A stretch of DNA of 64,000 nucleotides from Candidatus Latescibacterota bacterium (GTDB lineage: Bacteria > Latescibacterota > UBA2968). Positions within the stretch are counted from its first letter, which is position 1. Every line of letters begins with the position of its first letter. Shown here in pieces: positions 1 to 64,000 of the stretch. Both the position numbers and the translations under genes were made by a program. The stretch lies in contig OZ241986.1 of NCBI GenBank assembly GCA_965204375.1, positions 3,680,001-3,744,000 on the forward strand, read 5' to 3'. The notes beneath the pieces are model-generated. The model worked only from the letters and a program-made list of their open reading frames with translations. It did no database searches and had not been told where the DNA came from.

Positions 1-1722
1 CATCATCTCGAACAGAGACTTTTGCGCGAGGTGCGTTTTGCCCGCGTGCATATCAGCGAGGTGGCAAATACCGATGAGGGACTCGTCCCGCTTGTCAACG
101 AAGTGGGCGTGCGTTTGGGCGTGCGTGCAACGCTAATCGACGGTCAAGGGCGCGTATTAGCCGATTCGGAAACCGACCCATCTGATCTGAGTACTCTGGA
201 AAATCACGCCGATCATCCAGAAATCAGCACAGCACTTCAACAGGGGCGGGGAAGTAGCTTGCGTTATAGCAAGACACAGGATATCGAAATATTATATGTC
301 GCAACTGCAGTACCGGAAATTGGCGATGGAAATTTTGTCCTGCGATTGGCCCTGCCCTTACGCGGCGATATAGGGCATATAGAACAACTGATTGCACCGG
401 CGATATGGATGGCATCGATACTGGGATTATGCCTCGCCTTGTTATTGGCTTATGCCACCTCGCGATATATCTCGCGCCCGATTTTAGATGCCATTTGGTT
501 CGTCAAAAACATTGCTTCGGGAAGATTAAAACACCCCACACTCCGCGTTAGTTCCACACGAGAATTGCGCGAATTGGGCACAGCATTAGACGACATGCGC
601 CAGCAGGTCCAGGCGCAAATTGGGCAAATCACACTTGAAAAATCGCGTTTAGAAGCCGTCTTGCCGAGCATTACAGAAGCAATTCTGGTCACGGACCAGA
701 GTGGTCGTATTTTGATGGGAAATCGAACATTTGAGAAGCTATTTGGTGTATCTGACGCCATTGAAGGGCGCATGCCCATTGAGTTTGTGCGCCATCGGGA
801 TGTGCAAGATGCGATTGAGCAAACCCTATCAACCGGACAAGTGGCGTTTTTAGATCTCACCCGCTCAGATGGTCGAGAACGCCATTTCGATGTGCAGATT
901 GCACCTATTTTGCAAGACGATCATATCGCGGGTTCTGTAACTATATTTTACGACATCACTGAACTGCGCCGACTGGAGCGCATTCGCAAAGATTTTGTCG
1001 CCAATGTGTCCCATGAATTGCGCACCCCGCTTACGACCATTAAGGGATGTGCAGCCACGCTGGCAGACGGTGCCTTAGACAACAAAGAAGCCGCACAGCG
1101 ATTCGTGCAAATGATTAACACCCATGCGGATCGCCTGCACAATCTGATAGAAGATATTCTGGATCTGTCGCGTATAGAATCGGGTGCTCTGCCCCTTGAG
1201 ACCGGCGTATATCCCGTACATGAGATAGTCGATTCCGTCGTTGGACAGATACGTCCACAGGCAAAAGAAAAAACCCTTGCCATCGAGATAGATACAAAAG
1301 AAAATGTACAGGTGCAATGCGATCGCAAGCTCATTGAACAGGCATTGCTCAATCTGCTCGACAACGCGGTAAAATACACGCCCGAAGGGGGTAAAATCTG
1401 GATTCAGACGCGGGATTTCAAGCATGTGGAAAATGTAGATGAAGACCGTCGCAATAGACATGGTGAAAATGCGACGCAGACCCGCAAGCGTCGCATTGCA
1501 CTTGAAGTAAAGGACACGGGTATTGGGGTACCACTTTCAGATATGGACCGCATTTTTGAGCGATTTTATCGAGTCGATAAAGGGCGGTCGCGGGCAATGG
1601 GAGGGACGGGCCTGGGCTTATCAATTGTTCGGCACATCATGGATGCACACGGCGAGCGGGTCTATGTCGAGAGTGAACAGGGCAAGGGATCGACATTTGG
1701 ACTGACATTGCCAGGGGAATAA
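1..1722 (+). CDS. phoR: PhoR-like sensor histidine kinase (HAMP-PAS-HisKA-HATPase), 5'-truncated by the window edge
   Basis: RKDFVANVSHELRTPLT H-box, NLLDNAVKYT N-box, RFYRVDKGRSRAMGGTGLGLSIV G2 box; reading frame is open from base 1. Confidence 0.85.
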   Translation, partial: HHLEQRLLREVRFARVHISEVANTDEGLVPLVNEVGVRLGVRATLIDGQGRVLADSETDPSDLSTLENHADHPEISTALQQGRGSSLRYSKTQDIEILYVATAVPEIGDGNFVLRLALPLRGDIGHIEQLIAPAIWMASILGLCLALLLAYATSRYISRPILDAIWFVKNIASGRLKHPTLRVSSTRELRELGTALDDMRQQVQAQIGQITLEKSRLEAVLPSITEAILVTDQSGRILMGNRTFEKLFGVSDAIEGRMPIEFVRHRDVQDAIEQTLSTGQVAFLDLTRSDGRERHFDVQIAPILQDDHIAGSVTIFYDITELRRLERIRKDFVANVSHELRTPLTTIKGCAATLADGALDNKEAAQRFVQMINTHADRLHNLIEDILDLSRIESGALPLETGVYPVHEIVDSVVGQIRPQAKEKTLAIEIDTKENVQVQCDRKLIEQALLNLLDNAVKYTPEGGKIWIQTRDFKHVENVDEDRRNRHGENATQTRKRRIALEVKDTGIGVPLSDMDRIFERFYRVDKGRSRAMGGTGLGLSIVRHIMDAHGERVYVESEQGKGSTFGLTLPGE

Positions 1723-1724
1723 AA

Positions 1725-1754
1725 AAGGGGTCGCGTTATTTAACGCGACCCCTT
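1725..1754. terminator. Bidirectional intrinsic terminator between phoR and tRNA-Pro
   Basis: AAGGGGTCGCGTTA-TT-TAACGCGACCCCTT perfect inverted repeat between convergent genes. Confidence 0.8.
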
Positions 1755-1762
1755 AAATCTAT

Positions 1763-1839
1763 TGGTCGGGGCGAGAGGATTTGAACCTCCGGCCTCCTGC
1801 TCCCGAAGCAGGCGCTCTACCGGGCTGAGCCACGCCCCG
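1763..1839 (-). tRNA. tRNA-Pro (anticodon CGG)
   Basis: Reverse complement CGGGGCGTGGCTCAGCCCGGTAGAGCGCCTGCTTCGGGAGCAGGAGGCCGGAGGTTCAAATCCTCTCGCCCCGACCA; cloverleaf, T-loop GTTCAAA, CCA end. Confidence 0.97.
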
Positions 1840-1893
1840 TTTGCTATTTGTCTAAAAAAATACCACAATTTCATTCTCAGGCAAGAAAAAGAT

Positions 1894-2238
1894 TCACGCC
1901 GTCTGAAATGCCGCAACAGCCTCATCTACGGAATTGTGCAGATCGAAAATTTTAATCAACTGCGTCTGCACAAAAACACTGATCACATGATCGTGGGCAT
2001 TGGCGAGCTTCAAATCGCCGTTGGCCTTGCGCAAACGCTGCAAAAGCGCGGTCAAAACCCCAAATGCCATGCTGTTTAACCACCGCACCTGCCCCAAATC
2101 CAAAACCACTTTCATCCCATTATTCTCTTCGAGAAATTCAGTTACATAATCGGCCAACGCCGACATCTCGCGGTCTGTCACCTGACCGTCGAGCTTTATA
2201 ATGCGAATATTCCCCTGCATAGTTTCTTCAAAAGCCAT
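1894..2238 (-). CDS. STAS-domain anti-sigma-factor antagonist (RsbV/SpoIIAA-like)
   Basis: VVLDLGQVRWLNSMAFGVL motif with conserved Ser, GDLKLAN; start taken at MAFEE. Confidence 0.88.
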   Translation of the reverse strand: MAFEETMQGNIRIIKLDGQVTDREMSALADYVTEFLEENNGMKVVLDLGQVRWLNSMAFGVLTALLQRLRKANGDLKLANAHDHVISVFVQTQLIKIFDLHNSVDEAVAAFQTA

Positions 2239-2251
2239 CCTGTTTTCCTTC

Positions 2252-5146
2252 CTATTTGTGAACCAAATCTCCCTGCACCTCGAGCGCGGCTGCAAGAGAT
2301 TCCACATGCGCTCTCAAATCTGCTACAAAGCGCTCAGCACCTGACCAATTTTCATCCTTTGCTAACTCTTCAATTCTCGCGGCAACCTCCCTCACATTAT
2401 CCGCGTAAAACAATTCGGCATTCTCTCTCAATTCACGCGCTCCCTGGCGAAGCGTTCCTGTGTCGTCAAGCAGGCTTAACAAATCGCCCCTCGTTTCTAA
2501 AAACATCTCGGATAGCCGCACGAGAAGCGCCTCATCCCCGCCAACATGTTGCAATGATGCCTCCCAATCGAGTGCCTGCTGCCCGGCGGGACCCGTCGCT
2601 TCTATCGCATCGTAAAGGAGGCGAGATCGAAGCGGTTTGGCGACAAATCCATCCATGCCGGCTGCTATGCAAAGCTCGCGGTCGCCCTTCATCACATCGG
2701 CTGTCATCGCAACAATTCGAATATGCCCACCCAATTCCTTTTCGCGCTTGCGAATTTCTTTGGTGGCTTCAAGCCCATCCATTTCGGGCATTTGTACATC
2801 CATCAACACCAGATCAAAGGTATCGTCTTTGTCAAGTGCTTCCAGAGTCTCCACACCATTATTTGCCACAACGACTGTGTGACCGCGCTGGTGCAACATA
2901 TCAATGGCGACGCGCTGGTTGACCAGACCGTCTTCGGCCAATAAAATGCGCAGAGATTTCCGCGCCTTATCGGTTACAATATCGCCCACCCCCAAAGCAT
3001 CTGGCGCAGATTCCTCAAATATACCAGCGATCAAATTAAAAAGATCGGATTGCTTGATGGGTTTGGATAAGTGCCCGGCCAGCATTTCGCTGGTAGAAGC
3101 CATATCCGGACGACCAGCAGAAGTCAACACCACCACGCGCGTGTATTTCAGCGTTGCGTCAGCGGCAATCTGCCTTGCGAGCGCGTAACCGTTCATAACG
3201 GGCATTTCCGCGTCGAGCAGAACCAGTGGATATGGACTACCTGCCTGTTGTGCGCGCAGCAACTCTTCCAATGCAATCTGACCATTCTCAGCCAGAGCGG
3301 GTTTCAAGCCATGGCAGGACAACATCTCTTCAAAAATCACCCGATTGGTATTGTTATCATCAACGACCAATACGGGCATACCGTGCAAAGTATCGGGCAA
3401 AACATCCCGGTACGACACACCGGTGGTCCGACGCGAAAAACTGGCTTCAAAAAAGAAAATACTGCCCTTATCCGGCTCGCTTTTCACATCGAGTTTTCCA
3501 CCCATCAACTCGACCAATTGGGCAGAAATAGTCAAACCAAGCCCCGTGCCACCATACTGCCGCGTCGTTGAACTGTCAGCCTGATCAAACGCGCTGAATA
3601 TCTGTTGTTGTACCTGCACTGGAATACCGATACCTGTATCGCGCACCTCAAATCGCAGTTTTGCGTCCTCCTCGCGCACCTCTACCAGATCAACATCGAT
3701 ATCCACAGTCCCATGATCTGTAAACTTGATGGCATTGCCCACCAGATTGACGACGACTTGTCTCAGGCGAATGGGATCGCCTATCAGGTCGTCGGGAACC
3801 TCTGGCGCAATCCGATAGGTCAACTCAAGCCCCTTTTCACTCGCTCGAACAGCCAGTGTTTGTAACGTATCGCCAAGCGTATCTCTCAGCGCAAACGGAA
3901 TGCTTTCCAATTCGAGCTTGCCTGCCTCCACCTTGGACAGATCGAGAATATCGTTGAGCAATACGAGCAACGTATCCGCCGAATTATAAGCGAGATCGGC
4001 GTATTCTTTTTGCCGCTCAGTCAACTCGGTATTGCCCAGCAATTCGATCATCCCCATAATGCCGTTCATCGGCGTGCGAATCTCGTGGCTCATATTGGCC
4101 AAAAATTGGCTCTTGGCCTGATTTGCTGCTTCGGCTGCTATACGGGCATTTTCAAGTTCTTTGTTCTGCGCTTCGAGGCGCTCGAGGTCGTCTAAACGGG
4201 TAACGCCTATTGAGACCTGTTCTGCAATACTCTCCAAAAACAAAACCTCGGCCTCTGAAAAAGCAGAAACCTCATCACTCATCAAAGCCATTGTACCCCG
4301 CACATGGGGAATATCGAGAATACACCGCACCTCAACCCCATATCTCGCAGCTATGGCCTTGAATCCCACCTGTGACAACCCCCCCATATCTTCTACGAGA
4401 TTCTCGCGATAAATTGTTTTCTGCTGTTGCCACATCCGATATACATTCGGCACCTGGCGCACCATGCAATTGATCTGCCCCGAAGGCATCACCTCGTACG
4501 TTTCAAAAGTACGCGTTTTGGGATCGAGCAAACGATGTACGGCAATGGCGACAACGGATACATCGAGCGCCAGCAACTGTTCTCTACACACGCGAACAAC
4601 CACCTCGAGATGCTCTGGTCGCGTCATCTGTTGCACGGCGTGACTGACCTGTATAAGCGCGTTCTGAAAAGCCACCTGCTCGCCGAGCGCACCTTCTGCC
4701 CGCTTTTGTCGGGTAATATCGGCCAGCGCGCCAATCATGCGAACCGGCACTTCTTCACCCGCATCAAAAAATACTTTGGCTTTGCTGCTGACCCATCTCA
4801 CCTCGTCATTGGCGTGCACAATTCGGTATTCAGTATCATAAGGAGCGCGTCCTTCAAGGGCTTGCCTGACCTCCCTCTGTGCGCGATCGCGATCATCCGG
4901 ATAAACACACGCCAACCACTCGGCCTCAGAGACCATTGTATCTCGTGGGGGAAAACCAAAAAGTTCGAAATACCGGTCTGTACACACGGCACTATCGTTC
5001 TGTATATCCCAATCAAACAGACCAATCCCACCGGCATTGAGCGCGTGCGTTAGACGCTCTTCACTCCGCTGCAATGCGTCTAACGCATCCCGAATCTGTT
5101 GAAAACCACCAGTAGAATCAATCGTATGTGTATCGCGTTTACCCAT
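2252..5146 (-). CDS. Hybrid histidine kinase (PAS-GAF-like-HisKA-HATPase-REC-REC-degenerate Hpt)
   Basis: [23 protein letters not shown], two receiver domains ([18 protein letters not shown]). Confidence 0.93.
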
Positions 5147-5155
5147 GGTAAAATT

Positions 5156-5395
5156 TTATTCACCCTCTGTTCCCCGGGGCGTTACCTGTTCTACCGGGTC
5201 ACCGCCCGGAATAGATTCAAAGAGAAAATTCATTTCTTTTAAACCGTAAATCACAATGACCAGGGCAATCACAATGGCAATGACAATAAACCCATTCCTC
5301 AAATTATTCCCTTCTTCAAAACGATGAAGAATGCTTTTGAATTTTTGTCTTTCTTCTTGCTCCTTGTGGATACGGTCCAAATCTTTGAGATCCAT
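5156..5395 (-). CDS. Small single-pass membrane protein
   Basis: 79 aa, one hydrophobic segment, AGGAGGAG RBS, directly upstream of the kinase. Confidence 0.6.
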   Translation of the reverse strand: MDLKDLDRIHKEQEERQKFKSILHRFEEGNNLRNGFIVIAIVIALVIVIYGLKEMNFLFESIPGGDPVEQVTPRGTEGE

Positions 5396-5640
5396 AAACT
5401 CCTCCTGATACTATCGGAATAGCGATTGTGGAGAACCATTTGCCATTAAGATTGCAAACACAAAAACAGAAGTCAATCAAAAATCTACTTCTCCCTGGTC
5501 GTCTGCCACCCCACAACCTCAAACAATTGTGGTTGACACAAACCGCCAATCTGTTGTACCTATTATGCGAATGATTTTTTGTGGTTTTCATCTGCGTTTA
5601 TCTGCGTTCATCTGTGGATACATTCCTGGAGTCGGATTCG

Positions 5641-6339
5641 ATGGCCCATCTCCCAACTTCTTGTGATGCGCTCATAATAGACCGCAACCCCATCCATCGC
5701 CATCTGCTCTACGCGCTACTCGAGCAAATGGGCTATCAGATCGCGGCAGTTCCCGAACTGCCCGAGCAAGCCATATCCTATCGGTTCGCGATGATGGACA
5801 TAGATGAGTGTGAAAATATTGAACAACAAATTGCGCGGGCGCAACCGGGCATTCCCATTATTGGTCTCGTATCACACGAAAAACACGATCAACCCTGTCT
5901 CAACGCAGGTGCCACAGCAACGCTAATCCGCCCTATCCGCGCAGACCAGCTCGTTGCCATCCTGCAAAATCTGAATATACAGCCCGAAAACGTCCAAACA
6001 CCTCCTATTGACATTGATCGTATCATGACACGGGTAGGTGGAAGAAGGCAAATTCTAAAAAAAATGGTTGATATCTTCACAGAAGAATTGCCCGACCAGA
6101 TTGCCGCATTGCACCGTGCCATTGACCAACAATCGCCCGAAGACCTGCGCCAGGCAGCCCACGCGCTGAAAGGTTCCGTGGCCAATTTTGACGCCAAAGC
6201 AGCTTATGAAGCAGCTTTCGCACTCGAGCAAATGGGCAAATCGAACGACTTGAACCAGGCCCCCGCAACCTTCCAAACGCTCGAACGCGAATTATCTGCT
6301 GTCCAAAATGCACTCAAAGAGCTCACCTTATCCTTTTGA
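5641..6339 (+). CDS. Receiver-like + Hpt domain protein
   Basis: LRQAAHALKGS Hpt motif; N-terminal degenerate receiver. Confidence 0.85.
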   Translation: MAHLPTSCDALIIDRNPIHRHLLYALLEQMGYQIAAVPELPEQAISYRFAMMDIDECENIEQQIARAQPGIPIIGLVSHEKHDQPCLNAGATATLIRPIRADQLVAILQNLNIQPENVQTPPIDIDRIMTRVGGRRQILKKMVDIFTEELPDQIAALHRAIDQQSPEDLRQAAHALKGSVANFDAKAAYEAAFALEQMGKSNDLNQAPATFQTLERELSAVQNALKELTLSF

Positions 6340-6353
6340 ACCGAGCACCGAAC

Positions 6354-7205
6354 ATGTCCAAAATACTGATTGCTGAAGACGACGGCCCAACCAGAGTGCT
6401 GGTAGAAGCCATACTCGAAGACGCCGGGTACACAATAGAAACGGTTACCGATGGAACAAAAGCTTATGACCGAATCGCCACAACCCCATTCGACTTGCTC
6501 CTTACAGATATATGGATGCCCGGACTCAACGGTTTGGAATTGTTGTCCAAAATCCAGACCCTGCCCTCACCCCCGACAGTTATCGTCATGACCTCCGATG
6601 ACACCTCAGACACCCTCCTCAAAGCAATCCGAGAACAGGCATACCACTATATCCCAAAACCCATAGATCCGCAGGAATTGACACGCCTCGTCCAGGATGG
6701 CCTCAGTGCAAGTCGCCAGGAAACATTTATCGAAGTGACATCGGCAACCCCAAACTGGGTTGAACTCCTGGTGCCCTGCGACCAAAAATCAGCGGGACGG
6801 ATGCGCAATTTCGTGATGCAATTAGAAGCCGGTCTGCCCGAAGACCTCCGCGAGACCATCGCGATGTCATTCTACGAACTCCTCGCCAATGCCATTGAAT
6901 GGGGCGGACAACTCGACCCGAGCAAAAAGGTTCGAATCGCGTTTCTCCGCTTTGAACGCATGCTCATGTTCCGCATCGCAGATCCCGGATCGGGTTTTGA
7001 CATGGATGAACTCGAACATGCGGCCCTCAACAACCCCGACGATCCCATCGCCCACATGAGCGTCAGAGAAAACCGGGGATTGCGCCCGGGTGGGTTTGGC
7101 CTGCTAATGGTCAAAACCAGCGCAGACGAATTGATCTACAACGAAGCGCGCAACGAAGTGGCCTTTGTCAAATACCTCGCCCCCCCCAAAGACACCAACA
7201 GGTAA
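6354..7205 (+). CDS. Response regulator with RsbW-like (HATPase_c_2) output domain
   Basis: REC (ILIAEDD, LLLTDIWMP); ELLANAIEWG, IADPGSGFD, GGFGLLMV. Confidence 0.88.
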   Translation: MSKILIAEDDGPTRVLVEAILEDAGYTIETVTDGTKAYDRIATTPFDLLLTDIWMPGLNGLELLSKIQTLPSPPTVIVMTSDDTSDTLLKAIREQAYHYIPKPIDPQELTRLVQDGLSASRQETFIEVTSATPNWVELLVPCDQKSAGRMRNFVMQLEAGLPEDLRETIAMSFYELLANAIEWGGQLDPSKKVRIAFLRFERMLMFRIADPGSGFDMDELEHAALNNPDDPIAHMSVRENRGLRPGGFGLLMVKTSADELIYNEARNEVAFVKYLAPPKDTNR

Positions 7206-7280
7206 CCACAAAAAGCAAAAGGGCTGCACACTCATTGCACAGACCTTTTGTCTTTTGTACTGAAAGAATCCGTCACACAA

Positions 7281-8468
7281 TCATTTCTCTCCCACAACAC
7301 CACAATAATCGACTGCAGCCAACGCGTACACCTGCGCTGCCCGCTCCAACCGATCCACCTCTACCCATTCTACATCCGCGTGTGCCGTCTCATTCGAGGG
7401 ACCGTAATAAAAAGTCGGCACCCTCGTCCCGTGCACGTATAAATTGGCATCTCCCACAATCCGCATCCCCACCAGCTCCGCATCCTGGCCCGTCACCTGT
7501 GTATGCGCCCGGGCCACCGCCTGCACTGCCGCATCGTCGGCACGGGTATCAAAAGGCTCGCGCTCGTGCTCCATCTCGACCCGCAGACTCAACTTCCCGG
7601 CCTCGGCAAAAGGCCGCGCCAGATCTTCCAACTCCGCCAACACCTGTGGCGCAGTGCGCCCCGGCAGCCAGCGCCTGGTCCCGGTCAGAGTACAACACAG
7701 AGGCGTGCGATTAAAATAGTCGCCCCCGGTGACAATACCCAGATCAATTCGCTCTGCCCCGGCAAGAGCGTGTGCTGGCCCAGCATCGAGTTCAAGCTGA
7801 TACTGGTGAATCCGCTCGATAAGCGCGCCCACAAAGCGGATCGGATTCTCTGCAAAAGGCACGTACTGCGTGTGCTTGCCGCCAGCATCCGATTCGAGCG
7901 TGATGGTAAAAACCATCGACCCCATGCTCATCACCCACAGCGCGTCGCGCCCCTCGACAATCAAAATTCGATCTCCGCCAATCCGGCCACTATTGCGATC
8001 GGCAATCAGCGCCCATGGCCCATCCTTTTGCGCCTCGACCTCCTCGTGCCCCACAACCGCCGTCAGCCACAAATCGCCCCGCAACGCCACACCACTTTCC
8101 ATGAGTGCCTTAACCGCGCCCAGAGCCGCAGCCATACCCCCTTTCATATCGGTCGCTCCCCGCCCATACACGCGATTGCCCTCGCGGCGAGCGGGCGGAC
8201 AATCCCCCACGGGAATCGTATCGAGATGCCCATTGAGCATCAGAGAGGGGCCATCCCCCTGCCCTGCTATACGCGCGTAGAGATTATTCCGCCCCGGAGT
8301 AACTTCCCGCACATCCACTTCCAGACCAATCCCGCGCATCATATCGCAATACGCGCGGCAGACTTCGGCTTCATCCATCGTAACGCTGTATATATCGACC
8401 AATTCCAGAGTCCGATCAGCCACCCACTCCCGGTCAATAGCCGCTATAAGTTCTTCTGTATGCATCAC
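7281..8468 (-). CDS. M20 family metallo-hydrolase (ArgE/DapE-like)
   Basis: LNGHLDT, GRGATDMKGG, GHEE, AHADVE motifs. Confidence 0.9.
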   Translation of the reverse strand: MMHTEELIAAIDREWVADRTLELVDIYSVTMDEAEVCRAYCDMMRGIGLEVDVREVTPGRNNLYARIAGQGDGPSLMLNGHLDTIPVGDCPPARREGNRVYGRGATDMKGGMAAALGAVKALMESGVALRGDLWLTAVVGHEEVEAQKDGPWALIADRNSGRIGGDRILIVEGRDALWVMSMGSMVFTITLESDAGGKHTQYVPFAENPIRFVGALIERIHQYQLELDAGPAHALAGAERIDLGIVTGGDYFNRTPLCCTLTGTRRWLPGRTAPQVLAELEDLARPFAEAGKLSLRVEMEHEREPFDTRADDAAVQAVARAHTQVTGQDAELVGMRIVGDANLYVHGTRVPTFYYGPSNETAHADVEWVEVDRLERAAQVYALAAVDYCGVVGEK

Positions 8469-9362
8469 CTAATCATCTCGCCCCGGGAAAGTCAACTCGG
8501 CAACACCCGACTTGTCCAGATCGCCCTTGCCCTTCTCTTTCAAAAGCTCAAACTGGGCTTTTGTCGCCTCTGCCAACGGAAGATTGATACCAGCATCATA
8601 AGCGAGCGAAAGCGCAATCCCCGAATCTTTCGCCGCATGATCGGCGGAAAAATAACACTCGTGATCGCGGATGACCATATCTTCCCCATCGGTCTCCAAC
8701 ACGCGGGAATTTGCCCCCGTCTGTGAAAACACCTCCATGAGCATATTCAAATCCAAGCCGAGCGCGGCACCCAACCCCAGCCCCTCTGCCAGACCAGCGG
8801 TATTGATATTCATAACCATATTGACGAGTGCCTTGACCTGCGCGGCCTGCCCCGCTTCGCCGATATAGATCAAATTCGTACTCATAGACTCGAGAATCGG
8901 ACTCGCCTGGTCAAAAACAGCGCGCTTACCGCCACACATCAAATAGAGCGTCCCCTCACGCGCCTGTGTAATACTACTGGCCATGCACCCCTCCAGACTA
9001 TTTGCACCCGCCTGCTCTGCAAGACCCTCGACATCCACGTGAATCTGTGGCGTAATCGTCGCGCAATTGATAAAAACCTTGCCCTGAGCACCCTGCAGCA
9101 GACTATCGCCAGACTCGGCATAAATAGTCCCCATCGCAGCATCATCTGTCACAACCGTAATGATATAATCTGCAGCAGCCGTCACACCCGCGAGTTCCGT
9201 ATGTGCCTCACAGCCCAACTCGCTGGCAAGATCCGATGCGACCTCTGCGCGAATATCGTACACCGCCTCAACCGAAAACCCCTCGTCATTGAGATGTCGC
9301 GCAATATTCGCGCCCATTCGACCAACGCCAACCACGCCAATTGTGTAATCTGAATTTGCCAT
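8469..9362 (-). CDS. NAD(P)-dependent 3-hydroxyisobutyrate dehydrogenase-family oxidoreductase
   Basis: GVVGVGRMG Rossmann motif; QVKALVN catalytic Lys region. Confidence 0.9.
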   Translation of the reverse strand: MANSDYTIGVVGVGRMGANIARHLNDEGFSVEAVYDIRAEVASDLASELGCEAHTELAGVTAAADYIITVVTDDAAMGTIYAESGDSLLQGAQGKVFINCATITPQIHVDVEGLAEQAGANSLEGCMASSITQAREGTLYLMCGGKRAVFDQASPILESMSTNLIYIGEAGQAAQVKALVNMVMNINTAGLAEGLGLGAALGLDLNMLMEVFSQTGANSRVLETDGEDMVIRDHECYFSADHAAKDSGIALSLAYDAGINLPLAEATKAQFELLKEKGKGDLDKSGVAELTFPGRDD

Positions 9363-9440
9363 ATCTACCTCGATAGTTTAAGGATGAAAAAAATTCTCGT
9401 AATAATGTATTTTTCAAAACGCGGACCTGTCAAGAACTAA

Positions 9441-10406
9441 CTACCTGCGCCCGGCCAAACGCTCGAGAACGAGCACCAGTCCCAGCCCCAAAAGCGCGAG
9501 TCCTATTGCCCCTATCACCTCGTCCGACCAAACCTCGGGCAACGCATTTACCTGAACCAGAGGCACCACCTCGCCGTGCCGATTGACCATCGTCTCCACC
9601 GTCTCTTTCCACGGCCAGATCTTCCTGAGCGACCCCAGCATCAACCCGGTCAACAGCGCAATCGTCAAATCGTGATAATGCCGAAAAAACCAGTTCAAAA
9701 CGCGCGAAAACGCCATCAGCCCAACCACAGCACCCGCACCAAACAGTGCAATGGTAAACAGATCGCGCGTATTGACTGCGTTGAGAAGATACGGATATTG
9801 CCCCAGCAAAACCAGCACAAAGGACCCGGAAATACCGGGCAAAATCATCGCGCAAATCGCAACCAAAGCAGAACAAAAAATATACGGCGGACTATGCGGC
9901 ATTTCGACCGGCACCAGCCCGACCAAAAAATACGCGCATAGCGTTGCCCCAACAGCGCCCAAAAACATTCTCAAATTCCACTTTGGGATACGCCGCCCCA
10001 CCGTAAAAACAGACGCCAGCACCAGACCAAAGAAAAAGGACCACAGAAAAACAGGCTCATTGTCCAGCAAATAAGTAATCGCGCGCGACAGTGAAAAAAT
10101 CGCAACGAGAATCCCCGCGACAAGCGCGCACAAAAAAGGCCATCGCACATAATTGACCAACGCTCTTATACGCAACCCCATCAGAAGCCGCGCAGATCGC
10201 GCATCAAAAGAACGGATCGAAAGAATCAACTCTTCATAAATCCCCGTAATCAGTGCCATAGTGCCCCCCGACACGCCGGGCACAACATCGGCAGCCCCCA
10301 TGCACACACCCCTCAGCGCAATGCCGAAATAGCTTCTCAAAGACCGCTTTGGTCTGTGCGCCATCTCTTCCATTTCCATATACTCTCCCGGTTCATCTAC
10401 GTTCAT
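9441..10406 (-). CDS. DUF368 membrane protein
   Basis: MGAADVVPGVSGGTMALITGIYE and AMILPGISGS signatures. Confidence 0.9.
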   Translation of the reverse strand: MNVDEPGEYMEMEEMAHRPKRSLRSYFGIALRGVCMGAADVVPGVSGGTMALITGIYEELILSIRSFDARSARLLMGLRIRALVNYVRWPFLCALVAGILVAIFSLSRAITYLLDNEPVFLWSFFFGLVLASVFTVGRRIPKWNLRMFLGAVGATLCAYFLVGLVPVEMPHSPPYIFCSALVAICAMILPGISGSFVLVLLGQYPYLLNAVNTRDLFTIALFGAGAVVGLMAFSRVLNWFFRHYHDLTIALLTGLMLGSLRKIWPWKETVETMVNRHGEVVPLVQVNALPEVWSDEVIGAIGLALLGLGLVLVLERLAGRR

Positions 10407-10582
10407 CTGCGTAAAACGCTCAAATTACTCGCGTTTTTTCTGCGGATCACACTTCAAAATATAGAACGAGAATTCACTACACACAACAGTTTGTCCTTGA
10501 CAAGGCAATAATTCCCTTTTTATTGTTCGCGGCGGGATAATGACGGATTCTATTTGCATCGATGTTTTGACAGGAGATTTTT

Positions 10583-11092
10583 ATGTGGCGCACATCTATA
10601 ACACTCGTCTTTTGTGCCTTATTAATTGGTTGTGGCGACGACATCAAATACCAGGCAGAGCTTCGCGGAACCTGGCTGTTGGAGTCTCGCAAACCCGCGC
10701 AGGGTGAAATCATCCAGAGCCCGCAAATCAGCGGCCTCATCGAATGGTTTCCAACCACACCCACCCAGGCCAAGGTACATCTCTCAGTAACGGACGACAG
10801 ACAGAGCATCAGAGTCATCGACCGTTTATACGATCTACAGGGCACGGCATTTACATATCAATCCAAACTCAGAATCGGCTCGGTAGAAACAGATAGCACA
10901 GATGCAGTTTATGACACAACATCCCAAAATGGCACGGGACAAATCTCCTCTGACGATGCGCGCGTCACACTCACCCACGACAACGGAACGAAATTTGAAT
11001 TCATCGGCACACAACTCACCGTAACATATTCAAACGGTGTAGTCGATACGTGGACACTCAACAAAGATCAAAAAGGTGTTTTGGCAAAATAA
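10583..11092 (+). CDS. Putative lipoprotein (lipocalin-like beta fold)
   Basis: Lipobox LLIGC, then LRGTWLLES; upstream TTGACA-N18-TATTGT at 10497-10526. Confidence 0.65.
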   Translation: MWRTSITLVFCALLIGCGDDIKYQAELRGTWLLESRKPAQGEIIQSPQISGLIEWFPTTPTQAKVHLSVTDDRQSIRVIDRLYDLQGTAFTYQSKLRIGSVETDSTDAVYDTTSQNGTGQISSDDARVTLTHDNGTKFEFIGTQLTVTYSNGVVDTWTLNKDQKGVLAK

Positions 11093-11182
11093 AAAATCAT
11101 TCTCAAAACGCGGTTCAGATCACCAGCGCCTCCCCAATCATTCGCGTGCTGGTCGATGAACCATATTCAAAAGGAGTAAAAA

Positions 11183-11623
11183 ATGGCAGGAACAATCCCC
11201 CTCATCAGTTCAGGTGTAGCAGGACCAGCGGGCGTACTTCATCTTCCTCGCCTGTGGAGCAAAGTCCTGTTGGGCGCCACGGGCAACCTCGAAGAAGGAT
11301 ATGACCAGTGCGGCATGGGTTACGACCAGATGGTTCTCGATGGCCTGGGTCTCGACCGCGATGCCACCGTCGCCTATCTCACCGAAAATCTGCCCTCCTA
11401 TCCGGAATTCGAAGCTTGGGTAATCGAACAGAGCGGCGGCAGCCTCGACAGCAATGCCGTTGCAGAACTCAACGCCGCAATTGAAGGTTACAACCACGCA
11501 GACGATGTCCGCGGGGCCATCCTCGGTGGTGCAGGCATTGACGACGACGGCACAATTCTCGACGCCGTCAACCTGAACAACCTCGATGACTGGACAGAAT
11601 TTCACGCACAACTGACGGGATAG
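11183..11623 (+). CDS. DUF5069-like protein
   Basis: GVLHLPRLWSK and CGMGYDQMVLDGLG motifs; AAGGAG RBS. Confidence 0.65.
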   Translation: MAGTIPLISSGVAGPAGVLHLPRLWSKVLLGATGNLEEGYDQCGMGYDQMVLDGLGLDRDATVAYLTENLPSYPEFEAWVIEQSGGSLDSNAVAELNAAIEGYNHADDVRGAILGGAGIDDDGTILDAVNLNNLDDWTEFHAQLTG

Positions 11624-11644
11624 ACACCCGTCCATCTCGCACAA

Positions 11645-11682
11645 AAAATCCCAGAATGGGAAAAACCATTCTGGGATTTTCT
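11645..11682. terminator. Intrinsic terminator
   Basis: AAAATCCCAGAATGG-GAAAAA-CCATTCTGGGATTTT perfect 15-bp stem. Confidence 0.8.
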
Positions 11683-11861
11683 CTATACCGCTTTCAGGAG
11701 ACCACCATGTTACGAGGTCTTCAATCCATAGATAATAACAATAAAATAGGCTGCGGGAGGGGAGGACCGGTCCCTAATTTTTCTGGCAAAAACCAGAGAA
11801 ACATCCCGCAGCCGTTGAGTTTTTCTGAGTTTGTATTCACACATTTCCAAAATGGCAACTA

Positions 11862-11937
11862 ATATTCTCAAGTTATTAGCTTGAGATACATCCCATCGCC
11901 GACATTTGACTTGCCAGAATCTGTCGGCGACTTCTTT
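11862..11937. ncRNA. Two-hairpin element, copy 1 (candidate leader/antisense RNA)
   Basis: TCTCAAG/CTTGAGA and TCGCCGACA/TGTCGGCGA stems, homologous to 22012-22090. Confidence 0.45.
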
Positions 11938-12034
11938 ATAATAATACAATTGTCACTACAATTTCAACATCAAAAAATTACGCGTACGTCTGATTTCTTA
12001 CGCATACGTCCTCTTTTTTGCATTATATGCCTAA

Positions 12035-12727
12035 TTACTTACGCGCATGTCCTTTTCGATAAGCACGAGGAGACATGCCATATAATCTCTTAAAAGCTTC
12101 GTTTAAACGCGACGATGAACGAAAACCACAGTGTGCTGCAATTTCAAAAATTGGCAATGGAGTTTCTTCAATCAATAATTTTGCCTTTTCAATTCTAACC
12201 TTCCTCAATGATTCACGGAAAGTCTTACCCAAATGTTTTTTGAACAATGCGTAACCATGCGACTTAGAAAATCGAAAATAGCGCATGACGTCTTCAAATT
12301 TTAGATCTGGATTGCTGTAACACTCCTCCAAAAATACTTCAAACCTGGTCTTCCACATATCTCGTGGAGGCATATATCTTTTGACCTGTGTCAAAAAAAC
12401 ATCTCTCTCTATTGGTTTGTCAAATACACTTGTAGCGCCAGCCTTGATCAGTTGTTCGCCCAATTCTGCAGATCGCAAACTTGTCATGATCAGCATAGCT
12501 GTCTGAATTTTTTCCTCCTTCACATGCTTCAATAGCGTTATACCATCTATACCCTCTACATGTAGCTCAACAACAGCAAGAGCAATCTCCTCTTTTTTCA
12601 AAATTTCAAGACCTTCTATCCCATATCCTGCCAGACATATTTCATAGGGTTCATCCCACAAGAATCCTGCAAGCTGTGAGATTACAAGCAGGTCATGATC
12701 TACAATCAGAATTTTCTGCTTTTCCAT
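12035..12727 (-). CDS. Atypical receiver + AraC HTH regulator (paralog 1)
   Basis: C-terminal IFEIAAHCGFRSSSRLNEAFKRLYGMSPRAYR; receiver has Glu at the phosphoacceptor position. Confidence 0.88.
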   Translation of the reverse strand: MEKQKILIVDHDLLVISQLAGFLWDEPYEICLAGYGIEGLEILKKEEIALAVVELHVEGIDGITLLKHVKEEKIQTAMLIMTSLRSAELGEQLIKAGATSVFDKPIERDVFLTQVKRYMPPRDMWKTRFEVFLEECYSNPDLKFEDVMRYFRFSKSHGYALFKKHLGKTFRESLRKVRIEKAKLLIEETPLPIFEIAAHCGFRSSSRLNEAFKRLYGMSPRAYRKGHARK

Positions 12728-12859
12728 AATTCCTCCTGGAGAATTTGAGACCTATCCCTTCACGCTATTCAAGAGAGGCTTCTTGCCGCATAATATTTAT
12801 GTGCAATATCCGTCTATATTTTGCCACCATATTATAATCCGTTTAACCAATAAAAAAAA

Positions 12860-12947
12860 GGGTTATGCAATAAATACATAACCCCTGTCTTATTATGGTC
12901 GGAGCGACTGGATTTGAACCAGCACCCCCTATCACCCCAAGAGGGTG
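12860..12947 (-). repeat. Island attachment-site repeat: 3' part of tRNA-Pro(GGG) plus its terminator
   Basis: 12890-12923 is identical to 24400-24433, similarity continues through the anticodon arm; the GGGTTATG/CATAACCC hairpin is also duplicated. Confidence 0.9.
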
Positions 12948-13017
12948 TGTGTCGTTTTTTGTTTTGAGGTATTCTATAAAGCGTCATCAGATGCGTTGCT
13001 GTCGCGTGTACACCGCT

Positions 13018-14037
13018 TTAAAGAGCCTTCAAAACATCCTTCAGTATGCGCTCTTCCCTTTGAGAAATATCATCTAACAAGGTGATAATCTTCAGAATAC
13101 GATCTATATCCCACGCTCTCTTGACCTTCACTAACGCTCGCAATTTAAGCATCATCAGATGAATCTGATGCGCCTTCTGTTCAACCTCCTTGTACGCCTG
13201 ATGAAACTGGTCTGACGGACGCAAATACCCTCGCTCCTCCAGATAAGCAAGCCTGTCTAACATACAGTGCTTGTGCTCCCAAAGCGTGAACAAATGCCGC
13301 CGATCCCACAATCGAGGATGGACAAACAAATGCGTAAAGTAATCTCGCAAGAGCTTATACGTCCCCATCCCAAAGACGCCTTCAACTGGCTTGCGCAACG
13401 TCCGGTAGTGGATAGACGAATTCTCAGAATGGATGTAGGCTCGCAACTGGTCAATGACAGCATCAATATCAAACTCATAGATACCGTCCTCGTTATACTC
13501 AAAAAGGTCTATCCGATACGATCTTCGTTTCTCGGGATCAATCCAGCGAAACGCCGCTTCAAAATCTGAATACCCAACCCTGGAAACAGCGTAATCCCGC
13601 GCTCGATTAAATCCCAGAGTCTCAAGCGTTTCCGTATCGTCATCGTATCCGAATACGAGAATGGCATGCGGATGATGGATTTTCTCATAAAATGGCGTAT
13701 GTGGTAGAAAATACTCATCGGCCATCAACTGGACATAGAAGCCCTCATCAATCTGATCGCGAATAAACGGCACAATCTGGTTATATACTTTAGCAATTGA
13801 TCGCCTTGGAACAGTGTAGATAGACAGCCACGGCGGTGTGTATGGTCCCTGAAAATAGAAATTAAATCGAATGTTATGTTTGCTTTCATGCAACAGGTCA
13901 ACGGCGAACAGTTGGATGTAATTACAGAAGAACCAGGGAATATACGCATCGTGAAGCGACATAATCGAAAGCCGATAGCCATGGCGGGGATAACCGTGTA
14001 TGGGTGGGGATACCTGTATGGGAAGTGTTTTTTTCAT
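13018..14037 (-). CDS. BtrH-like (papain/C39-like fold) protein, putative ACP-associated acyltransferase
   Basis: DEYFLPHTPFYEKIHHPHAILVFGYDD matches the BtrH N-terminal pattern; adjacent to an ACP; start taken at MKKTLP. Confidence 0.65.
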   Translation of the reverse strand: MKKTLPIQVSPPIHGYPRHGYRLSIMSLHDAYIPWFFCNYIQLFAVDLLHESKHNIRFNFYFQGPYTPPWLSIYTVPRRSIAKVYNQIVPFIRDQIDEGFYVQLMADEYFLPHTPFYEKIHHPHAILVFGYDDDTETLETLGFNRARDYAVSRVGYSDFEAAFRWIDPEKRRSYRIDLFEYNEDGIYEFDIDAVIDQLRAYIHSENSSIHYRTLRKPVEGVFGMGTYKLLRDYFTHLFVHPRLWDRRHLFTLWEHKHCMLDRLAYLEERGYLRPSDQFHQAYKEVEQKAHQIHLMMLKLRALVKVKRAWDIDRILKIITLLDDISQREERILKDVLKAL

Positions 14038-14089
14038 GATGTGTCTCAAAACCCGTGTCATCTGAGTGCGAGCGAAAAATCTATTCTGT

Positions 14090-14356
14090 CTATCCGACAG
14101 CAGGTACCTTCTGTAGTGCTGTGCGAACATAATCGGCCATAGTCTGTACGCTATCAAATAGTTCCACGCGCAAATCTTCATCTGGAACTTCAATGTCAAA
14201 TTCCTCTTCCAGCCCCACAACGATCTCAACCGTCGCCATTGAATTAAGCCCCAGACCACCGCCAAAAAGCGCGTCTTCATCGTCAATTTCTTCTGTGTCA
14301 ACTTCAAGAGACAACGTGCGAATGATCACCTGTTTGACCCGATGTTCAATAGACAT
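14090..14356 (-). CDS. Acyl carrier protein
   Basis: 88 aa, acidic, GLGLNSMATVEIVVGLEEEFDIEV with phosphopantetheine Ser. Confidence 0.9.
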   Translation of the reverse strand: MSIEHRVKQVIIRTLSLEVDTEEIDDEDALFGGGLGLNSMATVEIVVGLEEEFDIEVPDEDLRVELFDSVQTMADYVRTALQKVPAVG

Positions 14357-14364
14357 AACCCCTC

Positions 14365-16278
14365 CTATGCGATAGCTACCTCTGATGTATCATCCTGTGA
14401 AAAATATTGAATCACAGTTTCCACAAGACGTTGTTGACCCGTCTCTGAAAGAATCTCAATCGCAGGCACACAAAACGTATCTTGTAGTTTTTTGAGGTGC
14501 CGATCAATTTGAGATTGTGCCATCTTCCTGGGCGTAATCATACTGTGCTCATAAGCTGTTTGGATGTGTTTTTCGTGGTCGCCCATCGCCAGCAAGATAG
14601 TCGGTGCTTTGCACACCACACGTATGCCATCTATGGTATCGCGGATGTACTCTTCTGCATCAATGCTGTTGACCACCAGAATGCAGGCATCGGGTTTCAC
14701 CCCCAGTAAAAACGCCAGTGAAGACAAGCAATGTGTACTGTGTTCCTGGACATGATAGGGAATGGTCCCCGACTGAGAGCCTGTCAGGATAATATCGGGC
14801 TGTATGCGCTGGCAAATCTCCCGCATTTTGTAATCCAGATACGGGATATAATGTTGAAATGGCAGTTTGAGCGGCGAAGCATAGCCCATTGGAAAAACAG
14901 CATCCATGCCAAATAGCCGAGAATGGTGCTCGGTACCAATCTGCCCAACTTTATACCCTTTTTGGATGAGCCTGCGTCTGAGCGCGAGTTGTAAGGTGAA
15001 CTTGCCCTGCTGAGAACTCGTGCCCATCACAGACAGCACGGGCACATCTATAGGCGGGAGTGCGTTGAAATTTTGAATTGCCTGTGCAAGTTCTTCTCTA
15101 TGAACGTGAGGATAGGCAACGCACAGCCCCTTTTTGTCCGCTGTGTCATACAGATCACCGTAAAGGTTTGGGTCAAGTGCCTGAAAACTGAACACATGGC
15201 ATCCAGCATCGAGTGCCAATTGTACATATTCTCTGAGCAAATCGCGCTTGCGGATGCGAGATAGCTGATCCACATAACCCAGGATAAGCGTATCTACATC
15301 TGCTAAGGCGCGGCGGATATTCGGACTAATCCGCAGATTTGCAACAGGTTCGCCAATCACCTTACCCGCATCTTTGCCCACCATCCCTTTACCAATGGGA
15401 TCGGCGACGCCGACAATCTCAAAATCGAGTAAATTGCGATAACGCACCAGGCTATGCATCTCTTTGTTATACGGATACAACACGGCTTTCTTGATATAGG
15501 CATAATCCTCTTGAAAATCTTTTCGGTGTGACTGACCATCCGATTTGGACCTGTGAGATATTTCGTTTAATGCTTTTTCTTGTAATAATAACCGAATATC
15601 TTGAACAAAACATTTTGGATGCTGTTCCAATAGGTGTGCGATAATACCCGCAATATGGGGTGCAGCAAAGCTATTTCCCCCAGTCATAATGTGTTTTCCG
15701 TTTAACCAGCACACGCGCTGTTCATCCCCTCGCGCCACACATTCGATGCGCTGATCCTTGCGGTAATAAAATCCATCTGGTTCATAAATCACACCACCTG
15801 TCACACCAATCACTTCGGGAAATACCGCAGGATAACTCTCACCCCCGTCATTGCTCTCAGCAGCTACGAGAATCACGCCAGCATCAACCGCTTTACGGCA
15901 CACCTTTTGGAGAGTCTCCTTAAACGTCACATCCGTTGTGCCCAGGCTCAAATTCACCACATCCATCTCATTGTCAATGCACCACTGAATCGCCGCAATT
16001 AACGCCCGCCCATCCGCCATCAAAGACGCATCAAAAATCCGCACGCTATATAACACTACATCGGGAGCCTTCTTCCTGATAATCCCGGCACACGCTGTGC
16101 CATGTCCTGCACAGTCGGCGTGATCATCCCAAAACACAGTCTCACCATCTTGACCAATCTGAATATGAACACCGCCCGCAATTTCATCCACATCTGTATG
16201 AGATGCGTCTATGCCGCTATCAACAATAGCAATACGAATCCGAGAACGATTTTCTTTTGGCATGACATATTTCTCCAA
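14365..16278 (-). CDS. S8 subtilase fused to a DUF1611/TIGR04066-like P-loop domain
   Basis: Triad IVDSG / GHGTAC / GNSFAAP; C-terminal VMGTSSQQGKFT, KVGQIGT and PDACILVVN motifs; no signal peptide. Confidence 0.8.
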   Translation of the reverse strand: MEKYVMPKENRSRIRIAIVDSGIDASHTDVDEIAGGVHIQIGQDGETVFWDDHADCAGHGTACAGIIRKKAPDVVLYSVRIFDASLMADGRALIAAIQWCIDNEMDVVNLSLGTTDVTFKETLQKVCRKAVDAGVILVAAESNDGGESYPAVFPEVIGVTGGVIYEPDGFYYRKDQRIECVARGDEQRVCWLNGKHIMTGGNSFAAPHIAGIIAHLLEQHPKCFVQDIRLLLQEKALNEISHRSKSDGQSHRKDFQEDYAYIKKAVLYPYNKEMHSLVRYRNLLDFEIVGVADPIGKGMVGKDAGKVIGEPVANLRISPNIRRALADVDTLILGYVDQLSRIRKRDLLREYVQLALDAGCHVFSFQALDPNLYGDLYDTADKKGLCVAYPHVHREELAQAIQNFNALPPIDVPVLSVMGTSSQQGKFTLQLALRRRLIQKGYKVGQIGTEHHSRLFGMDAVFPMGYASPLKLPFQHYIPYLDYKMREICQRIQPDIILTGSQSGTIPYHVQEHSTHCLSSLAFLLGVKPDACILVVNSIDAEEYIRDTIDGIRVVCKAPTILLAMGDHEKHIQTAYEHSMITPRKMAQSQIDRHLKKLQDTFCVPAIEILSETGQQRLVETVIQYFSQDDTSEVAIA

Positions 16279-16398
16279 CGAATGATGCTTAATCTCTGAC
16301 TTTGCAGGCTACGTCAACGATTTCCCCTGAATCATCACTGACATAACGAAATTATGGGAGATGCGCTATCAATGATTGTAACTTTGATCGCTTTCATT

Positions 16399-16513
16399 TT
16401 CTCCAAAATACTCTCCTGAAACAGGGCACTGCATTGCATCACAAAGCCGATATTTCGACGCAGAAAATTGAGGCGATACTACTTGATTCAATCCCATCAA
16501 TCAAGATCTGACC
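16399..16513 (-). pseudogene. Degenerate fragment of an ABC-exporter ATPase gene
   Basis: Aligns with 18653-18768; reads GQILIDGI/[frameshift]/YRLNFLRRNIGFVMQCSALFQESILE versus GQVLIDGVDIRQYRLNSLRQNIGFVMQGSALFQGSILE. Confidence 0.85.
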
Positions 16514-16524
16514 TTATAACGAAT

Positions 16525-17370
16525 TTATTTCAAATGAATCCATAGATCATTATAAATGTAGTAAAAAATATAGGCATTATAGAAGTGAATCATTAGATTT
16601 CCAACGGCGTGGATACTCCAACACAAAACCAAAGATCCGGTTATCTCGAAAATTAATGTTGTAATTATGGCAGAAAAAGTCGCAGGTATTCCACTGAATC
16701 GAAAATGAATTACACCAAAAACAATAGATGATAACAACACACTTCCTACGACATTTATCCGCTTGCGTAAAGAAGAATACAGCATCCCACGAAATAATAA
16801 CTCTTCCACAAAAGGGCCAATAATAACAGTTAGTAAAAGTGAAGAAATAACAACTTCGAGTTTCCACCGAAATTCTTCACTAGGGTAATATGGGCTAATC
16901 ATATTTATTGGAAAAATAAGTAAAAAAGGCAACGTTATCACTGTAGCTTTTAGCACCCCGATGACGCTACCTAATACCAAATATTTCCTCAAACGATATC
17001 CGGTCAGCGTTAAATCTCGCAGTGAAAGATTATATTTATATGATATAACTCCCCAAATGATAAGTAAGCTGGTCAAATAAGACAAAATTAGGCATAATGG
17101 TCTGCCCAGCAAATAAATATAAGACGGAGAAAATTGAGTTAAAAACCTTTCAAAGAAGGGTGAAGTCTGAACGAGATAAACAAGTAATATGGGAAATCTC
17201 AGGGCGCATTGTCCCAATAATAGCGTTAAAATTATGAGACTGAGAGGGATCCAAAATGACCAAGGAGATTGCCAAATGCCATTAACGGACCTCCCAAAAA
17301 ACTCAGGTCTTTCATTTAAAACGCGGAAGTCATTCACTGATTTTTGAAGCTGTTTTAAAACCCTCGCCAT
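16525..17370 (-). CDS. CPBP/CAAX (Abi) intramembrane protease, candidate immunity protein
   Basis: GPFVEELLFRG, FGVIH and HAVGN motifs; very AT-rich. Confidence 0.9.
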   Translation of the reverse strand: MARVLKQLQKSVNDFRVLNERPEFFGRSVNGIWQSPWSFWIPLSLIILTLLLGQCALRFPILLVYLVQTSPFFERFLTQFSPSYIYLLGRPLCLILSYLTSLLIIWGVISYKYNLSLRDLTLTGYRLRKYLVLGSVIGVLKATVITLPFLLIFPINMISPYYPSEEFRWKLEVVISSLLLTVIIGPFVEELLFRGMLYSSLRKRINVVGSVLLSSIVFGVIHFRFSGIPATFSAIITTLIFEITGSLVLCWSIHAVGNLMIHFYNAYIFYYIYNDLWIHLK

Positions 17371-17542
17371 TAAGCAAATCTCTTAAGTAAAAGGTGAATC
17401 ATAGCGATATAAGTAAATGGCTTCACAGTTGACCTCAAGCCTTCATAATCCTTTGATAGCCACCGAAAGGGACTGCAACGACCTGTAGTAAAACGTATCA
17501 ATCACAGGCTTGAAACCCAAGCCCTAAATACTCCACCAAAAC

Positions 17543-17672
17543 GATGCTGTTGCCGAATTCCGAATTCTATCTCCATGCAACTAAACATAGAACTTACAGA
17601 GCCTGCATTCAGGCCACAAACCGCCGTTTTTCCAACCGTCGATTCCCTCTCGACCAATTCGGCAACAGCATC
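17543..17672. mobile_element. 130-bp MITE
   Basis: Perfect 17-bp terminal inverted repeats GATGCTGTTGCCGAATT; 6-bp target duplication CAAAAC (17537-17542, 17673-17678). Confidence 0.88.
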
Positions 17673-17743
17673 CAAAACGGGGTAACTCCAAAGAACTATT
17701 GCACTGGGGGCTCCTTACGGTTCTTTTTTGCTACCCTATTAGC

Positions 17744-18154
17744 TTAATCGCCGGTAACTTTTTTCAATGCTGCTGCACCTACTTCTTGACCAGTTGTTAC
17801 TACGGCTTCCTCTCCTGCCTCTTTTGCAACAGTTCTGGCCACCACTCTTGCACCTGCACTAGCAGCTCTAGCTCCAGCTATAGTAGGACCAACGATAAAC
17901 TCAACTGGACTAACAGCATCTCCCAAACCTGGTGCATGAATAAGCATGCTATCCGCCCAAGCAGGACTGCCAGGAACTTGACTGTCTGTCGTATCGGAAG
18001 GTGATATTTCAAAGTCTATATAAACAGCGTTGGCATCATCATCAGCCTTCGCATCAAGTTCATCATAGACCTCACAGCCATATGCTTCTATACAACAGTT
18101 CACATAGACCTTTTTGGGGGATTTTCTCAATGCTGGTAATGCTAAATCTTCCAT
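17744..18154 (-). CDS. Putative precursor/substrate protein (136 aa) with CLI_3235-like leader
   Basis: AAGGAG RBS; MEDLALPALRKSPKKVYVNCCIEAY leader, then acidic linker and Ala/Val-rich helical C-terminus; lies between exporter and CAAX gene. Confidence 0.65.
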   Translation of the reverse strand: MEDLALPALRKSPKKVYVNCCIEAYGCEVYDELDAKADDDANAVYIDFEISPSDTTDSQVPGSPAWADSMLIHAPGLGDAVSPVEFIVGPTIAGARAASAGARVVARTVAKEAGEEAVVTTGQEVGAAALKKVTGD

Positions 18155-18216
18155 ATTGTACTCCTTTCTTAATTTTAAGTTATACATTTATGAAGCCCCC
18201 AATGCAATAAAAATCA

Positions 18217-19932
18217 TTAAATCCTCGCGGCTCGCTCCTGGAGCATGGCATAAACACCATCTTGCAGCAGCAAAACTTCGTGGCTGCCTTCTTCCGCAAT
18301 TCTTCCCTGATCAATGACAACAATTTTATCTGCTCGTTGGATGGTTGACAGGCGATGGGCAATCACGATCACGGTCCTTTGCTTGCAAATTTCCTTCATC
18401 GCTTCCTGAATATAAAATTCAGATTCATTATCCAGTGCAGCAGTGGGTTCATCTAAAATTAAGATGGGTGTGTTCTGTAGTAACACTCTTGCGAGCGCGA
18501 CCCTTTGCCGCTGTCCCTCTGAAAGTTGCGCTCCCTGCTCACCGATGACAGTGTGATAACCGTTGGGGAGCCGCGTGATAAAATCGTGGATATAGGCTGC
18601 CCGGGTTGCGGCTTCAACATCGTTCATGGAAATCGGTTTGTTAAACGTCAAATTCTCCAGAATACTCCCTTGAAACAGGGCACTGCCTTGCATCACAAAG
18701 CCGATATTTTGTCGCAGGGAATTGAGGCGGTATTGCCTGATATCAACCCCATCAATCAAAACCTGACCATCCACTGGATCGTAGAACCTCGGAATGAGCT
18801 TTGCCAAGGTAGATTTGCCTGACCCGCTTCTTCCAACAATGGCGACTGTCTCATCAGCCTCAATATCGAGGTTGATCTCGTTTAACACCACCCTTTCGGG
18901 TTGATATGCAAAACTGACGTCTCGAAACTCTATCCTTCCATGAATCTCATTGAGTTCAGCCAACTGCGGTTCATCGCGTATGTCAGGCGTGATATTATAG
19001 ACTTCAAAAAAGCGATCTGTGTGAACCAGTGTAGATTCAATGCGTCGCAATAGGCCAATGAGACTTTTAATAGGTCCATACAAATATCCCACATAGCCCG
19101 TAAAAGCCATATAACTCCCCAACGTCAAATTGTCAGATAACACCTCGTGCCACCCATAGAAACTGTAGGCAAGTGTTCCGCCCGTCTTAAAAATAGTGCC
19201 AGCATAGCCACTTATCCCCTGAAATAGCGACAATTTCATTCTGAGATTTGCAACATTGATGAATAATCCCTGTAGCTTCCGAAAAAACGAAGTCTCCAAC
19301 CCTAAAGACTGTACTGTTCTAATTGAAGAGATGGACTCGTAATTCTTTGCCGATAACTCTGCCGCACGCTCCGCAATCTCTTTCGTATATTTGCGTATAA
19401 ACCGTCTCGAAATCAAAACCAACAGCGTATCTAAGGGCAAGATCGTGAGGCTGATCAGTGCCAGTTTCCAATTGATAAAGAACAGAATGGGCGGAAAAAT
19501 TACGAGTTGGAGCGAATTGATAATCAGTGTGTTAATCAAACCGATGACACTGGCAATGGAACTCCGCATATCCCTGAATCGAGATAGTATTTCACCGGTC
19601 TCCCGGTTGTCAAAAAAACTAAAATCCAGCGTTTGGATATGTTTGTAAAAACGCGCTTGAAAATCATATCCCATCCTAATGCCAACACACTGACCAAAAT
19701 ACCCACTGATAAACCTCATCCCACCCACCCCCAACGACATCAGCATGCCCAACAACAGAACAAAATTCAACAGAGAGAAATCTTTGTGCGGATATACGTC
19801 ATCGATCATTATTTTCGTGAAATAAGGACCAGGTATCTGAAACAGCATGAACAAAATGCCAACACAAAGCGACTGGATAATATACCGCCAATAAGGTCGC
19901 AGCATCTTAACAACAGTGAATATTTGCGTCAA
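18217..19932 (-). CDS. ABC exporter (TMD+ATPase), bacteriocin/T1SS type, lacking a C39 peptidase domain
   Basis: GRSGSGKS Walker A, LSEGQRQR signature, ILILDE; RETGEILSRF in the TMD. Confidence 0.92.
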   Translation of the reverse strand: MTQIFTVVKMLRPYWRYIIQSLCVGILFMLFQIPGPYFTKIMIDDVYPHKDFSLLNFVLLLGMLMSLGVGGMRFISGYFGQCVGIRMGYDFQARFYKHIQTLDFSFFDNRETGEILSRFRDMRSSIASVIGLINTLIINSLQLVIFPPILFFINWKLALISLTILPLDTLLVLISRRFIRKYTKEIAERAAELSAKNYESISSIRTVQSLGLETSFFRKLQGLFINVANLRMKLSLFQGISGYAGTIFKTGGTLAYSFYGWHEVLSDNLTLGSYMAFTGYVGYLYGPIKSLIGLLRRIESTLVHTDRFFEVYNITPDIRDEPQLAELNEIHGRIEFRDVSFAYQPERVVLNEINLDIEADETVAIVGRSGSGKSTLAKLIPRFYDPVDGQVLIDGVDIRQYRLNSLRQNIGFVMQGSALFQGSILENLTFNKPISMNDVEAATRAAYIHDFITRLPNGYHTVIGEQGAQLSEGQRQRVALARVLLQNTPILILDEPTAALDNESEFYIQEAMKEICKQRTVIVIAHRLSTIQRADKIVVIDQGRIAEEGSHEVLLLQDGVYAMLQERAARI

Positions 19933-19975
19933 GATTCCGAATCTCCGATTTGCTTATGTGGTTAAAACCACCCGA

Positions 19976-21154
19976 TTAAAAAACCAGCGGATTTTGCTTG
20001 TCAACGATACCAAAAGCCTCTTTGATCTTTTTCCACCCAATTTGCCATAAAAAACTTCTTTCAATAATGATCTTCGCATCTAATCTCATACCATAAGCAA
20101 CGGGATATATCTGATCGCCACTGCGAACAAAGGGTTCATCGATCAATATCTTCACGGGGTATAATGTCAGTGCAGTTGCATTTGGAGGCACGACTTGATT
20201 CCGACTGGGCAATTCACTAACCCTACCACTAAAAATTTTGTAATTCATATGCGGAAACGCATGGATGTACAACTTGACATCTTGACCCATTTCAATTTTT
20301 GAAATATCCACCTCTTGCACAAAAACCCTCGCCTGCCATTCATTTAACTGCGCCAATTCCAATACCGGGCTGCCAACCGAAACCCTATCTCCTTCTATTG
20401 TTTCAATATCTGAGGTCAGCACAATTCCTGAGATTGGAGAAATGATGGTGGTTTTTCTTATCTGTTCCTGAATCCAATCGCGTTCTTGCAGGAGCTTATC
20501 CCCGACCAGTTTTAGCGTCTGGATTTCTTTCTCTCTGACAACCAAAGCATCGAGTTCAATTTCCAGATAGGTCATGCGTTGCAGGACGCGGTTGAGATTA
20601 TTTTCTTGAAGTTTTACAGGTAAAAGCGTCTCAAGAGGTCGTGTCTGTACCTCTCTCTCTTTGAGATATTTTTGATACAATTGTTGCTCCTGTAAAATCT
20701 GTTCGAGCCGGAGACCACCCGCTTCGTGTTCAAGTCGCGCCTGGTCGAGACTCGATTCTATTCTTTGCCGATCAAAAAATAATGTCTCTCTGAGTTCCTC
20801 TCTCTGTCGCTGATTAATTGCGATCTCTTTCTCAATTTTCGCAGCCTCTTTTCTCCACTCTGAAGCACCCAAAATAAAAAGCGTATCTCCTTTTGCAACC
20901 TGCTGACCAGCGTGAATAAGCACCTTCTCTATCGTGCCCACAGTCTCTGATTTGACAAATTTTTTCTCAACGGGTTCAACGTGACCAGAAGCCTCAACAC
21001 TGATTTCCATTTCGACATCCCAACCTAAAATCACAATCCCCGCAACGAGCAGAATAGTCGATGCTATAATAGACAGAATGAAGAATCTTATAAACTCAAA
21101 GCCCTTTAACTTGATCTCGTGATCAGATTCAGGCTGTTTGGTGGCTAACGCCAT
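19976..21154 (-). CDS. HlyD-family membrane fusion protein
   Basis: N-terminal TM segment, lipoyl half-motifs (GQQVAKGDTL, IISPISGIV), coiled coil. Confidence 0.9.
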   Translation of the reverse strand: MALATKQPESDHEIKLKGFEFIRFFILSIIASTILLVAGIVILGWDVEMEISVEASGHVEPVEKKFVKSETVGTIEKVLIHAGQQVAKGDTLFILGASEWRKEAAKIEKEIAINQRQREELRETLFFDRQRIESSLDQARLEHEAGGLRLEQILQEQQLYQKYLKEREVQTRPLETLLPVKLQENNLNRVLQRMTYLEIELDALVVREKEIQTLKLVGDKLLQERDWIQEQIRKTTIISPISGIVLTSDIETIEGDRVSVGSPVLELAQLNEWQARVFVQEVDISKIEMGQDVKLYIHAFPHMNYKIFSGRVSELPSRNQVVPPNATALTLYPVKILIDEPFVRSGDQIYPVAYGMRLDAKIIIERSFLWQIGWKKIKEAFGIVDKQNPLVF

Positions 21155-21252
21155 ACTGGAGACATAAAATAAGTTGCGATAACATAACGGCCAAAGCCGA
21201 TGGACTTAGAGTGGGCAAATAGACATTTAACTCACACATTTTCCGAAAACGT

Positions 21253-21948
21253 CTAAATTTCTCCACGTCTAAATTTTCTCCGGTACTGGGTAGGAGAAAT
21301 GCCATGTATCTTTTTGAAAGCCTCATACAAACGCTTTTGTTCACGAAACCCACATTTATCTGCAATTTCATAGATCCGCAATGGCGGTTTTTCCATCAAG
21401 TGCTCTTGTGCCTTTGCAACTCTGATCTCCCTCAATTTTTCCAAGAACGTCTTGCCCAAATGTTTTTTGAACAGCTTGCAGCCATAAGATCTACAGAACA
21501 GGAAATGGTCCATAAGGTCGTCAAATTTTAGCTCTGGATCGCTGTATTTCTCATTCAGAAATGATTCCAACTCTGTTTTCCACGGATATCGTGAAGACAT
21601 AGACTTTCTGATCTTCACCAGAAATTTATCTCTCATAATGGGGAATACACTTACAACCTTTCTCTCGAGGATTTCTTCGCTCAACTTCAGGGATCCAGAC
21701 CTTGCCCTGAGCAAGATATCCGCCTGAGTTTTTTCCTCCGATAGGCACGTCACAAAGTGTATCCCATCAACATCCTCTATATACATCTCGGCTATGGCAA
21801 GGTCTATCTGCTCGCTTCTTAAAATATCAAGCCCTTCTCGCCCATCTGGTGCAGTAAATACGTCATGAGGGCCATCTATCAAGAATCTTATGAACGCCGA
21901 CATAGTATAGGTTGCATGACCTATAATCAGAATTTTCTGCTTATCCAT
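21253..21948 (-). CDS. Atypical receiver + AraC HTH regulator (paralog 2)
   Basis: IYEIADKCGFREQKRLYEAFKKIHGISPTQYR; shares LKF.D, LFKKHLGKTF with 12035-12727. Confidence 0.88.
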   Translation of the reverse strand: MDKQKILIIGHATYTMSAFIRFLIDGPHDVFTAPDGREGLDILRSEQIDLAIAEMYIEDVDGIHFVTCLSEEKTQADILLRARSGSLKLSEEILERKVVSVFPIMRDKFLVKIRKSMSSRYPWKTELESFLNEKYSDPELKFDDLMDHFLFCRSYGCKLFKKHLGKTFLEKLREIRVAKAQEHLMEKPPLRIYEIADKCGFREQKRLYEAFKKIHGISPTQYRRKFRRGEI

Positions 21949-22011
21949 AGCACCAGCAGCAAGCCACAAATCTCAATGGTTGACAATTGAGATTTGGATC
22001 GTTATTTTCAG

Positions 22012-22090
22012 ATATTCTCAAGTTGCCCGCTTGAGATATTTAACCCGCCGCTGACAGATGACTTATTCAGGTCTTGTCGGCGGCTTTTTA
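22012..22090 (+). ncRNA. Two-hairpin element, copy 2; candidate cis-antisense sRNA to the regulator leader
   Basis: + strand TTGACA(21980)-N17-TATTTT upstream and terminator-like stem + U-tract at the end; convergent - strand TTGCGA-N18-TATAAT at 22120-22091. Confidence 0.5.
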
Positions 22091-22232
22091 ATTATACCAC
22101 CGCAGCCTCCTGAATCGCAATTCAAAAATATTCTTTGTATTGCTCATTTTCCCTCATATTTCTACACTTCCGAGAGAAAAATCGCCTATCTGTAATCAGA
22201 CCCACGCTTCCACGCGCCTACTTCACACTTTT

Positions 22233-22264
22233 TAGTGGATAGTGGATAGTGGATAGTGGATAGT
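22233..22264. repeat. Heptamer tandem repeat (TAGTGGA) x4.5
   Basis: Read directly from the sequence. Confidence 0.9.
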
Positions 22265-22314
22265 TCAACTGAGTAAAACGGCAGGGCCTCAAGCAAATTC
22301 ATGCCTTGAGGTAG

Positions 22315-22330
22315 TGCAAATACCGTGCCA
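22315..22330 (-). promoter_or_regulatory. Sigma54 (-24/-12) promoter
   Basis: Minus strand TGGCACGGTATTTGCA matches TGGCAC-N5-TTGC(A/T). Confidence 0.8.
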
Positions 22331-22406
22331 GACAAGCAAATAACCCGTAACTGATTGCAGGAGAGCGTATTTCTATAAAATACCGTTGAAAGGATCTACA
22401 GGTAGG

Positions 22407-22443
22407 TGTTTCAAATGAAACAGTAAGTGTTTCATTTGAAACA
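22407..22443. promoter_or_regulatory. Tandem palindromic enhancer-like sites (TGT-N10-ACA)
   Basis: TGTTTCAAATGAAACA and TGTTTCATTTGAAACA, 21 bp apart, roughly 80-110 bp upstream of the sigma54 site. Confidence 0.7.
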
Positions 22444-22521
22444 GTAGAGACTGTAATGAGGCAGGGGATTATGGAGAGATCAGACTAAAAATACCCTGAA
22501 GAACACAGGGCAGGCTGGAGG

Positions 22522-22626
22522 GTAGCGGGCGAAAGATTTTTCGCCCACCATCGGACAACCACGAGGGTTGCCCCTACAACATCAGGGCGTGATGACAAGC
22601 ACGGGCGAGGCATGCCTCGCCCCTAC
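22522..22626. repeat. Cluster of three GTAG-type REP palindromes
   Basis: GTAGCGGGCGAAAGATTTTTCGCCC (+), GTAGGGGCAACCCTCGTGGTTGTCC (-), GTAGGGGCGAGGCATGCCTCGCCC (-). Confidence 0.75.
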
Positions 22627-22663
22627 GGTTGCTTCACCCTTCATACTTTCTACTTCAAACTTC

Positions 22664-24349
22664 TCATGTCGCATCTGTCTGCTGGTGCTGGCCGATAAAA
22701 CCAATAACAACGCGCGCCTTGCTCTTGTCCCAATCAAAAGCGATTCGAATTGTGTAACGCGCATTCCTATTGCTTCCCGTTCCGATGTGCTTTTTTAGCC
22801 AATGGGTCTTGTTACCAACTTTAGTGGTGTACCAATCCTCGTACTTATTCATTGTTATATCGCTCTGGTGCCCCTTGTACCACCACTTACACGCTTTCCG
22901 AATGGACAAATCGGGATTTTTTAGACTGATCTCCCCCTGGCGCGCCCCATAATACGTGGTCGCCAACCATTGCAGCGCGTCCCACACAGCTTTGGGATGC
23001 TTGAATGGGTTATCCTCAACGCACGATTTCCCATTGAGCTGGAAGAGAAGTTTATCGTCGAATCTTTCTTTGGCAAGCTCAACAGCATCATTCACGCTCT
23101 CGATGGACAAATCCTCATCTTCACTCGAGATTGCCACTCCCTTACTCGCCTCCTCAATATAGTACCTTCTCCACCTCTCGGCCTCCTTTTGCAACTTTTC
23201 GATCTCATCCTGACGCTTGTATAATTGGCTTTGCAGCGATTCGACCTCTTCTTCATGCTCTGATTTTAACGCGATATAGTCTGCCTCTGAAAACGCACGT
23301 TGATTATCGGATTCTTGAGCGGATTGTTCCTCAGTTGGAACATCGGATTCTTGTTCTTCCTCTATCGGTGGTGTGGGAGATTCATTCATGAGCCGATCTA
23401 TGCGGTCTATAATCGGCAAGAGGCGATTCTCCAGCTTTACCCGCTTGGGCCTTCTCTCGCGTTCCTCCTCCAGAACAGGCGCGGGTTCGTGAATAGGTTG
23501 GTAATCAGTTAGCAAAGACCGCATGTTCTGAGTATCCTGAAGGACTTTTGGAAGGTCAGCATCGGGCAATAAATGCGCCGCAGACCATGACGCGAGATCT
23601 TTTTGGAAAAATTTCAGTTCCGATGAAAAAACATCCCTGACCTCAACGATCAGAGCGTCGAGGTCATTGGCTTGCTTGTATTGCGCCTTCTTTGTCTCTA
23701 TAATGGTCTGCACCGATTCGACAAAGCCCGGAATCGCCTCCCCCCACTCTGGCGCATTAGCAGGCAGTGATCTCAAATATTCGAGCCCTTGCGACAAAAC
23801 ATCGTCTTTTTTTTCTTTAGCTCCAGGTATTTTGCCCGACACATAGCACAGCATCAGCTCAATATCCTCTTTATCAAATTCGCTGTGGCGTTCAAGAATT
23901 TTGTCCGCCTCCCGCTCCCATACATCACGGAACCAGAAACCTTGGAATTGATTCTCCGAAAAATCTGGATACTCAGCCGGCATTGCCAGATCCTCGAGAT
24001 GTTTAACAACCACATCGCCGAGCGCGTCATGGGACTCCGCCCAGACCTTCAAAACCGCGCCCGTTAGTTTGTCCGATTGAGTTACAGCTTTCAGGACAGG
24101 CTCTTGTAAATAATGGGCTGGCGCGCGATCTGTGTTTTTGTACCCATCAACTCTTATGTACTCGCGTATCGCCGAGTTGAGCGCTCTCCTCGCTTCTGTT
24201 GACACCTTACGCCGTGAATCAATCGCGCGTTGGACCACAGCCTCGTGATATTCAGAATTCATAAATCCAAAGATCGTACTAATTTGCAAACTATCTGATT
24301 TCGTTATATCGCCTGAGAACATGTCTGACATTGTACAAATCTCCTTCAT
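22664..24349 (-). CDS. Hypothetical coiled-coil protein with RelE/ParE-like C-terminal domain
   Basis: C-terminal KHIGTG...YTIRIAFDWD...VVIGFIGQH pattern after a long charged coiled coil; first gene downstream of the tRNA. Confidence 0.55.
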   Translation of the reverse strand: MKEICTMSDMFSGDITKSDSLQISTIFGFMNSEYHEAVVQRAIDSRRKVSTEARRALNSAIREYIRVDGYKNTDRAPAHYLQEPVLKAVTQSDKLTGAVLKVWAESHDALGDVVVKHLEDLAMPAEYPDFSENQFQGFWFRDVWEREADKILERHSEFDKEDIELMLCYVSGKIPGAKEKKDDVLSQGLEYLRSLPANAPEWGEAIPGFVESVQTIIETKKAQYKQANDLDALIVEVRDVFSSELKFFQKDLASWSAAHLLPDADLPKVLQDTQNMRSLLTDYQPIHEPAPVLEEERERRPKRVKLENRLLPIIDRIDRLMNESPTPPIEEEQESDVPTEEQSAQESDNQRAFSEADYIALKSEHEEEVESLQSQLYKRQDEIEKLQKEAERWRRYYIEEASKGVAISSEDEDLSIESVNDAVELAKERFDDKLLFQLNGKSCVEDNPFKHPKAVWDALQWLATTYYGARQGEISLKNPDLSIRKACKWWYKGHQSDITMNKYEDWYTTKVGNKTHWLKKHIGTGSNRNARYTIRIAFDWDKSKARVVIGFIGQHQQTDAT

Positions 24350-24372
24350 TTTTATTCATAAAAAACAAACAA

Positions 24373-24397
24373 GGGGTTATGCACAAAGCATAACCCC
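24373..24397 (-). terminator. Terminator downstream of tRNA-Pro(GGG)
   Basis: GGGGTTATGC-ACAAA-GCATAACCCC followed by a T-rich tract on the minus strand. Confidence 0.75.
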
Positions 24398-24405
24398 CGT
24401 TATTA

Positions 24406-24482
24406 TGGTCGGAGCGACTGGATTTGAACCAGCGACCCCCATCACCCCAAGATGGTGCGCTACCGAGCTGCGCTACGCTCCG
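24406..24482 (-). tRNA. tRNA-Pro (anticodon GGG)
   Basis: Reverse complement CGGAGCGTAGCGCAGCTCGGTAGCGCACCATCTTGGGGTGATGGGGGTCGCTGGTTCAAATCCAGTCGCTCCGACCA. Confidence 0.97.
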
Positions 24483-24608
24483 ACAACTCGTTCGTGAATA
24501 AATTTACCCATTTTGTTAGAGACCGTCAAGATAAACAAACGATCAGCGGGCAACCCGCCACCCGCCGTCTTCGTCCCCTTCACACTTCCCACTTCCTACT
24601 TCACACTT

Positions 24609-25481
24609 CTATCTACCCGAACTCAAAAAACTCTCGGATTGCAGATCCACATCAAAAATGCGAATAAATTGATGGGGCTTTGTCGTCTCGCCGATCAACT
24701 CGGGTATGCCATCGCCATCGAGGTCCGCGTAGCCAATCTTCTCACCAAAACCATCGCGGTATTCCCACTCAACGCGCTGATAAGTCGCGCCAATAACAAA
24801 CCCGGTATTGAGCACAATCTCAAGCTCACCGTCGTCATCGAGATCGCCAACAGCCATACTCTGTGCCCACAGCCCCTGCTCGCTGCGCCATTCTAAAAAC
24901 AGATTTTTGCAATCAAACACAAACAAGCGCCCAATCTGTGCGGCGCGCTCCTGATCGAGATTATCGCGCAATCCACTCGGCGGTCGATAGCTCCGACTCT
25001 CCGCAGCATCCTCGCCGCAAAACACCAGCTCGAGTTGCGGATCGTCGTCGATATTTTCAATCACCATGGCCGAAACCGATGCAAACTCATCGTCCGTGCT
25101 TCGCCATATCTCATGAAAATCGCTGGCGCGATAAAACGCAATATCTCCAGCATGGGTATAGGCAACGATCTCGAGTTCGTCATCGACATCGATATCCAGA
25201 ACAAAAACTTCTGCAATCTCCGCTCTCAATGGCGGACTCCTCCACACCTCTCGAAAGCGTCCCTCTTGCATTTCCAACACGTAAACTGCCCCATGACGGT
25301 CGCCATACACAATGCGCGGTGCCTCATCATCTTTACCCACAATTGCTTTTACAGCTCGCATTTCGGGTACAAACCCGCCAAAAGAAATCGCGTCATTATC
25401 TTTCCAATGAAACCACGCCAGATCGGTCGCTGAAATTGTAGCTGTAAGGGCAAAGAGCCAGAGCAGAATCCTTATGACCAT
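24609..25481 (-). CDS. Secreted FG-GAP/VCBS-repeat protein
   Basis: Signal peptide; repeated DIDVDDELEIV, DLDDDGELEIV, DLDGDGIPELI motifs. Confidence 0.75.
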   Translation of the reverse strand: MVIRILLWLFALTATISATDLAWFHWKDNDAISFGGFVPEMRAVKAIVGKDDEAPRIVYGDRHGAVYVLEMQEGRFREVWRSPPLRAEIAEVFVLDIDVDDELEIVAYTHAGDIAFYRASDFHEIWRSTDDEFASVSAMVIENIDDDPQLELVFCGEDAAESRSYRPPSGLRDNLDQERAAQIGRLFVFDCKNLFLEWRSEQGLWAQSMAVGDLDDDGELEIVLNTGFVIGATYQRVEWEYRDGFGEKIGYADLDGDGIPELIGETTKPHQFIRIFDVDLQSESFLSSGR

Positions 25482-25491
25482 AGTGAACTCC

Positions 25492-26403
25492 TCAAAATAT
25501 ACTAATACTGAGATAGCGTTTGGGATTCCGCTTGATATCTTCAATAAGACTATCCACAGACGTCAGTGTGCGATCCAGATGCTCGTACACCGCTTCGTCC
25601 TTAACCAAACGCCCGACCGTACCGCGTCCGTCTCGTATCCCTTTGGAAATATCATCGAGATTGGCAAATGTATTTTGCATAGCAACCGAAGTCGATTCCA
25701 TCTGTGCCGAAATCCGCGCAAGGCGTTCCATCGTCACAGCTATATTGTTCACTGCAATGCTCAAATTTTCGCGATTATCCCGCATCAAGCCACTCGCATC
25801 GCCCGTCGCCACCGCCAGGCTGTCGAGCATCTTATCGACCTTACCCAGATTATCGTCATTCAATAATCGGTTGAGATAGTACGTGGTCGTATCAATACGC
25901 GAAAGAACGCTTTCCAGATGCGCGAGATTGTTATCACTGGCTACGCCATCTACTGCATGGCGAATTTTTTCGATCATAAGCCTGCTTTCAGACACCATCG
26001 CATCGAGGTCAGAAGCAGAAGTCCCCTCCACAACAGCGCCATCTGGAAGACGCTGTTCCGACTCTCCCAACTGAATTTCGATCATCTGCCCACCCAGCAG
26101 ACCGTCGGATTTGAGTAAAAAACGCGAATCCACGGGCAAATCTCTCACTGAGGCAAACCCGAGTGCAACAAAAGGCAGCCCATCCTCAAGGGTGATAGAC
26201 AGCACCTTTCCCACCCGCACCCCGCGAAACGTCACGGGATTGCCCACTTGAAGCCCCGGCACACTGTCAAACTTAGCATGGATGCGATATCCGCCAGCCG
26301 CACCTGCATAGCGCTCAGAGAGCCACACCGTGCCGACCACCAGAATAACGGCTGCAAAAAATACAACTGCACCCAGAATAATTTCTTGCCGACGATTTCT
26401 CAT
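25492..26403 (-). CDS. mlaD: MlaD/MCE-family substrate-binding protein
   Basis: GLQVGNPVTFRGVRVGKV and GLLG motifs. Confidence 0.9.
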   Translation of the reverse strand: MRNRRQEIILGAVVFFAAVILVVGTVWLSERYAGAAGGYRIHAKFDSVPGLQVGNPVTFRGVRVGKVLSITLEDGLPFVALGFASVRDLPVDSRFLLKSDGLLGGQMIEIQLGESEQRLPDGAVVEGTSASDLDAMVSESRLMIEKIRHAVDGVASDNNLAHLESVLSRIDTTTYYLNRLLNDDNLGKVDKMLDSLAVATGDASGLMRDNRENLSIAVNNIAVTMERLARISAQMESTSVAMQNTFANLDDISKGIRDGRGTVGRLVKDEAVYEHLDRTLTSVDSLIEDIKRNPKRYLSISIF

Positions 26404-26406
26404 AAG

Positions 26407-27150
26407 TTACCCCAACTTGCCCTGAACAAATAATTCGAAAACCTCATTGCCAGATGCCTCGACATCTTCCATTGCACCTTGAACCACTGCTTTGCCGTCA
26501 TAGAGCAGGGCAACCCGATCTGAAACGCGCCGGGCAAGGGGCATATCGTGGGTGACGACCACCGATGTCACATTGAGTTCCGATTGCAATTTCAGTATAT
26601 AGTCCCCCACAACGCTGGATGTATTTGGATCCAGACCCGTTGTGGGTTCATCGTAAAGAATAAAATCGGGTTCCATCGCAATCGCCCGCGCAAGTGCCGC
26701 GCGCTTTCTCATTCCCCCCGACAACTCAACCGGCATCTTGGCCTCTGTCCCCGCCAACCGCACGGCATCGAGACAGATATGCACGCGCTCTGCAATTTCT
26801 TCTTCGGACATCCTGGTGTGCATACGCAACCCAAAAGCCACATTCTCTTTAACCGTCATAGAATCAAAAAGTGCCGAAGACTGAAATAAAACCCCGATGC
26901 GCTTGCGCAACTCGATCAACTCGCCATGGCGAATCCGCTCCATGTCATAACCGGCAACGACGACCTTTCCCTCATCAGCCCGCTCAATCCCAATAACATG
27001 TTTTAAGGTCACACTTTTACCGCATCCACTCGGTCCCAAAATCGTCGTAATCTCAGACCGGGGAATCCACAGATCAAGCCCTTTCAGCACAGATTGCGCT
27101 TCAAAAGACTTAAACACCTCGACAAACTCAATAGCCGTTTCATTTGCCAT
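26407..27150 (-). CDS. mlaF: MlaF-family ABC ATPase
   Basis: GPSGCGKS, LSGGMRKRAALARA, YDEPTTGLDP. Confidence 0.9.
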   Translation of the reverse strand: MANETAIEFVEVFKSFEAQSVLKGLDLWIPRSEITTILGPSGCGKSVTLKHVIGIERADEGKVVVAGYDMERIRHGELIELRKRIGVLFQSSALFDSMTVKENVAFGLRMHTRMSEEEIAERVHICLDAVRLAGTEAKMPVELSGGMRKRAALARAIAMEPDFILYDEPTTGLDPNTSSVVGDYILKLQSELNVTSVVVTHDMPLARRVSDRVALLYDGKAVVQGAMEDVEASGNEVFELFVQGKLG

Positions 27151-27153
27151 AGT

Positions 27154-27927
27154 TTAATACAACAACGCGTGTGTTAAAAAATAATCGAGAATGAGAACCA
27201 GCGCAGAAGATATCACAACTGCAGCCGTAGCAGCCCGTCCAACACCCTGTGCACCGCCTGCGGTGCAAAGCCCCTTGTAAGACCCCATAAACGTCAGCAA
27301 CCCACCATAAACAACGGATTTGACCAATCCGACAAAAACATCATACACCTCAAAATAGAGCTTCATACCTTTGACCAACTCTGTAGGCGTAATAGCCATC
27401 TTGATCATCGACATACCAAACCCACAGATATTCGCGACTAAAAAAGAGTAAATCACGAGAACTGGAACCATAATCGCGCCAGCGAGCATTCGGGGCAACA
27501 TGAGATACCCCACTGGATCGACAGCCATTGACGCGAGCGCATCCACTTGCTCTGAGACTTTCATCGTGCCGAGTTCAGACGCAACGCCCGCACCCACCCT
27601 GCCCGCGAGCACGAGACCCAACAAAATAGGCGACAGCACGAGTATCACAGAGCGGACCATAAGCGCACCAACCATATAGTCGGGCACGTAATCTTCCATC
27701 TGATAGGCCGTCTGAATAGCGACCGCCATCCCGCTAAAAGCCGAAATCAGACAAACCAGAGGCAGAGAGCTAACACCAACAGCATAACACTGTTCGATAA
27801 TCTGATGTCGATAGAGGTAGAGATGCCGCATTTCCTTCACACACTGGACGCCATAGCAGAACATCTGGAAAACCTGGACAAAAAATGCGGCGAGTTGCCC
27901 ACCGAGGAATACAAATAATCGGCCCAT
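27154..27927 (-). CDS. mlaE: MlaE-family permease
   Basis: AGRVGAGVASELGTMKVSEQVDAL and GAQGVGRAAT. Confidence 0.9.
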   Translation of the reverse strand: MGRLFVFLGGQLAAFFVQVFQMFCYGVQCVKEMRHLYLYRHQIIEQCYAVGVSSLPLVCLISAFSGMAVAIQTAYQMEDYVPDYMVGALMVRSVILVLSPILLGLVLAGRVGAGVASELGTMKVSEQVDALASMAVDPVGYLMLPRMLAGAIMVPVLVIYSFLVANICGFGMSMIKMAITPTELVKGMKLYFEVYDVFVGLVKSVVYGGLLTFMGSYKGLCTAGGAQGVGRAATAAVVISSALVLILDYFLTHALLY

Positions 27928-28109
27928 ATCGAGTAAAAGCCTGAACTGAGAAAAATGAGGCGGTTAAAGGTCCAGAAAGCGTGTAGAATCTACACTCCAT
28001 TTTTGAATAAATCAACCCTTTTCAAAGCATTTGCTAAAACTGCTTTACGCAGTAAAGGCGGCCCTGGAAAAACCAGAACCGCCTTTATTACTCCGAAGAT
28101 AAGATGCTA

Positions 28110-29045
28110 TCACACCAGATCTTCCACCTTTCCACCCGGAACATTTCTCCGAAAATATCGCTGCAACTTGGCAAGCGCGCGATTGCGAATCTGCCGCACG
28201 CGCTCTCGGGTAACACCCAGAGAACAGCCAATATCACTCAGCGTCCGGCGCTCATCTCCATCGAGACCAAAATAAGCGCGAATAACATCTCGCTCCCGGG
28301 GATCCAGAGAATCATTGAGAGACCGCAATATAAACTCGGACTGATCCCGGTATATCACGAGTTGATCTGGATCCTCTCCATCGGCCTCGAGTATATTCTG
28401 GAGCGGCTGCTCGCCCGCCGTATCTACGGGCATAGAAAGAGACAGATCTGGGCGCACACAGCGCAACGCCCGTTCTGCGCGTTTGTTGCTGATCTTCATA
28501 TCGCTGGCAACTTCGTCCAGCGTGGGCACGCGCCCCAGTTCCTGGGTCATCTGCCCCCAGCGGCGCGCCATCCGGTCCATATCCTCCTGGCGATTTGCAG
28601 GCATAACCACATTAGACGTGCGCTTGAGCGCATTGAGAATGCACTGCCGAATCCACCACACCGCATAGCTGATAAACTTAAACCCGCGTTCTTCGTCAAA
28701 TCGCTTGAGGGCTTCCATCAACCCCATATTGCCCTCGGCAATCAAATCGGCAAGGGGCACACCTCGCCCCTGATATTCGAGTGCAACACTGACGACAAAA
28801 CGCAAATTTGACGTAATAACTTTGTCAATCGCCGCTTGATTTCCCCGTTTGGCCTTGCGAAGGACTCTTTGTTCCTCCTCCCGGCTCAATGGGGGGTACT
28901 TGCGCAGTTCTTTGAGATAGCTCTGAACAGAAGCTTCGCGCGCGTACTGCGTTCCCTGTTGCGTGTATTCCATTGTATCTCCTACCACTTGCTCCTCTTT
29001 ACCCGACCCGGTGCGGGATTCTGTTACAACAGTTGGCGTTACCAT
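28110..29045 (-). CDS. Sigma70-family (RpoD/RpoS-like, no region 1.1) sigma factor
   Basis: NLRFVVSVA, DLIAEGNMGL, KFISYAVWWIRQ, VTRERVRQI. Confidence 0.92.
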   Translation of the reverse strand: MVTPTVVTESRTGSGKEEQVVGDTMEYTQQGTQYAREASVQSYLKELRKYPPLSREEEQRVLRKAKRGNQAAIDKVITSNLRFVVSVALEYQGRGVPLADLIAEGNMGLMEALKRFDEERGFKFISYAVWWIRQCILNALKRTSNVVMPANRQEDMDRMARRWGQMTQELGRVPTLDEVASDMKISNKRAERALRCVRPDLSLSMPVDTAGEQPLQNILEADGEDPDQLVIYRDQSEFILRSLNDSLDPRERDVIRAYFGLDGDERRTLSDIGCSLGVTRERVRQIRNRALAKLQRYFRRNVPGGKVEDLV

Positions 29046-29328
29046 TTTTGATTGTCACCCCCTCCCAGCATTGTTTAACGAATTGTTATATACCTTTCTT
29101 AAACGCACTTAACATTTACAAAGTTTCACAATCTCGAATATATTTCTCGATTGCTGTCCATCCCCTGTTACATCTTAGATACACGCCATATATCTAAAGG
29201 TTTCAAAATAGTGCGTGCGCGGAAGAAGATATCGAATTGCTTGCGGGACCGGTGCCGAAAGGCTATCTTGCTCGCTACCTGGCAATGATACGCGATTTTA
29301 ACGTTGTGTGTAAACGAAAGGAAAGACA

Positions 29329-30669
29329 ATGTCCCGGCATAAAGACAACATCTTTCACAGAACCCTCAAAAAAGAATGGTCGAAGATATCACACGGAGAA
29401 GGCATTTATCTGTTCGATACCGAAGGAAATCGCTATCTCGACGCCTGTGCGGGCGTGCATGTAGTCAGTATCGGCCACGGAGTCAAAGAGATCGCAGAGG
29501 TCATGGCCGAACAGGCGGAGAAGGTCTGTTTCACCTACGCCCGGTTCCTCACCCAGCCCCAGATTGACCTATCAGACAGGATCGCCAGCCTCACGCCGGA
29601 AGATCTGAACCGGGTCTTTTTCGTTTCCGGAGGATCCGAAGCCACAGAGTCGGCCATGAAAATCGCCCGAAAGTACCATATCGCAACCGGCAATCCCGGA
29701 AAGTACAGGGTCATCTCCCGGTGGCAGGCCTGGCACGGGAATACGGTTGGTGCCCTCTCCATGTCCGGGCGGTCGCCCTGGCGTGAGGACTATATCCCCT
29801 ACCTGCTGAATTTCCCCCATATCCCGCCGCCCTACCCCTACCGGTGCGCCTACTGTAAGGACCACTCGGAATGCCAGCTTCACTGCGCAGAGGAACTGGA
29901 GCGGGTCATCAAACAGGAGGGGAGCGAGTCGATCTCCGCCTTTATCGCCGAACCGATCCTCGGCACCTCCGCCGCCGGAGTGACCCCTCCTCAGGACTAC
30001 TACCCTCTCATTCGGGAGATCTGTGACCGGCACAATATCCTGATGATCGTCGATGAAGTCGTCACCGGTTTTGGCAGGACAGGCCGCAACTTCGGCATCG
30101 AACACTGGGATGTGGTCCCCGATATTATGGCGACCGGGAAAGGATTGAGTAGCGGCTATACGCCCATTGCCGCAACCGTCGTCCACGAAAAAATCTACAA
30201 CGCCATCTACAGGGAATCCGTCTCTTTTGTACACGGGCACACCTATGGCGGAAACGCCCTTTCCTGCGCCACGGCCCTGGCCGTGCAAAACTACATCCAG
30301 ACACATGATCTGGTATCGAACTGCGCCCGGATGGGCGACCTGATGCTGGAAAAACTCATGCCCCTGCAGGACCTGCCGATCGTCGGGGGCATACGCGGGA
30401 AGGGCCTGCTGATCGGCATCGAATTCGTCGCTGACAAATCCACGCGTGCCCCCTTCGACCTCTCAAAAGGAGTGACCTCAAGGATCGTGGATCTCGCCTT
30501 CGAAAAAGGGGTACTGGTCATGCCCGGAGCCCCCGGCCTGGTCGATGGTGTCGAAGGCGACCATATCGCCATCAGCCCCCCTTTCACCATCACCGAATCG
30601 GAAGTACAGCACGTTGTCGATGTGATACAAGAAACCATTGAGGAAGTCTCGGCACAGCTGTGTAAGTAA
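29329..30669 (+). CDS. Class III PLP aminotransferase
   Basis: YLDACAG, IVDEVVTGFGRTG, TGKGLSSGY, HGHTYGGN. Confidence 0.93.
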   Translation: MSRHKDNIFHRTLKKEWSKISHGEGIYLFDTEGNRYLDACAGVHVVSIGHGVKEIAEVMAEQAEKVCFTYARFLTQPQIDLSDRIASLTPEDLNRVFFVSGGSEATESAMKIARKYHIATGNPGKYRVISRWQAWHGNTVGALSMSGRSPWREDYIPYLLNFPHIPPPYPYRCAYCKDHSECQLHCAEELERVIKQEGSESISAFIAEPILGTSAAGVTPPQDYYPLIREICDRHNILMIVDEVVTGFGRTGRNFGIEHWDVVPDIMATGKGLSSGYTPIAATVVHEKIYNAIYRESVSFVHGHTYGGNALSCATALAVQNYIQTHDLVSNCARMGDLMLEKLMPLQDLPIVGGIRGKGLLIGIEFVADKSTRAPFDLSKGVTSRIVDLAFEKGVLVMPGAPGLVDGVEGDHIAISPPFTITESEVQHVVDVIQETIEEVSAQLCK

Positions 30670-30690
30670 TTCTCGGCATGGAGAGGGAAT

Positions 30691-32292
30691 ATGACAGAAA
30701 AAGCCCATCGGATCCTCTACGTGAGCGACCCATCCACGATCGCACGCACGGTATTGCCTGACCCAGTAAGAGAAGCCGACCTGCGCAAATGGGTGGATAT
30801 GGTCGCGGACAGCGGGATAGATATATTCAATCAGGAAATATTCTCTCAAGGATGGACGGCCTACTGGCAATCCGAACACTACGAATACGACCAGCGGCCT
30901 CAGCACCAGCGATTCAGACCGTTAATCGAAGCGGGCACACAACCACTGGACATCCTCATCGACCAATCGCACCGGCGCGGCATGCAATTTATCGCTGGCT
31001 TCCGCATGAATGACGGCCACGCCGCACACAACCGCAAACAAGGTGTCGGCATTGCCGAATATATTGAATCCAATCCGCATCTGAGATTGCACGACCCGCG
31101 CCCCGGGCAGAACTACCAGGAACCAGAAGCACTCGACTTCACCCATCGGGAAGTTCGAGAATTCACTTATGGCGTTATAGAAGAAGTCGCCTGCGGATTT
31201 GACATCGACGGCATAGAACTGTGTTTTCGAGACACGGCCTACTTCCCCCCGCACCATGCTGCCGAACGCGCACACCTCATGACAGATCTCATACAAAATA
31301 TCCGCACGCGACTAAATGAGCGCGGCAAAGAAATCGGCAAAAAACTCATATTTGGTGCACGCATATACGCAACGCCAGCAGAATGCGAGAGTCAGGGCCT
31401 GGACATTTGCAATTGGATACGAAATGGACTGCTCGACTACATCAGCCCGCAAGATACGATGTATGCCGACCACAATTTGCCCTATTCGGAATGGTCGGCA
31501 CTAACGCGGGAAACAGCGTGCCTGCTCTATCCCGGCCTACTACCGTGGAACAGCTACCGCGCGCGCTATCGCCTCGGACGCATCCCCTTAAGCCACGCCA
31601 CCTGCCGCGCACTCGCGCACACCATGTACGGCGCCGGTGCACATGGCATATCGATCTACAACCATTTTGTGCCTTCCGTGTGGCAGCAACCTTTTTACCC
31701 TCAAAGCATGCAGGTCTTCCACCAGCTCCGCGATCCCGAACGCGTTGCGCGCGGCGAACGGCACTACATTTTCGACCCCACCTGGGACGGATTTAGCGGT
31801 TTCGGAGCCAATGGCAGATGCAGCACAGGCGTAACCAACGCACAACAACTTCGACTATCGCGCAGCGAACAGCGTCCCACGGGTGAATTTCGCTTTCAAC
31901 TCTATGAAAACCTGCAACACGCGCACTGCGCGACACTCCTCTTTCGGGGATTTGGCCTGACCGCGGGCGATGAATTAGACGTGCGTCTCAACGGCCATGC
32001 CATCCCCGACGAAGCCATCGGACGCACCGCATCCTCTGATCGCGTCACAACCGTAGATTCGACACGGGAAAAAGACGGCAGAAACATACCCTGTACCGCG
32101 CAGGGCGGACGGATCGAATTTCGCGCACGCGCGGAAAAACCCGTCTTTTCCACGCGCTGGTTTGCGCTCTCGGACCCGCTCGTCGAACGCGGCGACAACT
32201 ACCTGTCCATCACACTCACCAAAAGCGACCCCGAAGCCGCATCCCCCACAATTGTAATCGACGAAGTAGAGATATTCGTCGAACCGCAATAA
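30691..32292 (+). CDS. Glycoside-hydrolase-like TIM-barrel protein (GHL10-like)
   Basis: FRMND.H, ALDFTH.EVR, DIDGIELCF.R pattern; C-terminal beta-sandwich. Confidence 0.6.
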   Translation: MTEKAHRILYVSDPSTIARTVLPDPVREADLRKWVDMVADSGIDIFNQEIFSQGWTAYWQSEHYEYDQRPQHQRFRPLIEAGTQPLDILIDQSHRRGMQFIAGFRMNDGHAAHNRKQGVGIAEYIESNPHLRLHDPRPGQNYQEPEALDFTHREVREFTYGVIEEVACGFDIDGIELCFRDTAYFPPHHAAERAHLMTDLIQNIRTRLNERGKEIGKKLIFGARIYATPAECESQGLDICNWIRNGLLDYISPQDTMYADHNLPYSEWSALTRETACLLYPGLLPWNSYRARYRLGRIPLSHATCRALAHTMYGAGAHGISIYNHFVPSVWQQPFYPQSMQVFHQLRDPERVARGERHYIFDPTWDGFSGFGANGRCSTGVTNAQQLRLSRSEQRPTGEFRFQLYENLQHAHCATLLFRGFGLTAGDELDVRLNGHAIPDEAIGRTASSDRVTTVDSTREKDGRNIPCTAQGGRIEFRARAEKPVFSTRWFALSDPLVERGDNYLSITLTKSDPEAASPTIVIDEVEIFVEPQ

Positions 32293-32395
32293 AAAACAGG
32301 CCATCAATCCTCTAATTACACAGAATTGATGGCCATTATGTACTGCCCTTGCACGTCAACCGAACAGCAGTCCCCTTGTTATCTGCGGTTTTCAC

Positions 32396-34318
32396 CTAAA
32401 AGCAGCTATAAATATTTGGACTAAACGCGTTTAAATCCGCAGTAAGTCCTATCCCCGAAGGCTTGCTATTTGAGATTGTAAGTGGAATACTGCGAATTGT
32501 TTCCCACTCCGTGCGTAGATTTTTTACCCAGTCCGGCAAAGTTCCCAGACGCAATGCGAGTTGGGCGTCAAAAAGCGATTCCGGAGCAACCGCCTCGCCA
32601 TTCGATTCCAGAATCTCGAGATCACTCTCATTAAAGGTCGCCGGATTGCCGTGAAAACCCACAATAATCGGAAACAAAAATTTGAGATATCCTTGCCAAA
32701 AATCGTAGTGCGTAACAGCACCCCCGTGGTTGTAATTCCAGAACACGAGACGCCGGAGATGGTGCGGCTCAACCCCACCACCGCTGCTACCGGACAACCT
32801 GCCATTACTCACAAGATCGTATAAATTGGCATAGCAGGGATCCGTCTTATGGATATCAAGCGGCTGGTCTGGAGACATATCATAACGGTAAATCACATTG
32901 CCCGTTGAGACATGGCTCATACCCGTGCCATGATGCTGGCCTGGAATCGCACGGGTGTTTCTCTGAGCATCGATGAGAGGAGCCGTGCTATAAGGCGCCT
33001 GGCCTGCAATATCTTCTGACAGCCCAAACCATATCCCGTAACTACCCTGACTATTAAAAGCAGTATGGCCCTTGTTGCCCGCTATTGTAACCTGGTAAAC
33101 CGATGAGGCAGCGCTGACAGTAAAACCAAGTGCGCCATTGACATGCATGAAAGAGACGCGCCGAACCCAGGAATTGACACATCGGTTGAATCCGAGAATA
33201 CTCCAGCCCGAATTGTGGATGAGATTCAGGTGATGGACAAATGACTCGAAGAACGAGCCGTGAAAACTGATGTCCTCAACGCCGACTTCTTCGAGATGCG
33301 GCAAGGACTGCACCCTCCAATTATACGCATGATTGATATGGGTATGCAGGGGTTCATTGAGGCGAACCCGATTGCCCTGAATCTCGGCAATGCTGTGTTC
33401 TTCCCGTATATCAAGCCCCACTTCGAAAAGTTCCCGCAAGCCGGACGCTGACTGAAGAGGTGCAATAAACTCATTAATTGCTTCTTCCTCGTTAGTATTC
33501 ACAGAGACCCAAATCCACTGACCCACTGAGAGCCTGGAAGCATTATTCACTGTAATCCAAAAAGTTTCTCGCGCCGCACTTTCTGTAATACGCGCTAAGG
33601 TAGAACGAGCGAAGCTAACAGGCTGGAAATTGAACATACTGGGCACATAACCGGGTCTATCGGGAAGGGGGACCATGTAATTGACCATTCGGATAATAGT
33701 ACCCCCCTTGCGGCTACCACTACCTCGCAAAACAATATTGCTACTGTAGATATAGATAGGCTCGTTGTAGCCCTCATCGTTTTTATCCGCATCGGTATTG
33801 ACGAGAAATACACCCGGCGGAAAGAACACAACACCCCTGCCATTTTCCTCTGCCGCGGCAATAGCCCTTACAATAGCAGGCTGGTCAGACACATCGTCAT
33901 TGGGAATGGCGCCATAATCCGTGACGTCGAATATGGGATGCGCGACATCGGGAACGGGTTTGTTGAAGTAGTGATAGCCCGAATAAGAAAAATCGGGTAA
34001 GATAGGTTCTGTCCCATTCTCTTTCGCCTTCACAAACTGTTGATAGGGCATCGCGCTCCTGAAAAATTCCGCCGTTCTGCCAAAGTCGCTGATAAAGAGC
34101 AGAAAATCGCCAAACCCAATTGCGCCATCGCCATTTAAATCGTATTTTGCATCGTACCTCTCCTGACCTTCCCGAGCACCAAACGCGCTGACAAGCAACA
34201 AAAAGTCGGTAAAATTGACCGCCCCACTCTCGTCAAAATCCGGCGAAGGTGCCGCAGACGCCGGTTGAATCAACAGCGCGATGAGTATGATTTGTGCGAA
34301 ACGCATGCGGAATAGCAT
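32396..34318 (-). CDS. Secreted pectate-lyase-like beta-helix (DUF4955-like) protein with N-terminal EF-hand/dockerin pair
   Basis: LPDFSYSGYH, FDVTDYGAIPND, VFFPPG, PESLFDAQLALR; DFDESGAVNFTDF and DLNGDGAIGFGDF. Confidence 0.75.
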   Translation of the reverse strand: MLFRMRFAQIILIALLIQPASAAPSPDFDESGAVNFTDFLLLVSAFGAREGQERYDAKYDLNGDGAIGFGDFLLFISDFGRTAEFFRSAMPYQQFVKAKENGTEPILPDFSYSGYHYFNKPVPDVAHPIFDVTDYGAIPNDDVSDQPAIVRAIAAAEENGRGVVFFPPGVFLVNTDADKNDEGYNEPIYIYSSNIVLRGSGSRKGGTIIRMVNYMVPLPDRPGYVPSMFNFQPVSFARSTLARITESAARETFWITVNNASRLSVGQWIWVSVNTNEEEAINEFIAPLQSASGLRELFEVGLDIREEHSIAEIQGNRVRLNEPLHTHINHAYNWRVQSLPHLEEVGVEDISFHGSFFESFVHHLNLIHNSGWSILGFNRCVNSWVRRVSFMHVNGALGFTVSAASSVYQVTIAGNKGHTAFNSQGSYGIWFGLSEDIAGQAPYSTAPLIDAQRNTRAIPGQHHGTGMSHVSTGNVIYRYDMSPDQPLDIHKTDPCYANLYDLVSNGRLSGSSGGGVEPHHLRRLVFWNYNHGGAVTHYDFWQGYLKFLFPIIVGFHGNPATFNESDLEILESNGEAVAPESLFDAQLALRLGTLPDWVKNLRTEWETIRSIPLTISNSKPSGIGLTADLNAFSPNIYSCF

Positions 34319-34327
34319 ATTAAATTC

Positions 34328-35650
34328 CTATGAAGCAACCTCTTCGAGGGCATTTCCGACAGCCAAAATCAAACCGTCGATGTGTTCATCCTGCGTCGGA
34401 AGACTAATCGCACACATAGTCAGTCCCTGCCCGCAGAAATAGCCCTGATTGAGCAGAGACAGAAACACGGCGTGTGCGAATGCCCTGTCCGCCCGGGTCA
34501 GATCGCGATAATCGTGCAACCTGTCAATACCAAAGTGGATACCAAACACCGACCCCGTCGCAACGACCTGCGCCACAACACCCCGTTCGGCGAACAAATC
34601 TTCCAGACCGGTCTTCAACCGATTCCCCAAACGGTTCAGATGCGCGTACGCCTCGTCCGTCATAGATTCGAGCGTAGCGATCCCCGCAGCCATCGCCACT
34701 GCGTGACTGCTATGGGTACCACTCTGAAAAACAGATGAAGACCCGCTGGAATTATCCACCATATCCATAATATCCGCTCGCCCGCCAAAAGCCCCGACGG
34801 GAAACCCGCCGCCGATCATCTTGCCAAAACACGTCAAATCAGGCCTGATCCCCACATGACTTTGCAGACCGCCCTTCGCCTGACGAAATCCGACAATCTC
34901 ATCGAGAATCAGCAAAATGCCGAGTTCCTCGGTAATCGCGCGCACCCGCTGGATAAAATCGTGCCGGATCGGAATAATACCCGCCTTTGGATCGAGAATC
35001 ACACACGCCAGTTCATCCCGGTGGCGCGACAAAAGCCGCTCGACGCTCTCCTCATCGTTATAGGGCAAAACAATCATATCCTCAAGCGCGTGCAACGCCA
35101 TACCCCCCGCACTGGGAACCGCATTGGGCGCAGAGGCTTCCCCCGCGGATTCCAGAGACGGGGTAGTGCTGATCTCCACAGCATCGTGACTCCCGTGGTA
35201 ACCGCCCTCGAACTTCGCGATCTTCGGCCTACCGCTGAAACATCTCGCCAGCCGAACCGCGTGCAATGTGGCTTCGGTCCCGGAACTGACAAAACGGATG
35301 CGATCAACCGAAGATATGCGCTCGCACATCACTCGCGCCAACCGGGTCTCGATACCCGTTGCAGCACCAAGCGCGATACCATCGACCAACTGTCTCTCCA
35401 CCGCCTCTACAATCGCGGGATGGTTATGCCCCAGAACCTGCGCAGTGTGGTGATTCGAGAAATCGACATAGGACCTGCCATCGACATCTTCGAGCACACA
35501 TCCCTTTCCCCGTCGCAGCGTAATCGGATACGGCGCAAAAAAATAGGCGCCCTTGGCGGCGCCAGCATTCACCGACCGCCCGTCCTCAAACATCTGACGG
35601 GACATCGGCGTCAATTCGCGATATCTAACTTCAATAGTCTCTTGCGACAT
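34328..35650 (-). CDS. Class III aminotransferase (glutamate-1-semialdehyde aminomutase-like)
   Basis: SGTEAT, KFEGGYHG, LILDEIVGFR, FGKMIGGGFPVGA. Confidence 0.88.
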   Translation of the reverse strand: MSQETIEVRYRELTPMSRQMFEDGRSVNAGAAKGAYFFAPYPITLRRGKGCVLEDVDGRSYVDFSNHHTAQVLGHNHPAIVEAVERQLVDGIALGAATGIETRLARVMCERISSVDRIRFVSSGTEATLHAVRLARCFSGRPKIAKFEGGYHGSHDAVEISTTPSLESAGEASAPNAVPSAGGMALHALEDMIVLPYNDEESVERLLSRHRDELACVILDPKAGIIPIRHDFIQRVRAITEELGILLILDEIVGFRQAKGGLQSHVGIRPDLTCFGKMIGGGFPVGAFGGRADIMDMVDNSSGSSSVFQSGTHSSHAVAMAAGIATLESMTDEAYAHLNRLGNRLKTGLEDLFAERGVVAQVVATGSVFGIHFGIDRLHDYRDLTRADRAFAHAVFLSLLNQGYFCGQGLTMCAISLPTQDEHIDGLILAVGNALEEVAS

Positions 35651-35663
35651 TGCTCAATTTCCC

Positions 35664-36413
35664 TCACAATCTCAACAGGCGTTTCGCATTTTCCCCAAGC
35701 ACCAGACGCTTCTCGCAATCGCCAATCCTCGCAGTAATAATCTTCCCCAGTTGCGTTCGCGGATCCATAAGCGGAACATCCGAACCGAAAAGTACGCGAT
35801 CGGCACCCGCTTCGGCCACCAGCCTTTCGATCACACCAGGCTCGCGGAAAGTGGAACACGTCTCGACATAAACATTCGAAAATCGCTGCGCCGCCCGAAT
35901 CGCCTGACTTCTGTACGGCTCGGAATTGCCCGCATGCGCGATCACAAAATTCGCATTCGGATAGCACCCGGCAATATCCTCAACATAAACGGGCCAACAC
36001 GTCTCTTCCGCACCCGTATGCGAAATAATCGCCAGACCGCGATCATCCGCGAACTGATAAACCGGGTCCCACACGGGATCGTTCAACCGCCAGTGGGAAT
36101 AGGGCGGGTAGATCTTAATCGCCAAAAATCCGAGCTTGTCAATCGCCCGTTCCAACTCCGGTACCATAAATTCGGACATCAGGGGAGAGACATAGGCAAA
36201 ACCGATAAACCGCTCCGGGTAGCGACTCACAAAAGCCGCAGTCTGGTCATTGCCCGTCGCGCCATCTGGATGAAAGATATTGAATAGACAACTGCGATCA
36301 ATACCCACGGCATCCATCGCGTGGAGAATCTCGTCGGCATCATCGCTCATCTCAAAAATGTCCCACCGGCCGACATGCCCGTGAAAATCGATAATTTCCC
36401 GACCGTCAATCAT
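35664..36413 (-). CDS. Amidohydrolase_2 family protein
   Basis: IDFHGH, SHTG, IAHAG, VLFGSD metal-binding motifs. Confidence 0.88.
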   Translation of the reverse strand: MIDGREIIDFHGHVGRWDIFEMSDDADEILHAMDAVGIDRSCLFNIFHPDGATGNDQTAAFVSRYPERFIGFAYVSPLMSEFMVPELERAIDKLGFLAIKIYPPYSHWRLNDPVWDPVYQFADDRGLAIISHTGAEETCWPVYVEDIAGCYPNANFVIAHAGNSEPYRSQAIRAAQRFSNVYVETCSTFREPGVIERLVAEAGADRVLFGSDVPLMDPRTQLGKIITARIGDCEKRLVLGENAKRLLRL

Positions 36414-37152
36414 AAAGAACCCGCTCCAGATTCGCCGCACAGATCAACCTGAGATCATCCTCCGATATCTCCAGATGATGGAGCGCGAACAGCATCGGAC
36501 CCATCGCATATCGCGGAAAGAACGACCCGTAAAGTAGCCGTCCCGCACCAAATTCCCGAACCAACTTCTCGATCCCGCAGATATTCTCATAACGGCTGAG
36601 TTCGAGAAACGCATTGGGCAACACCCGCAGCATCGGACGGACCATCATCGAATGCGTATAGTGCGCGCCGACCAGCACGACAGTCAGATCCGGATACCCA
36701 CCCAGCGTATCGACGACCTCTGCCGGAGGCGTATCCGCCAGCGACACCCAGAGGGGAATACCCTCAGCACGCAGCCAGGCGAGCAAATCACCGTAAAGCC
36801 ACGAAACAAATGGCAGCCTGCATTCCTCGGTATTGTGCAGCCGAACGCTCGAAACGACACCATCCCGGTGGAAATCGCACAACTGCCTCAGCGATCCAGA
36901 ATCACACCCGGCGACGAACTGCGGAACAAGCGCGTCATTTTGCCCCGTCAACACCGCGAGCGAATCATTGCCCTGCATCGGACTAATCCATTCGCCTTGA
37001 ACGGCATAGACAAGCGCGCGATCAACCCCGTGGCGCGACATCTCCTCGAGCAACTGACCGGGAGAATCGACTGGAGATCGCCGGTCGTGGCGATTGCCGA
37101 TCCCGACATTGGCATCAAATACGGGAACGCGAGATCTAAAAGACAAAGACAT
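36406..37152 (-). CDS. Amidohydrolase-fold protein with degenerate metal site
   Basis: FDANVGIG in place of DxHxH; RLLYGSFFP in place of FGSD. Confidence 0.75.
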   Translation of the reverse strand: MSLSFRSRVPVFDANVGIGNRHDRRSPVDSPGQLLEEMSRHGVDRALVYAVQGEWISPMQGNDSLAVLTGQNDALVPQFVAGCDSGSLRQLCDFHRDGVVSSVRLHNTEECRLPFVSWLYGDLLAWLRAEGIPLWVSLADTPPAEVVDTLGGYPDLTVVLVGAHYTHSMMVRPMLRVLPNAFLELSRYENICGIEKLVREFGAGRLLYGSFFPRYAMGPMLFALHHLEISEDDLRLICAANLERVLYD

Positions 37153-37185
37153 TGCGTATAACCCAACTCAGATGTGAAAACACAA

Positions 37186-38682
37186 TCACCCCTCGCCCCG
37201 CGCAACGATCTCCGACCAGGGAACGCCCTCATGGACATCCTGGTGCGCCTGCGACCAGGTCTCCGTTTCATAACCCGGAACATCTGCCGGCGTCAATCCC
37301 TCTGGGAGCGGACCATGCATAAGCGGCGGACAGGAACGGAAACGCAGCAAATCAATCAGCAGCTTTTCCCGTACCTCGCGATAATCCGGATCATCCCACC
37401 GGTTGATGAGTTCCCCCGGATCAATGCGATGGTCGTAGAGTTCGCTCTCGTCTCCCGTAATATCGAGCGTAATCCGAAATTCCTCCGTACGCATCGACAT
37501 ATGGTGATACGCCTTGACGTGTTCGCACAGCACAGCCTGCTTATTCCAGGCATCCCTACCCTGAAGAGCGGGAACCAGACTCCTACCCTGAACCGTATTG
37601 GGCGCATCAACACCCAGAATATCCATCAGCGTGGGATAGAGATCCACAGACTCCACAAACCCATCGAAAACCTCCCCCCTCGGCAACGCCGCGGGATAGC
37701 GCAGAATAAACGGCACCCGATGGATACACTCGTAAAATCCGAGATTTTTCCAGATCAGACCGTGTTCGCCGGCAAAATCGCCGTGGTCTGCCGAATAAAT
37801 GACAATAGTCTCCTCCAGAATACCCTGGGATTCCAATTCTTCGAGAACGCGCCCGATCTGCTCATCAATCAGAGAGACCAGCCCGTAGTAATGGGCGATA
37901 CACTTTTGCAGATGTGCCCTATCCCTGGGCCTGAACGGATAGGGAAGCTCCCCCCGTTTGGCCTGTTGCTGGCGTTCGGACTTGCCCTCAAACGCATCCG
38001 CTGCATTGTCCGGCACCGCGACCTCCTCGGGATCGTACATGCGATCAAAAGGCGCGGACACGGTAAGCGGGTCGTGTGGTCTTGAAAAAGAGATACACGC
38101 GAAGAAAGGTTTGCCCTTATCGCGCTCCCGAAGATATTTGACAGACTCATTCCCACACCAGACCTCGACCGAATGTTCCAGTGGCAGCGGCGAAGTCACC
38201 GCACATTCGGGGTGCCGTGCCCATTTTCTGGTCAGGTCAAAATCATCCGCCACCCCGGCCTCGACCAGACTCCGGAAATAATCGCAACTCAGCGGGTCAT
38301 CGGGCAGGGCGTCGGTCATATGGTCAAAACGGTGGTAATCGAACTCGCGGCGGGGCCAGTGGACCCCAATATGCCCCTTGCCAATGATAGCCGTTTGATA
38401 CCCCACCTGCTTCAATATAGAGGTGATCGGATTCAGATGATCGGGCGGTTCGTCCGTATTGTTGTGCCGCCGGTGAAAATGCTCGTACATCCCCGTCATA
38501 TAGGAAATTCGGGACGGACCACAGTGCGCGCTATTGCCATACGCCCGCGAAAACCGCACCCCCTCTCGCGCCAGACGATCCATATTCGGCGTCCTGAGCA
38601 GGGGTTCCCCCGCACAGGACATTGTGCGCGCATTGTGCTGATCGGTCAAAATCCAGAGAATATTCGGTTGTCCAGATGCCAT
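37186..38682 (-). CDS. Formylglycine-dependent sulfatase
   Basis: CGPSRISYMTG, GKGH, SADHGD. Confidence 0.93.
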   Translation of the reverse strand: MASGQPNILWILTDQHNARTMSCAGEPLLRTPNMDRLAREGVRFSRAYGNSAHCGPSRISYMTGMYEHFHRRHNNTDEPPDHLNPITSILKQVGYQTAIIGKGHIGVHWPRREFDYHRFDHMTDALPDDPLSCDYFRSLVEAGVADDFDLTRKWARHPECAVTSPLPLEHSVEVWCGNESVKYLRERDKGKPFFACISFSRPHDPLTVSAPFDRMYDPEEVAVPDNAADAFEGKSERQQQAKRGELPYPFRPRDRAHLQKCIAHYYGLVSLIDEQIGRVLEELESQGILEETIVIYSADHGDFAGEHGLIWKNLGFYECIHRVPFILRYPAALPRGEVFDGFVESVDLYPTLMDILGVDAPNTVQGRSLVPALQGRDAWNKQAVLCEHVKAYHHMSMRTEEFRITLDITGDESELYDHRIDPGELINRWDDPDYREVREKLLIDLLRFRSCPPLMHGPLPEGLTPADVPGYETETWSQAHQDVHEGVPWSEIVARGEG

Positions 38683-38690
38683 TTAACTCC

Positions 38691-39107
38691 TCACTTTCGC
38701 GTCACCCGCAGCACGCCCTCATCGGCATTCACCACCACGTGGTCGCCCGTAGCGATCAGCTCAAACGGATCCCGTTCCAACTCTGTCATCATCGGAATCT
38801 CATTGACAATACATCCGAGAGCAGCCAATCCATCCACCTCCACATTGACAAAAGCCACTGGCGCATTGCCTTCCAATTGTGCCAGATTTAAAACCATAGG
38901 CGTACCCGAAGAACCTTTGGTCGAGCGAATAACCAGTACGCGCCCTCCCAGAGAAATTCCCTCCAGAGGATGCCCCACGCCGATCACCTTGCCCGTAATT
39001 GCATCCACCTCGCCCCAGAACGACAGCGTTGTATCAGCCACCAGTGCCTCGCCCTCCGCGTATCCCTTAACCACACCGTGCCCTCGAATATCAATGGTAT
39101 CAGCCAT
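38691..39107 (-). CDS. Aconitase X swivel subunit (DUF126)
   Basis: SFWGEVD...GHPLEG...TKGSSG. Confidence 0.88.
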   Translation of the reverse strand: MADTIDIRGHGVVKGYAEGEALVADTTLSFWGEVDAITGKVIGVGHPLEGISLGGRVLVIRSTKGSSGTPMVLNLAQLEGNAPVAFVNVEVDGLAALGCIVNEIPMMTELERDPFELIATGDHVVVNADEGVLRVTRK

Positions 39108-40350
39108 CTCCAAGCCACCTCCCGGCAACTGCCGCGCGTATGCAGGCCTCCGTCTTGGCAATAATCACTTCTGCACCCACCATCCCCCGCGCATAGTGCG
39201 CCTGCTTAAAACCGTGGGTCACAATGCGCTTCGCCGGAATCCGCATATTTGTCGGACAGGTATCGCAAAGAATGCGCCCGCCAGCCGCCTCAATAATCTC
39301 CGTATAGCCCATCCTATCCGCATTTCCCTTCGTACCCCGCGCTGTATCGATCCACAGGCGCACGCCTTTTGCCACCTTTTTCCCCTTCAAAAGAGCGGCA
39401 ATTTTCGAAAGCTCATTAATAGACGCATGCGGGCAACCCAGAATGACCGAATCGATTTCATCTCCCGTGCGCACCCGCAAAGACTCATAAGTCTCCCTCA
39501 ACGTCTCCGCATCAAACGTCAAATAATCCTCTGGAACATCCCCCTGAAACGCCGCTTCCAAAGTAGGCGCTTCTGGCGTAACACCCGCGATATGACACAT
39601 CGTCACCCCGCCCGAAGTCGCCAGCGCCGCACACAGTTGCTTGGCCTCGTCCTGAGAAGGCCGCCGTATGCCATTGAACACCGGAATACCCAGACCCGCT
39701 GCTTTTCCCGCAAAATAGCCCAGAGCACCCCAATCGGGCGGATCCTCCAACTCCGCCGTCACCTCTATCCGAAGCGTGCCCTTGCGATTCTCATCCAGCA
39801 ACACGCCGAACTCCGGAACCAGACCCAGAAGCGAGGCTGCAATCGCGCTCTCCGTGCCGTGCCGCGTCGTCCGCGCGCCCAGAATAGAATTGGCATAAAC
39901 CACCGCAGACGACTCCGTCCACGCCAGAACCTCATCCTTGAGCGGCACATTGCCCACCAGATACGGGGCACAGGTAAAAGTGGGGATAAACCCCGCATCC
40001 GCAGCCAGAACCGCCAGATCCTTCTGCATCTGCACCTGCTCGGGATCATTCTCGGGCACATCCAAATCATCCAGAGTCACAAACGCCGCATGCACCGTAC
40101 AGGTACATCCGGGATGCGTCCCGTGGGAACACGCCTCCACGAGATCGGCCATATATCGGTCCATCGTCTCTTTGGACGCCCCCTGAGCCATCAAATTGGG
40201 CACCGGCAGCAAAGCGTGTGTATTATCCACTTTAATCAGCCGTTTTGCCCCCATCACCTCGCCCCATTCAACCAGCCAGCGCATGCACTTTGCCAGATAG
40301 TCTCCCCGCGATCCATCCAGAACAGCCTGCTGTTCTCCTGTCAGTTCCAT
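39100..40350 (-). CDS. Aconitase X catalytic subunit (DUF521)
   Basis: TCAPY, AWTESSAVVYANSILGART, LGCPHAS, DTC. Confidence 0.92.
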   Translation of the reverse strand: MELTGEQQAVLDGSRGDYLAKCMRWLVEWGEVMGAKRLIKVDNTHALLPVPNLMAQGASKETMDRYMADLVEACSHGTHPGCTCTVHAAFVTLDDLDVPENDPEQVQMQKDLAVLAADAGFIPTFTCAPYLVGNVPLKDEVLAWTESSAVVYANSILGARTTRHGTESAIAASLLGLVPEFGVLLDENRKGTLRIEVTAELEDPPDWGALGYFAGKAAGLGIPVFNGIRRPSQDEAKQLCAALATSGGVTMCHIAGVTPEAPTLEAAFQGDVPEDYLTFDAETLRETYESLRVRTGDEIDSVILGCPHASINELSKIAALLKGKKVAKGVRLWIDTARGTKGNADRMGYTEIIEAAGGRILCDTCPTNMRIPAKRIVTHGFKQAHYARGMVGAEVIIAKTEACIRAAVAGRWLGDG

Positions 40351-40363
40351 AAAACGCTCCTCC

Positions 40364-41239
40364 TCAATTACCGATCGGATCGATACCCGCCATCTCGTAA
40401 TTCCTGATCCAGTCGTGATGTGACCTCGCCACACCCTCTGGATTGACCCGACTTCGAGCGATAAAACCCGGCACATTCTCACGACCGGTCGGAAGCCCAA
40501 TGCGGCTATAGCGAACATCCAGACTCCACCTGACGGATTTTGTCGTATGCGGGGTTGAGCGATGCAAAACGCGCTCCATCGTCATCAATACATCTCCCAC
40601 ATCGACCTCGCAAGTCACGACCTCAAAATCCGGAAGATCACTTTCGAAGACCCCTTTAAAGTGGGGTGTCCGATAATCGTGTGGCAAAAGACCGACCCGA
40701 TGGGAACCGCGAAGCACCTGCAAACACCCGTTATCGGCCGTCGCCTTAACCAGTGGGATCCAGAAATTGACAAATAGCGTCTCTCCTGCATCCTCCGGTA
40801 TGAGATACGCCAGATCCTGATGCCACGGCACCACAGTCGCTTCCAGATCTGGCAATTTGGCGCGCAGATTGGACTGCGGATGCGCGTAAATCTCGGGACC
40901 AATCAGAGATTCAGTCGCATCCAGTATAGCCGGATGCGTCCTGAGCGCGAACATCCCGGGCGTCTTAAATCTCTTCCCCTGAAAATGCTTCCAGATCCGC
41001 TCTGGCTCCGCACAGGCATTCGACACCAGAGCCAATCGGGTCTCAAAAGGCGCGTCGGGAAAAGTATCCCCCGGATCGAGCAGACCCTCATCCACTGCCG
41101 CGCCCACCACCTCGTCAATTTTAGCCACGAGTTCATCGACAAACGGTTGGTACGCTTCTTCTGGAAGCTGATCGCGGACGATCAAAAAACCATCGTCGTG
41201 GAACTGCGCCACCTGTTCTACGCTCAGTCCATATTTCAT
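40364..41239 (-). CDS. PhyH-family Fe/2-oxoglutarate dioxygenase
   Basis: PWHQD, NGCLQVLRGSH, LHRS. Confidence 0.9.
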   Translation of the reverse strand: MKYGLSVEQVAQFHDDGFLIVRDQLPEEAYQPFVDELVAKIDEVVGAAVDEGLLDPGDTFPDAPFETRLALVSNACAEPERIWKHFQGKRFKTPGMFALRTHPAILDATESLIGPEIYAHPQSNLRAKLPDLEATVVPWHQDLAYLIPEDAGETLFVNFWIPLVKATADNGCLQVLRGSHRVGLLPHDYRTPHFKGVFESDLPDFEVVTCEVDVGDVLMTMERVLHRSTPHTTKSVRWSLDVRYSRIGLPTGRENVPGFIARSRVNPEGVARSHHDWIRNYEMAGIDPIGN

Positions 41240-41440
41240 GGGAAACCCTCCAATAAGTTTTTACCCACGCATCGCATTGTAATCAACCGCAGAATCCTCT
41301 CCAGGTCAAGCGTTCTCTGCGATACCCTCTTTGGAAGCGATCCACGACCGCCTGCCGCTAACCTTACGTCATTAGAATGCACTGATCTCAGGTCTAATCC
41401 GCACACTGAGGCCTTGCCTCTTCGGGTGGGCAAAATTCAC

Positions 41441-43924
41441 CTATCCCGGCGTACCGCCGTAATAAAAAACAACCTCTCGCACTCTGGTCTCACCGCTGCC
41501 CAGATCTTCAACTGTAATCTCCAAAACATTCACACCAGCTTTTGCCTTCCTCAGGTCGAGTTCGACATATTCGTACTCGGACCGCTCCTTCCCCACCTGC
41601 TCGTAGGTCACCGACACCTGAGGTTTTCTTCGTTTGAAGAGCGAACGGAGCCCGGTCGTAATCGCTCCGGCAATTCCCACAGTAGCTTCAGGCGTGAACC
41701 GCACCAGGTATTTTACCTTATAATGGGTCTGACCGTAGTCATTCCGTTTCAGGTTATAGATCTCGAAATAGGCATAGACCTTCTGCTCCTTCGTGTATGT
41801 CCTGGAAGGCACCGGAACCACCCAGAGTTCGCCCTTTCGAAATCGGTCGTTCGTCCCTTCATCCCCAATCGAAGAAGCGAGTTGGATACCGCTGACATGG
41901 AGGCCTTCCGATGCATAGTCCGGGACCTCTACAGACTGTTTATATATCCCGGTGTGTCCCGAAGCCATGTCTTTGAGTTGAACCTGTAGCTCGTATTTCC
42001 CGGGAGGTACCTGAACTTGAAGCTGGTCGGGCACAAACACCCCCCTCGCCTTACTGAAACCCTTGCTATTCTGGTAAAAAAACTCATCTGTAGCGCGGTA
42101 AATATGGGTGTAATCCTCGTTCATCAGCGCCATGGAACTCTGCACCCGGATCATGAAGTCCTCGTCTCCCTTGACGATCTCCACCTCGCGGGGGGGAATA
42201 CCGTAATAGACTTCGAAATTGGTCTGTCCCTCGGAACCGCGGAAATCGGCCAGATCGTAATAGAAATGCAGCGCGGCACCTCGCATGCTCGGACGATAAT
42301 AATCGGGGGTTTGTGCAATGGTCCTCTGGAAGACCGTCCCGGGAGCATACTCGAGCATTCGCGCGGCATTTGCGAGCTTATTCTCTCCGGTGGGAATGGG
42401 GGGAACCCGGGCAAACTCGTAGTCGCCGCTGCCGAACTCATCGGTAAAAGTAAACTCCACACCTCCCTGGAGTTGGGTGTAGGTCCACGTTTCCCAGGGC
42501 ACGGTTTCAGCGCTGCGTTCCATCGTCACGGGCGCGTAGTTTTCGAAGGTGAGGCGGAGGTTTGGATTTCCCAACTCATCCAACATACTCGTGGGATTCA
42601 GGCCGAGCATGTCGGCGTTGGCATCTCCTTCTGCTTCTGCCGGAGCCGGACCCACGGTCTCTTCCAACTCCCCGGGCGCGTCGAGGGACCCCGTTTCGAT
42701 ATCGAACTCCATATCGGGGCGACGAGGACTGGATCGGATGGGAAAGACCGGCCCGGTAAAGGTTAAATACGTGGCGGCAGGACCGTAAAGGTCCACGGCC
42801 ATCCGGGTGCGCACCGCCTCGACCTCAGGGCTCATACTCAACTGCCTCTTACTGGAACGGTAGTCGGGCTCACCGTAGCGAATATAGACCTCTCCCCGCT
42901 TGTCCCATGGGAATACCTTTTTGGAAAAAAAGGTGCGTGCGTACCAGACCCTGCGGTAATGTTCAATAATGCGCTCGTTGATCCGCGTCAAGATATCGGA
43001 ATCCCGACGCAACCAGAATTTTTCCAGATAGTCCAGACGCTCGGTGCTGTCAGAGATCGCTTGATAGGCGTGAAATTCCCTCTCAGACGCAACGAGCGAG
43101 ATGTCGGTATAGTGCTGGCGCTCTTGATCATCCACCTTTTTCAGATAGCGCTCGAACTGTTCTAAGGCGGTTTCATAGCGCTCTAAAAAGAAGTAGCCCT
43201 GGGCTATTAAGGGGATCAGCCGGGTCTCCATGAGATGCGGTTTCAGGTGAGGCGTGAGGTATGTGTTGATCTTGCTGTACTGTTCACCCTGCACACAGGC
43301 GAGCCCGAAGTAGTAAAGCCCATCTACATTGTCGGGCTCCAGCGCGACGTACTTCTCATAGTAGTGGATGGCTTTCTCGTGATCCTGCCAGAAGCGCTCG
43401 TAGAGTTCGCCCAAAAGCCGGTAGGCCGGGGCATAAGTAGAATCAATCCTGACCGCACGCCTGGCCTCGCCTCGAGCGCGCCTGGAGTTAAAGAAAGCAT
43501 TGAGTCCCCTACCAGGGCCCTCCACATAGACCAACCCGAGCCCCACATAGGCATCGGGACGGGTTGCATCCAGCTTTTTGGCCGTTTTGAAGGTCTTTTC
43601 GGCCTCCTTGAAGTCCCGATTTTTGAGATAGGCGTAGCCGAGCTGAGAGTGAAGAGCGGCATCCTCTGGATAAGCCTCAACCAGCCGGGTGAAGGTGACG
43701 ACCGCATCGCCGGATGCGCCTTCGAGCATCTGTCGCTCTCCCCGGGCAAGCAGAGTGTCCTTCTCGGCTTTGGAAAGTACCACCTTCTGTTCTGTTTCAC
43801 CCTCTTCACGAGCAGAAACGGCAGATACGAGGATCGCAACCCCTACCAAAAAGATCCAATTGCAGGGAAATTTGTTCCGGTTTCCCCGGTCTCGTAATCG
43901 ACTCAATCCGGTCAAAGCATTCAT
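41441..43924 (-). CDS. TPR + GWxTD-domain protein
   Basis: TPR repeats; EHYRRVWYA...PWDKRGEVYIRYGEPD; start codon uncertain. Confidence 0.82.
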   Translation of the reverse strand: MNALTGLSRLRDRGNRNKFPCNWIFLVGVAILVSAVSAREEGETEQKVVLSKAEKDTLLARGERQMLEGASGDAVVTFTRLVEAYPEDAALHSQLGYAYLKNRDFKEAEKTFKTAKKLDATRPDAYVGLGLVYVEGPGRGLNAFFNSRRARGEARRAVRIDSTYAPAYRLLGELYERFWQDHEKAIHYYEKYVALEPDNVDGLYYFGLACVQGEQYSKINTYLTPHLKPHLMETRLIPLIAQGYFFLERYETALEQFERYLKKVDDQERQHYTDISLVASEREFHAYQAISDSTERLDYLEKFWLRRDSDILTRINERIIEHYRRVWYARTFFSKKVFPWDKRGEVYIRYGEPDYRSSKRQLSMSPEVEAVRTRMAVDLYGPAATYLTFTGPVFPIRSSPRRPDMEFDIETGSLDAPGELEETVGPAPAEAEGDANADMLGLNPTSMLDELGNPNLRLTFENYAPVTMERSAETVPWETWTYTQLQGGVEFTFTDEFGSGDYEFARVPPIPTGENKLANAARMLEYAPGTVFQRTIAQTPDYYRPSMRGAALHFYYDLADFRGSEGQTNFEVYYGIPPREVEIVKGDEDFMIRVQSSMALMNEDYTHIYRATDEFFYQNSKGFSKARGVFVPDQLQVQVPPGKYELQVQLKDMASGHTGIYKQSVEVPDYASEGLHVSGIQLASSIGDEGTNDRFRKGELWVVPVPSRTYTKEQKVYAYFEIYNLKRNDYGQTHYKVKYLVRFTPEATVGIAGAITTGLRSLFKRRKPQVSVTYEQVGKERSEYEYVELDLRKAKAGVNVLEITVEDLGSGETRVREVVFYYGGTPG

Positions 43925-43947
43925 CGCACCCTTCTCCTTATTCCGCT

Positions 43948-44871
43948 CTACTTTGCCTTTGCGGTAAAGCCCCATTCTTTGCGGAATTCCCCAATGGATT
44001 TTCGATCTTCCAGAGGGGCCTTGGGAATAACGTCGCCCGCATCCTCTCCCATATGGCGATCGTCAACCGCTTCGGATGCGAGCTGATAGCGGGTATCGCT
44101 GCTAAAGCGGAAATAGTTGGACGTGTTTTCAAGCGAGGCGTGCATGAAATACATGCCGAAGATGACGACATCGCCCGCGTTAAAAGGGGTAGATGCCCAC
44201 CGGACATCCAGAGTTTTCATAACGTCATCGGGATCGGTGGAAAACGCGCCCCCATCCAGATCTTGATGCGCGTCCATCGCGCCGTAAGTATTTTTTAGAT
44301 GCTGGATTTTATGGGAGCCTAAACAGAGGGCAAGCGGGCCCATATCCAGAGATATATCGCCGAGCGCGGTCCACATCGTATAGAGGTTTTTGGTGCCAGC
44401 ACCCATATAGACCACATCGTAATGCGCCCCCGCATTCTGACCGCGGCAGATCACGCGGAGCCATTTGTGATCAAATGAAAGAACAGGGCCACCCATAAAG
44501 CGTTCGAAGAAGGCCATGGTGTTTTTGCCTTCAACGATTTCGAGAAATCCCGGCCATTGTTTCACAAGTCGGTCCGCAAAGCGGGGACGGCGATTCTCGC
44601 CAATCACCGCCTCGTCTATAGGCGTGTTCGGGGCAAGGAGATTCTGGGCGGCCATGTTTTCCAGGATTTCTCTCCGGGCATTTTGAATTTGCTGCCGCGT
44701 ATGAAAATTGCGAATAATGAGATAGCCGTCTTCTTCAATGCGCTGGTGAAGGGCCTCGGTATCGTCGAGCAGGTGGGTGGCTTCACTGGGGGTGAAAATA
44801 GTTTCGCCAAAGACGAGTTCGCGTCCAGACATCGAAACCCGGGTACCGTCGGGAATGTTAAAATTGGACAT
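43948..44871 (-). CDS. PhyH-family dioxygenase
   Basis: AHYDVVYM, GDVVIFGMYFMHAS, SSDTRYQ. Confidence 0.88.
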   Translation of the reverse strand: MSNFNIPDGTRVSMSGRELVFGETIFTPSEATHLLDDTEALHQRIEEDGYLIIRNFHTRQQIQNARREILENMAAQNLLAPNTPIDEAVIGENRRPRFADRLVKQWPGFLEIVEGKNTMAFFERFMGGPVLSFDHKWLRVICRGQNAGAHYDVVYMGAGTKNLYTMWTALGDISLDMGPLALCLGSHKIQHLKNTYGAMDAHQDLDGGAFSTDPDDVMKTLDVRWASTPFNAGDVVIFGMYFMHASLENTSNYFRFSSDTRYQLASEAVDDRHMGEDAGDVIPKAPLEDRKSIGEFRKEWGFTAKAK

Positions 44872-45076
44872 GGGTATTCTCCTTAGAGATGAGAGTTCCT
44901 GAGGGTCGTTGATTCTTCTTCGACTAATCTTTGCTCATCAAAGATGGGGAAGAGCCTTCTTCATACGCTATCCAGAGTTGTAAGTCGCAGAGGATGCGCG
45001 CGTCACTGCCTGGTGTATTGTGAGCAATCTCAATGACTACCTTCAAAAGTGTTTCGAGACCAGAGAAAAGTCAACT

Positions 45077-46663
45077 CTAACCTGAGCCGATTCCCGAATC
45101 ACCCCGGACATGCCTTTCCCATACATCATACATCTCGGCCATCTCTTTCACCAGATCCGGGTATTGATCCGCAAGGTCATTCACCTCTGTTCGATCAACC
45201 TCCATATCGTAAAGTTCCCAAAGCGAATTCGGGTCCGGCCACGCTTTTTGTTCTGACCTTGCCTCTCTTTCAGGACGCCAGGGATTGTAATCTCTCCAAT
45301 AATCAGGAGAGACGAGTTTCCATTTTCCCATTCTCACAGCACGCCAGAGGGCGGTCTCACTATACTGATTCCAGTACAGCGCCCTGTGGCCCTCGCGCTG
45401 TTCGCCTCTGAAGACCGGCAGCAGGCTCTTGCCTTCCAGGGGCAGGACGCCTTTGTGGGAGGACGGGTATTCCGCCCCTGCAATATCTGTACAGGTAGCC
45501 ATAACATCGATGAGGTGACCGATCTGATGGGTGATCTCGCCCCCGTTTTGAATCACGCGCGGCCAGTGTGCGATAAACGGTGTAGAGATGCCTCCCTCGT
45601 GGTTCCACCGCTTGAATTTGCGAAAAGGCGTATTGCTGAGATTGGCCCAGGGCAGATCTACCGTACGGTACGACGCCATGGGACCGGGCGGAATATCGGG
45701 GGTGCTGGTCCTGTCTTCATCGCTGGCGCCGTTGTCGGACAGAAACAGCACGAGGGTGTTTTCCTCTATACCGAGCTCGCGGAGTTTGGCCTGAAGGCGT
45801 CCGACATTCTGGTCCACGCGGTCAATCATGGCCGCGTAAACAGCCATCTTTAGATCCCAGGCATCTCGATCCTCAATCTCCTCCCACGACAGCGAATCCG
45901 GATCGCGCGCCGAAAGGGCCCACCGCTCGTCAATCAGGCCCATCTCGACCATGCACTCGAGGCGCTGCTCCCGCAACCTGTCCCAACCGACTTTGTATTT
46001 GCCCTTATACTTTGCGATGTCCCTCGGCCAGGCGTGCAGAGGATAGTGCGGCGCAGTATAGGCCACGTAGAGAAAGAAAGGTCTGTCTTCCCGCCCGTAC
46101 TCGTCCAGGTATCCAAGGGCGTAATCGGTGAACGCGTCGGTGGAGTAGAAGTCCTTGTCTTCGGGTGTGTAGGGCTGAATGACCCTGTCGTCGATGGCAA
46201 ATGCGGGATTGTCGTCCGGAAATTTTTCACCGGGCCGTTCTTCACCGGGTCGTTGCAGACCCGGGTTAAAGAAATTGCAGCATCCATCGACGAGGCCGTA
46301 ATAGCGGTCGAAACCCCGTTCGACGGGTAATCCAGAGAAAAGCCCAGACAGATGCCATTTTCCCGCCATGAGGGTGCGGTAGCCGGCAGCCTTGAGTACC
46401 TCGGCGATGGTAACGCAGCTCTTCGGCCCTCCCCTGCTGACTTGCTGGGAGTAAAGCCCGGTCAGCAGAGACGCCCGCGTAGGTGCGCACAGGGCATTGT
46501 TGTAAAACTGGGTGAAGCGAAGGCCGTTTGAGGCAAGCCGGTCGAGGTTGGGGGTACGGATCTCGCCGCCATAGCATCCCAGGTCGGAAAATCCCAGATC
46601 ATCGACCATAATCAAGAGAATATTCGGTCTTGAGCTATTTTCCGTCAATCTACTCGAGTTCAT
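45077..46663 (-). CDS. Arylsulfatase
   Basis: DDLGFSDLGCYG, CAPTRASLLTG, GKWH, SDNG. Confidence 0.93.
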   Translation of the reverse strand: MNSSRLTENSSRPNILLIMVDDLGFSDLGCYGGEIRTPNLDRLASNGLRFTQFYNNALCAPTRASLLTGLYSQQVSRGGPKSCVTIAEVLKAAGYRTLMAGKWHLSGLFSGLPVERGFDRYYGLVDGCCNFFNPGLQRPGEERPGEKFPDDNPAFAIDDRVIQPYTPEDKDFYSTDAFTDYALGYLDEYGREDRPFFLYVAYTAPHYPLHAWPRDIAKYKGKYKVGWDRLREQRLECMVEMGLIDERWALSARDPDSLSWEEIEDRDAWDLKMAVYAAMIDRVDQNVGRLQAKLRELGIEENTLVLFLSDNGASDEDRTSTPDIPPGPMASYRTVDLPWANLSNTPFRKFKRWNHEGGISTPFIAHWPRVIQNGGEITHQIGHLIDVMATCTDIAGAEYPSSHKGVLPLEGKSLLPVFRGEQREGHRALYWNQYSETALWRAVRMGKWKLVSPDYWRDYNPWRPEREARSEQKAWPDPNSLWELYDMEVDRTEVNDLADQYPDLVKEMAEMYDVWERHVRGDSGIGSG

Positions 46664-46677
46664 CTAATATCTCCTTA

Positions 46678-48690
46678 TTACCAACCGTGAACATAATGCC
46701 CATCTCCGAGGGGGAACCAGATGTAGTCAACAAGGGAGGAGAGAAAGACCCCTGCGACGTATCCTATCGGAAGACCGATAAAAAAAGGAGCTGCGCGGCG
46801 ATACAGACCAATGCCCCCGATGCGCATAATCAGGCTCTTGGCGGTCCAGGTCAGGAAGATGGAGAAGGCGTAGATACGGGGACCCGTGGTATTCTGGAAG
46901 GCCAGGCCAAGGGGATGAAGGGGCCACCAGGACAGGCGGTTGCGCAACAATACCAGGAGCAGAACCTCCAGAGCACCGAAAAGACAAACACCTACCTTGG
47001 CGGGGTCGAAGACGGTAAGATCGCTCTCCAGAACTTTCGCCGCCAGCCTGTTGTACGGAGCGACCAGTGATCCCGCCGGGTTAAAAGGTCCTTTGTGCAA
47101 ATTCTGTCCACCGTAGATGTAGGGCAAGTAGATCACGAAGAAGAAGGAGGCGAACAGGCCCGCGAGAAACGCCAGCAGAACGAGCCAGACGACGAGTGAT
47201 CGCCTGCGGGTGAGGCTACTGAGAAGTTTGAAGTGGTGGGGCAGCGCAGGCCAGGCCGGAATGCGGAGATTGCCGAAGAAGGCACCCGTGTTGACCATGC
47301 CGATGCCGACGAGGTCTCCCCGAGAGAGGTTCGCGGTGCCGACCAGGGTCTCCAGCATAGGTCCCCCTTTTACGGCCACTGGAAAAAGATGGGTAAACCC
47401 GCTGGCGGCCGTGAACTTGGCAACGGTCAGGTAGGCGATGTAGAGCATTAGAGTGTGGGCAATGGCCATTGGGAGCGATATCCCGAAGGCGTGCATCAAG
47501 CCGACGATGAAGACGGTAGAGATCCCGAGCCCGAGCAGGGCAATCCGATAGGACGCGGTCCCCTCATCTTTCGGATCACCCACGCCCCCGAGTGCGGTGC
47601 GCCAGACCCGCTGCAGATGGCCCCGCGCGACCCAGACCGACCAGAGCGCCAACAGGACCATTGCGCCGTAGCCCTCCAGATCGAGGATTCCACTGGGAGG
47701 AGCCTGTTGCCCGGACAGTCCAATACCGAAGCCAGTGCGGTTCATGATCCCCAGTTTGAAGATCGCCAGCAGGCGGAACGCCCAGAGGCTGAGCAGGATA
47801 TCCAGGTTGCAGAAGTAGGTAAGCCCGATCACCGTAGGCAGGACGCGGAGATAGACCGGAGGAAAGTCCCTGCTTACATGCACCGCCTTGGTCAGGTAGA
47901 ATCCAAAAACGGTGATTTCGGGCAATACGACCGCGAAGTAACCTGCGATATTCCAGAGAAAGATACCAAATACCAGAAAAAAGCCCGCCCAAAAGACACC
48001 ATCGCGGAAGAGGCGGGGTACCCGCCCCGGCTCGTCGAATCCCGACGTCAACGCCACGGCAAATTGCGCAAGCGGATAGGTCAACCGCTCGGCATCCTCC
48101 CACTGGCGCTGGAGGATGATAAACGCACAGATGCCGGCTGTGAGCACAGCGATGGGGATCGCCGTACCCCAGAAGAGGGGCCTGACCCACCCGATCCAGG
48201 GCACGGGTGTCTCGGGCGCAAGGCCGTCGTAATAGGGCCGTATAACGGCCGGAGACGCATCGGGCATATACCACCAGGGCAGGGCGTCGAAGAACGCCTC
48301 TTCCCACCGGTTCTCGGGGGAGGCGAAGTAGGTGGGTGCAGCCAGAGTACTCGCCCAGTAGCCGGTAAAACCCTCAAAGGGGATGTTTCCGGCGATTCAG
48401 GACATGCTGTAGATCACCAGGAGTTCGGTACCGCTCAACGCCGCCCGGGGGAAGAATGCCTTCAGGCCCAGATTGACAAAGAGCCAGAGACCAAACGGGA
48501 TCAGCATCGCCATCGGAAACTGGGACTTGTTCAGGGAAAAGGAGCCCATGACCATGCCGGCATAGTCGGCATAGATGTTGAGAATTACGACAGTGGCCGC
48601 GCCCAGGAGAACGGAGCGGAGGGTGATGCGGGCGGACGCCTTCTCGGGAGCCTGGCTGGCGTTGGTGTCAAGAGTTGAAGAATCTGGCAT
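46678..48690 (-). pseudogene. DUF6785/DUF6784-like membrane protein interrupted by one in-frame TGA (48397-48399)
   Basis: ORFs 48397-48735 and 46678-48267 share a frame; IYSMS*IAG aligns to IYSMSWIVG of the paralog at 61588. Confidence 0.8.
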
Positions 48691-48825
48691 GGAATCTGTT
48701 AAAAAATCGCAATGGCGCAAAAGCCACCCATTCAAACCAAAAGGACCCTGTCGGGTAAACTCTGCGCCACTTGAGATTCCCTCGGCGCCACCTGAAAGGG
48801 AAGCCGAGGGATTTTAGCCCGGCGG

Positions 48826-49821
48826 TTACAGCGAGCCGGAAAAACTCAGACGGATCGGGGCATCGAAATATTTCCCGAAGTCGGAGTAGGCGATGTCCAG
48901 CCGAATATTTCGACCTGAGAAGGTGCCCTTCAGCCCCGCGCCGACGGTCCACGATTCTGCATCGTAGTCAAACTTATAGCCCGCGCGCAGCGCGACGATA
49001 TTTTTCAACCACAACTCGCCGCCCAGATTATAGCGCTGATCGCGGTCAGTGAAGTAGGCCCCCTCAAAGGAGGCGGTTAGCGACATCGGATCGCCCAACT
49101 CGCCGACGACCTCCATCGAGGTGCCCAGATTGAACACCACCGGAAATTCCGCGGGGTCGCTGTGGATCTTCATCTCGTTGCCCAGATTGTTAATACCCAT
49201 GCCGATGCGGAGGCTGCGGTAGCCAGTGTGCAGCAGCGTGTAGAGACTCAGCGAAGTCCCACCCAGCTTTTCCGGACCGAGATTGGACTGGACAAATGAG
49301 AACTTGGCAGCCGCTGAAAGCTTGTCGGTCAACTGACGGGCAAAAATCACACCTAAGGCGTAGTCACCTACATCCAGCATTTCTCCTGTGCCATTGGGCT
49401 CCAGAATGGTGGTCCGTTCGATCTCTGGAGGTTGGTGGTTGACCACGGAAATGCCCAGCATAGCGTTCCACCCGACATTGAGGGCGACAGCGCCAGAGTA
49501 GAACTTAGAACCTACCAGCCACTGCGCGTATCCGAAGGAATAACCCAACCGCCGCACCGAGGTGATACCGGCCGGATTCAAATAGATCGCATCCATGCCC
49601 TCGGCAACAGAGGTATAGGCGTCGCCCATCGCCGCAATACGGGCACTGGGTGTGACCTTCAGGAAGGCGAGCGTGCTCGGTCCTTGCTTTTCAAAAGCTC
49701 CGGTAACCTTGTCATTAAACAGGTGCGGCACGTCCAGTTCTTGCTGTGCCTCCGCCCCCAGCGTGCCGCAGACGGCAATCGCGATCGTAAATAAGAGAAT
49801 TCTTTTCATAGTTGAAACCAT
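48826..49821 (-). CDS. PorV/PorQ-like outer-membrane beta-barrel
   Basis: FLKVTPSARIAAMGDAY...IYLNPAG signature; LRAGY. Confidence 0.85.
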   Translation of the reverse strand: MVSTMKRILLFTIAIAVCGTLGAEAQQELDVPHLFNDKVTGAFEKQGPSTLAFLKVTPSARIAAMGDAYTSVAEGMDAIYLNPAGITSVRRLGYSFGYAQWLVGSKFYSGAVALNVGWNAMLGISVVNHQPPEIERTTILEPNGTGEMLDVGDYALGVIFARQLTDKLSAAAKFSFVQSNLGPEKLGGTSLSLYTLLHTGYRSLRIGMGINNLGNEMKIHSDPAEFPVVFNLGTSMEVVGELGDPMSLTASFEGAYFTDRDQRYNLGGELWLKNIVALRAGYKFDYDAESWTVGAGLKGTFSGRNIRLDIAYSDFGKYFDAPIRLSFSGSL

Positions 49822-49837
49822 CCTTTATTTAAAGCAG

Positions 49838-52198
49838 CTACTTGTGCAGGATAAAGGCTCCTCGAGACAGCTTGCCCATGCTCTCCTGTACCTCGGATTC
49901 CACGACAAAATAGTACAGCCCGGAAATGACCTCTCCACTGAGGAATCGGTCCTTTAACTCCCAATTGGTCTCGCCGAGAAGCGGGTTGTCGTGTTTGATT
50001 AACGCCACCATATCGCCCGATACCGAAAAGATGCGGATCGTGCACTTGTGGGGCAATCCCACAAATCGCAAGCTCTCGGCACCCTGGTAACTCTGGCCGT
50101 CCAGAGTCACGCTGAACGGGTTGGGCACCACCCGCACCTGTCGCTCCAGATTGTCGCTCATTGTGCTACTGGCCATCTTTGGGCGCAGCGGCACATTGAC
50201 CTTTGTCTCTGGCGAGGAGTAGCCGCCCTCCAGTCCACTTCCCGTGAGGTGTTCCCGGACTTTCGGAGGCAAGTCGGCCAGGGTCACTGACCCTTCGCTC
50301 CAGTCCTGCTTGGGCGAAGCAACGGCGCGGACATTGTAGATATAGCGGAAGCCGGCCAGAGAGTTCGTATCTACATACTTATACGTTCCGGCACTGGTGG
50401 CAGGAACCTCTTCCACCAGTTCCCACGGACCGTATTCCTGAAAGGTAGATCGGTAGATCCGGTAGGCCACAACGTCGGCCGCCCCATATTCGGGATTAAT
50501 TGCCTTTTCAGCGGCGTCGGTCCACGAGAGCTCGATGTTGGCATCCTGGTTATTCCCCGCCTGGAAGTCCACATCCGGTGGGGCGTTGGGGATGCGAAAG
50601 CCGCTGTCGTATGCGAACTGGGCGTGCGACAGGTTCTGCAGGAGGGCCTTTTCACCCTGGGCGAGCACCTGCTTGCGAGCATCGTCATTCAGACCTCTTT
50701 CCCCCACCCCGAATGCCCAACTCATCTGGTCCCTTGCAAAACCGGTCCTGGAATCGACATTGCTCTCTTCTATGTCTCCGGCGTGGCCAAAGACGTAAGT
50801 GACCACGATCTTGGCCTTATCTCCCGGTGCCAGGTCGTAGGGACCGTAGATCTGGTCGGACCAGACGACCCCCTCCGTGGGGGGATCGGCCATCGAGGGA
50901 GCCGTGTAAATATCGTAGAGTTCGGCCATACCTACGCCCTTGCCGATGGGATCGTCGATATTATCAAGCCCGTGTGCCCTGAACCAGTGCCCCAGGACCT
51001 GGTCGCTCTTCGGATCCACGTAGCCCTGTACCAGATCGTTCGCGTTGAAGACGTGACTGGGACCGGAATTGCGAAATGCCAGAGGAGCAAACCCGGCATA
51101 TTCCGGCGCAATCGGTGTGCCCTTCGGCCGGTCTCCGCTGGCCGGGAAGGAACCACCGGGATTTTCAAGGTCGGGATCAAATGGATCTCCCGTGTCTTCC
51201 TCAAAGCTATTGGTGGTATTCCCGTCATATACATAGGTGATGTATTTGCCGGCGAAGTCCGCAGCGGTCAGGCCGCTGAGGGAATTGGGCTGAAAGCCGG
51301 GAGATTCCGAGAAACGGAAGAAATCGTCCAGCCCACCCGACCTGTTGTATCGGATCATCCCACCTTCGTGCCCCCACCGGTAAGAGGTACCGGTGGAGTT
51401 GACGTAGAGGGTGTTGTTGAAGCCGAAGTAGGTGTCATTGAGCTGCTTATCGCCCCGGTTCTCGAACTCGACATCCACGATAATGAAGTCGTCGAAGTCC
51501 TGGTGGCTCCAGGCGTATATCTTCCGCGTCATCACGATGTTGTGCTTGAACCGCGTCTGGGTGATGTGAATCTCCTCAGGCGCGTCCTGCACGGGTGGAT
51601 AGATATGGTAGTCGTAATTGTGAATTTCGTAGGGGTCGGCGGCCGTGGCATCGCCCGACTTGGGCGTTGCGCCGGGATACCAGTTGGCCATTTCCAGGCC
51701 GACCTTGATCCCTCTGGTGGGCACGACCGTGCGGATACCCCAATTGGCCTCCGGGCCGTTCAGGATGTCGTAGATCATCGGGAACACATCCTCCGAGGGG
51801 TGGCGCGGACCGGTCCATGAAACGTGCTTCTCCCCATCCACATTCGTGAGTACCAGCACGCCATTGCCGGATGAATGCATGGTGCCTTCGGACTTGTTCG
51901 CACCGTCAGACCAGGCCTTGTCACCCCAATATTCCATGTAATCGGTAGGATTCATCAGGGTGTAAAATCCCATCATCATGCCAGGGTAGATCAGACGGAA
52001 TGCAGCCCGGCCCGCGCTGTCGGCGTAGTGCATGCCGGAAAACCCATAATTGTGAAAGGTCTCCCAGACAAGCGAGCGCGTCATCATGCGGCTGGCGTAG
52101 TAATCGAGCTGGGCCGAAGCGGTCAGGGCGCCCGACAGCAGCAACGCCAGCGCCAGCAGGCCCACCCCAAGCCATTTCTTTATCAGAGATACAAACAT
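49838..52198 (-). CDS. Secreted protein with Fn3-like domain and T9SS-like C-terminal sorting domain
   Basis: Signal peptide; C-terminal VRVVPNPF...LRFVGLP..CTIRIFSVSGDMV...WEL...ISGLYYFVVES. Confidence 0.75.
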   Translation of the reverse strand: MFVSLIKKWLGVGLLALALLLSGALTASAQLDYYASRMMTRSLVWETFHNYGFSGMHYADSAGRAAFRLIYPGMMMGFYTLMNPTDYMEYWGDKAWSDGANKSEGTMHSSGNGVLVLTNVDGEKHVSWTGPRHPSEDVFPMIYDILNGPEANWGIRTVVPTRGIKVGLEMANWYPGATPKSGDATAADPYEIHNYDYHIYPPVQDAPEEIHITQTRFKHNIVMTRKIYAWSHQDFDDFIIVDVEFENRGDKQLNDTYFGFNNTLYVNSTGTSYRWGHEGGMIRYNRSGGLDDFFRFSESPGFQPNSLSGLTAADFAGKYITYVYDGNTTNSFEEDTGDPFDPDLENPGGSFPASGDRPKGTPIAPEYAGFAPLAFRNSGPSHVFNANDLVQGYVDPKSDQVLGHWFRAHGLDNIDDPIGKGVGMAELYDIYTAPSMADPPTEGVVWSDQIYGPYDLAPGDKAKIVVTYVFGHAGDIEESNVDSRTGFARDQMSWAFGVGERGLNDDARKQVLAQGEKALLQNLSHAQFAYDSGFRIPNAPPDVDFQAGNNQDANIELSWTDAAEKAINPEYGAADVVAYRIYRSTFQEYGPWELVEEVPATSAGTYKYVDTNSLAGFRYIYNVRAVASPKQDWSEGSVTLADLPPKVREHLTGSGLEGGYSSPETKVNVPLRPKMASSTMSDNLERQVRVVPNPFSVTLDGQSYQGAESLRFVGLPHKCTIRIFSVSGDMVALIKHDNPLLGETNWELKDRFLSGEVISGLYYFVVESEVQESMGKLSRGAFILHK

Positions 52199-52225
52199 TG
52201 AAATTCCTCCAGTGTATATTCAAGG

Positions 52226-55200
52226 TCAAAACTTCAGGCGTGCGCCGACCACCCAGTTGCGGGGATAGCGGCCCAGTCCCTGGTCGTAACGGTCTATATC
52301 GCCGTCCCCATACTTCAGATAGGTGCCGTTATCCGGGTCTGGCATCTGCTTCCCCCATTGTATCCAATCGAAACCGGTAGTCATGTCGGCCTTGTCGTTC
52401 CAGAGATTGCGGATCTCCAGAAAAGCGGTGGCTGTCATAGTGCCGCCAATGTAGAATTCCTTCTCCAGGTTGATATCGCTAACCAGAGAGATCGGCCCGG
52501 TCCGTCGCTCCTGGGGACCTGTCGGAGGCGTATAGTTGAAGGGAATGCCGGTATGGAGCCGGTAGAGCAACGATATCCGGAGGCTGGCCAGAGGCGCAAT
52601 GTGAAAGTCAGAGGGACTGGAAAAAAGGAATTGCCCACTGAGAATATTGCGCCGGTCAATACCGCTTTGCAGTGTCGGCGTATTGTATCGGCCGATAGTG
52701 TACGCATAAATCCCTGGCTCGAGTATCTCCACCGGAGCGTTCCAGTAGCCATCGGACAGAGGCTCGCCGATTCGGCTATCGTAATCCCTGAGTTGTGCCC
52801 TGGCCCTTTCGGCCAACTGCACCCGCTCCTCCTGGGTGGGCGCATGAGGGACCTCCTGGCCGTCCGCCTGCGCATCCACACCCACGAAGTATTGGTCACT
52901 CATGACGTATGAGGGTCCGACTACGTGGTAGGCTCGCCAGTTCCGAAAGCCGGAGTTATTCATATTTTTTGTCCACGCGAGATTGTACGCCACGTTGAAC
53001 GTGACCATGTTGCTGAACTGCTTTCGCAGAGAGACCTCGAACCCCCGGGACCACTTCCGACCCCGGTTGCCGGATCCCCTCGAAGAGACACCGTCGTACC
53101 CGAAAGCCGGTTCCTCCAGGCGCCAGGAGGTGGAGCCGTTGGTGATAATCCCCATCTGATCCCTATAAAAGGCGGTGACACTGGCAACGTATTCGCCAGC
53201 GAAGTTCCAGTCAAATCCGGCCTCGAAACTGGTTGATTTTTCCGGCTCGATGTCGGACATCCCGGAGACCGCGTGGTGGAACTGCTTCAGGCTGTTGTAC
53301 TTCTCCCTCTGATCGATCTGTCCGTTCCCGTTCACATCCCTGTCCTCTCCGGTCCCGCCGAATTCCCGCTGGTAAAAATTCTGGATATCGGGAAATTGCC
53401 GGAAGACGCCAGTGAAGAACCGGATCGTGGAGCGATCGGTGATGGGATGAGAGACCCCAATCCGGGGACTCCAGGCGTGCAAAATCGGGAGGTCTTCGGT
53501 CACGGGCATGTTTCGAAAGCGCGTCAGGGATTCGTAGTGTCTGAACATCCAGAGCGTGGCGATATTGCGCCAGCCTTTTACCGGGTCCATCGCGTCGAAC
53601 CGGATACCGGCGTTGATCACCAGGCCCTCAAATTCCATCTTGTCCTGGATATAAACTCCGTACTGGATGGGATGAGCCCGCTCCATACCGATGATCGGGT
53701 CGCCCGAACCGCCGGCAAGGCGGATCGTAAAAGCACGGGCCTGGCGGGAGCCTTCCTCGTGGTGATAGAGGCCATAGCGGGTGATCTCAAACCCGGTTTT
53801 GACAAAGTGTCCCTTGGTGATCTGGCTGCTCAGATCGGCTTTGAGGCGCACCCGCTTGTTGTCCATATACTTAAAGGAATAGATGTCCCTCGGCAGAAAG
53901 TACCCCTTGCTGTCGCGCCGCACCCCTTCGGTAACAGGGGGCACATCGCTGGTGTCGGTCAGGGTTTGCTGCCAGTTGAGACGCACTTCATAGAAGGTCG
54001 TGGGGGATAGGGTGTGGGTAAAGAGGAGATACGCCATCCTTTCACTGAAATTCTGTTTGCCCGCTGCGGAATAATCCTCGGGCAGGAAAAGATTGCGTCC
54101 ACCCCTGGTGATACCCCGCACACCCCCGTCGGTATCTCGCAACTGCCCGGCGAAGGGATCATCGGGATCGATCCTCGTATTGGATCCTCCGATTCGCCTG
54201 CTACCTCTGGTTCCGGGATCGAAACCCTCGTAGTAGGCGAAAACCCCGCCCAACTTCACCTTGAAGTTGGGGGACGGCCGGGTGACAAAATTGCCGAAGG
54301 TCTGGATGTTAAACGGCTCGCGGTTGAGCGCGCTGGGATAGATAGGGGCCTTGCGACTGTGGGCCGCATTCACAAAGAAGGAGACATCCTTAGCGATCGG
54401 TCCAGAGGCCGAACCCTCCAAATAGTGCCCGAACACGCCCGTGTAATCGGTGCGTTCATGCACTTTGCGCCCGGTCTCAGGATCGGTCTCATTCGCAAAG
54501 GCCGGGTCACTCCAATCCACCTTGCCTGCGTGGAAGGGATGATCGTAGATATTCGGTCCCCAGTGCCTCTTGGCAGGCAGATCCAGGCGGTATTCCCCAA
54601 AGCCCGTATAGGCGTCCCGGCCCTCTTTGGTGACCAGGCTGATCACGCCGGCCTGAGCGTTGCCGTACTCGGCCTCCATCCCACCGGTAACCACCTGCAC
54701 CTCCTGCAGGGCACTTTTGTTGATGCCCATCCAGGTGGGGGCGACAAATCCGTCGTTGTTGACGAGCCGAACCCCGTCAATTTCCACAAAGGTATCGTTT
54801 GAGCCCGCCATAGACGCATTGTTGCTGCCCCGAATCCGGAGGTTGCCGTCCAGCGACACGCCCGGCTGTAGCGCGATCACCTCATCAAGGGTGCGCGCAA
54901 GGGGCACATTCTCAATGTCCTCGGCATCGACGACATAACGGCTGAAGGTCCGGTCCGGCTCCACTGGTGGTCGCTCGGCAATCACCACCAGCTCTTCGGC
55001 CTGTAGCGCGGCCTCCACCAGGTTAAAATCGACGGTGGTAGTGAAGTCCGCACGCACGACCACATCCTGTTTGGTCGCCGCGGTATAACCGACCATCGAG
55101 GCTTCAAGTTTATACCTGCCAGGTTCGACCGACAGGATGAGAAAATAGCCCTCTGCATCGGTCGTAGCACCCCTGCGGGTGCCCTGGATCACCACGTTCG

Positions 55201-55339
55201 CCCCGGGCAGTGGCGCGCCTGAGGCGTCGGCCACAACACCATTGAGTTTGCCGACCGTCCCGGCAGGCACGTTTGCGGGCGAGAAGGCGACCAGCACCCC
55301 AATGAGAAACGGGCAAACCAAATAATAAAGGTATTTCAT
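52226..55339 (-). CDS. TonB-dependent receptor with N-terminal carboxypeptidase-regulatory-like domain
   Basis: LPGANVVI..GATTDAEG, plug (IRGS, GGMEAEYGNAQAGVI), SPRIG, C-terminal Phe. Confidence 0.92.
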   Translation of the reverse strand: MKYLYYLVCPFLIGVLVAFSPANVPAGTVGKLNGVVADASGAPLPGANVVIQGTRRGATTDAEGYFLILSVEPGRYKLEASMVGYTAATKQDVVVRADFTTTVDFNLVEAALQAEELVVIAERPPVEPDRTFSRYVVDAEDIENVPLARTLDEVIALQPGVSLDGNLRIRGSNNASMAGSNDTFVEIDGVRLVNNDGFVAPTWMGINKSALQEVQVVTGGMEAEYGNAQAGVISLVTKEGRDAYTGFGEYRLDLPAKRHWGPNIYDHPFHAGKVDWSDPAFANETDPETGRKVHERTDYTGVFGHYLEGSASGPIAKDVSFFVNAAHSRKAPIYPSALNREPFNIQTFGNFVTRPSPNFKVKLGGVFAYYEGFDPGTRGSRRIGGSNTRIDPDDPFAGQLRDTDGGVRGITRGGRNLFLPEDYSAAGKQNFSERMAYLLFTHTLSPTTFYEVRLNWQQTLTDTSDVPPVTEGVRRDSKGYFLPRDIYSFKYMDNKRVRLKADLSSQITKGHFVKTGFEITRYGLYHHEEGSRQARAFTIRLAGGSGDPIIGMERAHPIQYGVYIQDKMEFEGLVINAGIRFDAMDPVKGWRNIATLWMFRHYESLTRFRNMPVTEDLPILHAWSPRIGVSHPITDRSTIRFFTGVFRQFPDIQNFYQREFGGTGEDRDVNGNGQIDQREKYNSLKQFHHAVSGMSDIEPEKSTSFEAGFDWNFAGEYVASVTAFYRDQMGIITNGSTSWRLEEPAFGYDGVSSRGSGNRGRKWSRGFEVSLRKQFSNMVTFNVAYNLAWTKNMNNSGFRNWRAYHVVGPSYVMSDQYFVGVDAQADGQEVPHAPTQEERVQLAERARAQLRDYDSRIGEPLSDGYWNAPVEILEPGIYAYTIGRYNTPTLQSGIDRRNILSGQFLFSSPSDFHIAPLASLRISLLYRLHTGIPFNYTPPTGPQERRTGPISLVSDINLEKEFYIGGTMTATAFLEIRNLWNDKADMTTGFDWIQWGKQMPDPDNGTYLKYGDGDIDRYDQGLGRYPRNWVVGARLKF

Positions 55340-55388
55340 AGAAAAAACTCCTTATCGCGTAAAGTCGTGATACATTACAGGATACGGG

Positions 55389-56102
55389 CTACTGCTGGGT
55401 ATAGAACTTGAACCGCACACCGACGTTGAGCTTCTGGAAAGGGAAGACCTCTTCCAATCCCCAGGCCTCCAGCGGACGCACACTACCCAACACGACGTTA
55501 TACTGCCCTCTCAAGTCGATGGTCAGAGATTGGGAGGTGAAAAACTGCACGCCCAACCCAACATTGAGCCCCAGCGTCATGTGCTGGTCAATCGTAGGCT
55601 CCAGCAGCAGATTCTCGTCCAGAGGCGGCGCGGGCTGACCGGGCCAGATCAGGCCACTGACCTCGTTCTTATATTTAAAATACCCCGTACCCACCACCAG
55701 GTAAGGCGCCCTACCCCCGCCTTCTGCCAGCTTCCTGCCCCCCTGATTGAAATGATACAGCCAGCTAATCGTCCCGCCCATCCAGGTCATCTTCGAACTG
55801 GCCTGTGGGCTGCCATACTCCTGCTTGTCGATCGACCAGAGAAATTTCCGGTTCTCCAGTTCCCCGCCACTGTATTTGACGTAGTGTCCCTCCACTTCGG
55901 CGGTCCACTGCTCGTTGAGGACATAGAGCACCGTCCCACCGAGATTGACACCACCGGAGGGAAACCATTCGTTTAATTTGAAGGTCGGCAGATCGTAGCT
56001 GGCAGCGACGCCAAAGCCCCACGTTCCACCAACTTGCGCAGCGACGCCAAAGGGCCAAGACAGCAGCAAGATCCCCGCTAAGAGCAACATCCTATATCTC
56101 AT
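55389..56102 (-). CDS. Small outer-membrane beta-barrel protein
   Basis: Signal peptide, APYLVVGTG, alternating aromatic beta strands; AAGGAGG RBS. Confidence 0.75.
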   Translation of the reverse strand: MRYRMLLLAGILLLSWPFGVAAQVGGTWGFGVAASYDLPTFKLNEWFPSGGVNLGGTVLYVLNEQWTAEVEGHYVKYSGGELENRKFLWSIDKQEYGSPQASSKMTWMGGTISWLYHFNQGGRKLAEGGGRAPYLVVGTGYFKYKNEVSGLIWPGQPAPPLDENLLLEPTIDQHMTLGLNVGLGVQFFTSQSLTIDLRGQYNVVLGSVRPLEAWGLEEVFPFQKLNVGVRFKFYTQQ

Positions 56103-56210
56103 AATTCCTCCTTTTTTGAGACCTTCAATCTCCTTGAAAACCACCCCAAAATACTATTAAATCTTCCCGTGCTTCACCTCCTTTCAACGGGCATAAATAC
56201 AAGATTTATC

Positions 56211-56377
56211 TTGACAATAAAAGACAACCCATTTTATTTCCTGACCTGGATATGCGAGGAGGTGACAACGCCTCTTCACATCTTTCCAAAGCCGTTAGCT
56301 CCAGTCCCGCCAAGGTCGGTAGCTGACGGCTCTTTTTTTCTTTGAGAAAAGATAAACCGTAAGAATTCTTGTGTCAA
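56211..56377. promoter_or_regulatory. Convergent sigma70 promoters flanking a two-hairpin element (candidate antisense sRNA ~56245-56340, +)
   Basis: + TTGACA(56211)...TATTTC; - TTGACA(56377)-N17-TATCTT; AGCCGTTAGCT/AGCTGACGGCT stem followed by T-run. Confidence 0.6.
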
Positions 56378-56418
56378 GCTATTAGTCAAAGTAAACATGT
56401 CCTTCGTCAATTTCATAT

Positions 56419-58410
56419 TCACCAACTATGCACGCTGTGCCCCTGTCCTGGGAACCAGGCAGCGTCGATGAGGAAACACCAGACGACCCCAAACGTGTAG
56501 CCAATCAGCAGACCCAAAAACAGGGGCATGGCCCGGCGGTAGAGAGCCACCCCGCCAACGCGCATCAGGATCGCCTTGCAGACCCAGGCGAAGAAGACCG
56601 GGATGACGAGGGACTTAGAGTTGTCCGAGGCGGATATGGCCAGACCGATGGGATGGATCGACCACCAGGCGAACCGATACCTCAGGAAGGTGAGCAAACC
56701 CATCAGAGCCGCGCCAATGCCAAAGAAGATCATCCGGTCCAGAGCCATTGGCCCAGGTGTCCTCATATGCGACAGGGTAGAGGAAAAGACACTCTTGGGA
56801 TTCCCTTTGTAGTAGAACGCAAAGTTGTAGGCCCCGTGGATGTATCCCAGATAAAGCGTAAGCCAGACCGAGGCGACAAGCCCGACCAATGCACCGACCA
56901 CCACCCAGAACACCAGCATGCGTCGGTTTTTCCGAATTAAGTCACCCAGCTTGACGGCCTGCGCCAGCCCCGGCGCGAACAGGCCCCGGATATAGTCGAT
57001 CAGCGAATATGAGAGAAGCATCGAGGTGAGGGTGGACCCTGTCATCACGTCGGTTCCCCGCATGTCCATCGTAAAGGCCTGTGCGGTAATGGGGGCCTGT
57101 GTGATGACCAGGCCAGTCTCGGAGACGATTCGAGCCATCCCGATGTAAATGATCCCCGTACCGGCCACGAACACCAGTGCTGTAAGGAGGTCCATGCCGG
57201 ATTGATGGATCAGAAACAGGATATACAACAGGCTCAGCAACAGGCCCAAAACCGATGTGCGGTAAGAGAGGATCTCCTGGCGATCGTCGGCTGGATAACG
57301 GGAATTGAGAGCCTTCAAAAAGACGTCCCTCAGATGGTGCCGGGCCACCCAAAGCCGCCAGAGGACCAGGCTGGCCAGCGCGCCGAAACACTGCCAGGAC
57401 TGAATCTCCTGATCTGCGGTGAAAGAGTCCGAGGGTTGTTCGGTCTGCAAGCCCATGCGGTTGATGATGTGCCCTTCCACCACGTGGATCACAAAGAAGA
57501 ACCAGACGCTGAAGAGGACCTCCAGATTAGCGAAGTAAGCAAAGCCAAGGGTGTAGAACTGCAAAGGGCGAACTCGTAGGGACGGCGAGTAGCGCGTGAA
57601 TTGAAAGTAGCCCCCGGAGGGGATAAGGGCGATATCGGGGACGGCGGGAAAGAACCAGGAGAGGGATTTCCAGAAGAAGAGTCCAAACGCCAGAAGGGCC
57701 GCGACCCAGAAGAGCTTGCTCCGCATCAAGGCCGGCCAGAGGCGCTCCGAATCGGCGTCTCTGGCCAATTCAATGGGTATGGAGACCAGCGGGTACACGA
57801 GTTTCTCGTGCTCGACCCACTGCTTTCGAAGGATGACCATCACACACGCCGTTCCAACCAGGATGGCCGCGATGAGGCTGCTCCACCACACCAGCGGGAC
57901 CAGCCAGACCGTCCAGGGAGCCTGTGCACCTGGAGGCAGCCCCTCGTAGAACATCCTCAGGGCCTCGCGGTCAGTGGGCACCATCCAGGTGCTGAGGTGG
58001 GGGTGATAGTATTCGGCCCACTGGTTTTCAGGGGTGGCAAAGTAGAACGGGGAGGTGATGATGCCCAAGAAAAAGCCGGTAATGCCGGAACCGGGGACGA
58101 CCGACCCGACAATACCTATAGCCACGACTGTCAGAAGTTCGGCGGGGGAAAAGGCAAGTCGTTGCCGATAGAGCTTGAGCAGAGGATTGAGAAATCCCAC
58201 CAGGAGGACGAAGAGGGCCAGGAGTGGAAGCTGAAAATAGGCCAGATTAAGCCGGGTGGACTTGACGACCGCTTCGGCATAGGTCACCCAGAGGTTGGTG
58301 AAGATCACAATGGAGAGCCCCAGAGCGACCGCCCGGAATGTGACCCCACGCTCCGGGAACGGACTGGCCTGCGCTTCGGGCCGTGGAGCAGCAATGACAT
58401 TCTCAGACAT
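56419..58410 (-). CDS. DUF6785/DUF6784-like polytopic membrane protein (putative transporter)
   Basis: GVTFRAV, FYFATPENQW, RKQWVEHEKLVYPL, WWSIHPIG, LFLGLLIG. Confidence 0.8.
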   Translation of the reverse strand: MSENVIAAPRPEAQASPFPERGVTFRAVALGLSIVIFTNLWVTYAEAVVKSTRLNLAYFQLPLLALFVLLVGFLNPLLKLYRQRLAFSPAELLTVVAIGIVGSVVPGSGITGFFLGIITSPFYFATPENQWAEYYHPHLSTWMVPTDREALRMFYEGLPPGAQAPWTVWLVPLVWWSSLIAAILVGTACVMVILRKQWVEHEKLVYPLVSIPIELARDADSERLWPALMRSKLFWVAALLAFGLFFWKSLSWFFPAVPDIALIPSGGYFQFTRYSPSLRVRPLQFYTLGFAYFANLEVLFSVWFFFVIHVVEGHIINRMGLQTEQPSDSFTADQEIQSWQCFGALASLVLWRLWVARHHLRDVFLKALNSRYPADDRQEILSYRTSVLGLLLSLLYILFLIHQSGMDLLTALVFVAGTGIIYIGMARIVSETGLVITQAPITAQAFTMDMRGTDVMTGSTLTSMLLSYSLIDYIRGLFAPGLAQAVKLGDLIRKNRRMLVFWVVVGALVGLVASVWLTLYLGYIHGAYNFAFYYKGNPKSVFSSTLSHMRTPGPMALDRMIFFGIGAALMGLLTFLRYRFAWWSIHPIGLAISASDNSKSLVIPVFFAWVCKAILMRVGGVALYRRAMPLFLGLLIGYTFGVVWCFLIDAAWFPGQGHSVHSW

Positions 58411-58440
58411 TATTCCTCCTTTGAGTTGGAGGCAAGTCGT

Positions 58441-58640
58441 TTATCCACGCATCACTTCGTAATCAACCGTCGCAAACGCGCCCTCCCATTCCCTTCCAAA
58501 CGCAATCACATCTTCCACGCCCTCTTTCAGCGATACCCCGACCACATTCGGCGCCACCTTTCGCACACCTGGCTTTGTCTCTCCCTCTCGATGCGGCACA
58601 ATAACCGCGAGAAATCTCGCATCGCGGCGCGGTTCGGTTG
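58441..58640 (-). pseudogene. Orphan 3' gene fragment (resembles heparinase II/III-type C-termini)
   Basis: Startless frame EPRRDARFLAVIVPHREGETKP...VEDVIAFG...YEVMRG* preceded by a stop codon. Confidence 0.4.
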
Positions 58641-58677
58641 AACTCTATTGAAGCCCTGAAGCATTCAGAATACTGCG

Positions 58678-58890
58678 TCAGATAGAGACATCGCTTTTCT
58701 CATCCATCAGCACGATGAGTTGGCGCACAACAGGTACCAGTTTGCGGGGAACCTGCATAGCGGTGTAATCTTGCTCAAAGGCGGTCTCGTCTTCAGCGAT
58801 GGTCTCTTCTTCCGTCCGGGATTCGACATGTTCGATGACCTCCTGGACGCGCTTCTGATTCCACCCATTAGGATATTTATTTTTATCCAT
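58678..58890 (-). CDS. Small acidic antitoxin-like protein
   Basis: YPNGWNQKRVQEVIEH..RTEEETIAEDE...MQVPRKLVPVVRQLI; AGGAGG RBS. Confidence 0.6.
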   Translation of the reverse strand: MDKNKYPNGWNQKRVQEVIEHVESRTEEETIAEDETAFEQDYTAMQVPRKLVPVVRQLIVLMDEKSDVSI

Positions 58891-58943
58891 ACTTATCGCC
58901 TCCTGCGTTGGCGATGGCGGAGAGCAATTGAGTAAAAGGTGCA

Positions 58944-60392
58944 TCACAACACCGCCAATATTTTCTCCACCTTATCCTCAAAAATCATCTGCCATTCCGG
59001 CGCCAGCATACAATCGCTATCTTCTTGTGCACCACCCCGATTTTTGAGTTGCTCTGCCGTTGGCGTATAATAGATATAGCCATTTGTAACACCCGCGACA
59101 AAAGTGAACTTATGCGGGGACCTTTTCTTAATATTGAGACCAATCTCCACCGACAACTCACCCGGGAACGTAACCAGAACAAATTCCCCAACCCTCAAAC
59201 CCATCATCTCAACTTCAATTTTCCTCTCTCCAGCAGCGACATTCCGCGCCTGATGTTTTTTGAGCAAATTTAGATTGATCTGGATCCTCGTCAATTGCTC
59301 CATCGCGTAAATATTCTCAATATACCGGTCCATATTCGCTCTATTTTCGGCATCCAGCTTCTTCAAACCATCTCTCCCCATCATCTCCTCATGCAAATAA
59401 CGATGAGAATAATAAGATGGAAAATCGCGGGAAAGATTGTATTTCACATACAGAGGAATAAACGTCTTCAAATTGAGACTCGTCCCCTTCAAAGCCTGAA
59501 GCAATTGTATCTGTTCGGCCTGTAGAGATTCTATACGCTCCGCGAGATCGGCCCTCGGCAGTTCAATGGTCTCCCGGATAATCTTCAACTCCCCGCCTCC
59601 ACTACCGCGGATCTTCTTCAACCCCTGCAACGTGCTAAGACCCAGCATATTTCCCAAAATCTCGGCATCCCGAGGATTATTGACATCCTTATACAAAATC
59701 GGATTGACATCACCCCCGCAACCCTGTAAAAACAGCGCAACCGTATCCTCGCTCAAATTATCTTCAATCACCTTTGACGCAAACCCGGAAATATCCGCCG
59801 TATTTTCTCTACTCGGCACCTCCAGAATCGGATGACACGCAAAATTGAAAACAACCGCCAGCGTCTCTCCATCCTCCCGATCCAGCCGAAGAATGCCAAT
59901 CTCCGGATCGACTGGTCCGACCGAAGCGACCTCCTCATCGGGCGGAAGCGAATACGCGTGACGAACATCGGCTTCCCTTCCATTCTTCAACACAAGCCTG
60001 CGGTTCTCCATAATCCTGTCCTCGTAGCCGGTGCCAACACCTATACGTACGGGGACCATATTTTGCCACGCCTCTACGACCGCCCGTACCGTGCGCTGTT
60101 CCACATCTACACAAACCCTGCCATGACAATGACTGGCATTGATCAGAATATGCGAAGGATCGAGATTCAACTCCCTATTCAACTGCGAACGCACATTGGC
60201 GAGAAACTCATTTCTGATAGAACCGATCTCAGCTATAGCCACCGCATCTACAGTCACAATAACAGCAGTTTCAGCCCCAGACCTCAGCGCCAGAGCTTTG
60301 ACATAAAGGGGATCATTAGCCAGTCCCGCGTCTGGATCGGTTATAACCACCTTTGCAACACCCGCCAGGAGATTTCGCGAAATCGTTTCCAT
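58944..60392 (-). CDS. Neutral/alkaline ceramidase-like amidase
   Basis: NDPLYVKAL, NASHCH, NFACHP, LQGCGGDVNP, PGEL. Confidence 0.8.
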   Translation of the reverse strand: METISRNLLAGVAKVVITDPDAGLANDPLYVKALALRSGAETAVIVTVDAVAIAEIGSIRNEFLANVRSQLNRELNLDPSHILINASHCHGRVCVDVEQRTVRAVVEAWQNMVPVRIGVGTGYEDRIMENRRLVLKNGREADVRHAYSLPPDEEVASVGPVDPEIGILRLDREDGETLAVVFNFACHPILEVPSRENTADISGFASKVIEDNLSEDTVALFLQGCGGDVNPILYKDVNNPRDAEILGNMLGLSTLQGLKKIRGSGGGELKIIRETIELPRADLAERIESLQAEQIQLLQALKGTSLNLKTFIPLYVKYNLSRDFPSYYSHRYLHEEMMGRDGLKKLDAENRANMDRYIENIYAMEQLTRIQINLNLLKKHQARNVAAGERKIEVEMMGLRVGEFVLVTFPGELSVEIGLNIKKRSPHKFTFVAGVTNGYIYYTPTAEQLKNRGGAQEDSDCMLAPEWQMIFEDKVEKILAVL

Positions 60393-60399
60393 ACCTTAC

Positions 60400-61533
60400 T
60401 TAAAGTCCCAGATCTCTCTGATTGTAATTTTTCAAAACACTCTCCCGCGTATCTTCATTCCACCGATTGGCATCCTCCTCCCCAATCAAAGGCTGATAAA
60501 CATAGCGGGATTCATCTGGAAATCGCTGCTGCCGCGCGTCAATCCCCAAAGCGATCAAACGAGAACGCTCATAGATACGCGCCTCGTCGTAAATCACCTC
60601 CTCATCCCCGCGCCTCACCCGCGCATTCAGAACAGAAGACCGGCGGTGAAAACCAAAATTGATCGTCATCCGCTTATCCGGCGACGTATTGGCAAAAGAA
60701 GCGTGCAGAGCCTGGCGATTGGACATAACCACATCGCCGGGTTCACACACCATGGGAACCGCCCCCGGCAAACGGTCAGAACCATTGTTATCCGCAATCA
60801 TCGCTTTAATATCCAGCTTGCCCTGCTTGTGCGACCCGGGAACCACCCACACCCCATTGGCCGCAGTACTACCGAAAAGCTGAGCCATAAAATTAAACCC
60901 ATGCGTACCCTCATCCCAATCGGGCCTATCCCACTGCGTGGTGCCATCCTGATGCCAGGCCACCGATGCCCCCAACCCCGGCTGCTTGACAATAACAGAC
61001 TCTGTAAACGGCGTAAAATCCGGCCCATTGATCTGCTCTGCAACAGACAGCAGTTGGGGATGTCCGTAAAGCCGCAAACAAGAATCCATAATTTGCAAAG
61101 GGGCAGCGATATTGGAAATCACATAATCCGGCGCATCGGCCGGAGGCTCTGGCTCCGTCATCCTGGCTGGATGCCGCCCATTATTGCTCGACGTACCCCC
61201 CACGGGATCGCTCAGCGGTTTGACAAAGCGAAAAGGCTGCCGCGCCAAATCCGCCCCAAGTGCTTTGCGGCCCATTGAATCAACCAGCGCGTCTTTAGTA
61301 TGCGGTGCCCGCTCAAACGCATGCGCCAGATCCGCATGCAAATTCTCGAGTTCCTCATCGCCCAGCGCACCCTCAAACACATAAAAACCCACGCGCCAAT
61401 ACGCCTCTACAATATCCTCATCCAGCGTACCGTCCGCATTAAATTTGATAGCACCGCGATTCCCAAGCGCGAACGCCATCTCCTCGCCCTCTCGGACATA
61501 AGCATCCATAGTATTTTCTACCGTGGTCTTCAT
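60400..61533 (-). CDS. PhyH-family dioxygenase
   Basis: AWHQDG, NGVWVVPGSH, LHASFAN. Confidence 0.88.
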   Translation of the reverse strand: MKTTVENTMDAYVREGEEMAFALGNRGAIKFNADGTLDEDIVEAYWRVGFYVFEGALGDEELENLHADLAHAFERAPHTKDALVDSMGRKALGADLARQPFRFVKPLSDPVGGTSSNNGRHPARMTEPEPPADAPDYVISNIAAPLQIMDSCLRLYGHPQLLSVAEQINGPDFTPFTESVIVKQPGLGASVAWHQDGTTQWDRPDWDEGTHGFNFMAQLFGSTAANGVWVVPGSHKQGKLDIKAMIADNNGSDRLPGAVPMVCEPGDVVMSNRQALHASFANTSPDKRMTINFGFHRRSSVLNARVRRGDEEVIYDEARIYERSRLIALGIDARQQRFPDESRYVYQPLIGEEDANRWNEDTRESVLKNYNQRDLGL

Positions 61534-61587
61534 TTTATTCTCCTTTTTACACTTCTCACTTCACACTTCTCACTTCACATTTCCCCT

Positions 61588-63582
61588 TTACCATCCATGC
61601 GTCCAGTGTGGCGTTGACGGAAACCAGATATAATCCACAAGCGAAGAAAGCGCGCACCCCGTCACATATCCAACGACGAGACCAAAGAAAAACGGACGCA
61701 CGCGATTGTAAAGTGGAATACCGCCAAACCGCAGAATCATATGCTTGGCCGACCACGTCAGGAACATACTGAACGCATAAGTCCTCGACCCCTGGCTAAT
61801 CTGAAAAGCCAGCCCCATCGGATGCAGCGGCCACCAGGGCACGCGATTTCGCAAAAGCGTGAGCAAACCGGCAAAAAGCACACCCAGAACCCACACAGTC
61901 GCCTTGGCCGGATCGAACACCGTCTTATCTGCCTGCACAATAATTGAAACCATGCGATTATAGAGATTCCGATTGCCACCTTGAAAACCGCCCAACCCCA
62001 AATTCTGCGCTGCGTTGTCATAGCCGAGATAAATCGTATAGAGCATAGACGCGAAAAAACACGTCGAAAAAGCCAGAAAAATCGTCCAAACAACCCGCTT
62101 CCGTCTCACTTCGGACGAAAAAATTTTGAGATGATGGGGTAGCGAAGGCCAGACCGGAATGCGGTAATTCCCAAAAAACATATTGGAATTGACGAGACCC
62201 AGACCGACGACCTCCCTGCGCGTAAACGTCGAATAGCCAATCAGACTCTCAATAATACGCCCGCCCCGGACCGCCACCGGAAACAAATAGGAGAACCCAC
62301 TCGCCGCCGTGTATTTCGCAATCGTAAAATAGGCAATATAGAGCAGCACCACCTGAAGAATCGCAAGGGGCAGCGAAAGCCCCATATACGTGACAAACCC
62401 CACCACAAAAACCGTAGAGAGCACCAAACCCACAAGCGCAAAACGGTAAGGGATAAGACCATCATCTTTGGGAGACCGACAGCCTTCCATCGCCGCCTGA
62501 AACACCCTGTGTAAATGTCCCCGAGCAATCCACACGGACCACAGCGCGAGAAACACAAAAGCCCCGTGAGATTCCAAAAGCAGAATCTCATACGCATCTG
62601 CCTGCTGACCCGTATAGCCCACCGTATAGCCAATGCGGTTGATAAATCCCTCTTTCAAAATCGCAAAAAGTCGAAATGCCCAAAAAGAAAGAAGAATATC
62701 GAGATTGCACAGATAGGTCAGCCCAATAACGGGCGGCATGATACGCAGCCTCAAAGGCGGGAAATGTTCTGCAATAATAACATCCTTATTCGCGATACGC
62801 ACCGAATCGTAAATCCCAATATGGGGCAAATTGGGCGCAAAATACGTGATGATATTATAGACATAAACCAATAGCACAACCAGAACGCCCGCCCAGAAGA
62901 TGCCATCTTTAAACATCGCGGGAATGCGCTCTTTACTGTCAAATCCCTCGGTCAGAGCGACGGGAAAAGTCACCAGAGGAAAAGTCAGCTTTTCGGCATC
63001 TTCCCACTGCCTCTGAAAAATAACCGAAACACAAAGCGCAGCCACCACAAGCGCGATAGACAAGCTGAACCACCAGCAAAGTGTGCCTACCCAACTCCCC
63101 CACGGAATACTCTCGCCCGGCGGCAGCCCCTCGTAAAAGGTCGTTATGGACCCCTTAGACACCTGGGGCAATACCCACCAGGGCATAACATCAAAAAGAA
63201 ACTCCTCCCATCGGTTTTCCGGCGAGGCATAATAAGTCGGAGAACTGACAATACCGCCCCAGTACGTGGCCCATCCCGCAACGGGCATCGTCCCCACAAT
63301 CCACGACATACTGTAAATCAAAACGAGTTCAGAACTGGAAAGTGCAATGCGGGGCCAAAAAAATCTGAGAACGAGATTGACGCCAATCCATCCCACAAAA
63401 GGCAGCAACACAGACATCGGGAGTTGCGACTTAACCAGCGCGCTATTGACGAGCACCATGCCCGTATAATTGGTATAAGTATTGAGCAAAACCCCCGTAG
63501 CCACGCCCAATACAACCGCCCGTACAGTAATAACCGGCTGTTTTTGTTCGGATACATCCTCTGAAGGTTGAGCGCGTGCCAT
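61588..63582 (-). CDS. DUF6785/DUF6784-like polytopic membrane protein
   Basis: ITVRAV, YYASPENRW, RQWEDAEKLTFPL, WWPLHPMG, HGW C-terminus. Confidence 0.8.
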   Translation of the reverse strand: MARAQPSEDVSEQKQPVITVRAVVLGVATGVLLNTYTNYTGMVLVNSALVKSQLPMSVLLPFVGWIGVNLVLRFFWPRIALSSSELVLIYSMSWIVGTMPVAGWATYWGGIVSSPTYYASPENRWEEFLFDVMPWWVLPQVSKGSITTFYEGLPPGESIPWGSWVGTLCWWFSLSIALVVAALCVSVIFQRQWEDAEKLTFPLVTFPVALTEGFDSKERIPAMFKDGIFWAGVLVVLLVYVYNIITYFAPNLPHIGIYDSVRIANKDVIIAEHFPPLRLRIMPPVIGLTYLCNLDILLSFWAFRLFAILKEGFINRIGYTVGYTGQQADAYEILLLESHGAFVFLALWSVWIARGHLHRVFQAAMEGCRSPKDDGLIPYRFALVGLVLSTVFVVGFVTYMGLSLPLAILQVVLLYIAYFTIAKYTAASGFSYLFPVAVRGGRIIESLIGYSTFTRREVVGLGLVNSNMFFGNYRIPVWPSLPHHLKIFSSEVRRKRVVWTIFLAFSTCFFASMLYTIYLGYDNAAQNLGLGGFQGGNRNLYNRMVSIIVQADKTVFDPAKATVWVLGVLFAGLLTLLRNRVPWWPLHPMGLAFQISQGSRTYAFSMFLTWSAKHMILRFGGIPLYNRVRPFFFGLVVGYVTGCALSSLVDYIWFPSTPHWTHGW

Positions 63583-63589
63583 AACGACC

Positions 63590-63967
63590 TTAATCGTCAT
63601 AAGTGACGATAACATCATCGCCATCAATCTCTACCGCATAGGTCTTGACATACACCTCCGGATCCACCAGACAGCGTCCCGTTGAGATTTCAAAAGACCA
63701 CTGATGCCACGGGCAGTGCAAAATCTCGCCATCGCCATCAATGGAAATTTCGCCCTCCCCCATAGAAGGCGGTGCCTGAGTCGTCACCCGACCACCGAGT
63801 GTCCCTGTACAGAGCGGACCATTCTTGTGCGGACAAATATTGCGCACCGCGTAAAACGAACCTCCGACATTAAAAATGCCAATCCCGGCGCGCCCGCGAA
63901 AAGGCACCACAATTTTGCGCTGTCCGGGCGGTATTTCCGAGACCCTGGCAACTACAATACGCGCCAT
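63590..63967 (-). CDS. Rieske [2Fe-2S] ferredoxin
   Basis: CPHKNG and CPWHQWSF motifs. Confidence 0.92.
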   Translation of the reverse strand: MARIVVARVSEIPPGQRKIVVPFRGRAGIGIFNVGGSFYAVRNICPHKNGPLCTGTLGGRVTTQAPPSMGEGEISIDGDGEILHCPWHQWSFEISTGRCLVDPEVYVKTYAVEIDGDDVIVTYDD

Positions 63968-64000
63968 TTACACAACCTCCATACGCAGCATCTCCAGAGC

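Follow-up and report, generated by a model that had tools for sequence, protein, structure and literature searches.

A genomic island in a tRNA-Pro gene of a Latescibacterota bacterium carries a candidate leader-dependent protein maturation and export system

The window, i.e. the whole stretch of DNA analysed here, comprises 64,000 nucleotides of contig OZ241986.1 of a Candidatus Latescibacterota bacterium. It contains a mobile genomic island of 11.5 kb (approximately 12.9-24.4 kb), which is inserted in the 3' end of a tRNA-Pro gene (Table 1). The island is bordered by an exact 34-nt direct repeat (12890-12923 and 24400-24433) that extends to about 95 nt with 85% identity (contig positions 3692853-3692947), its G+C content is 0.41-0.47 compared to 0.50-0.57 in the flanks, and in two genomes of the same genus (G073 and G078) the site is empty, with nothing between the left flank and the tRNA gene. 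According to the open reading frames and the Pfam and NCBIfam matches, all genes of the cluster between 13018 and 21969 are located on the minus strand, and each gene named in a first-pass annotation of this DNA was found again in its place. A paralogous cluster is situated 86 kb away. In the ABC remnant between the CPBP and fusion genes, 116 nt share 86% identity with the ABC gene of the island; the remnant contains an in-frame stop and matches the island's own ABC protein in tblastn with an E value of 9e-13. At the tRNA-proximal end, the protein of 561 aa had no match in Pfam, NCBIfam or PHROGs, its nearest ESM Atlas clusters are unnamed, and a fragment of a homologue adjoins a regulator gene in the related locus L019.

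Table 1. Features of the island, with positions in the window.
Feature	Position	Strand	Evidence
Left att-like direct repeat: partial tRNA-Pro 3' half and terminator hairpin	12853..12947		repeat match
BtrH_N/DUF4872-like protein, about 340-347 aa	13018..14061	-	Pfam BtrH_N 27 bits; start probably between 14037 and 14061
Acyl carrier protein (ACP), 88 aa, with phosphopantetheine-attachment Ser	14090..14356	-	PP-binding 42.7 bits
Predicted fusion of a cytoplasmic S8 (QhpE-like) protease with a TIGR04066-like P-loop domain of DUF1611/DgcN fold	14365..16278	-	Pfam, NCBIfam
ABC nucleotide-binding-domain remnant (pseudogene fragment)	16359..16513	-	tblastn
CPBP/Rce1-like ('CAAX') intramembrane protease homologue	16525..17370	-	PF02517 64.3 bits
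Candidate precursor, 136 aa: 25-aa leader ending I-E-A-Y, acidic stretch, 111-aa core	17744..18154	-	ORF
ABC exporter (permease and ATPase), 571 aa, without C39	18217..19932	-	ABC_membrane 130 bits, ABC_tran 123 bits
HlyD-family periplasmic adaptor	19976..21154	-	HlyD_D23 45 bits, HlyD_3 45 bits
Response-regulator receiver and AraC-type HTH regulator, inside the island	21253..21969	-	HTH_18 63 bits
Protein of 561 aa, unnamed family	22664..24349	-	ORF
tRNA-Pro(GGG) (24406-24482) and right att-like repeat	24367..24482	-	ARAGORN; repeat match

The S8-DUF1611 gene of the cluster encodes a fusion protein of 632 aa when translated from its likely start, the ATG at 16263. Its N-terminal half matches Peptidase_S8 with 87.5 bits and, as the best S8 model, QhpE (157 bits compared to a cut-off of 165), whereas the C-terminal half scores above the cut-off for DUF1611 (PF07755, 36 bits) and aligns to positions 1-361 of the 361 positions of TIGR04066 (142.3 bits, E 1.8e-41, cut-off 200). 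Neither a signal peptide nor a prodomain was found in the protein, and the catalytic Asp lies approximately 20 residues from its start. All 18 homologues compared share the catalytic Asp, His and Ser and the P-loop G-x4-GK-x-T without variation. The sequence supports the earlier proposal of a cytoplasmic S8 protease, here QhpE-like, fused to a DUF1611-like domain. In the predicted structures (pLDDT 81 for the whole fusion and 94 for the C-terminal domain), Foldseek relates the N-terminal half to subtilisins and the C-terminal half to 2g0t, 2obn and 7xrj (DgcN) with E values of 5.5e-14 to 1e-11 and TM scores of 0.57-0.70; on these models the latter half has the DUF1611/DgcN fold, as had been suspected, at only approximately 15% identity to the DgcN structure. 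Because the two domains are fused in one gene, leader cleavage and the DUF1611 reaction would be coupled. Such fusions are widespread: 1060 proteins among 7999 candidates match at E<=0.001, both Pfam domains are present in 118 of the 120 matches listed, and a search with the C-terminal domain gave 1447 clusters (50% identity) at E<=0.001, which are mostly proteins of about 600 aa.

The ACP gene lies directly downstream of the fusion gene in 43 of 55 loci, and its phosphopantetheine-attachment Ser is kept in all homologues (58/58 in genome loci and 47/47 in metagenome loci). Since this Ser is conserved throughout, a carrier-dependent modification of the precursor is plausible. Among the NCBIfam models the ACP scores best on generic ones, which say nothing about its cargo. 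The Peptidase_S8 and DUF1611 assignments of the first-pass annotation hold; the match of the BtrH-like protein to BtrH_N stays below the cut-off (27 compared to 29.7 bits). In the ESM Atlas this protein is closest to BtrH_N/C39_2/DUF4872 clusters, and hhalign links it to a bona fide BtrH_N and DUF4872 sister subfamily (probability 84%, E 7.8e-6). Ser32, Gly138 and Asp140 are invariant, and the His of H-x5-GYD is found in 8 of 10 aligned sequences and in 94% of 48 family members. The view of this protein as an acyl-ACP-dependent acyltransferase is not supported by its residues: the Cys of the BtrH_N/DUF4872 subfamily is absent and an invariant Ser occupies the neighbouring alignment column. The nearest solved relatives of the sister subfamily are Azi29/AziU3, and AziU3/U2 is described as an aziridine synthase and not an acyltransferase (PMC12559475); the BtrH-like fold therefore does not fix the chemistry.

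The candidate precursor is preceded by AGGAG 7 nt before its ATG, and no known family was matched in Pfam, NCBIfam (including the TIGR models) or PHROGs. Its gene lies between the ABC and CPBP genes, as do other leader-bearing ORFs, and the frame is open in two orthologues with 90% (L005) and 59% (L061) identity, the latter with a canonical leader. In the precursor family, a basic leader of 19-25 aa ending in V-x-A-Y (V/I-x-A-Y including the window) is followed by an acidic stretch and a hypervariable core. In 27 aligned candidates Met1, Ala24 and Tyr25 are invariant, an invariance that for A-Y is partly built in, because the seeds were picked by a pattern requiring it; Glu28 is at least 90% conserved, and identity averages 22% per column over the full alignment. 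In all 27, the stretch of ten residues that follows A-Y is acidic (net charge -2 to -7), and the residue at +1 of the putative cut varies (Ser, His, Gly, Gln, Asp or Glu). A leader HMM matched 32 of 24,035 stop-to-stop segments at E<0.01 and missed the leader in the window, which we assign to the family on account of the L061 orthologue and the shared A-Y-x-x-E. Between the window and L005, 14 codon changes are non-synonymous and 4 synonymous, and third positions show no excess, i.e. this comparison gives no purifying-selection signal for the precursor. With a conserved N-terminal leader on 27 candidate precursors adjoining these genes, the earlier suggestion of a leader-directed system is supported at the sequence level. 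Subtilisins generally prefer an aromatic residue at P1 and a hydrophobic one at P4, so the cut would follow the invariant Tyr, which would leave a cargo of about 111 aa, close to the 110 aa proposed before.

Export by an ABC transporter lacking C39 together with HlyD, as first annotated, agrees with the alignments: the peptidase-containing models TIGR01193 and TIGR03796 align to the ABC protein from profile positions 149 and 151, respectively, which places it among exporters without this peptidase domain, and the adaptor matches two HlyD models (TIGR01843 reaches 82 bits, under the cut-off). The receiver domain of the regulator scores just under its cut-off (Response_reg, 28.5 bits). CPBP/Abi proteins act as bacteriocin immunity factors, and the homologue encoded here is a likely candidate for an immunity or processing factor. 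Genes for an acyl-AMP ligase, a PPTase or TolC were absent from the island, in accordance with the first reading, and the same genome encodes one PPTase and seven OEP/TolC-type proteins elsewhere.

The gene set is found in other loci as well. Fifty-five well-flanked related loci contain, no further than 8 kb from the fusion gene, genes for the ACP (50), the ABC protein (48), the BtrH-like protein (42), HlyD (41) and CPBP (25). These counts and the paralogous cluster show a co-occurrence far beyond chance. The S8-DUF1611, ACP, BtrH and HlyD combination is conserved in other genomes, contrary to the outcome that the first-pass annotation had named as its refutation. Distant metagenome relatives keep the core of fusion, ACP, BtrH-like and ABC proteins; at 32-39% identity the ABC gene is present in 7/7 loci and the ACP and BtrH-like genes in 6/7 each, counted over the only seven loci whose flanks reach 4 kb or more. 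Across the 76 genome loci, which are not independent (69 are titled Latescibacterota/Latescibacteria, often several per genome), there is no recurring gene that would make the group borne by the carrier or activate it.

We assume, with a probability of about 0.55, that the island represents a complete unit of a large, experimentally uncharacterised family of leader-dependent maturation and export systems, in which the 136-aa ORF is cut, receives an ACP-borne group and is exported. The QhpE-like S8 domain would recognise the leader motif of this substrate in the cytoplasm and cut after the Tyr. The DUF1611/DgcN-fold domain, the ACP and the BtrH-like protein would act jointly on a phosphopantetheine-borne group, which would most likely be put on the precursor. 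In one coherent division of labour, loading or use of the thioester would fall to the P-loop domain, and transfer of the group to an amine to the Ser/His/Asp BtrH-like protein. The processed acidic polypeptide of 111 aa could leave via the ABC protein, HlyD and an outer-membrane channel encoded elsewhere, and the CPBP protein would probably confer immunity or take part in processing. A secreted polypeptide resembling a bacteriocin is the probable product.

A bacteriocin-like system without modification is the closest alternative, although an unlikely one. Here the S8 domain would trim a new leader type, ABC and HlyD would export an unmodified membrane-active or toxic polypeptide with CPBP for immunity, and the ACP, DUF1611 and BtrH-like parts would serve e.g. 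regulation, quality control or self-protection instead of covalent cargo modification. Hypervariable cores, hydrophobic Gly/Ala-rich stretches in several related ones (maximum 19-residue hydropathy 1.6-2.2 in L019, L010, L012 and L006), multi-copy systems, the mobile island and the CPBP genes in almost half of the loci are consistent with it. However, the ACP gene, with its Ser in 105/105 homologues, is retained more consistently than the genes for CPBP or HlyD, the DUF1611 domain and the leader protease form one protein across the whole family, and the core set is retained in distant relatives.

Less probable still is the full model of the first-pass annotation, according to which the new N-terminus is lipidated from a fatty acyl-ACP to give a secreted lipoprotein or lipo-bacteriocin. 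It shares the carrier-dependence evidence with our preferred reading; lipidated ribosomal peptides exist, the PDB title of the relative DgcN ('N-acetyltransferase DgcN') makes it an N-acyl (acetyl) transferase, and a GNAT gene stands directly before the fusion gene in 10 of the 55 related loci, including the paralogous cluster. But the window has no GNAT gene, and no acyl-ACP synthetase, ketosynthase or AMP-ligase family, nor any other gene that activates or synthesises fatty acids, recurs in the neighbourhood of the fusion across the 76 genome loci. The strongly acidic residues after the putative cut, the variable +1 position and the uninformative generic ACP match also speak against this model, and nothing indicates a fatty acid as the ACP-borne group.

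It appears improbable that the 136-aa ORF is no gene, or encodes something other than the substrate, and that the enzymes have as their substrate a peptide from another locus, or as their product an ACP-borne small molecule exported by the ABC protein. The missed leader, the codon changes relative to L005, the detection of leader-bearing ORFs no further than 8 kb from the fusion in just 20 of the 55 loci and the small-molecule pathways to which the BtrH and AziU3 relatives belong could be read in this way; they are opposed by the frame kept open in both orthologues, the canonical L061 leader, the Shine-Dalgarno sequence, the shared position between ABC and CPBP genes and the fusion of the enzyme to a leader-type protease. 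Finally, maturation of a periplasmic subunit like QhpC or the MADH small subunit instead of a toxin is hardly credible, since the QhpE match, the MauE, thioredoxin-like and rhodanese genes in related loci and the AraC-type regulators, as in qhp operons (PMC7876137), face hypervariable cores, up to 7 matches per genome, the location on a mobile island and the absence of a dehydrogenase subunit or haem protein from the window and from the recurring genes of the loci.

Among known systems, double-glycine bacteriocin and microcin export resembles the island in its ABC and HlyD pair, the small variable secreted polypeptide, the CPBP gene and its mobile, multi-copy loci, but the ABC protein in the window lacks C39, the leader differs from double-glycine leaders and the cut is attributed to a separate serine protease in the cytoplasm. 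BtrH, the ACP-dependent acyltransferase of butirosin biosynthesis, is coupled to the carrier BtrI as the BtrH-like gene is to the ACP gene here, and the sister subfamily with full BtrH_N and DUF4872 occurs in related loci; the window protein itself differs in its subthreshold score and its Ser beside the Cys column. With the DUF1611/DgcN structures the fusion shares the two-domain fold and the conserved P-loop; it departs from them in sequence, in the attached protease, in its pairing with an ACP and in a substrate that is presumably a polypeptide and not free D-glutamate. In the QhpE/QhpF system, a prodomain-less cytoplasmic subtilisin-like protease likewise trims a leader of about 20-30 residues (28 for QhpE) off a small polypeptide before translocation by an efflux ABC transporter without peptidase domain, and an AraC-type regulator is present (PMC7876137). 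Unlike there, the protease in the window stays below the QhpE cut-off, is fused to a DUF1611 domain and faces hypervariable substrates, and qhpABCDG genes are missing from the window.

The nearest relatives are the TIGR04065-TIGR04069 'CLI_3235 / CcpM' systems of Firmicutes, which are defined by comparative genomics only and include the SacP23 cluster of Paenibacillus polymyxa, whose protease is listed as a separate gene and not fused to a DUF1611-type domain (PMC10731318). The two papers found to name TIGR04066 are genome-mining or cluster descriptions, with no studied family member. All four models are below cut-off or unmatched in the window (TIGR04066 142 compared to 200 bits, TIGR04069 for the ACP-related protein 17 compared to 70), so that the suggested TIGR04065/TIGR04066/TIGR04069 parts are not family members by the curated thresholds, and the window adds BtrH-like, HlyD and CPBP genes. 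The window has HlyD, no radical SAM gene and a core of about 110 aa with one Cys. The contrast once drawn on such grounds with the clostridial systems was overstated, because the S8-DUF1611 fusion also occurs in Clostridia, Cys-rich cores are found in related loci of the same phylum and distant relatives carry radical SAM/SPASM maturases with the same leader motif. Moreover, TIGR04066 aligns in full length to the C-terminal half of the fusion, an ACP-type partner adjoins, a subtilisin-type protease and an ABC transporter belong to the set, and short Cys-rich peptides from distant loci of the radical-SAM type begin with the same kind of leader (L144, E 1.2e-5; L122, E 2.2e-4). Hence, we regard the island as a real system and a variant of the TIGR04066-type maturation systems, whose enzyme set recurs in many uncultured bacteria.

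The genes on the minus strand at 13.0-22.0 kb of the window are a genuine system, complete and mobile, and belong to a widespread family of leader-dependent maturation and export systems that is known bioinformatically only. Every gene of the set listed in the first-pass annotation was recovered by ORF, Pfam and NCBIfam calls, and such calls gave no radical SAM gene in the island. Since the ABC exporter aligns to peptidase-bearing exporter models only from profile position 149-151 onwards (149 of 708 for TIGR01193), a C39 domain is absent, and the protein begins in the membrane domain. The exporter reached 403 bits on TIGR01846 (cut-off 726) and the HlyD-type adaptor 82 bits on TIGR01843 (cut-off 209); seven OEP genes are present in the genome, all of them outside the window. 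The remnant of an ABC nucleotide-binding domain is 86% identical to the island's own ABC gene over 116 nt, which suggests past recombination between cluster types. In another locus carrying a fusion relative (L010), a similar ABC fragment was seen downstream of the BtrH-like gene. When the island was scanned for promoters and terminators, their numbers equalled the shuffled expectation.

Features of the cluster and of its insertion site (positions in the window)
Feature	Position	Strand	Size	Remarks
Second receiver-AraC regulator	12035-12727	-		just outside the island; paralogue of the island's own
Left direct repeat	12853-12947			tRNA-Pro(GGG) 3' half
Exact repeat	12890-12923 = 24400-24433		34 nt	
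BtrH-like protein	13018-14061	-	340-347 aa	weak BtrH_N match
ACP	14090-14356	-	88 aa	
Peptidase_S8-DUF1611 fusion	14365-16278	-	632-637 aa	
ABC nucleotide-binding-domain remnant	16359-16513	-		in-frame stop; between CPBP and fusion genes
CPBP/Rce1-like membrane protein	16525-17370	-		PF02517 64.3 bits, above cut-off 22.4
Candidate precursor ORF	17744-18154	-	136 aa	AGGAG 7 nt before ATG
ABC exporter	18217-19932	-	571 aa	without C39 domain
HlyD-type adaptor	19976-21154	-		
Receiver-AraC regulator	21253-21969	-		
561-aa protein	22664-24349	-	561 aa	beside the tRNA att site
Right direct repeat	24367-24482			tRNA-Pro(GGG) 3' half
tRNA-Pro(GGG)	24406-24482			
Short element past the tRNA	~24576-24611		~34 nt	probably a dispersed repeat

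The whole cluster lies in an 11.5-kb island flanked by the direct repeats, which hold the exact 34-nt copy of sequence from the 3' part of the tRNA and whose similarity reaches approximately 95 nt at 85%, terminator hairpin included. The G+C content of the cluster region is low, 0.41-0.47 versus 0.50-0.57 in its flanks. In two genomes of the same genus (G073 and G078), the site is empty, and the homologue of the second regulator lies immediately next to the tRNA and right flank. Larger or tandem insertions fill this site in G072, with approximately 10.8 kb between the flanks, and in G080, with approximately 20.8 kb and extra partial repeats. No integrase or recombinase was recognised in the island; its expected place beside the att site is taken by the 561-aa protein, which is without a match in Pfam, NCBIfam or PHROGs and whose Atlas neighbours are all unnamed. 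A prophage origin was rejected, as the three proteins tested gave no match to phage families. The short element past the tRNA recurs at 91-97% identity in many places in this and same-genus genomes.

The family searches proposed in the first-pass annotation were only partly borne out. Peptidase_S8 (PF00082, 87.5 bits, cut-off 21.8) and DUF1611 (PF07755, 36 bits, cut-off 25) were found above cut-off in the two halves of the fusion, whereas TIGR04066 in its C-terminal half (142.3 bits, E 1.8e-41, positions 1-361 of 361, cut-off 200), TIGR04069 in the ACP (17.3 bits, cut-off 70) and BtrH_N in the BtrH-like protein (26.8-27.1 bits, cut-off 29.7, aligned over profile positions 81-127 only) stayed below, and none of the precursors, including the Cys-rich peptides of remote loci, matches TIGR04065 or has any NCBIfam or PHROGs match. 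DUF1611_N was likewise below its cut-off (19.8 bits versus 22.6). The top NCBIfam model for the S8 half is QhpE (NF049966), whose score of 157 bits is below the cut-off of 165; the genes neighbouring the fusion gave no match to qhp structural or maturation models. Among 18 homologues with 55-91% identity, D15, H54 and S198 of the fusion are invariant and N138 is nearly so, and the P-loop is also invariant or nearly so among homologues. A signal peptide and a prodomain are both missing from the enzyme. With the model of the whole fusion, Foldseek matched subtilisins alone. The C-terminal domain was folded separately (pLDDT 94), and its best matches were the DUF1611 proteins 2g0t and 2obn and the 'N-acetyltransferase DgcN' 7xrj (E 5.5e-14 to 1e-11, approximately 15% identity); a PDB sequence search with this domain had 2g0t as sole match, at E 0.3. 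Judged by profile score, modelled two-domain fold and P-loop, the C-terminal half is DUF1611/DgcN-like.

The ACP is well above the PP-binding cut-off (42.7 bits versus 20.8), and its phosphopantetheine Ser is kept in 58/58 homologues from genome loci and 47/47 from metagenome loci. One PPTase gene is present in the genome, outside the island. The BtrH-like proteins of related loci fall into two subfamilies. The sister subfamily has BtrH_N and DUF4872 (plus C39_2) with a conserved Cys, and its solved relatives are Azi29 and AziU3. The window-type proteins carry a Leu at this Cys column, with an invariant Ser one column beside it, and most members retain the His-x5-Gly-Tyr-Asp motif. The two subfamilies are related with an hhalign probability of 84% (E 7.8e-6), and the Atlas neighbours of the window's protein are BtrH_N/C39_2/DUF4872 clusters; the window-type profile itself found no relative among solved structures. 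AziU3/U2 is described as an aziridine synthase (PMC12559475, as far as the available text goes). Hence, the BtrH-like fold does not dictate acyl transfer.

In related loci, ORFs between the ABC and fusion genes have a common N-terminal pattern. A leader family was built from seeds picked by a short pattern requiring A-Y, followed by three HMM rounds; the final model hit 32 segments at E<0.01 out of the 24,035 read from stop to stop. In 27 aligned precursors (numbered as in the window), Met1, Ala24 and Tyr25 do not vary and Glu28 is conserved in at least 90%, the A-Y being required by the seed pattern itself; mean column identity over the full length is 22%. The leaders through A-Y comprise 19-25 aa with a net charge of 0 to +5, and the ten following residues have a net charge of -2 to -7 in all 27 precursors; the cores are 39-138 aa long with 0-6 Cys. 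The window's own leader was missed by the HMM. The window's precursor is counted in the family because a 59% identical orthologue (L061) has a canonical leader and because of the shared A-Y-x-x-E. Compared to the precursor of another related locus (L005), it differs non-synonymously at 14 codons and synonymously at 4, which fits a fast-evolving cargo but does not prove that the ORF is coding. Short Cys-rich peptides in remote radical-SAM loci are headed by this leader motif as well (E 1.2e-5 in L144, 2.2e-4 in L122, six weaker).

The expectation that the gene set is conserved together elsewhere was confirmed in related and remote loci. A word-index protein search (7999 candidates) gave 1060 proteins at E<=0.001, and both Pfam domains were present in 118 of the 120 matches listed. 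Scanning one genome per species yielded 118 relatives, from which 76 distinct loci were kept for analysis; 69 are titled Latescibacterota or Latescibacteria, often several per genome. Neighbours within 8 kb of the fusion were counted by mechanical ORF calls, clustering and family HMMs in those 55 loci that extend 8 kb or more to either side of it. Most frequent were the ACP (50 loci, directly downstream in 43), ABC exporter (48), BtrH-like protein (42) and HlyD (41), followed by CPBP (25), receiver-AraC regulator (24), a CxxC thioredoxin-like membrane protein (23), DUF5128 beta-propeller (19), TPR (18), rhodanese (12), GNAT (10) and MauE (10); the loci are kin, so these counts are not independent. 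A paralogous cluster (L004, G000:C1:3772000-3791000, genes at 7552-17510, minus strand) lies 86 kb from the window. Its fusion is 88% identical to that of the window, and fusion, ACP and BtrH-like protein together range at about 88-90%. Its ABC, HlyD and CPBP proteins are much more diverged, and it has its own regulator, extra GNAT and TPR genes, and a leader-bearing candidate precursor unrelated to the window's. No tRNA was found in the 19 kb examined around it.

A metagenome scan added 80 further loci with 32-74% identity. Among the remote ones (32-39%), seven have at least 4 kb of flank; these contain an ABC gene in 7, ACP in 6, BtrH-like gene in 6 and a radical-SAM-motif ORF in 7 cases, and neither HlyD nor CPBP in any. 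Three of these ORFs encode peptide maturases of the SPASM type that are closest to TIGR04463 and match CcpM (TIGR04068) weakly. Of the 76 genome loci, only 4 contain a radical-SAM-motif ORF; in a KSB1 genome (L071, 2072-2953), it is directly upstream of the fusion gene. Since the FastTree tree lacks a root and contains many long branches, no direction, i.e. loss or gain of radical SAM, was drawn from it. The C-terminal domain alone is found in 1447 clusters (50% identity) at E<=0.001, mostly in proteins of approximately 600 aa, with Senegalia massiliensis (Clostridia), Oscillospiraceae and Haliovirga among the named members. At E<=1e-10, TIGR04066 had matches in 84 of the phylum's 168 genomes and in none of 14 control genomes; its cut-off was reached in 0 of the 168.

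Several single loci deserve mention. In L009 (2626-10008), three tandem TPR-CPBP-GNAT triplets, some with truncated GNAT, lie upstream of one fusion gene and look as if remnants of several cassettes had been stacked. L016, L018, L020 and L021 (approximately 12.7-20.3 kb) show an array in which genes for DUF5128 six-bladed beta-propellers alternate with short, Cys-rich ORFs that carry the leader, and thioredoxin-like, rhodanese and MauE genes come after this array. A 1606-nt contig titled Thermoplasmatota archaeon (L078) carries a fusion fragment with 47% identity, for which a binning stray is likelier than true archaeal membership.

Subtilisins generally favour hydrophobic-x-Ala-Tyr at P4-P1, and we place the cut in the precursor after Tyr25 for this reason; the S8 domain would there release an acidic product of 111 aa. 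Because both domains are on one polypeptide throughout the family, cleavage may be coupled to the DUF1611 reaction. A group borne by the ACP would be passed to the precursor: the P-loop domain would load or use the thioester, and the transferase would be the BtrH-like protein. Export would occur via ABC/HlyD and an outer-membrane factor encoded elsewhere, and the CPBP protein could be an immunity or processing factor. Our most far-reaching reading, to which we assign a probability of only about 0.3, is that the fused enzyme, together with the ACP and a Ser-type BtrH-like transferase, couples leader removal to carrier-dependent acylation or aminoacylation of the acidic new N-terminal region in ribosomal polypeptides of up to approximately 140 residues, and that such genes are here mobilised on tRNA-inserted islands as interchangeable 'maturation cassette plus variable toxin' units. 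The lipid proposed earlier as the attached group is not supported: GNAT, ketosynthase and AMP-ligase genes were found in the window by neither Pfam nor NCBIfam, and no acyl-activating or chain-building gene recurs in related loci, where GNAT alone does so.

If the coupled reaction is real, it would represent a new post-translational modification route common to well over a thousand proteins in several phyla. The conserved core of fusion, ACP and BtrH-like protein occurs in hundreds of sequence clusters, ranging from marine and sediment lineages to gut Firmicutes, yet a reaction is not known for any member. Experimental handles are provided by the Latescibacterota loci, namely the leader motif, a predicted cut site, the invariant carrier Ser and candidate catalytic residues, and their natural substrates of 39-138 residues come without a radical SAM partner that would complicate the analysis. 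Learning the cargo of the ACP would give DUF1611-type domains a function in peptide maturation and might reveal a carrier-dependent protein modification. Moreover, the island structure gives a view of how cassettes spread and exchange their cargo.

Regarding known systems, literature searches pairing DUF1611 with RiPP found no paper, those on DUF1611 only unrelated papers, and those on BtrH and ACP in a RiPP context nothing on such a system. The sharp contrast to clostridial systems drawn in the first-pass annotation did not hold, since a member from Clostridia exists and remote loci pair the same leader with Cys-rich peptides and radical SAM. The window's cluster differs from TIGR04066-type systems in that it has no qualifying TIGR04069 protein, no CcpM radical SAM and no TIGR04065 precursor. 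In the literature searched, TIGR04066 and TIGR04069 are named by two papers only, PMC10731318 and PMC4573289. The SacP23 cluster combines a radical SAM with TIGR04066 and TIGR04069, a subtilisin-like protease being present as a separate gene, and the roles of these parts are only guessed in the available part of the source (PMC10731318). What was upheld is the overall architecture and leader logic, i.e. a common leader on the precursors, a QhpE-like S8 domain and the presence of exporter genes. The closest characterised relative of this S8 domain is QhpE, a cytoplasmic subtilisin-like protease that, according to the accessible text of PMC7876137, cuts a 28-residue leader off QhpC, which is afterwards translocated by an efflux ABC transporter.
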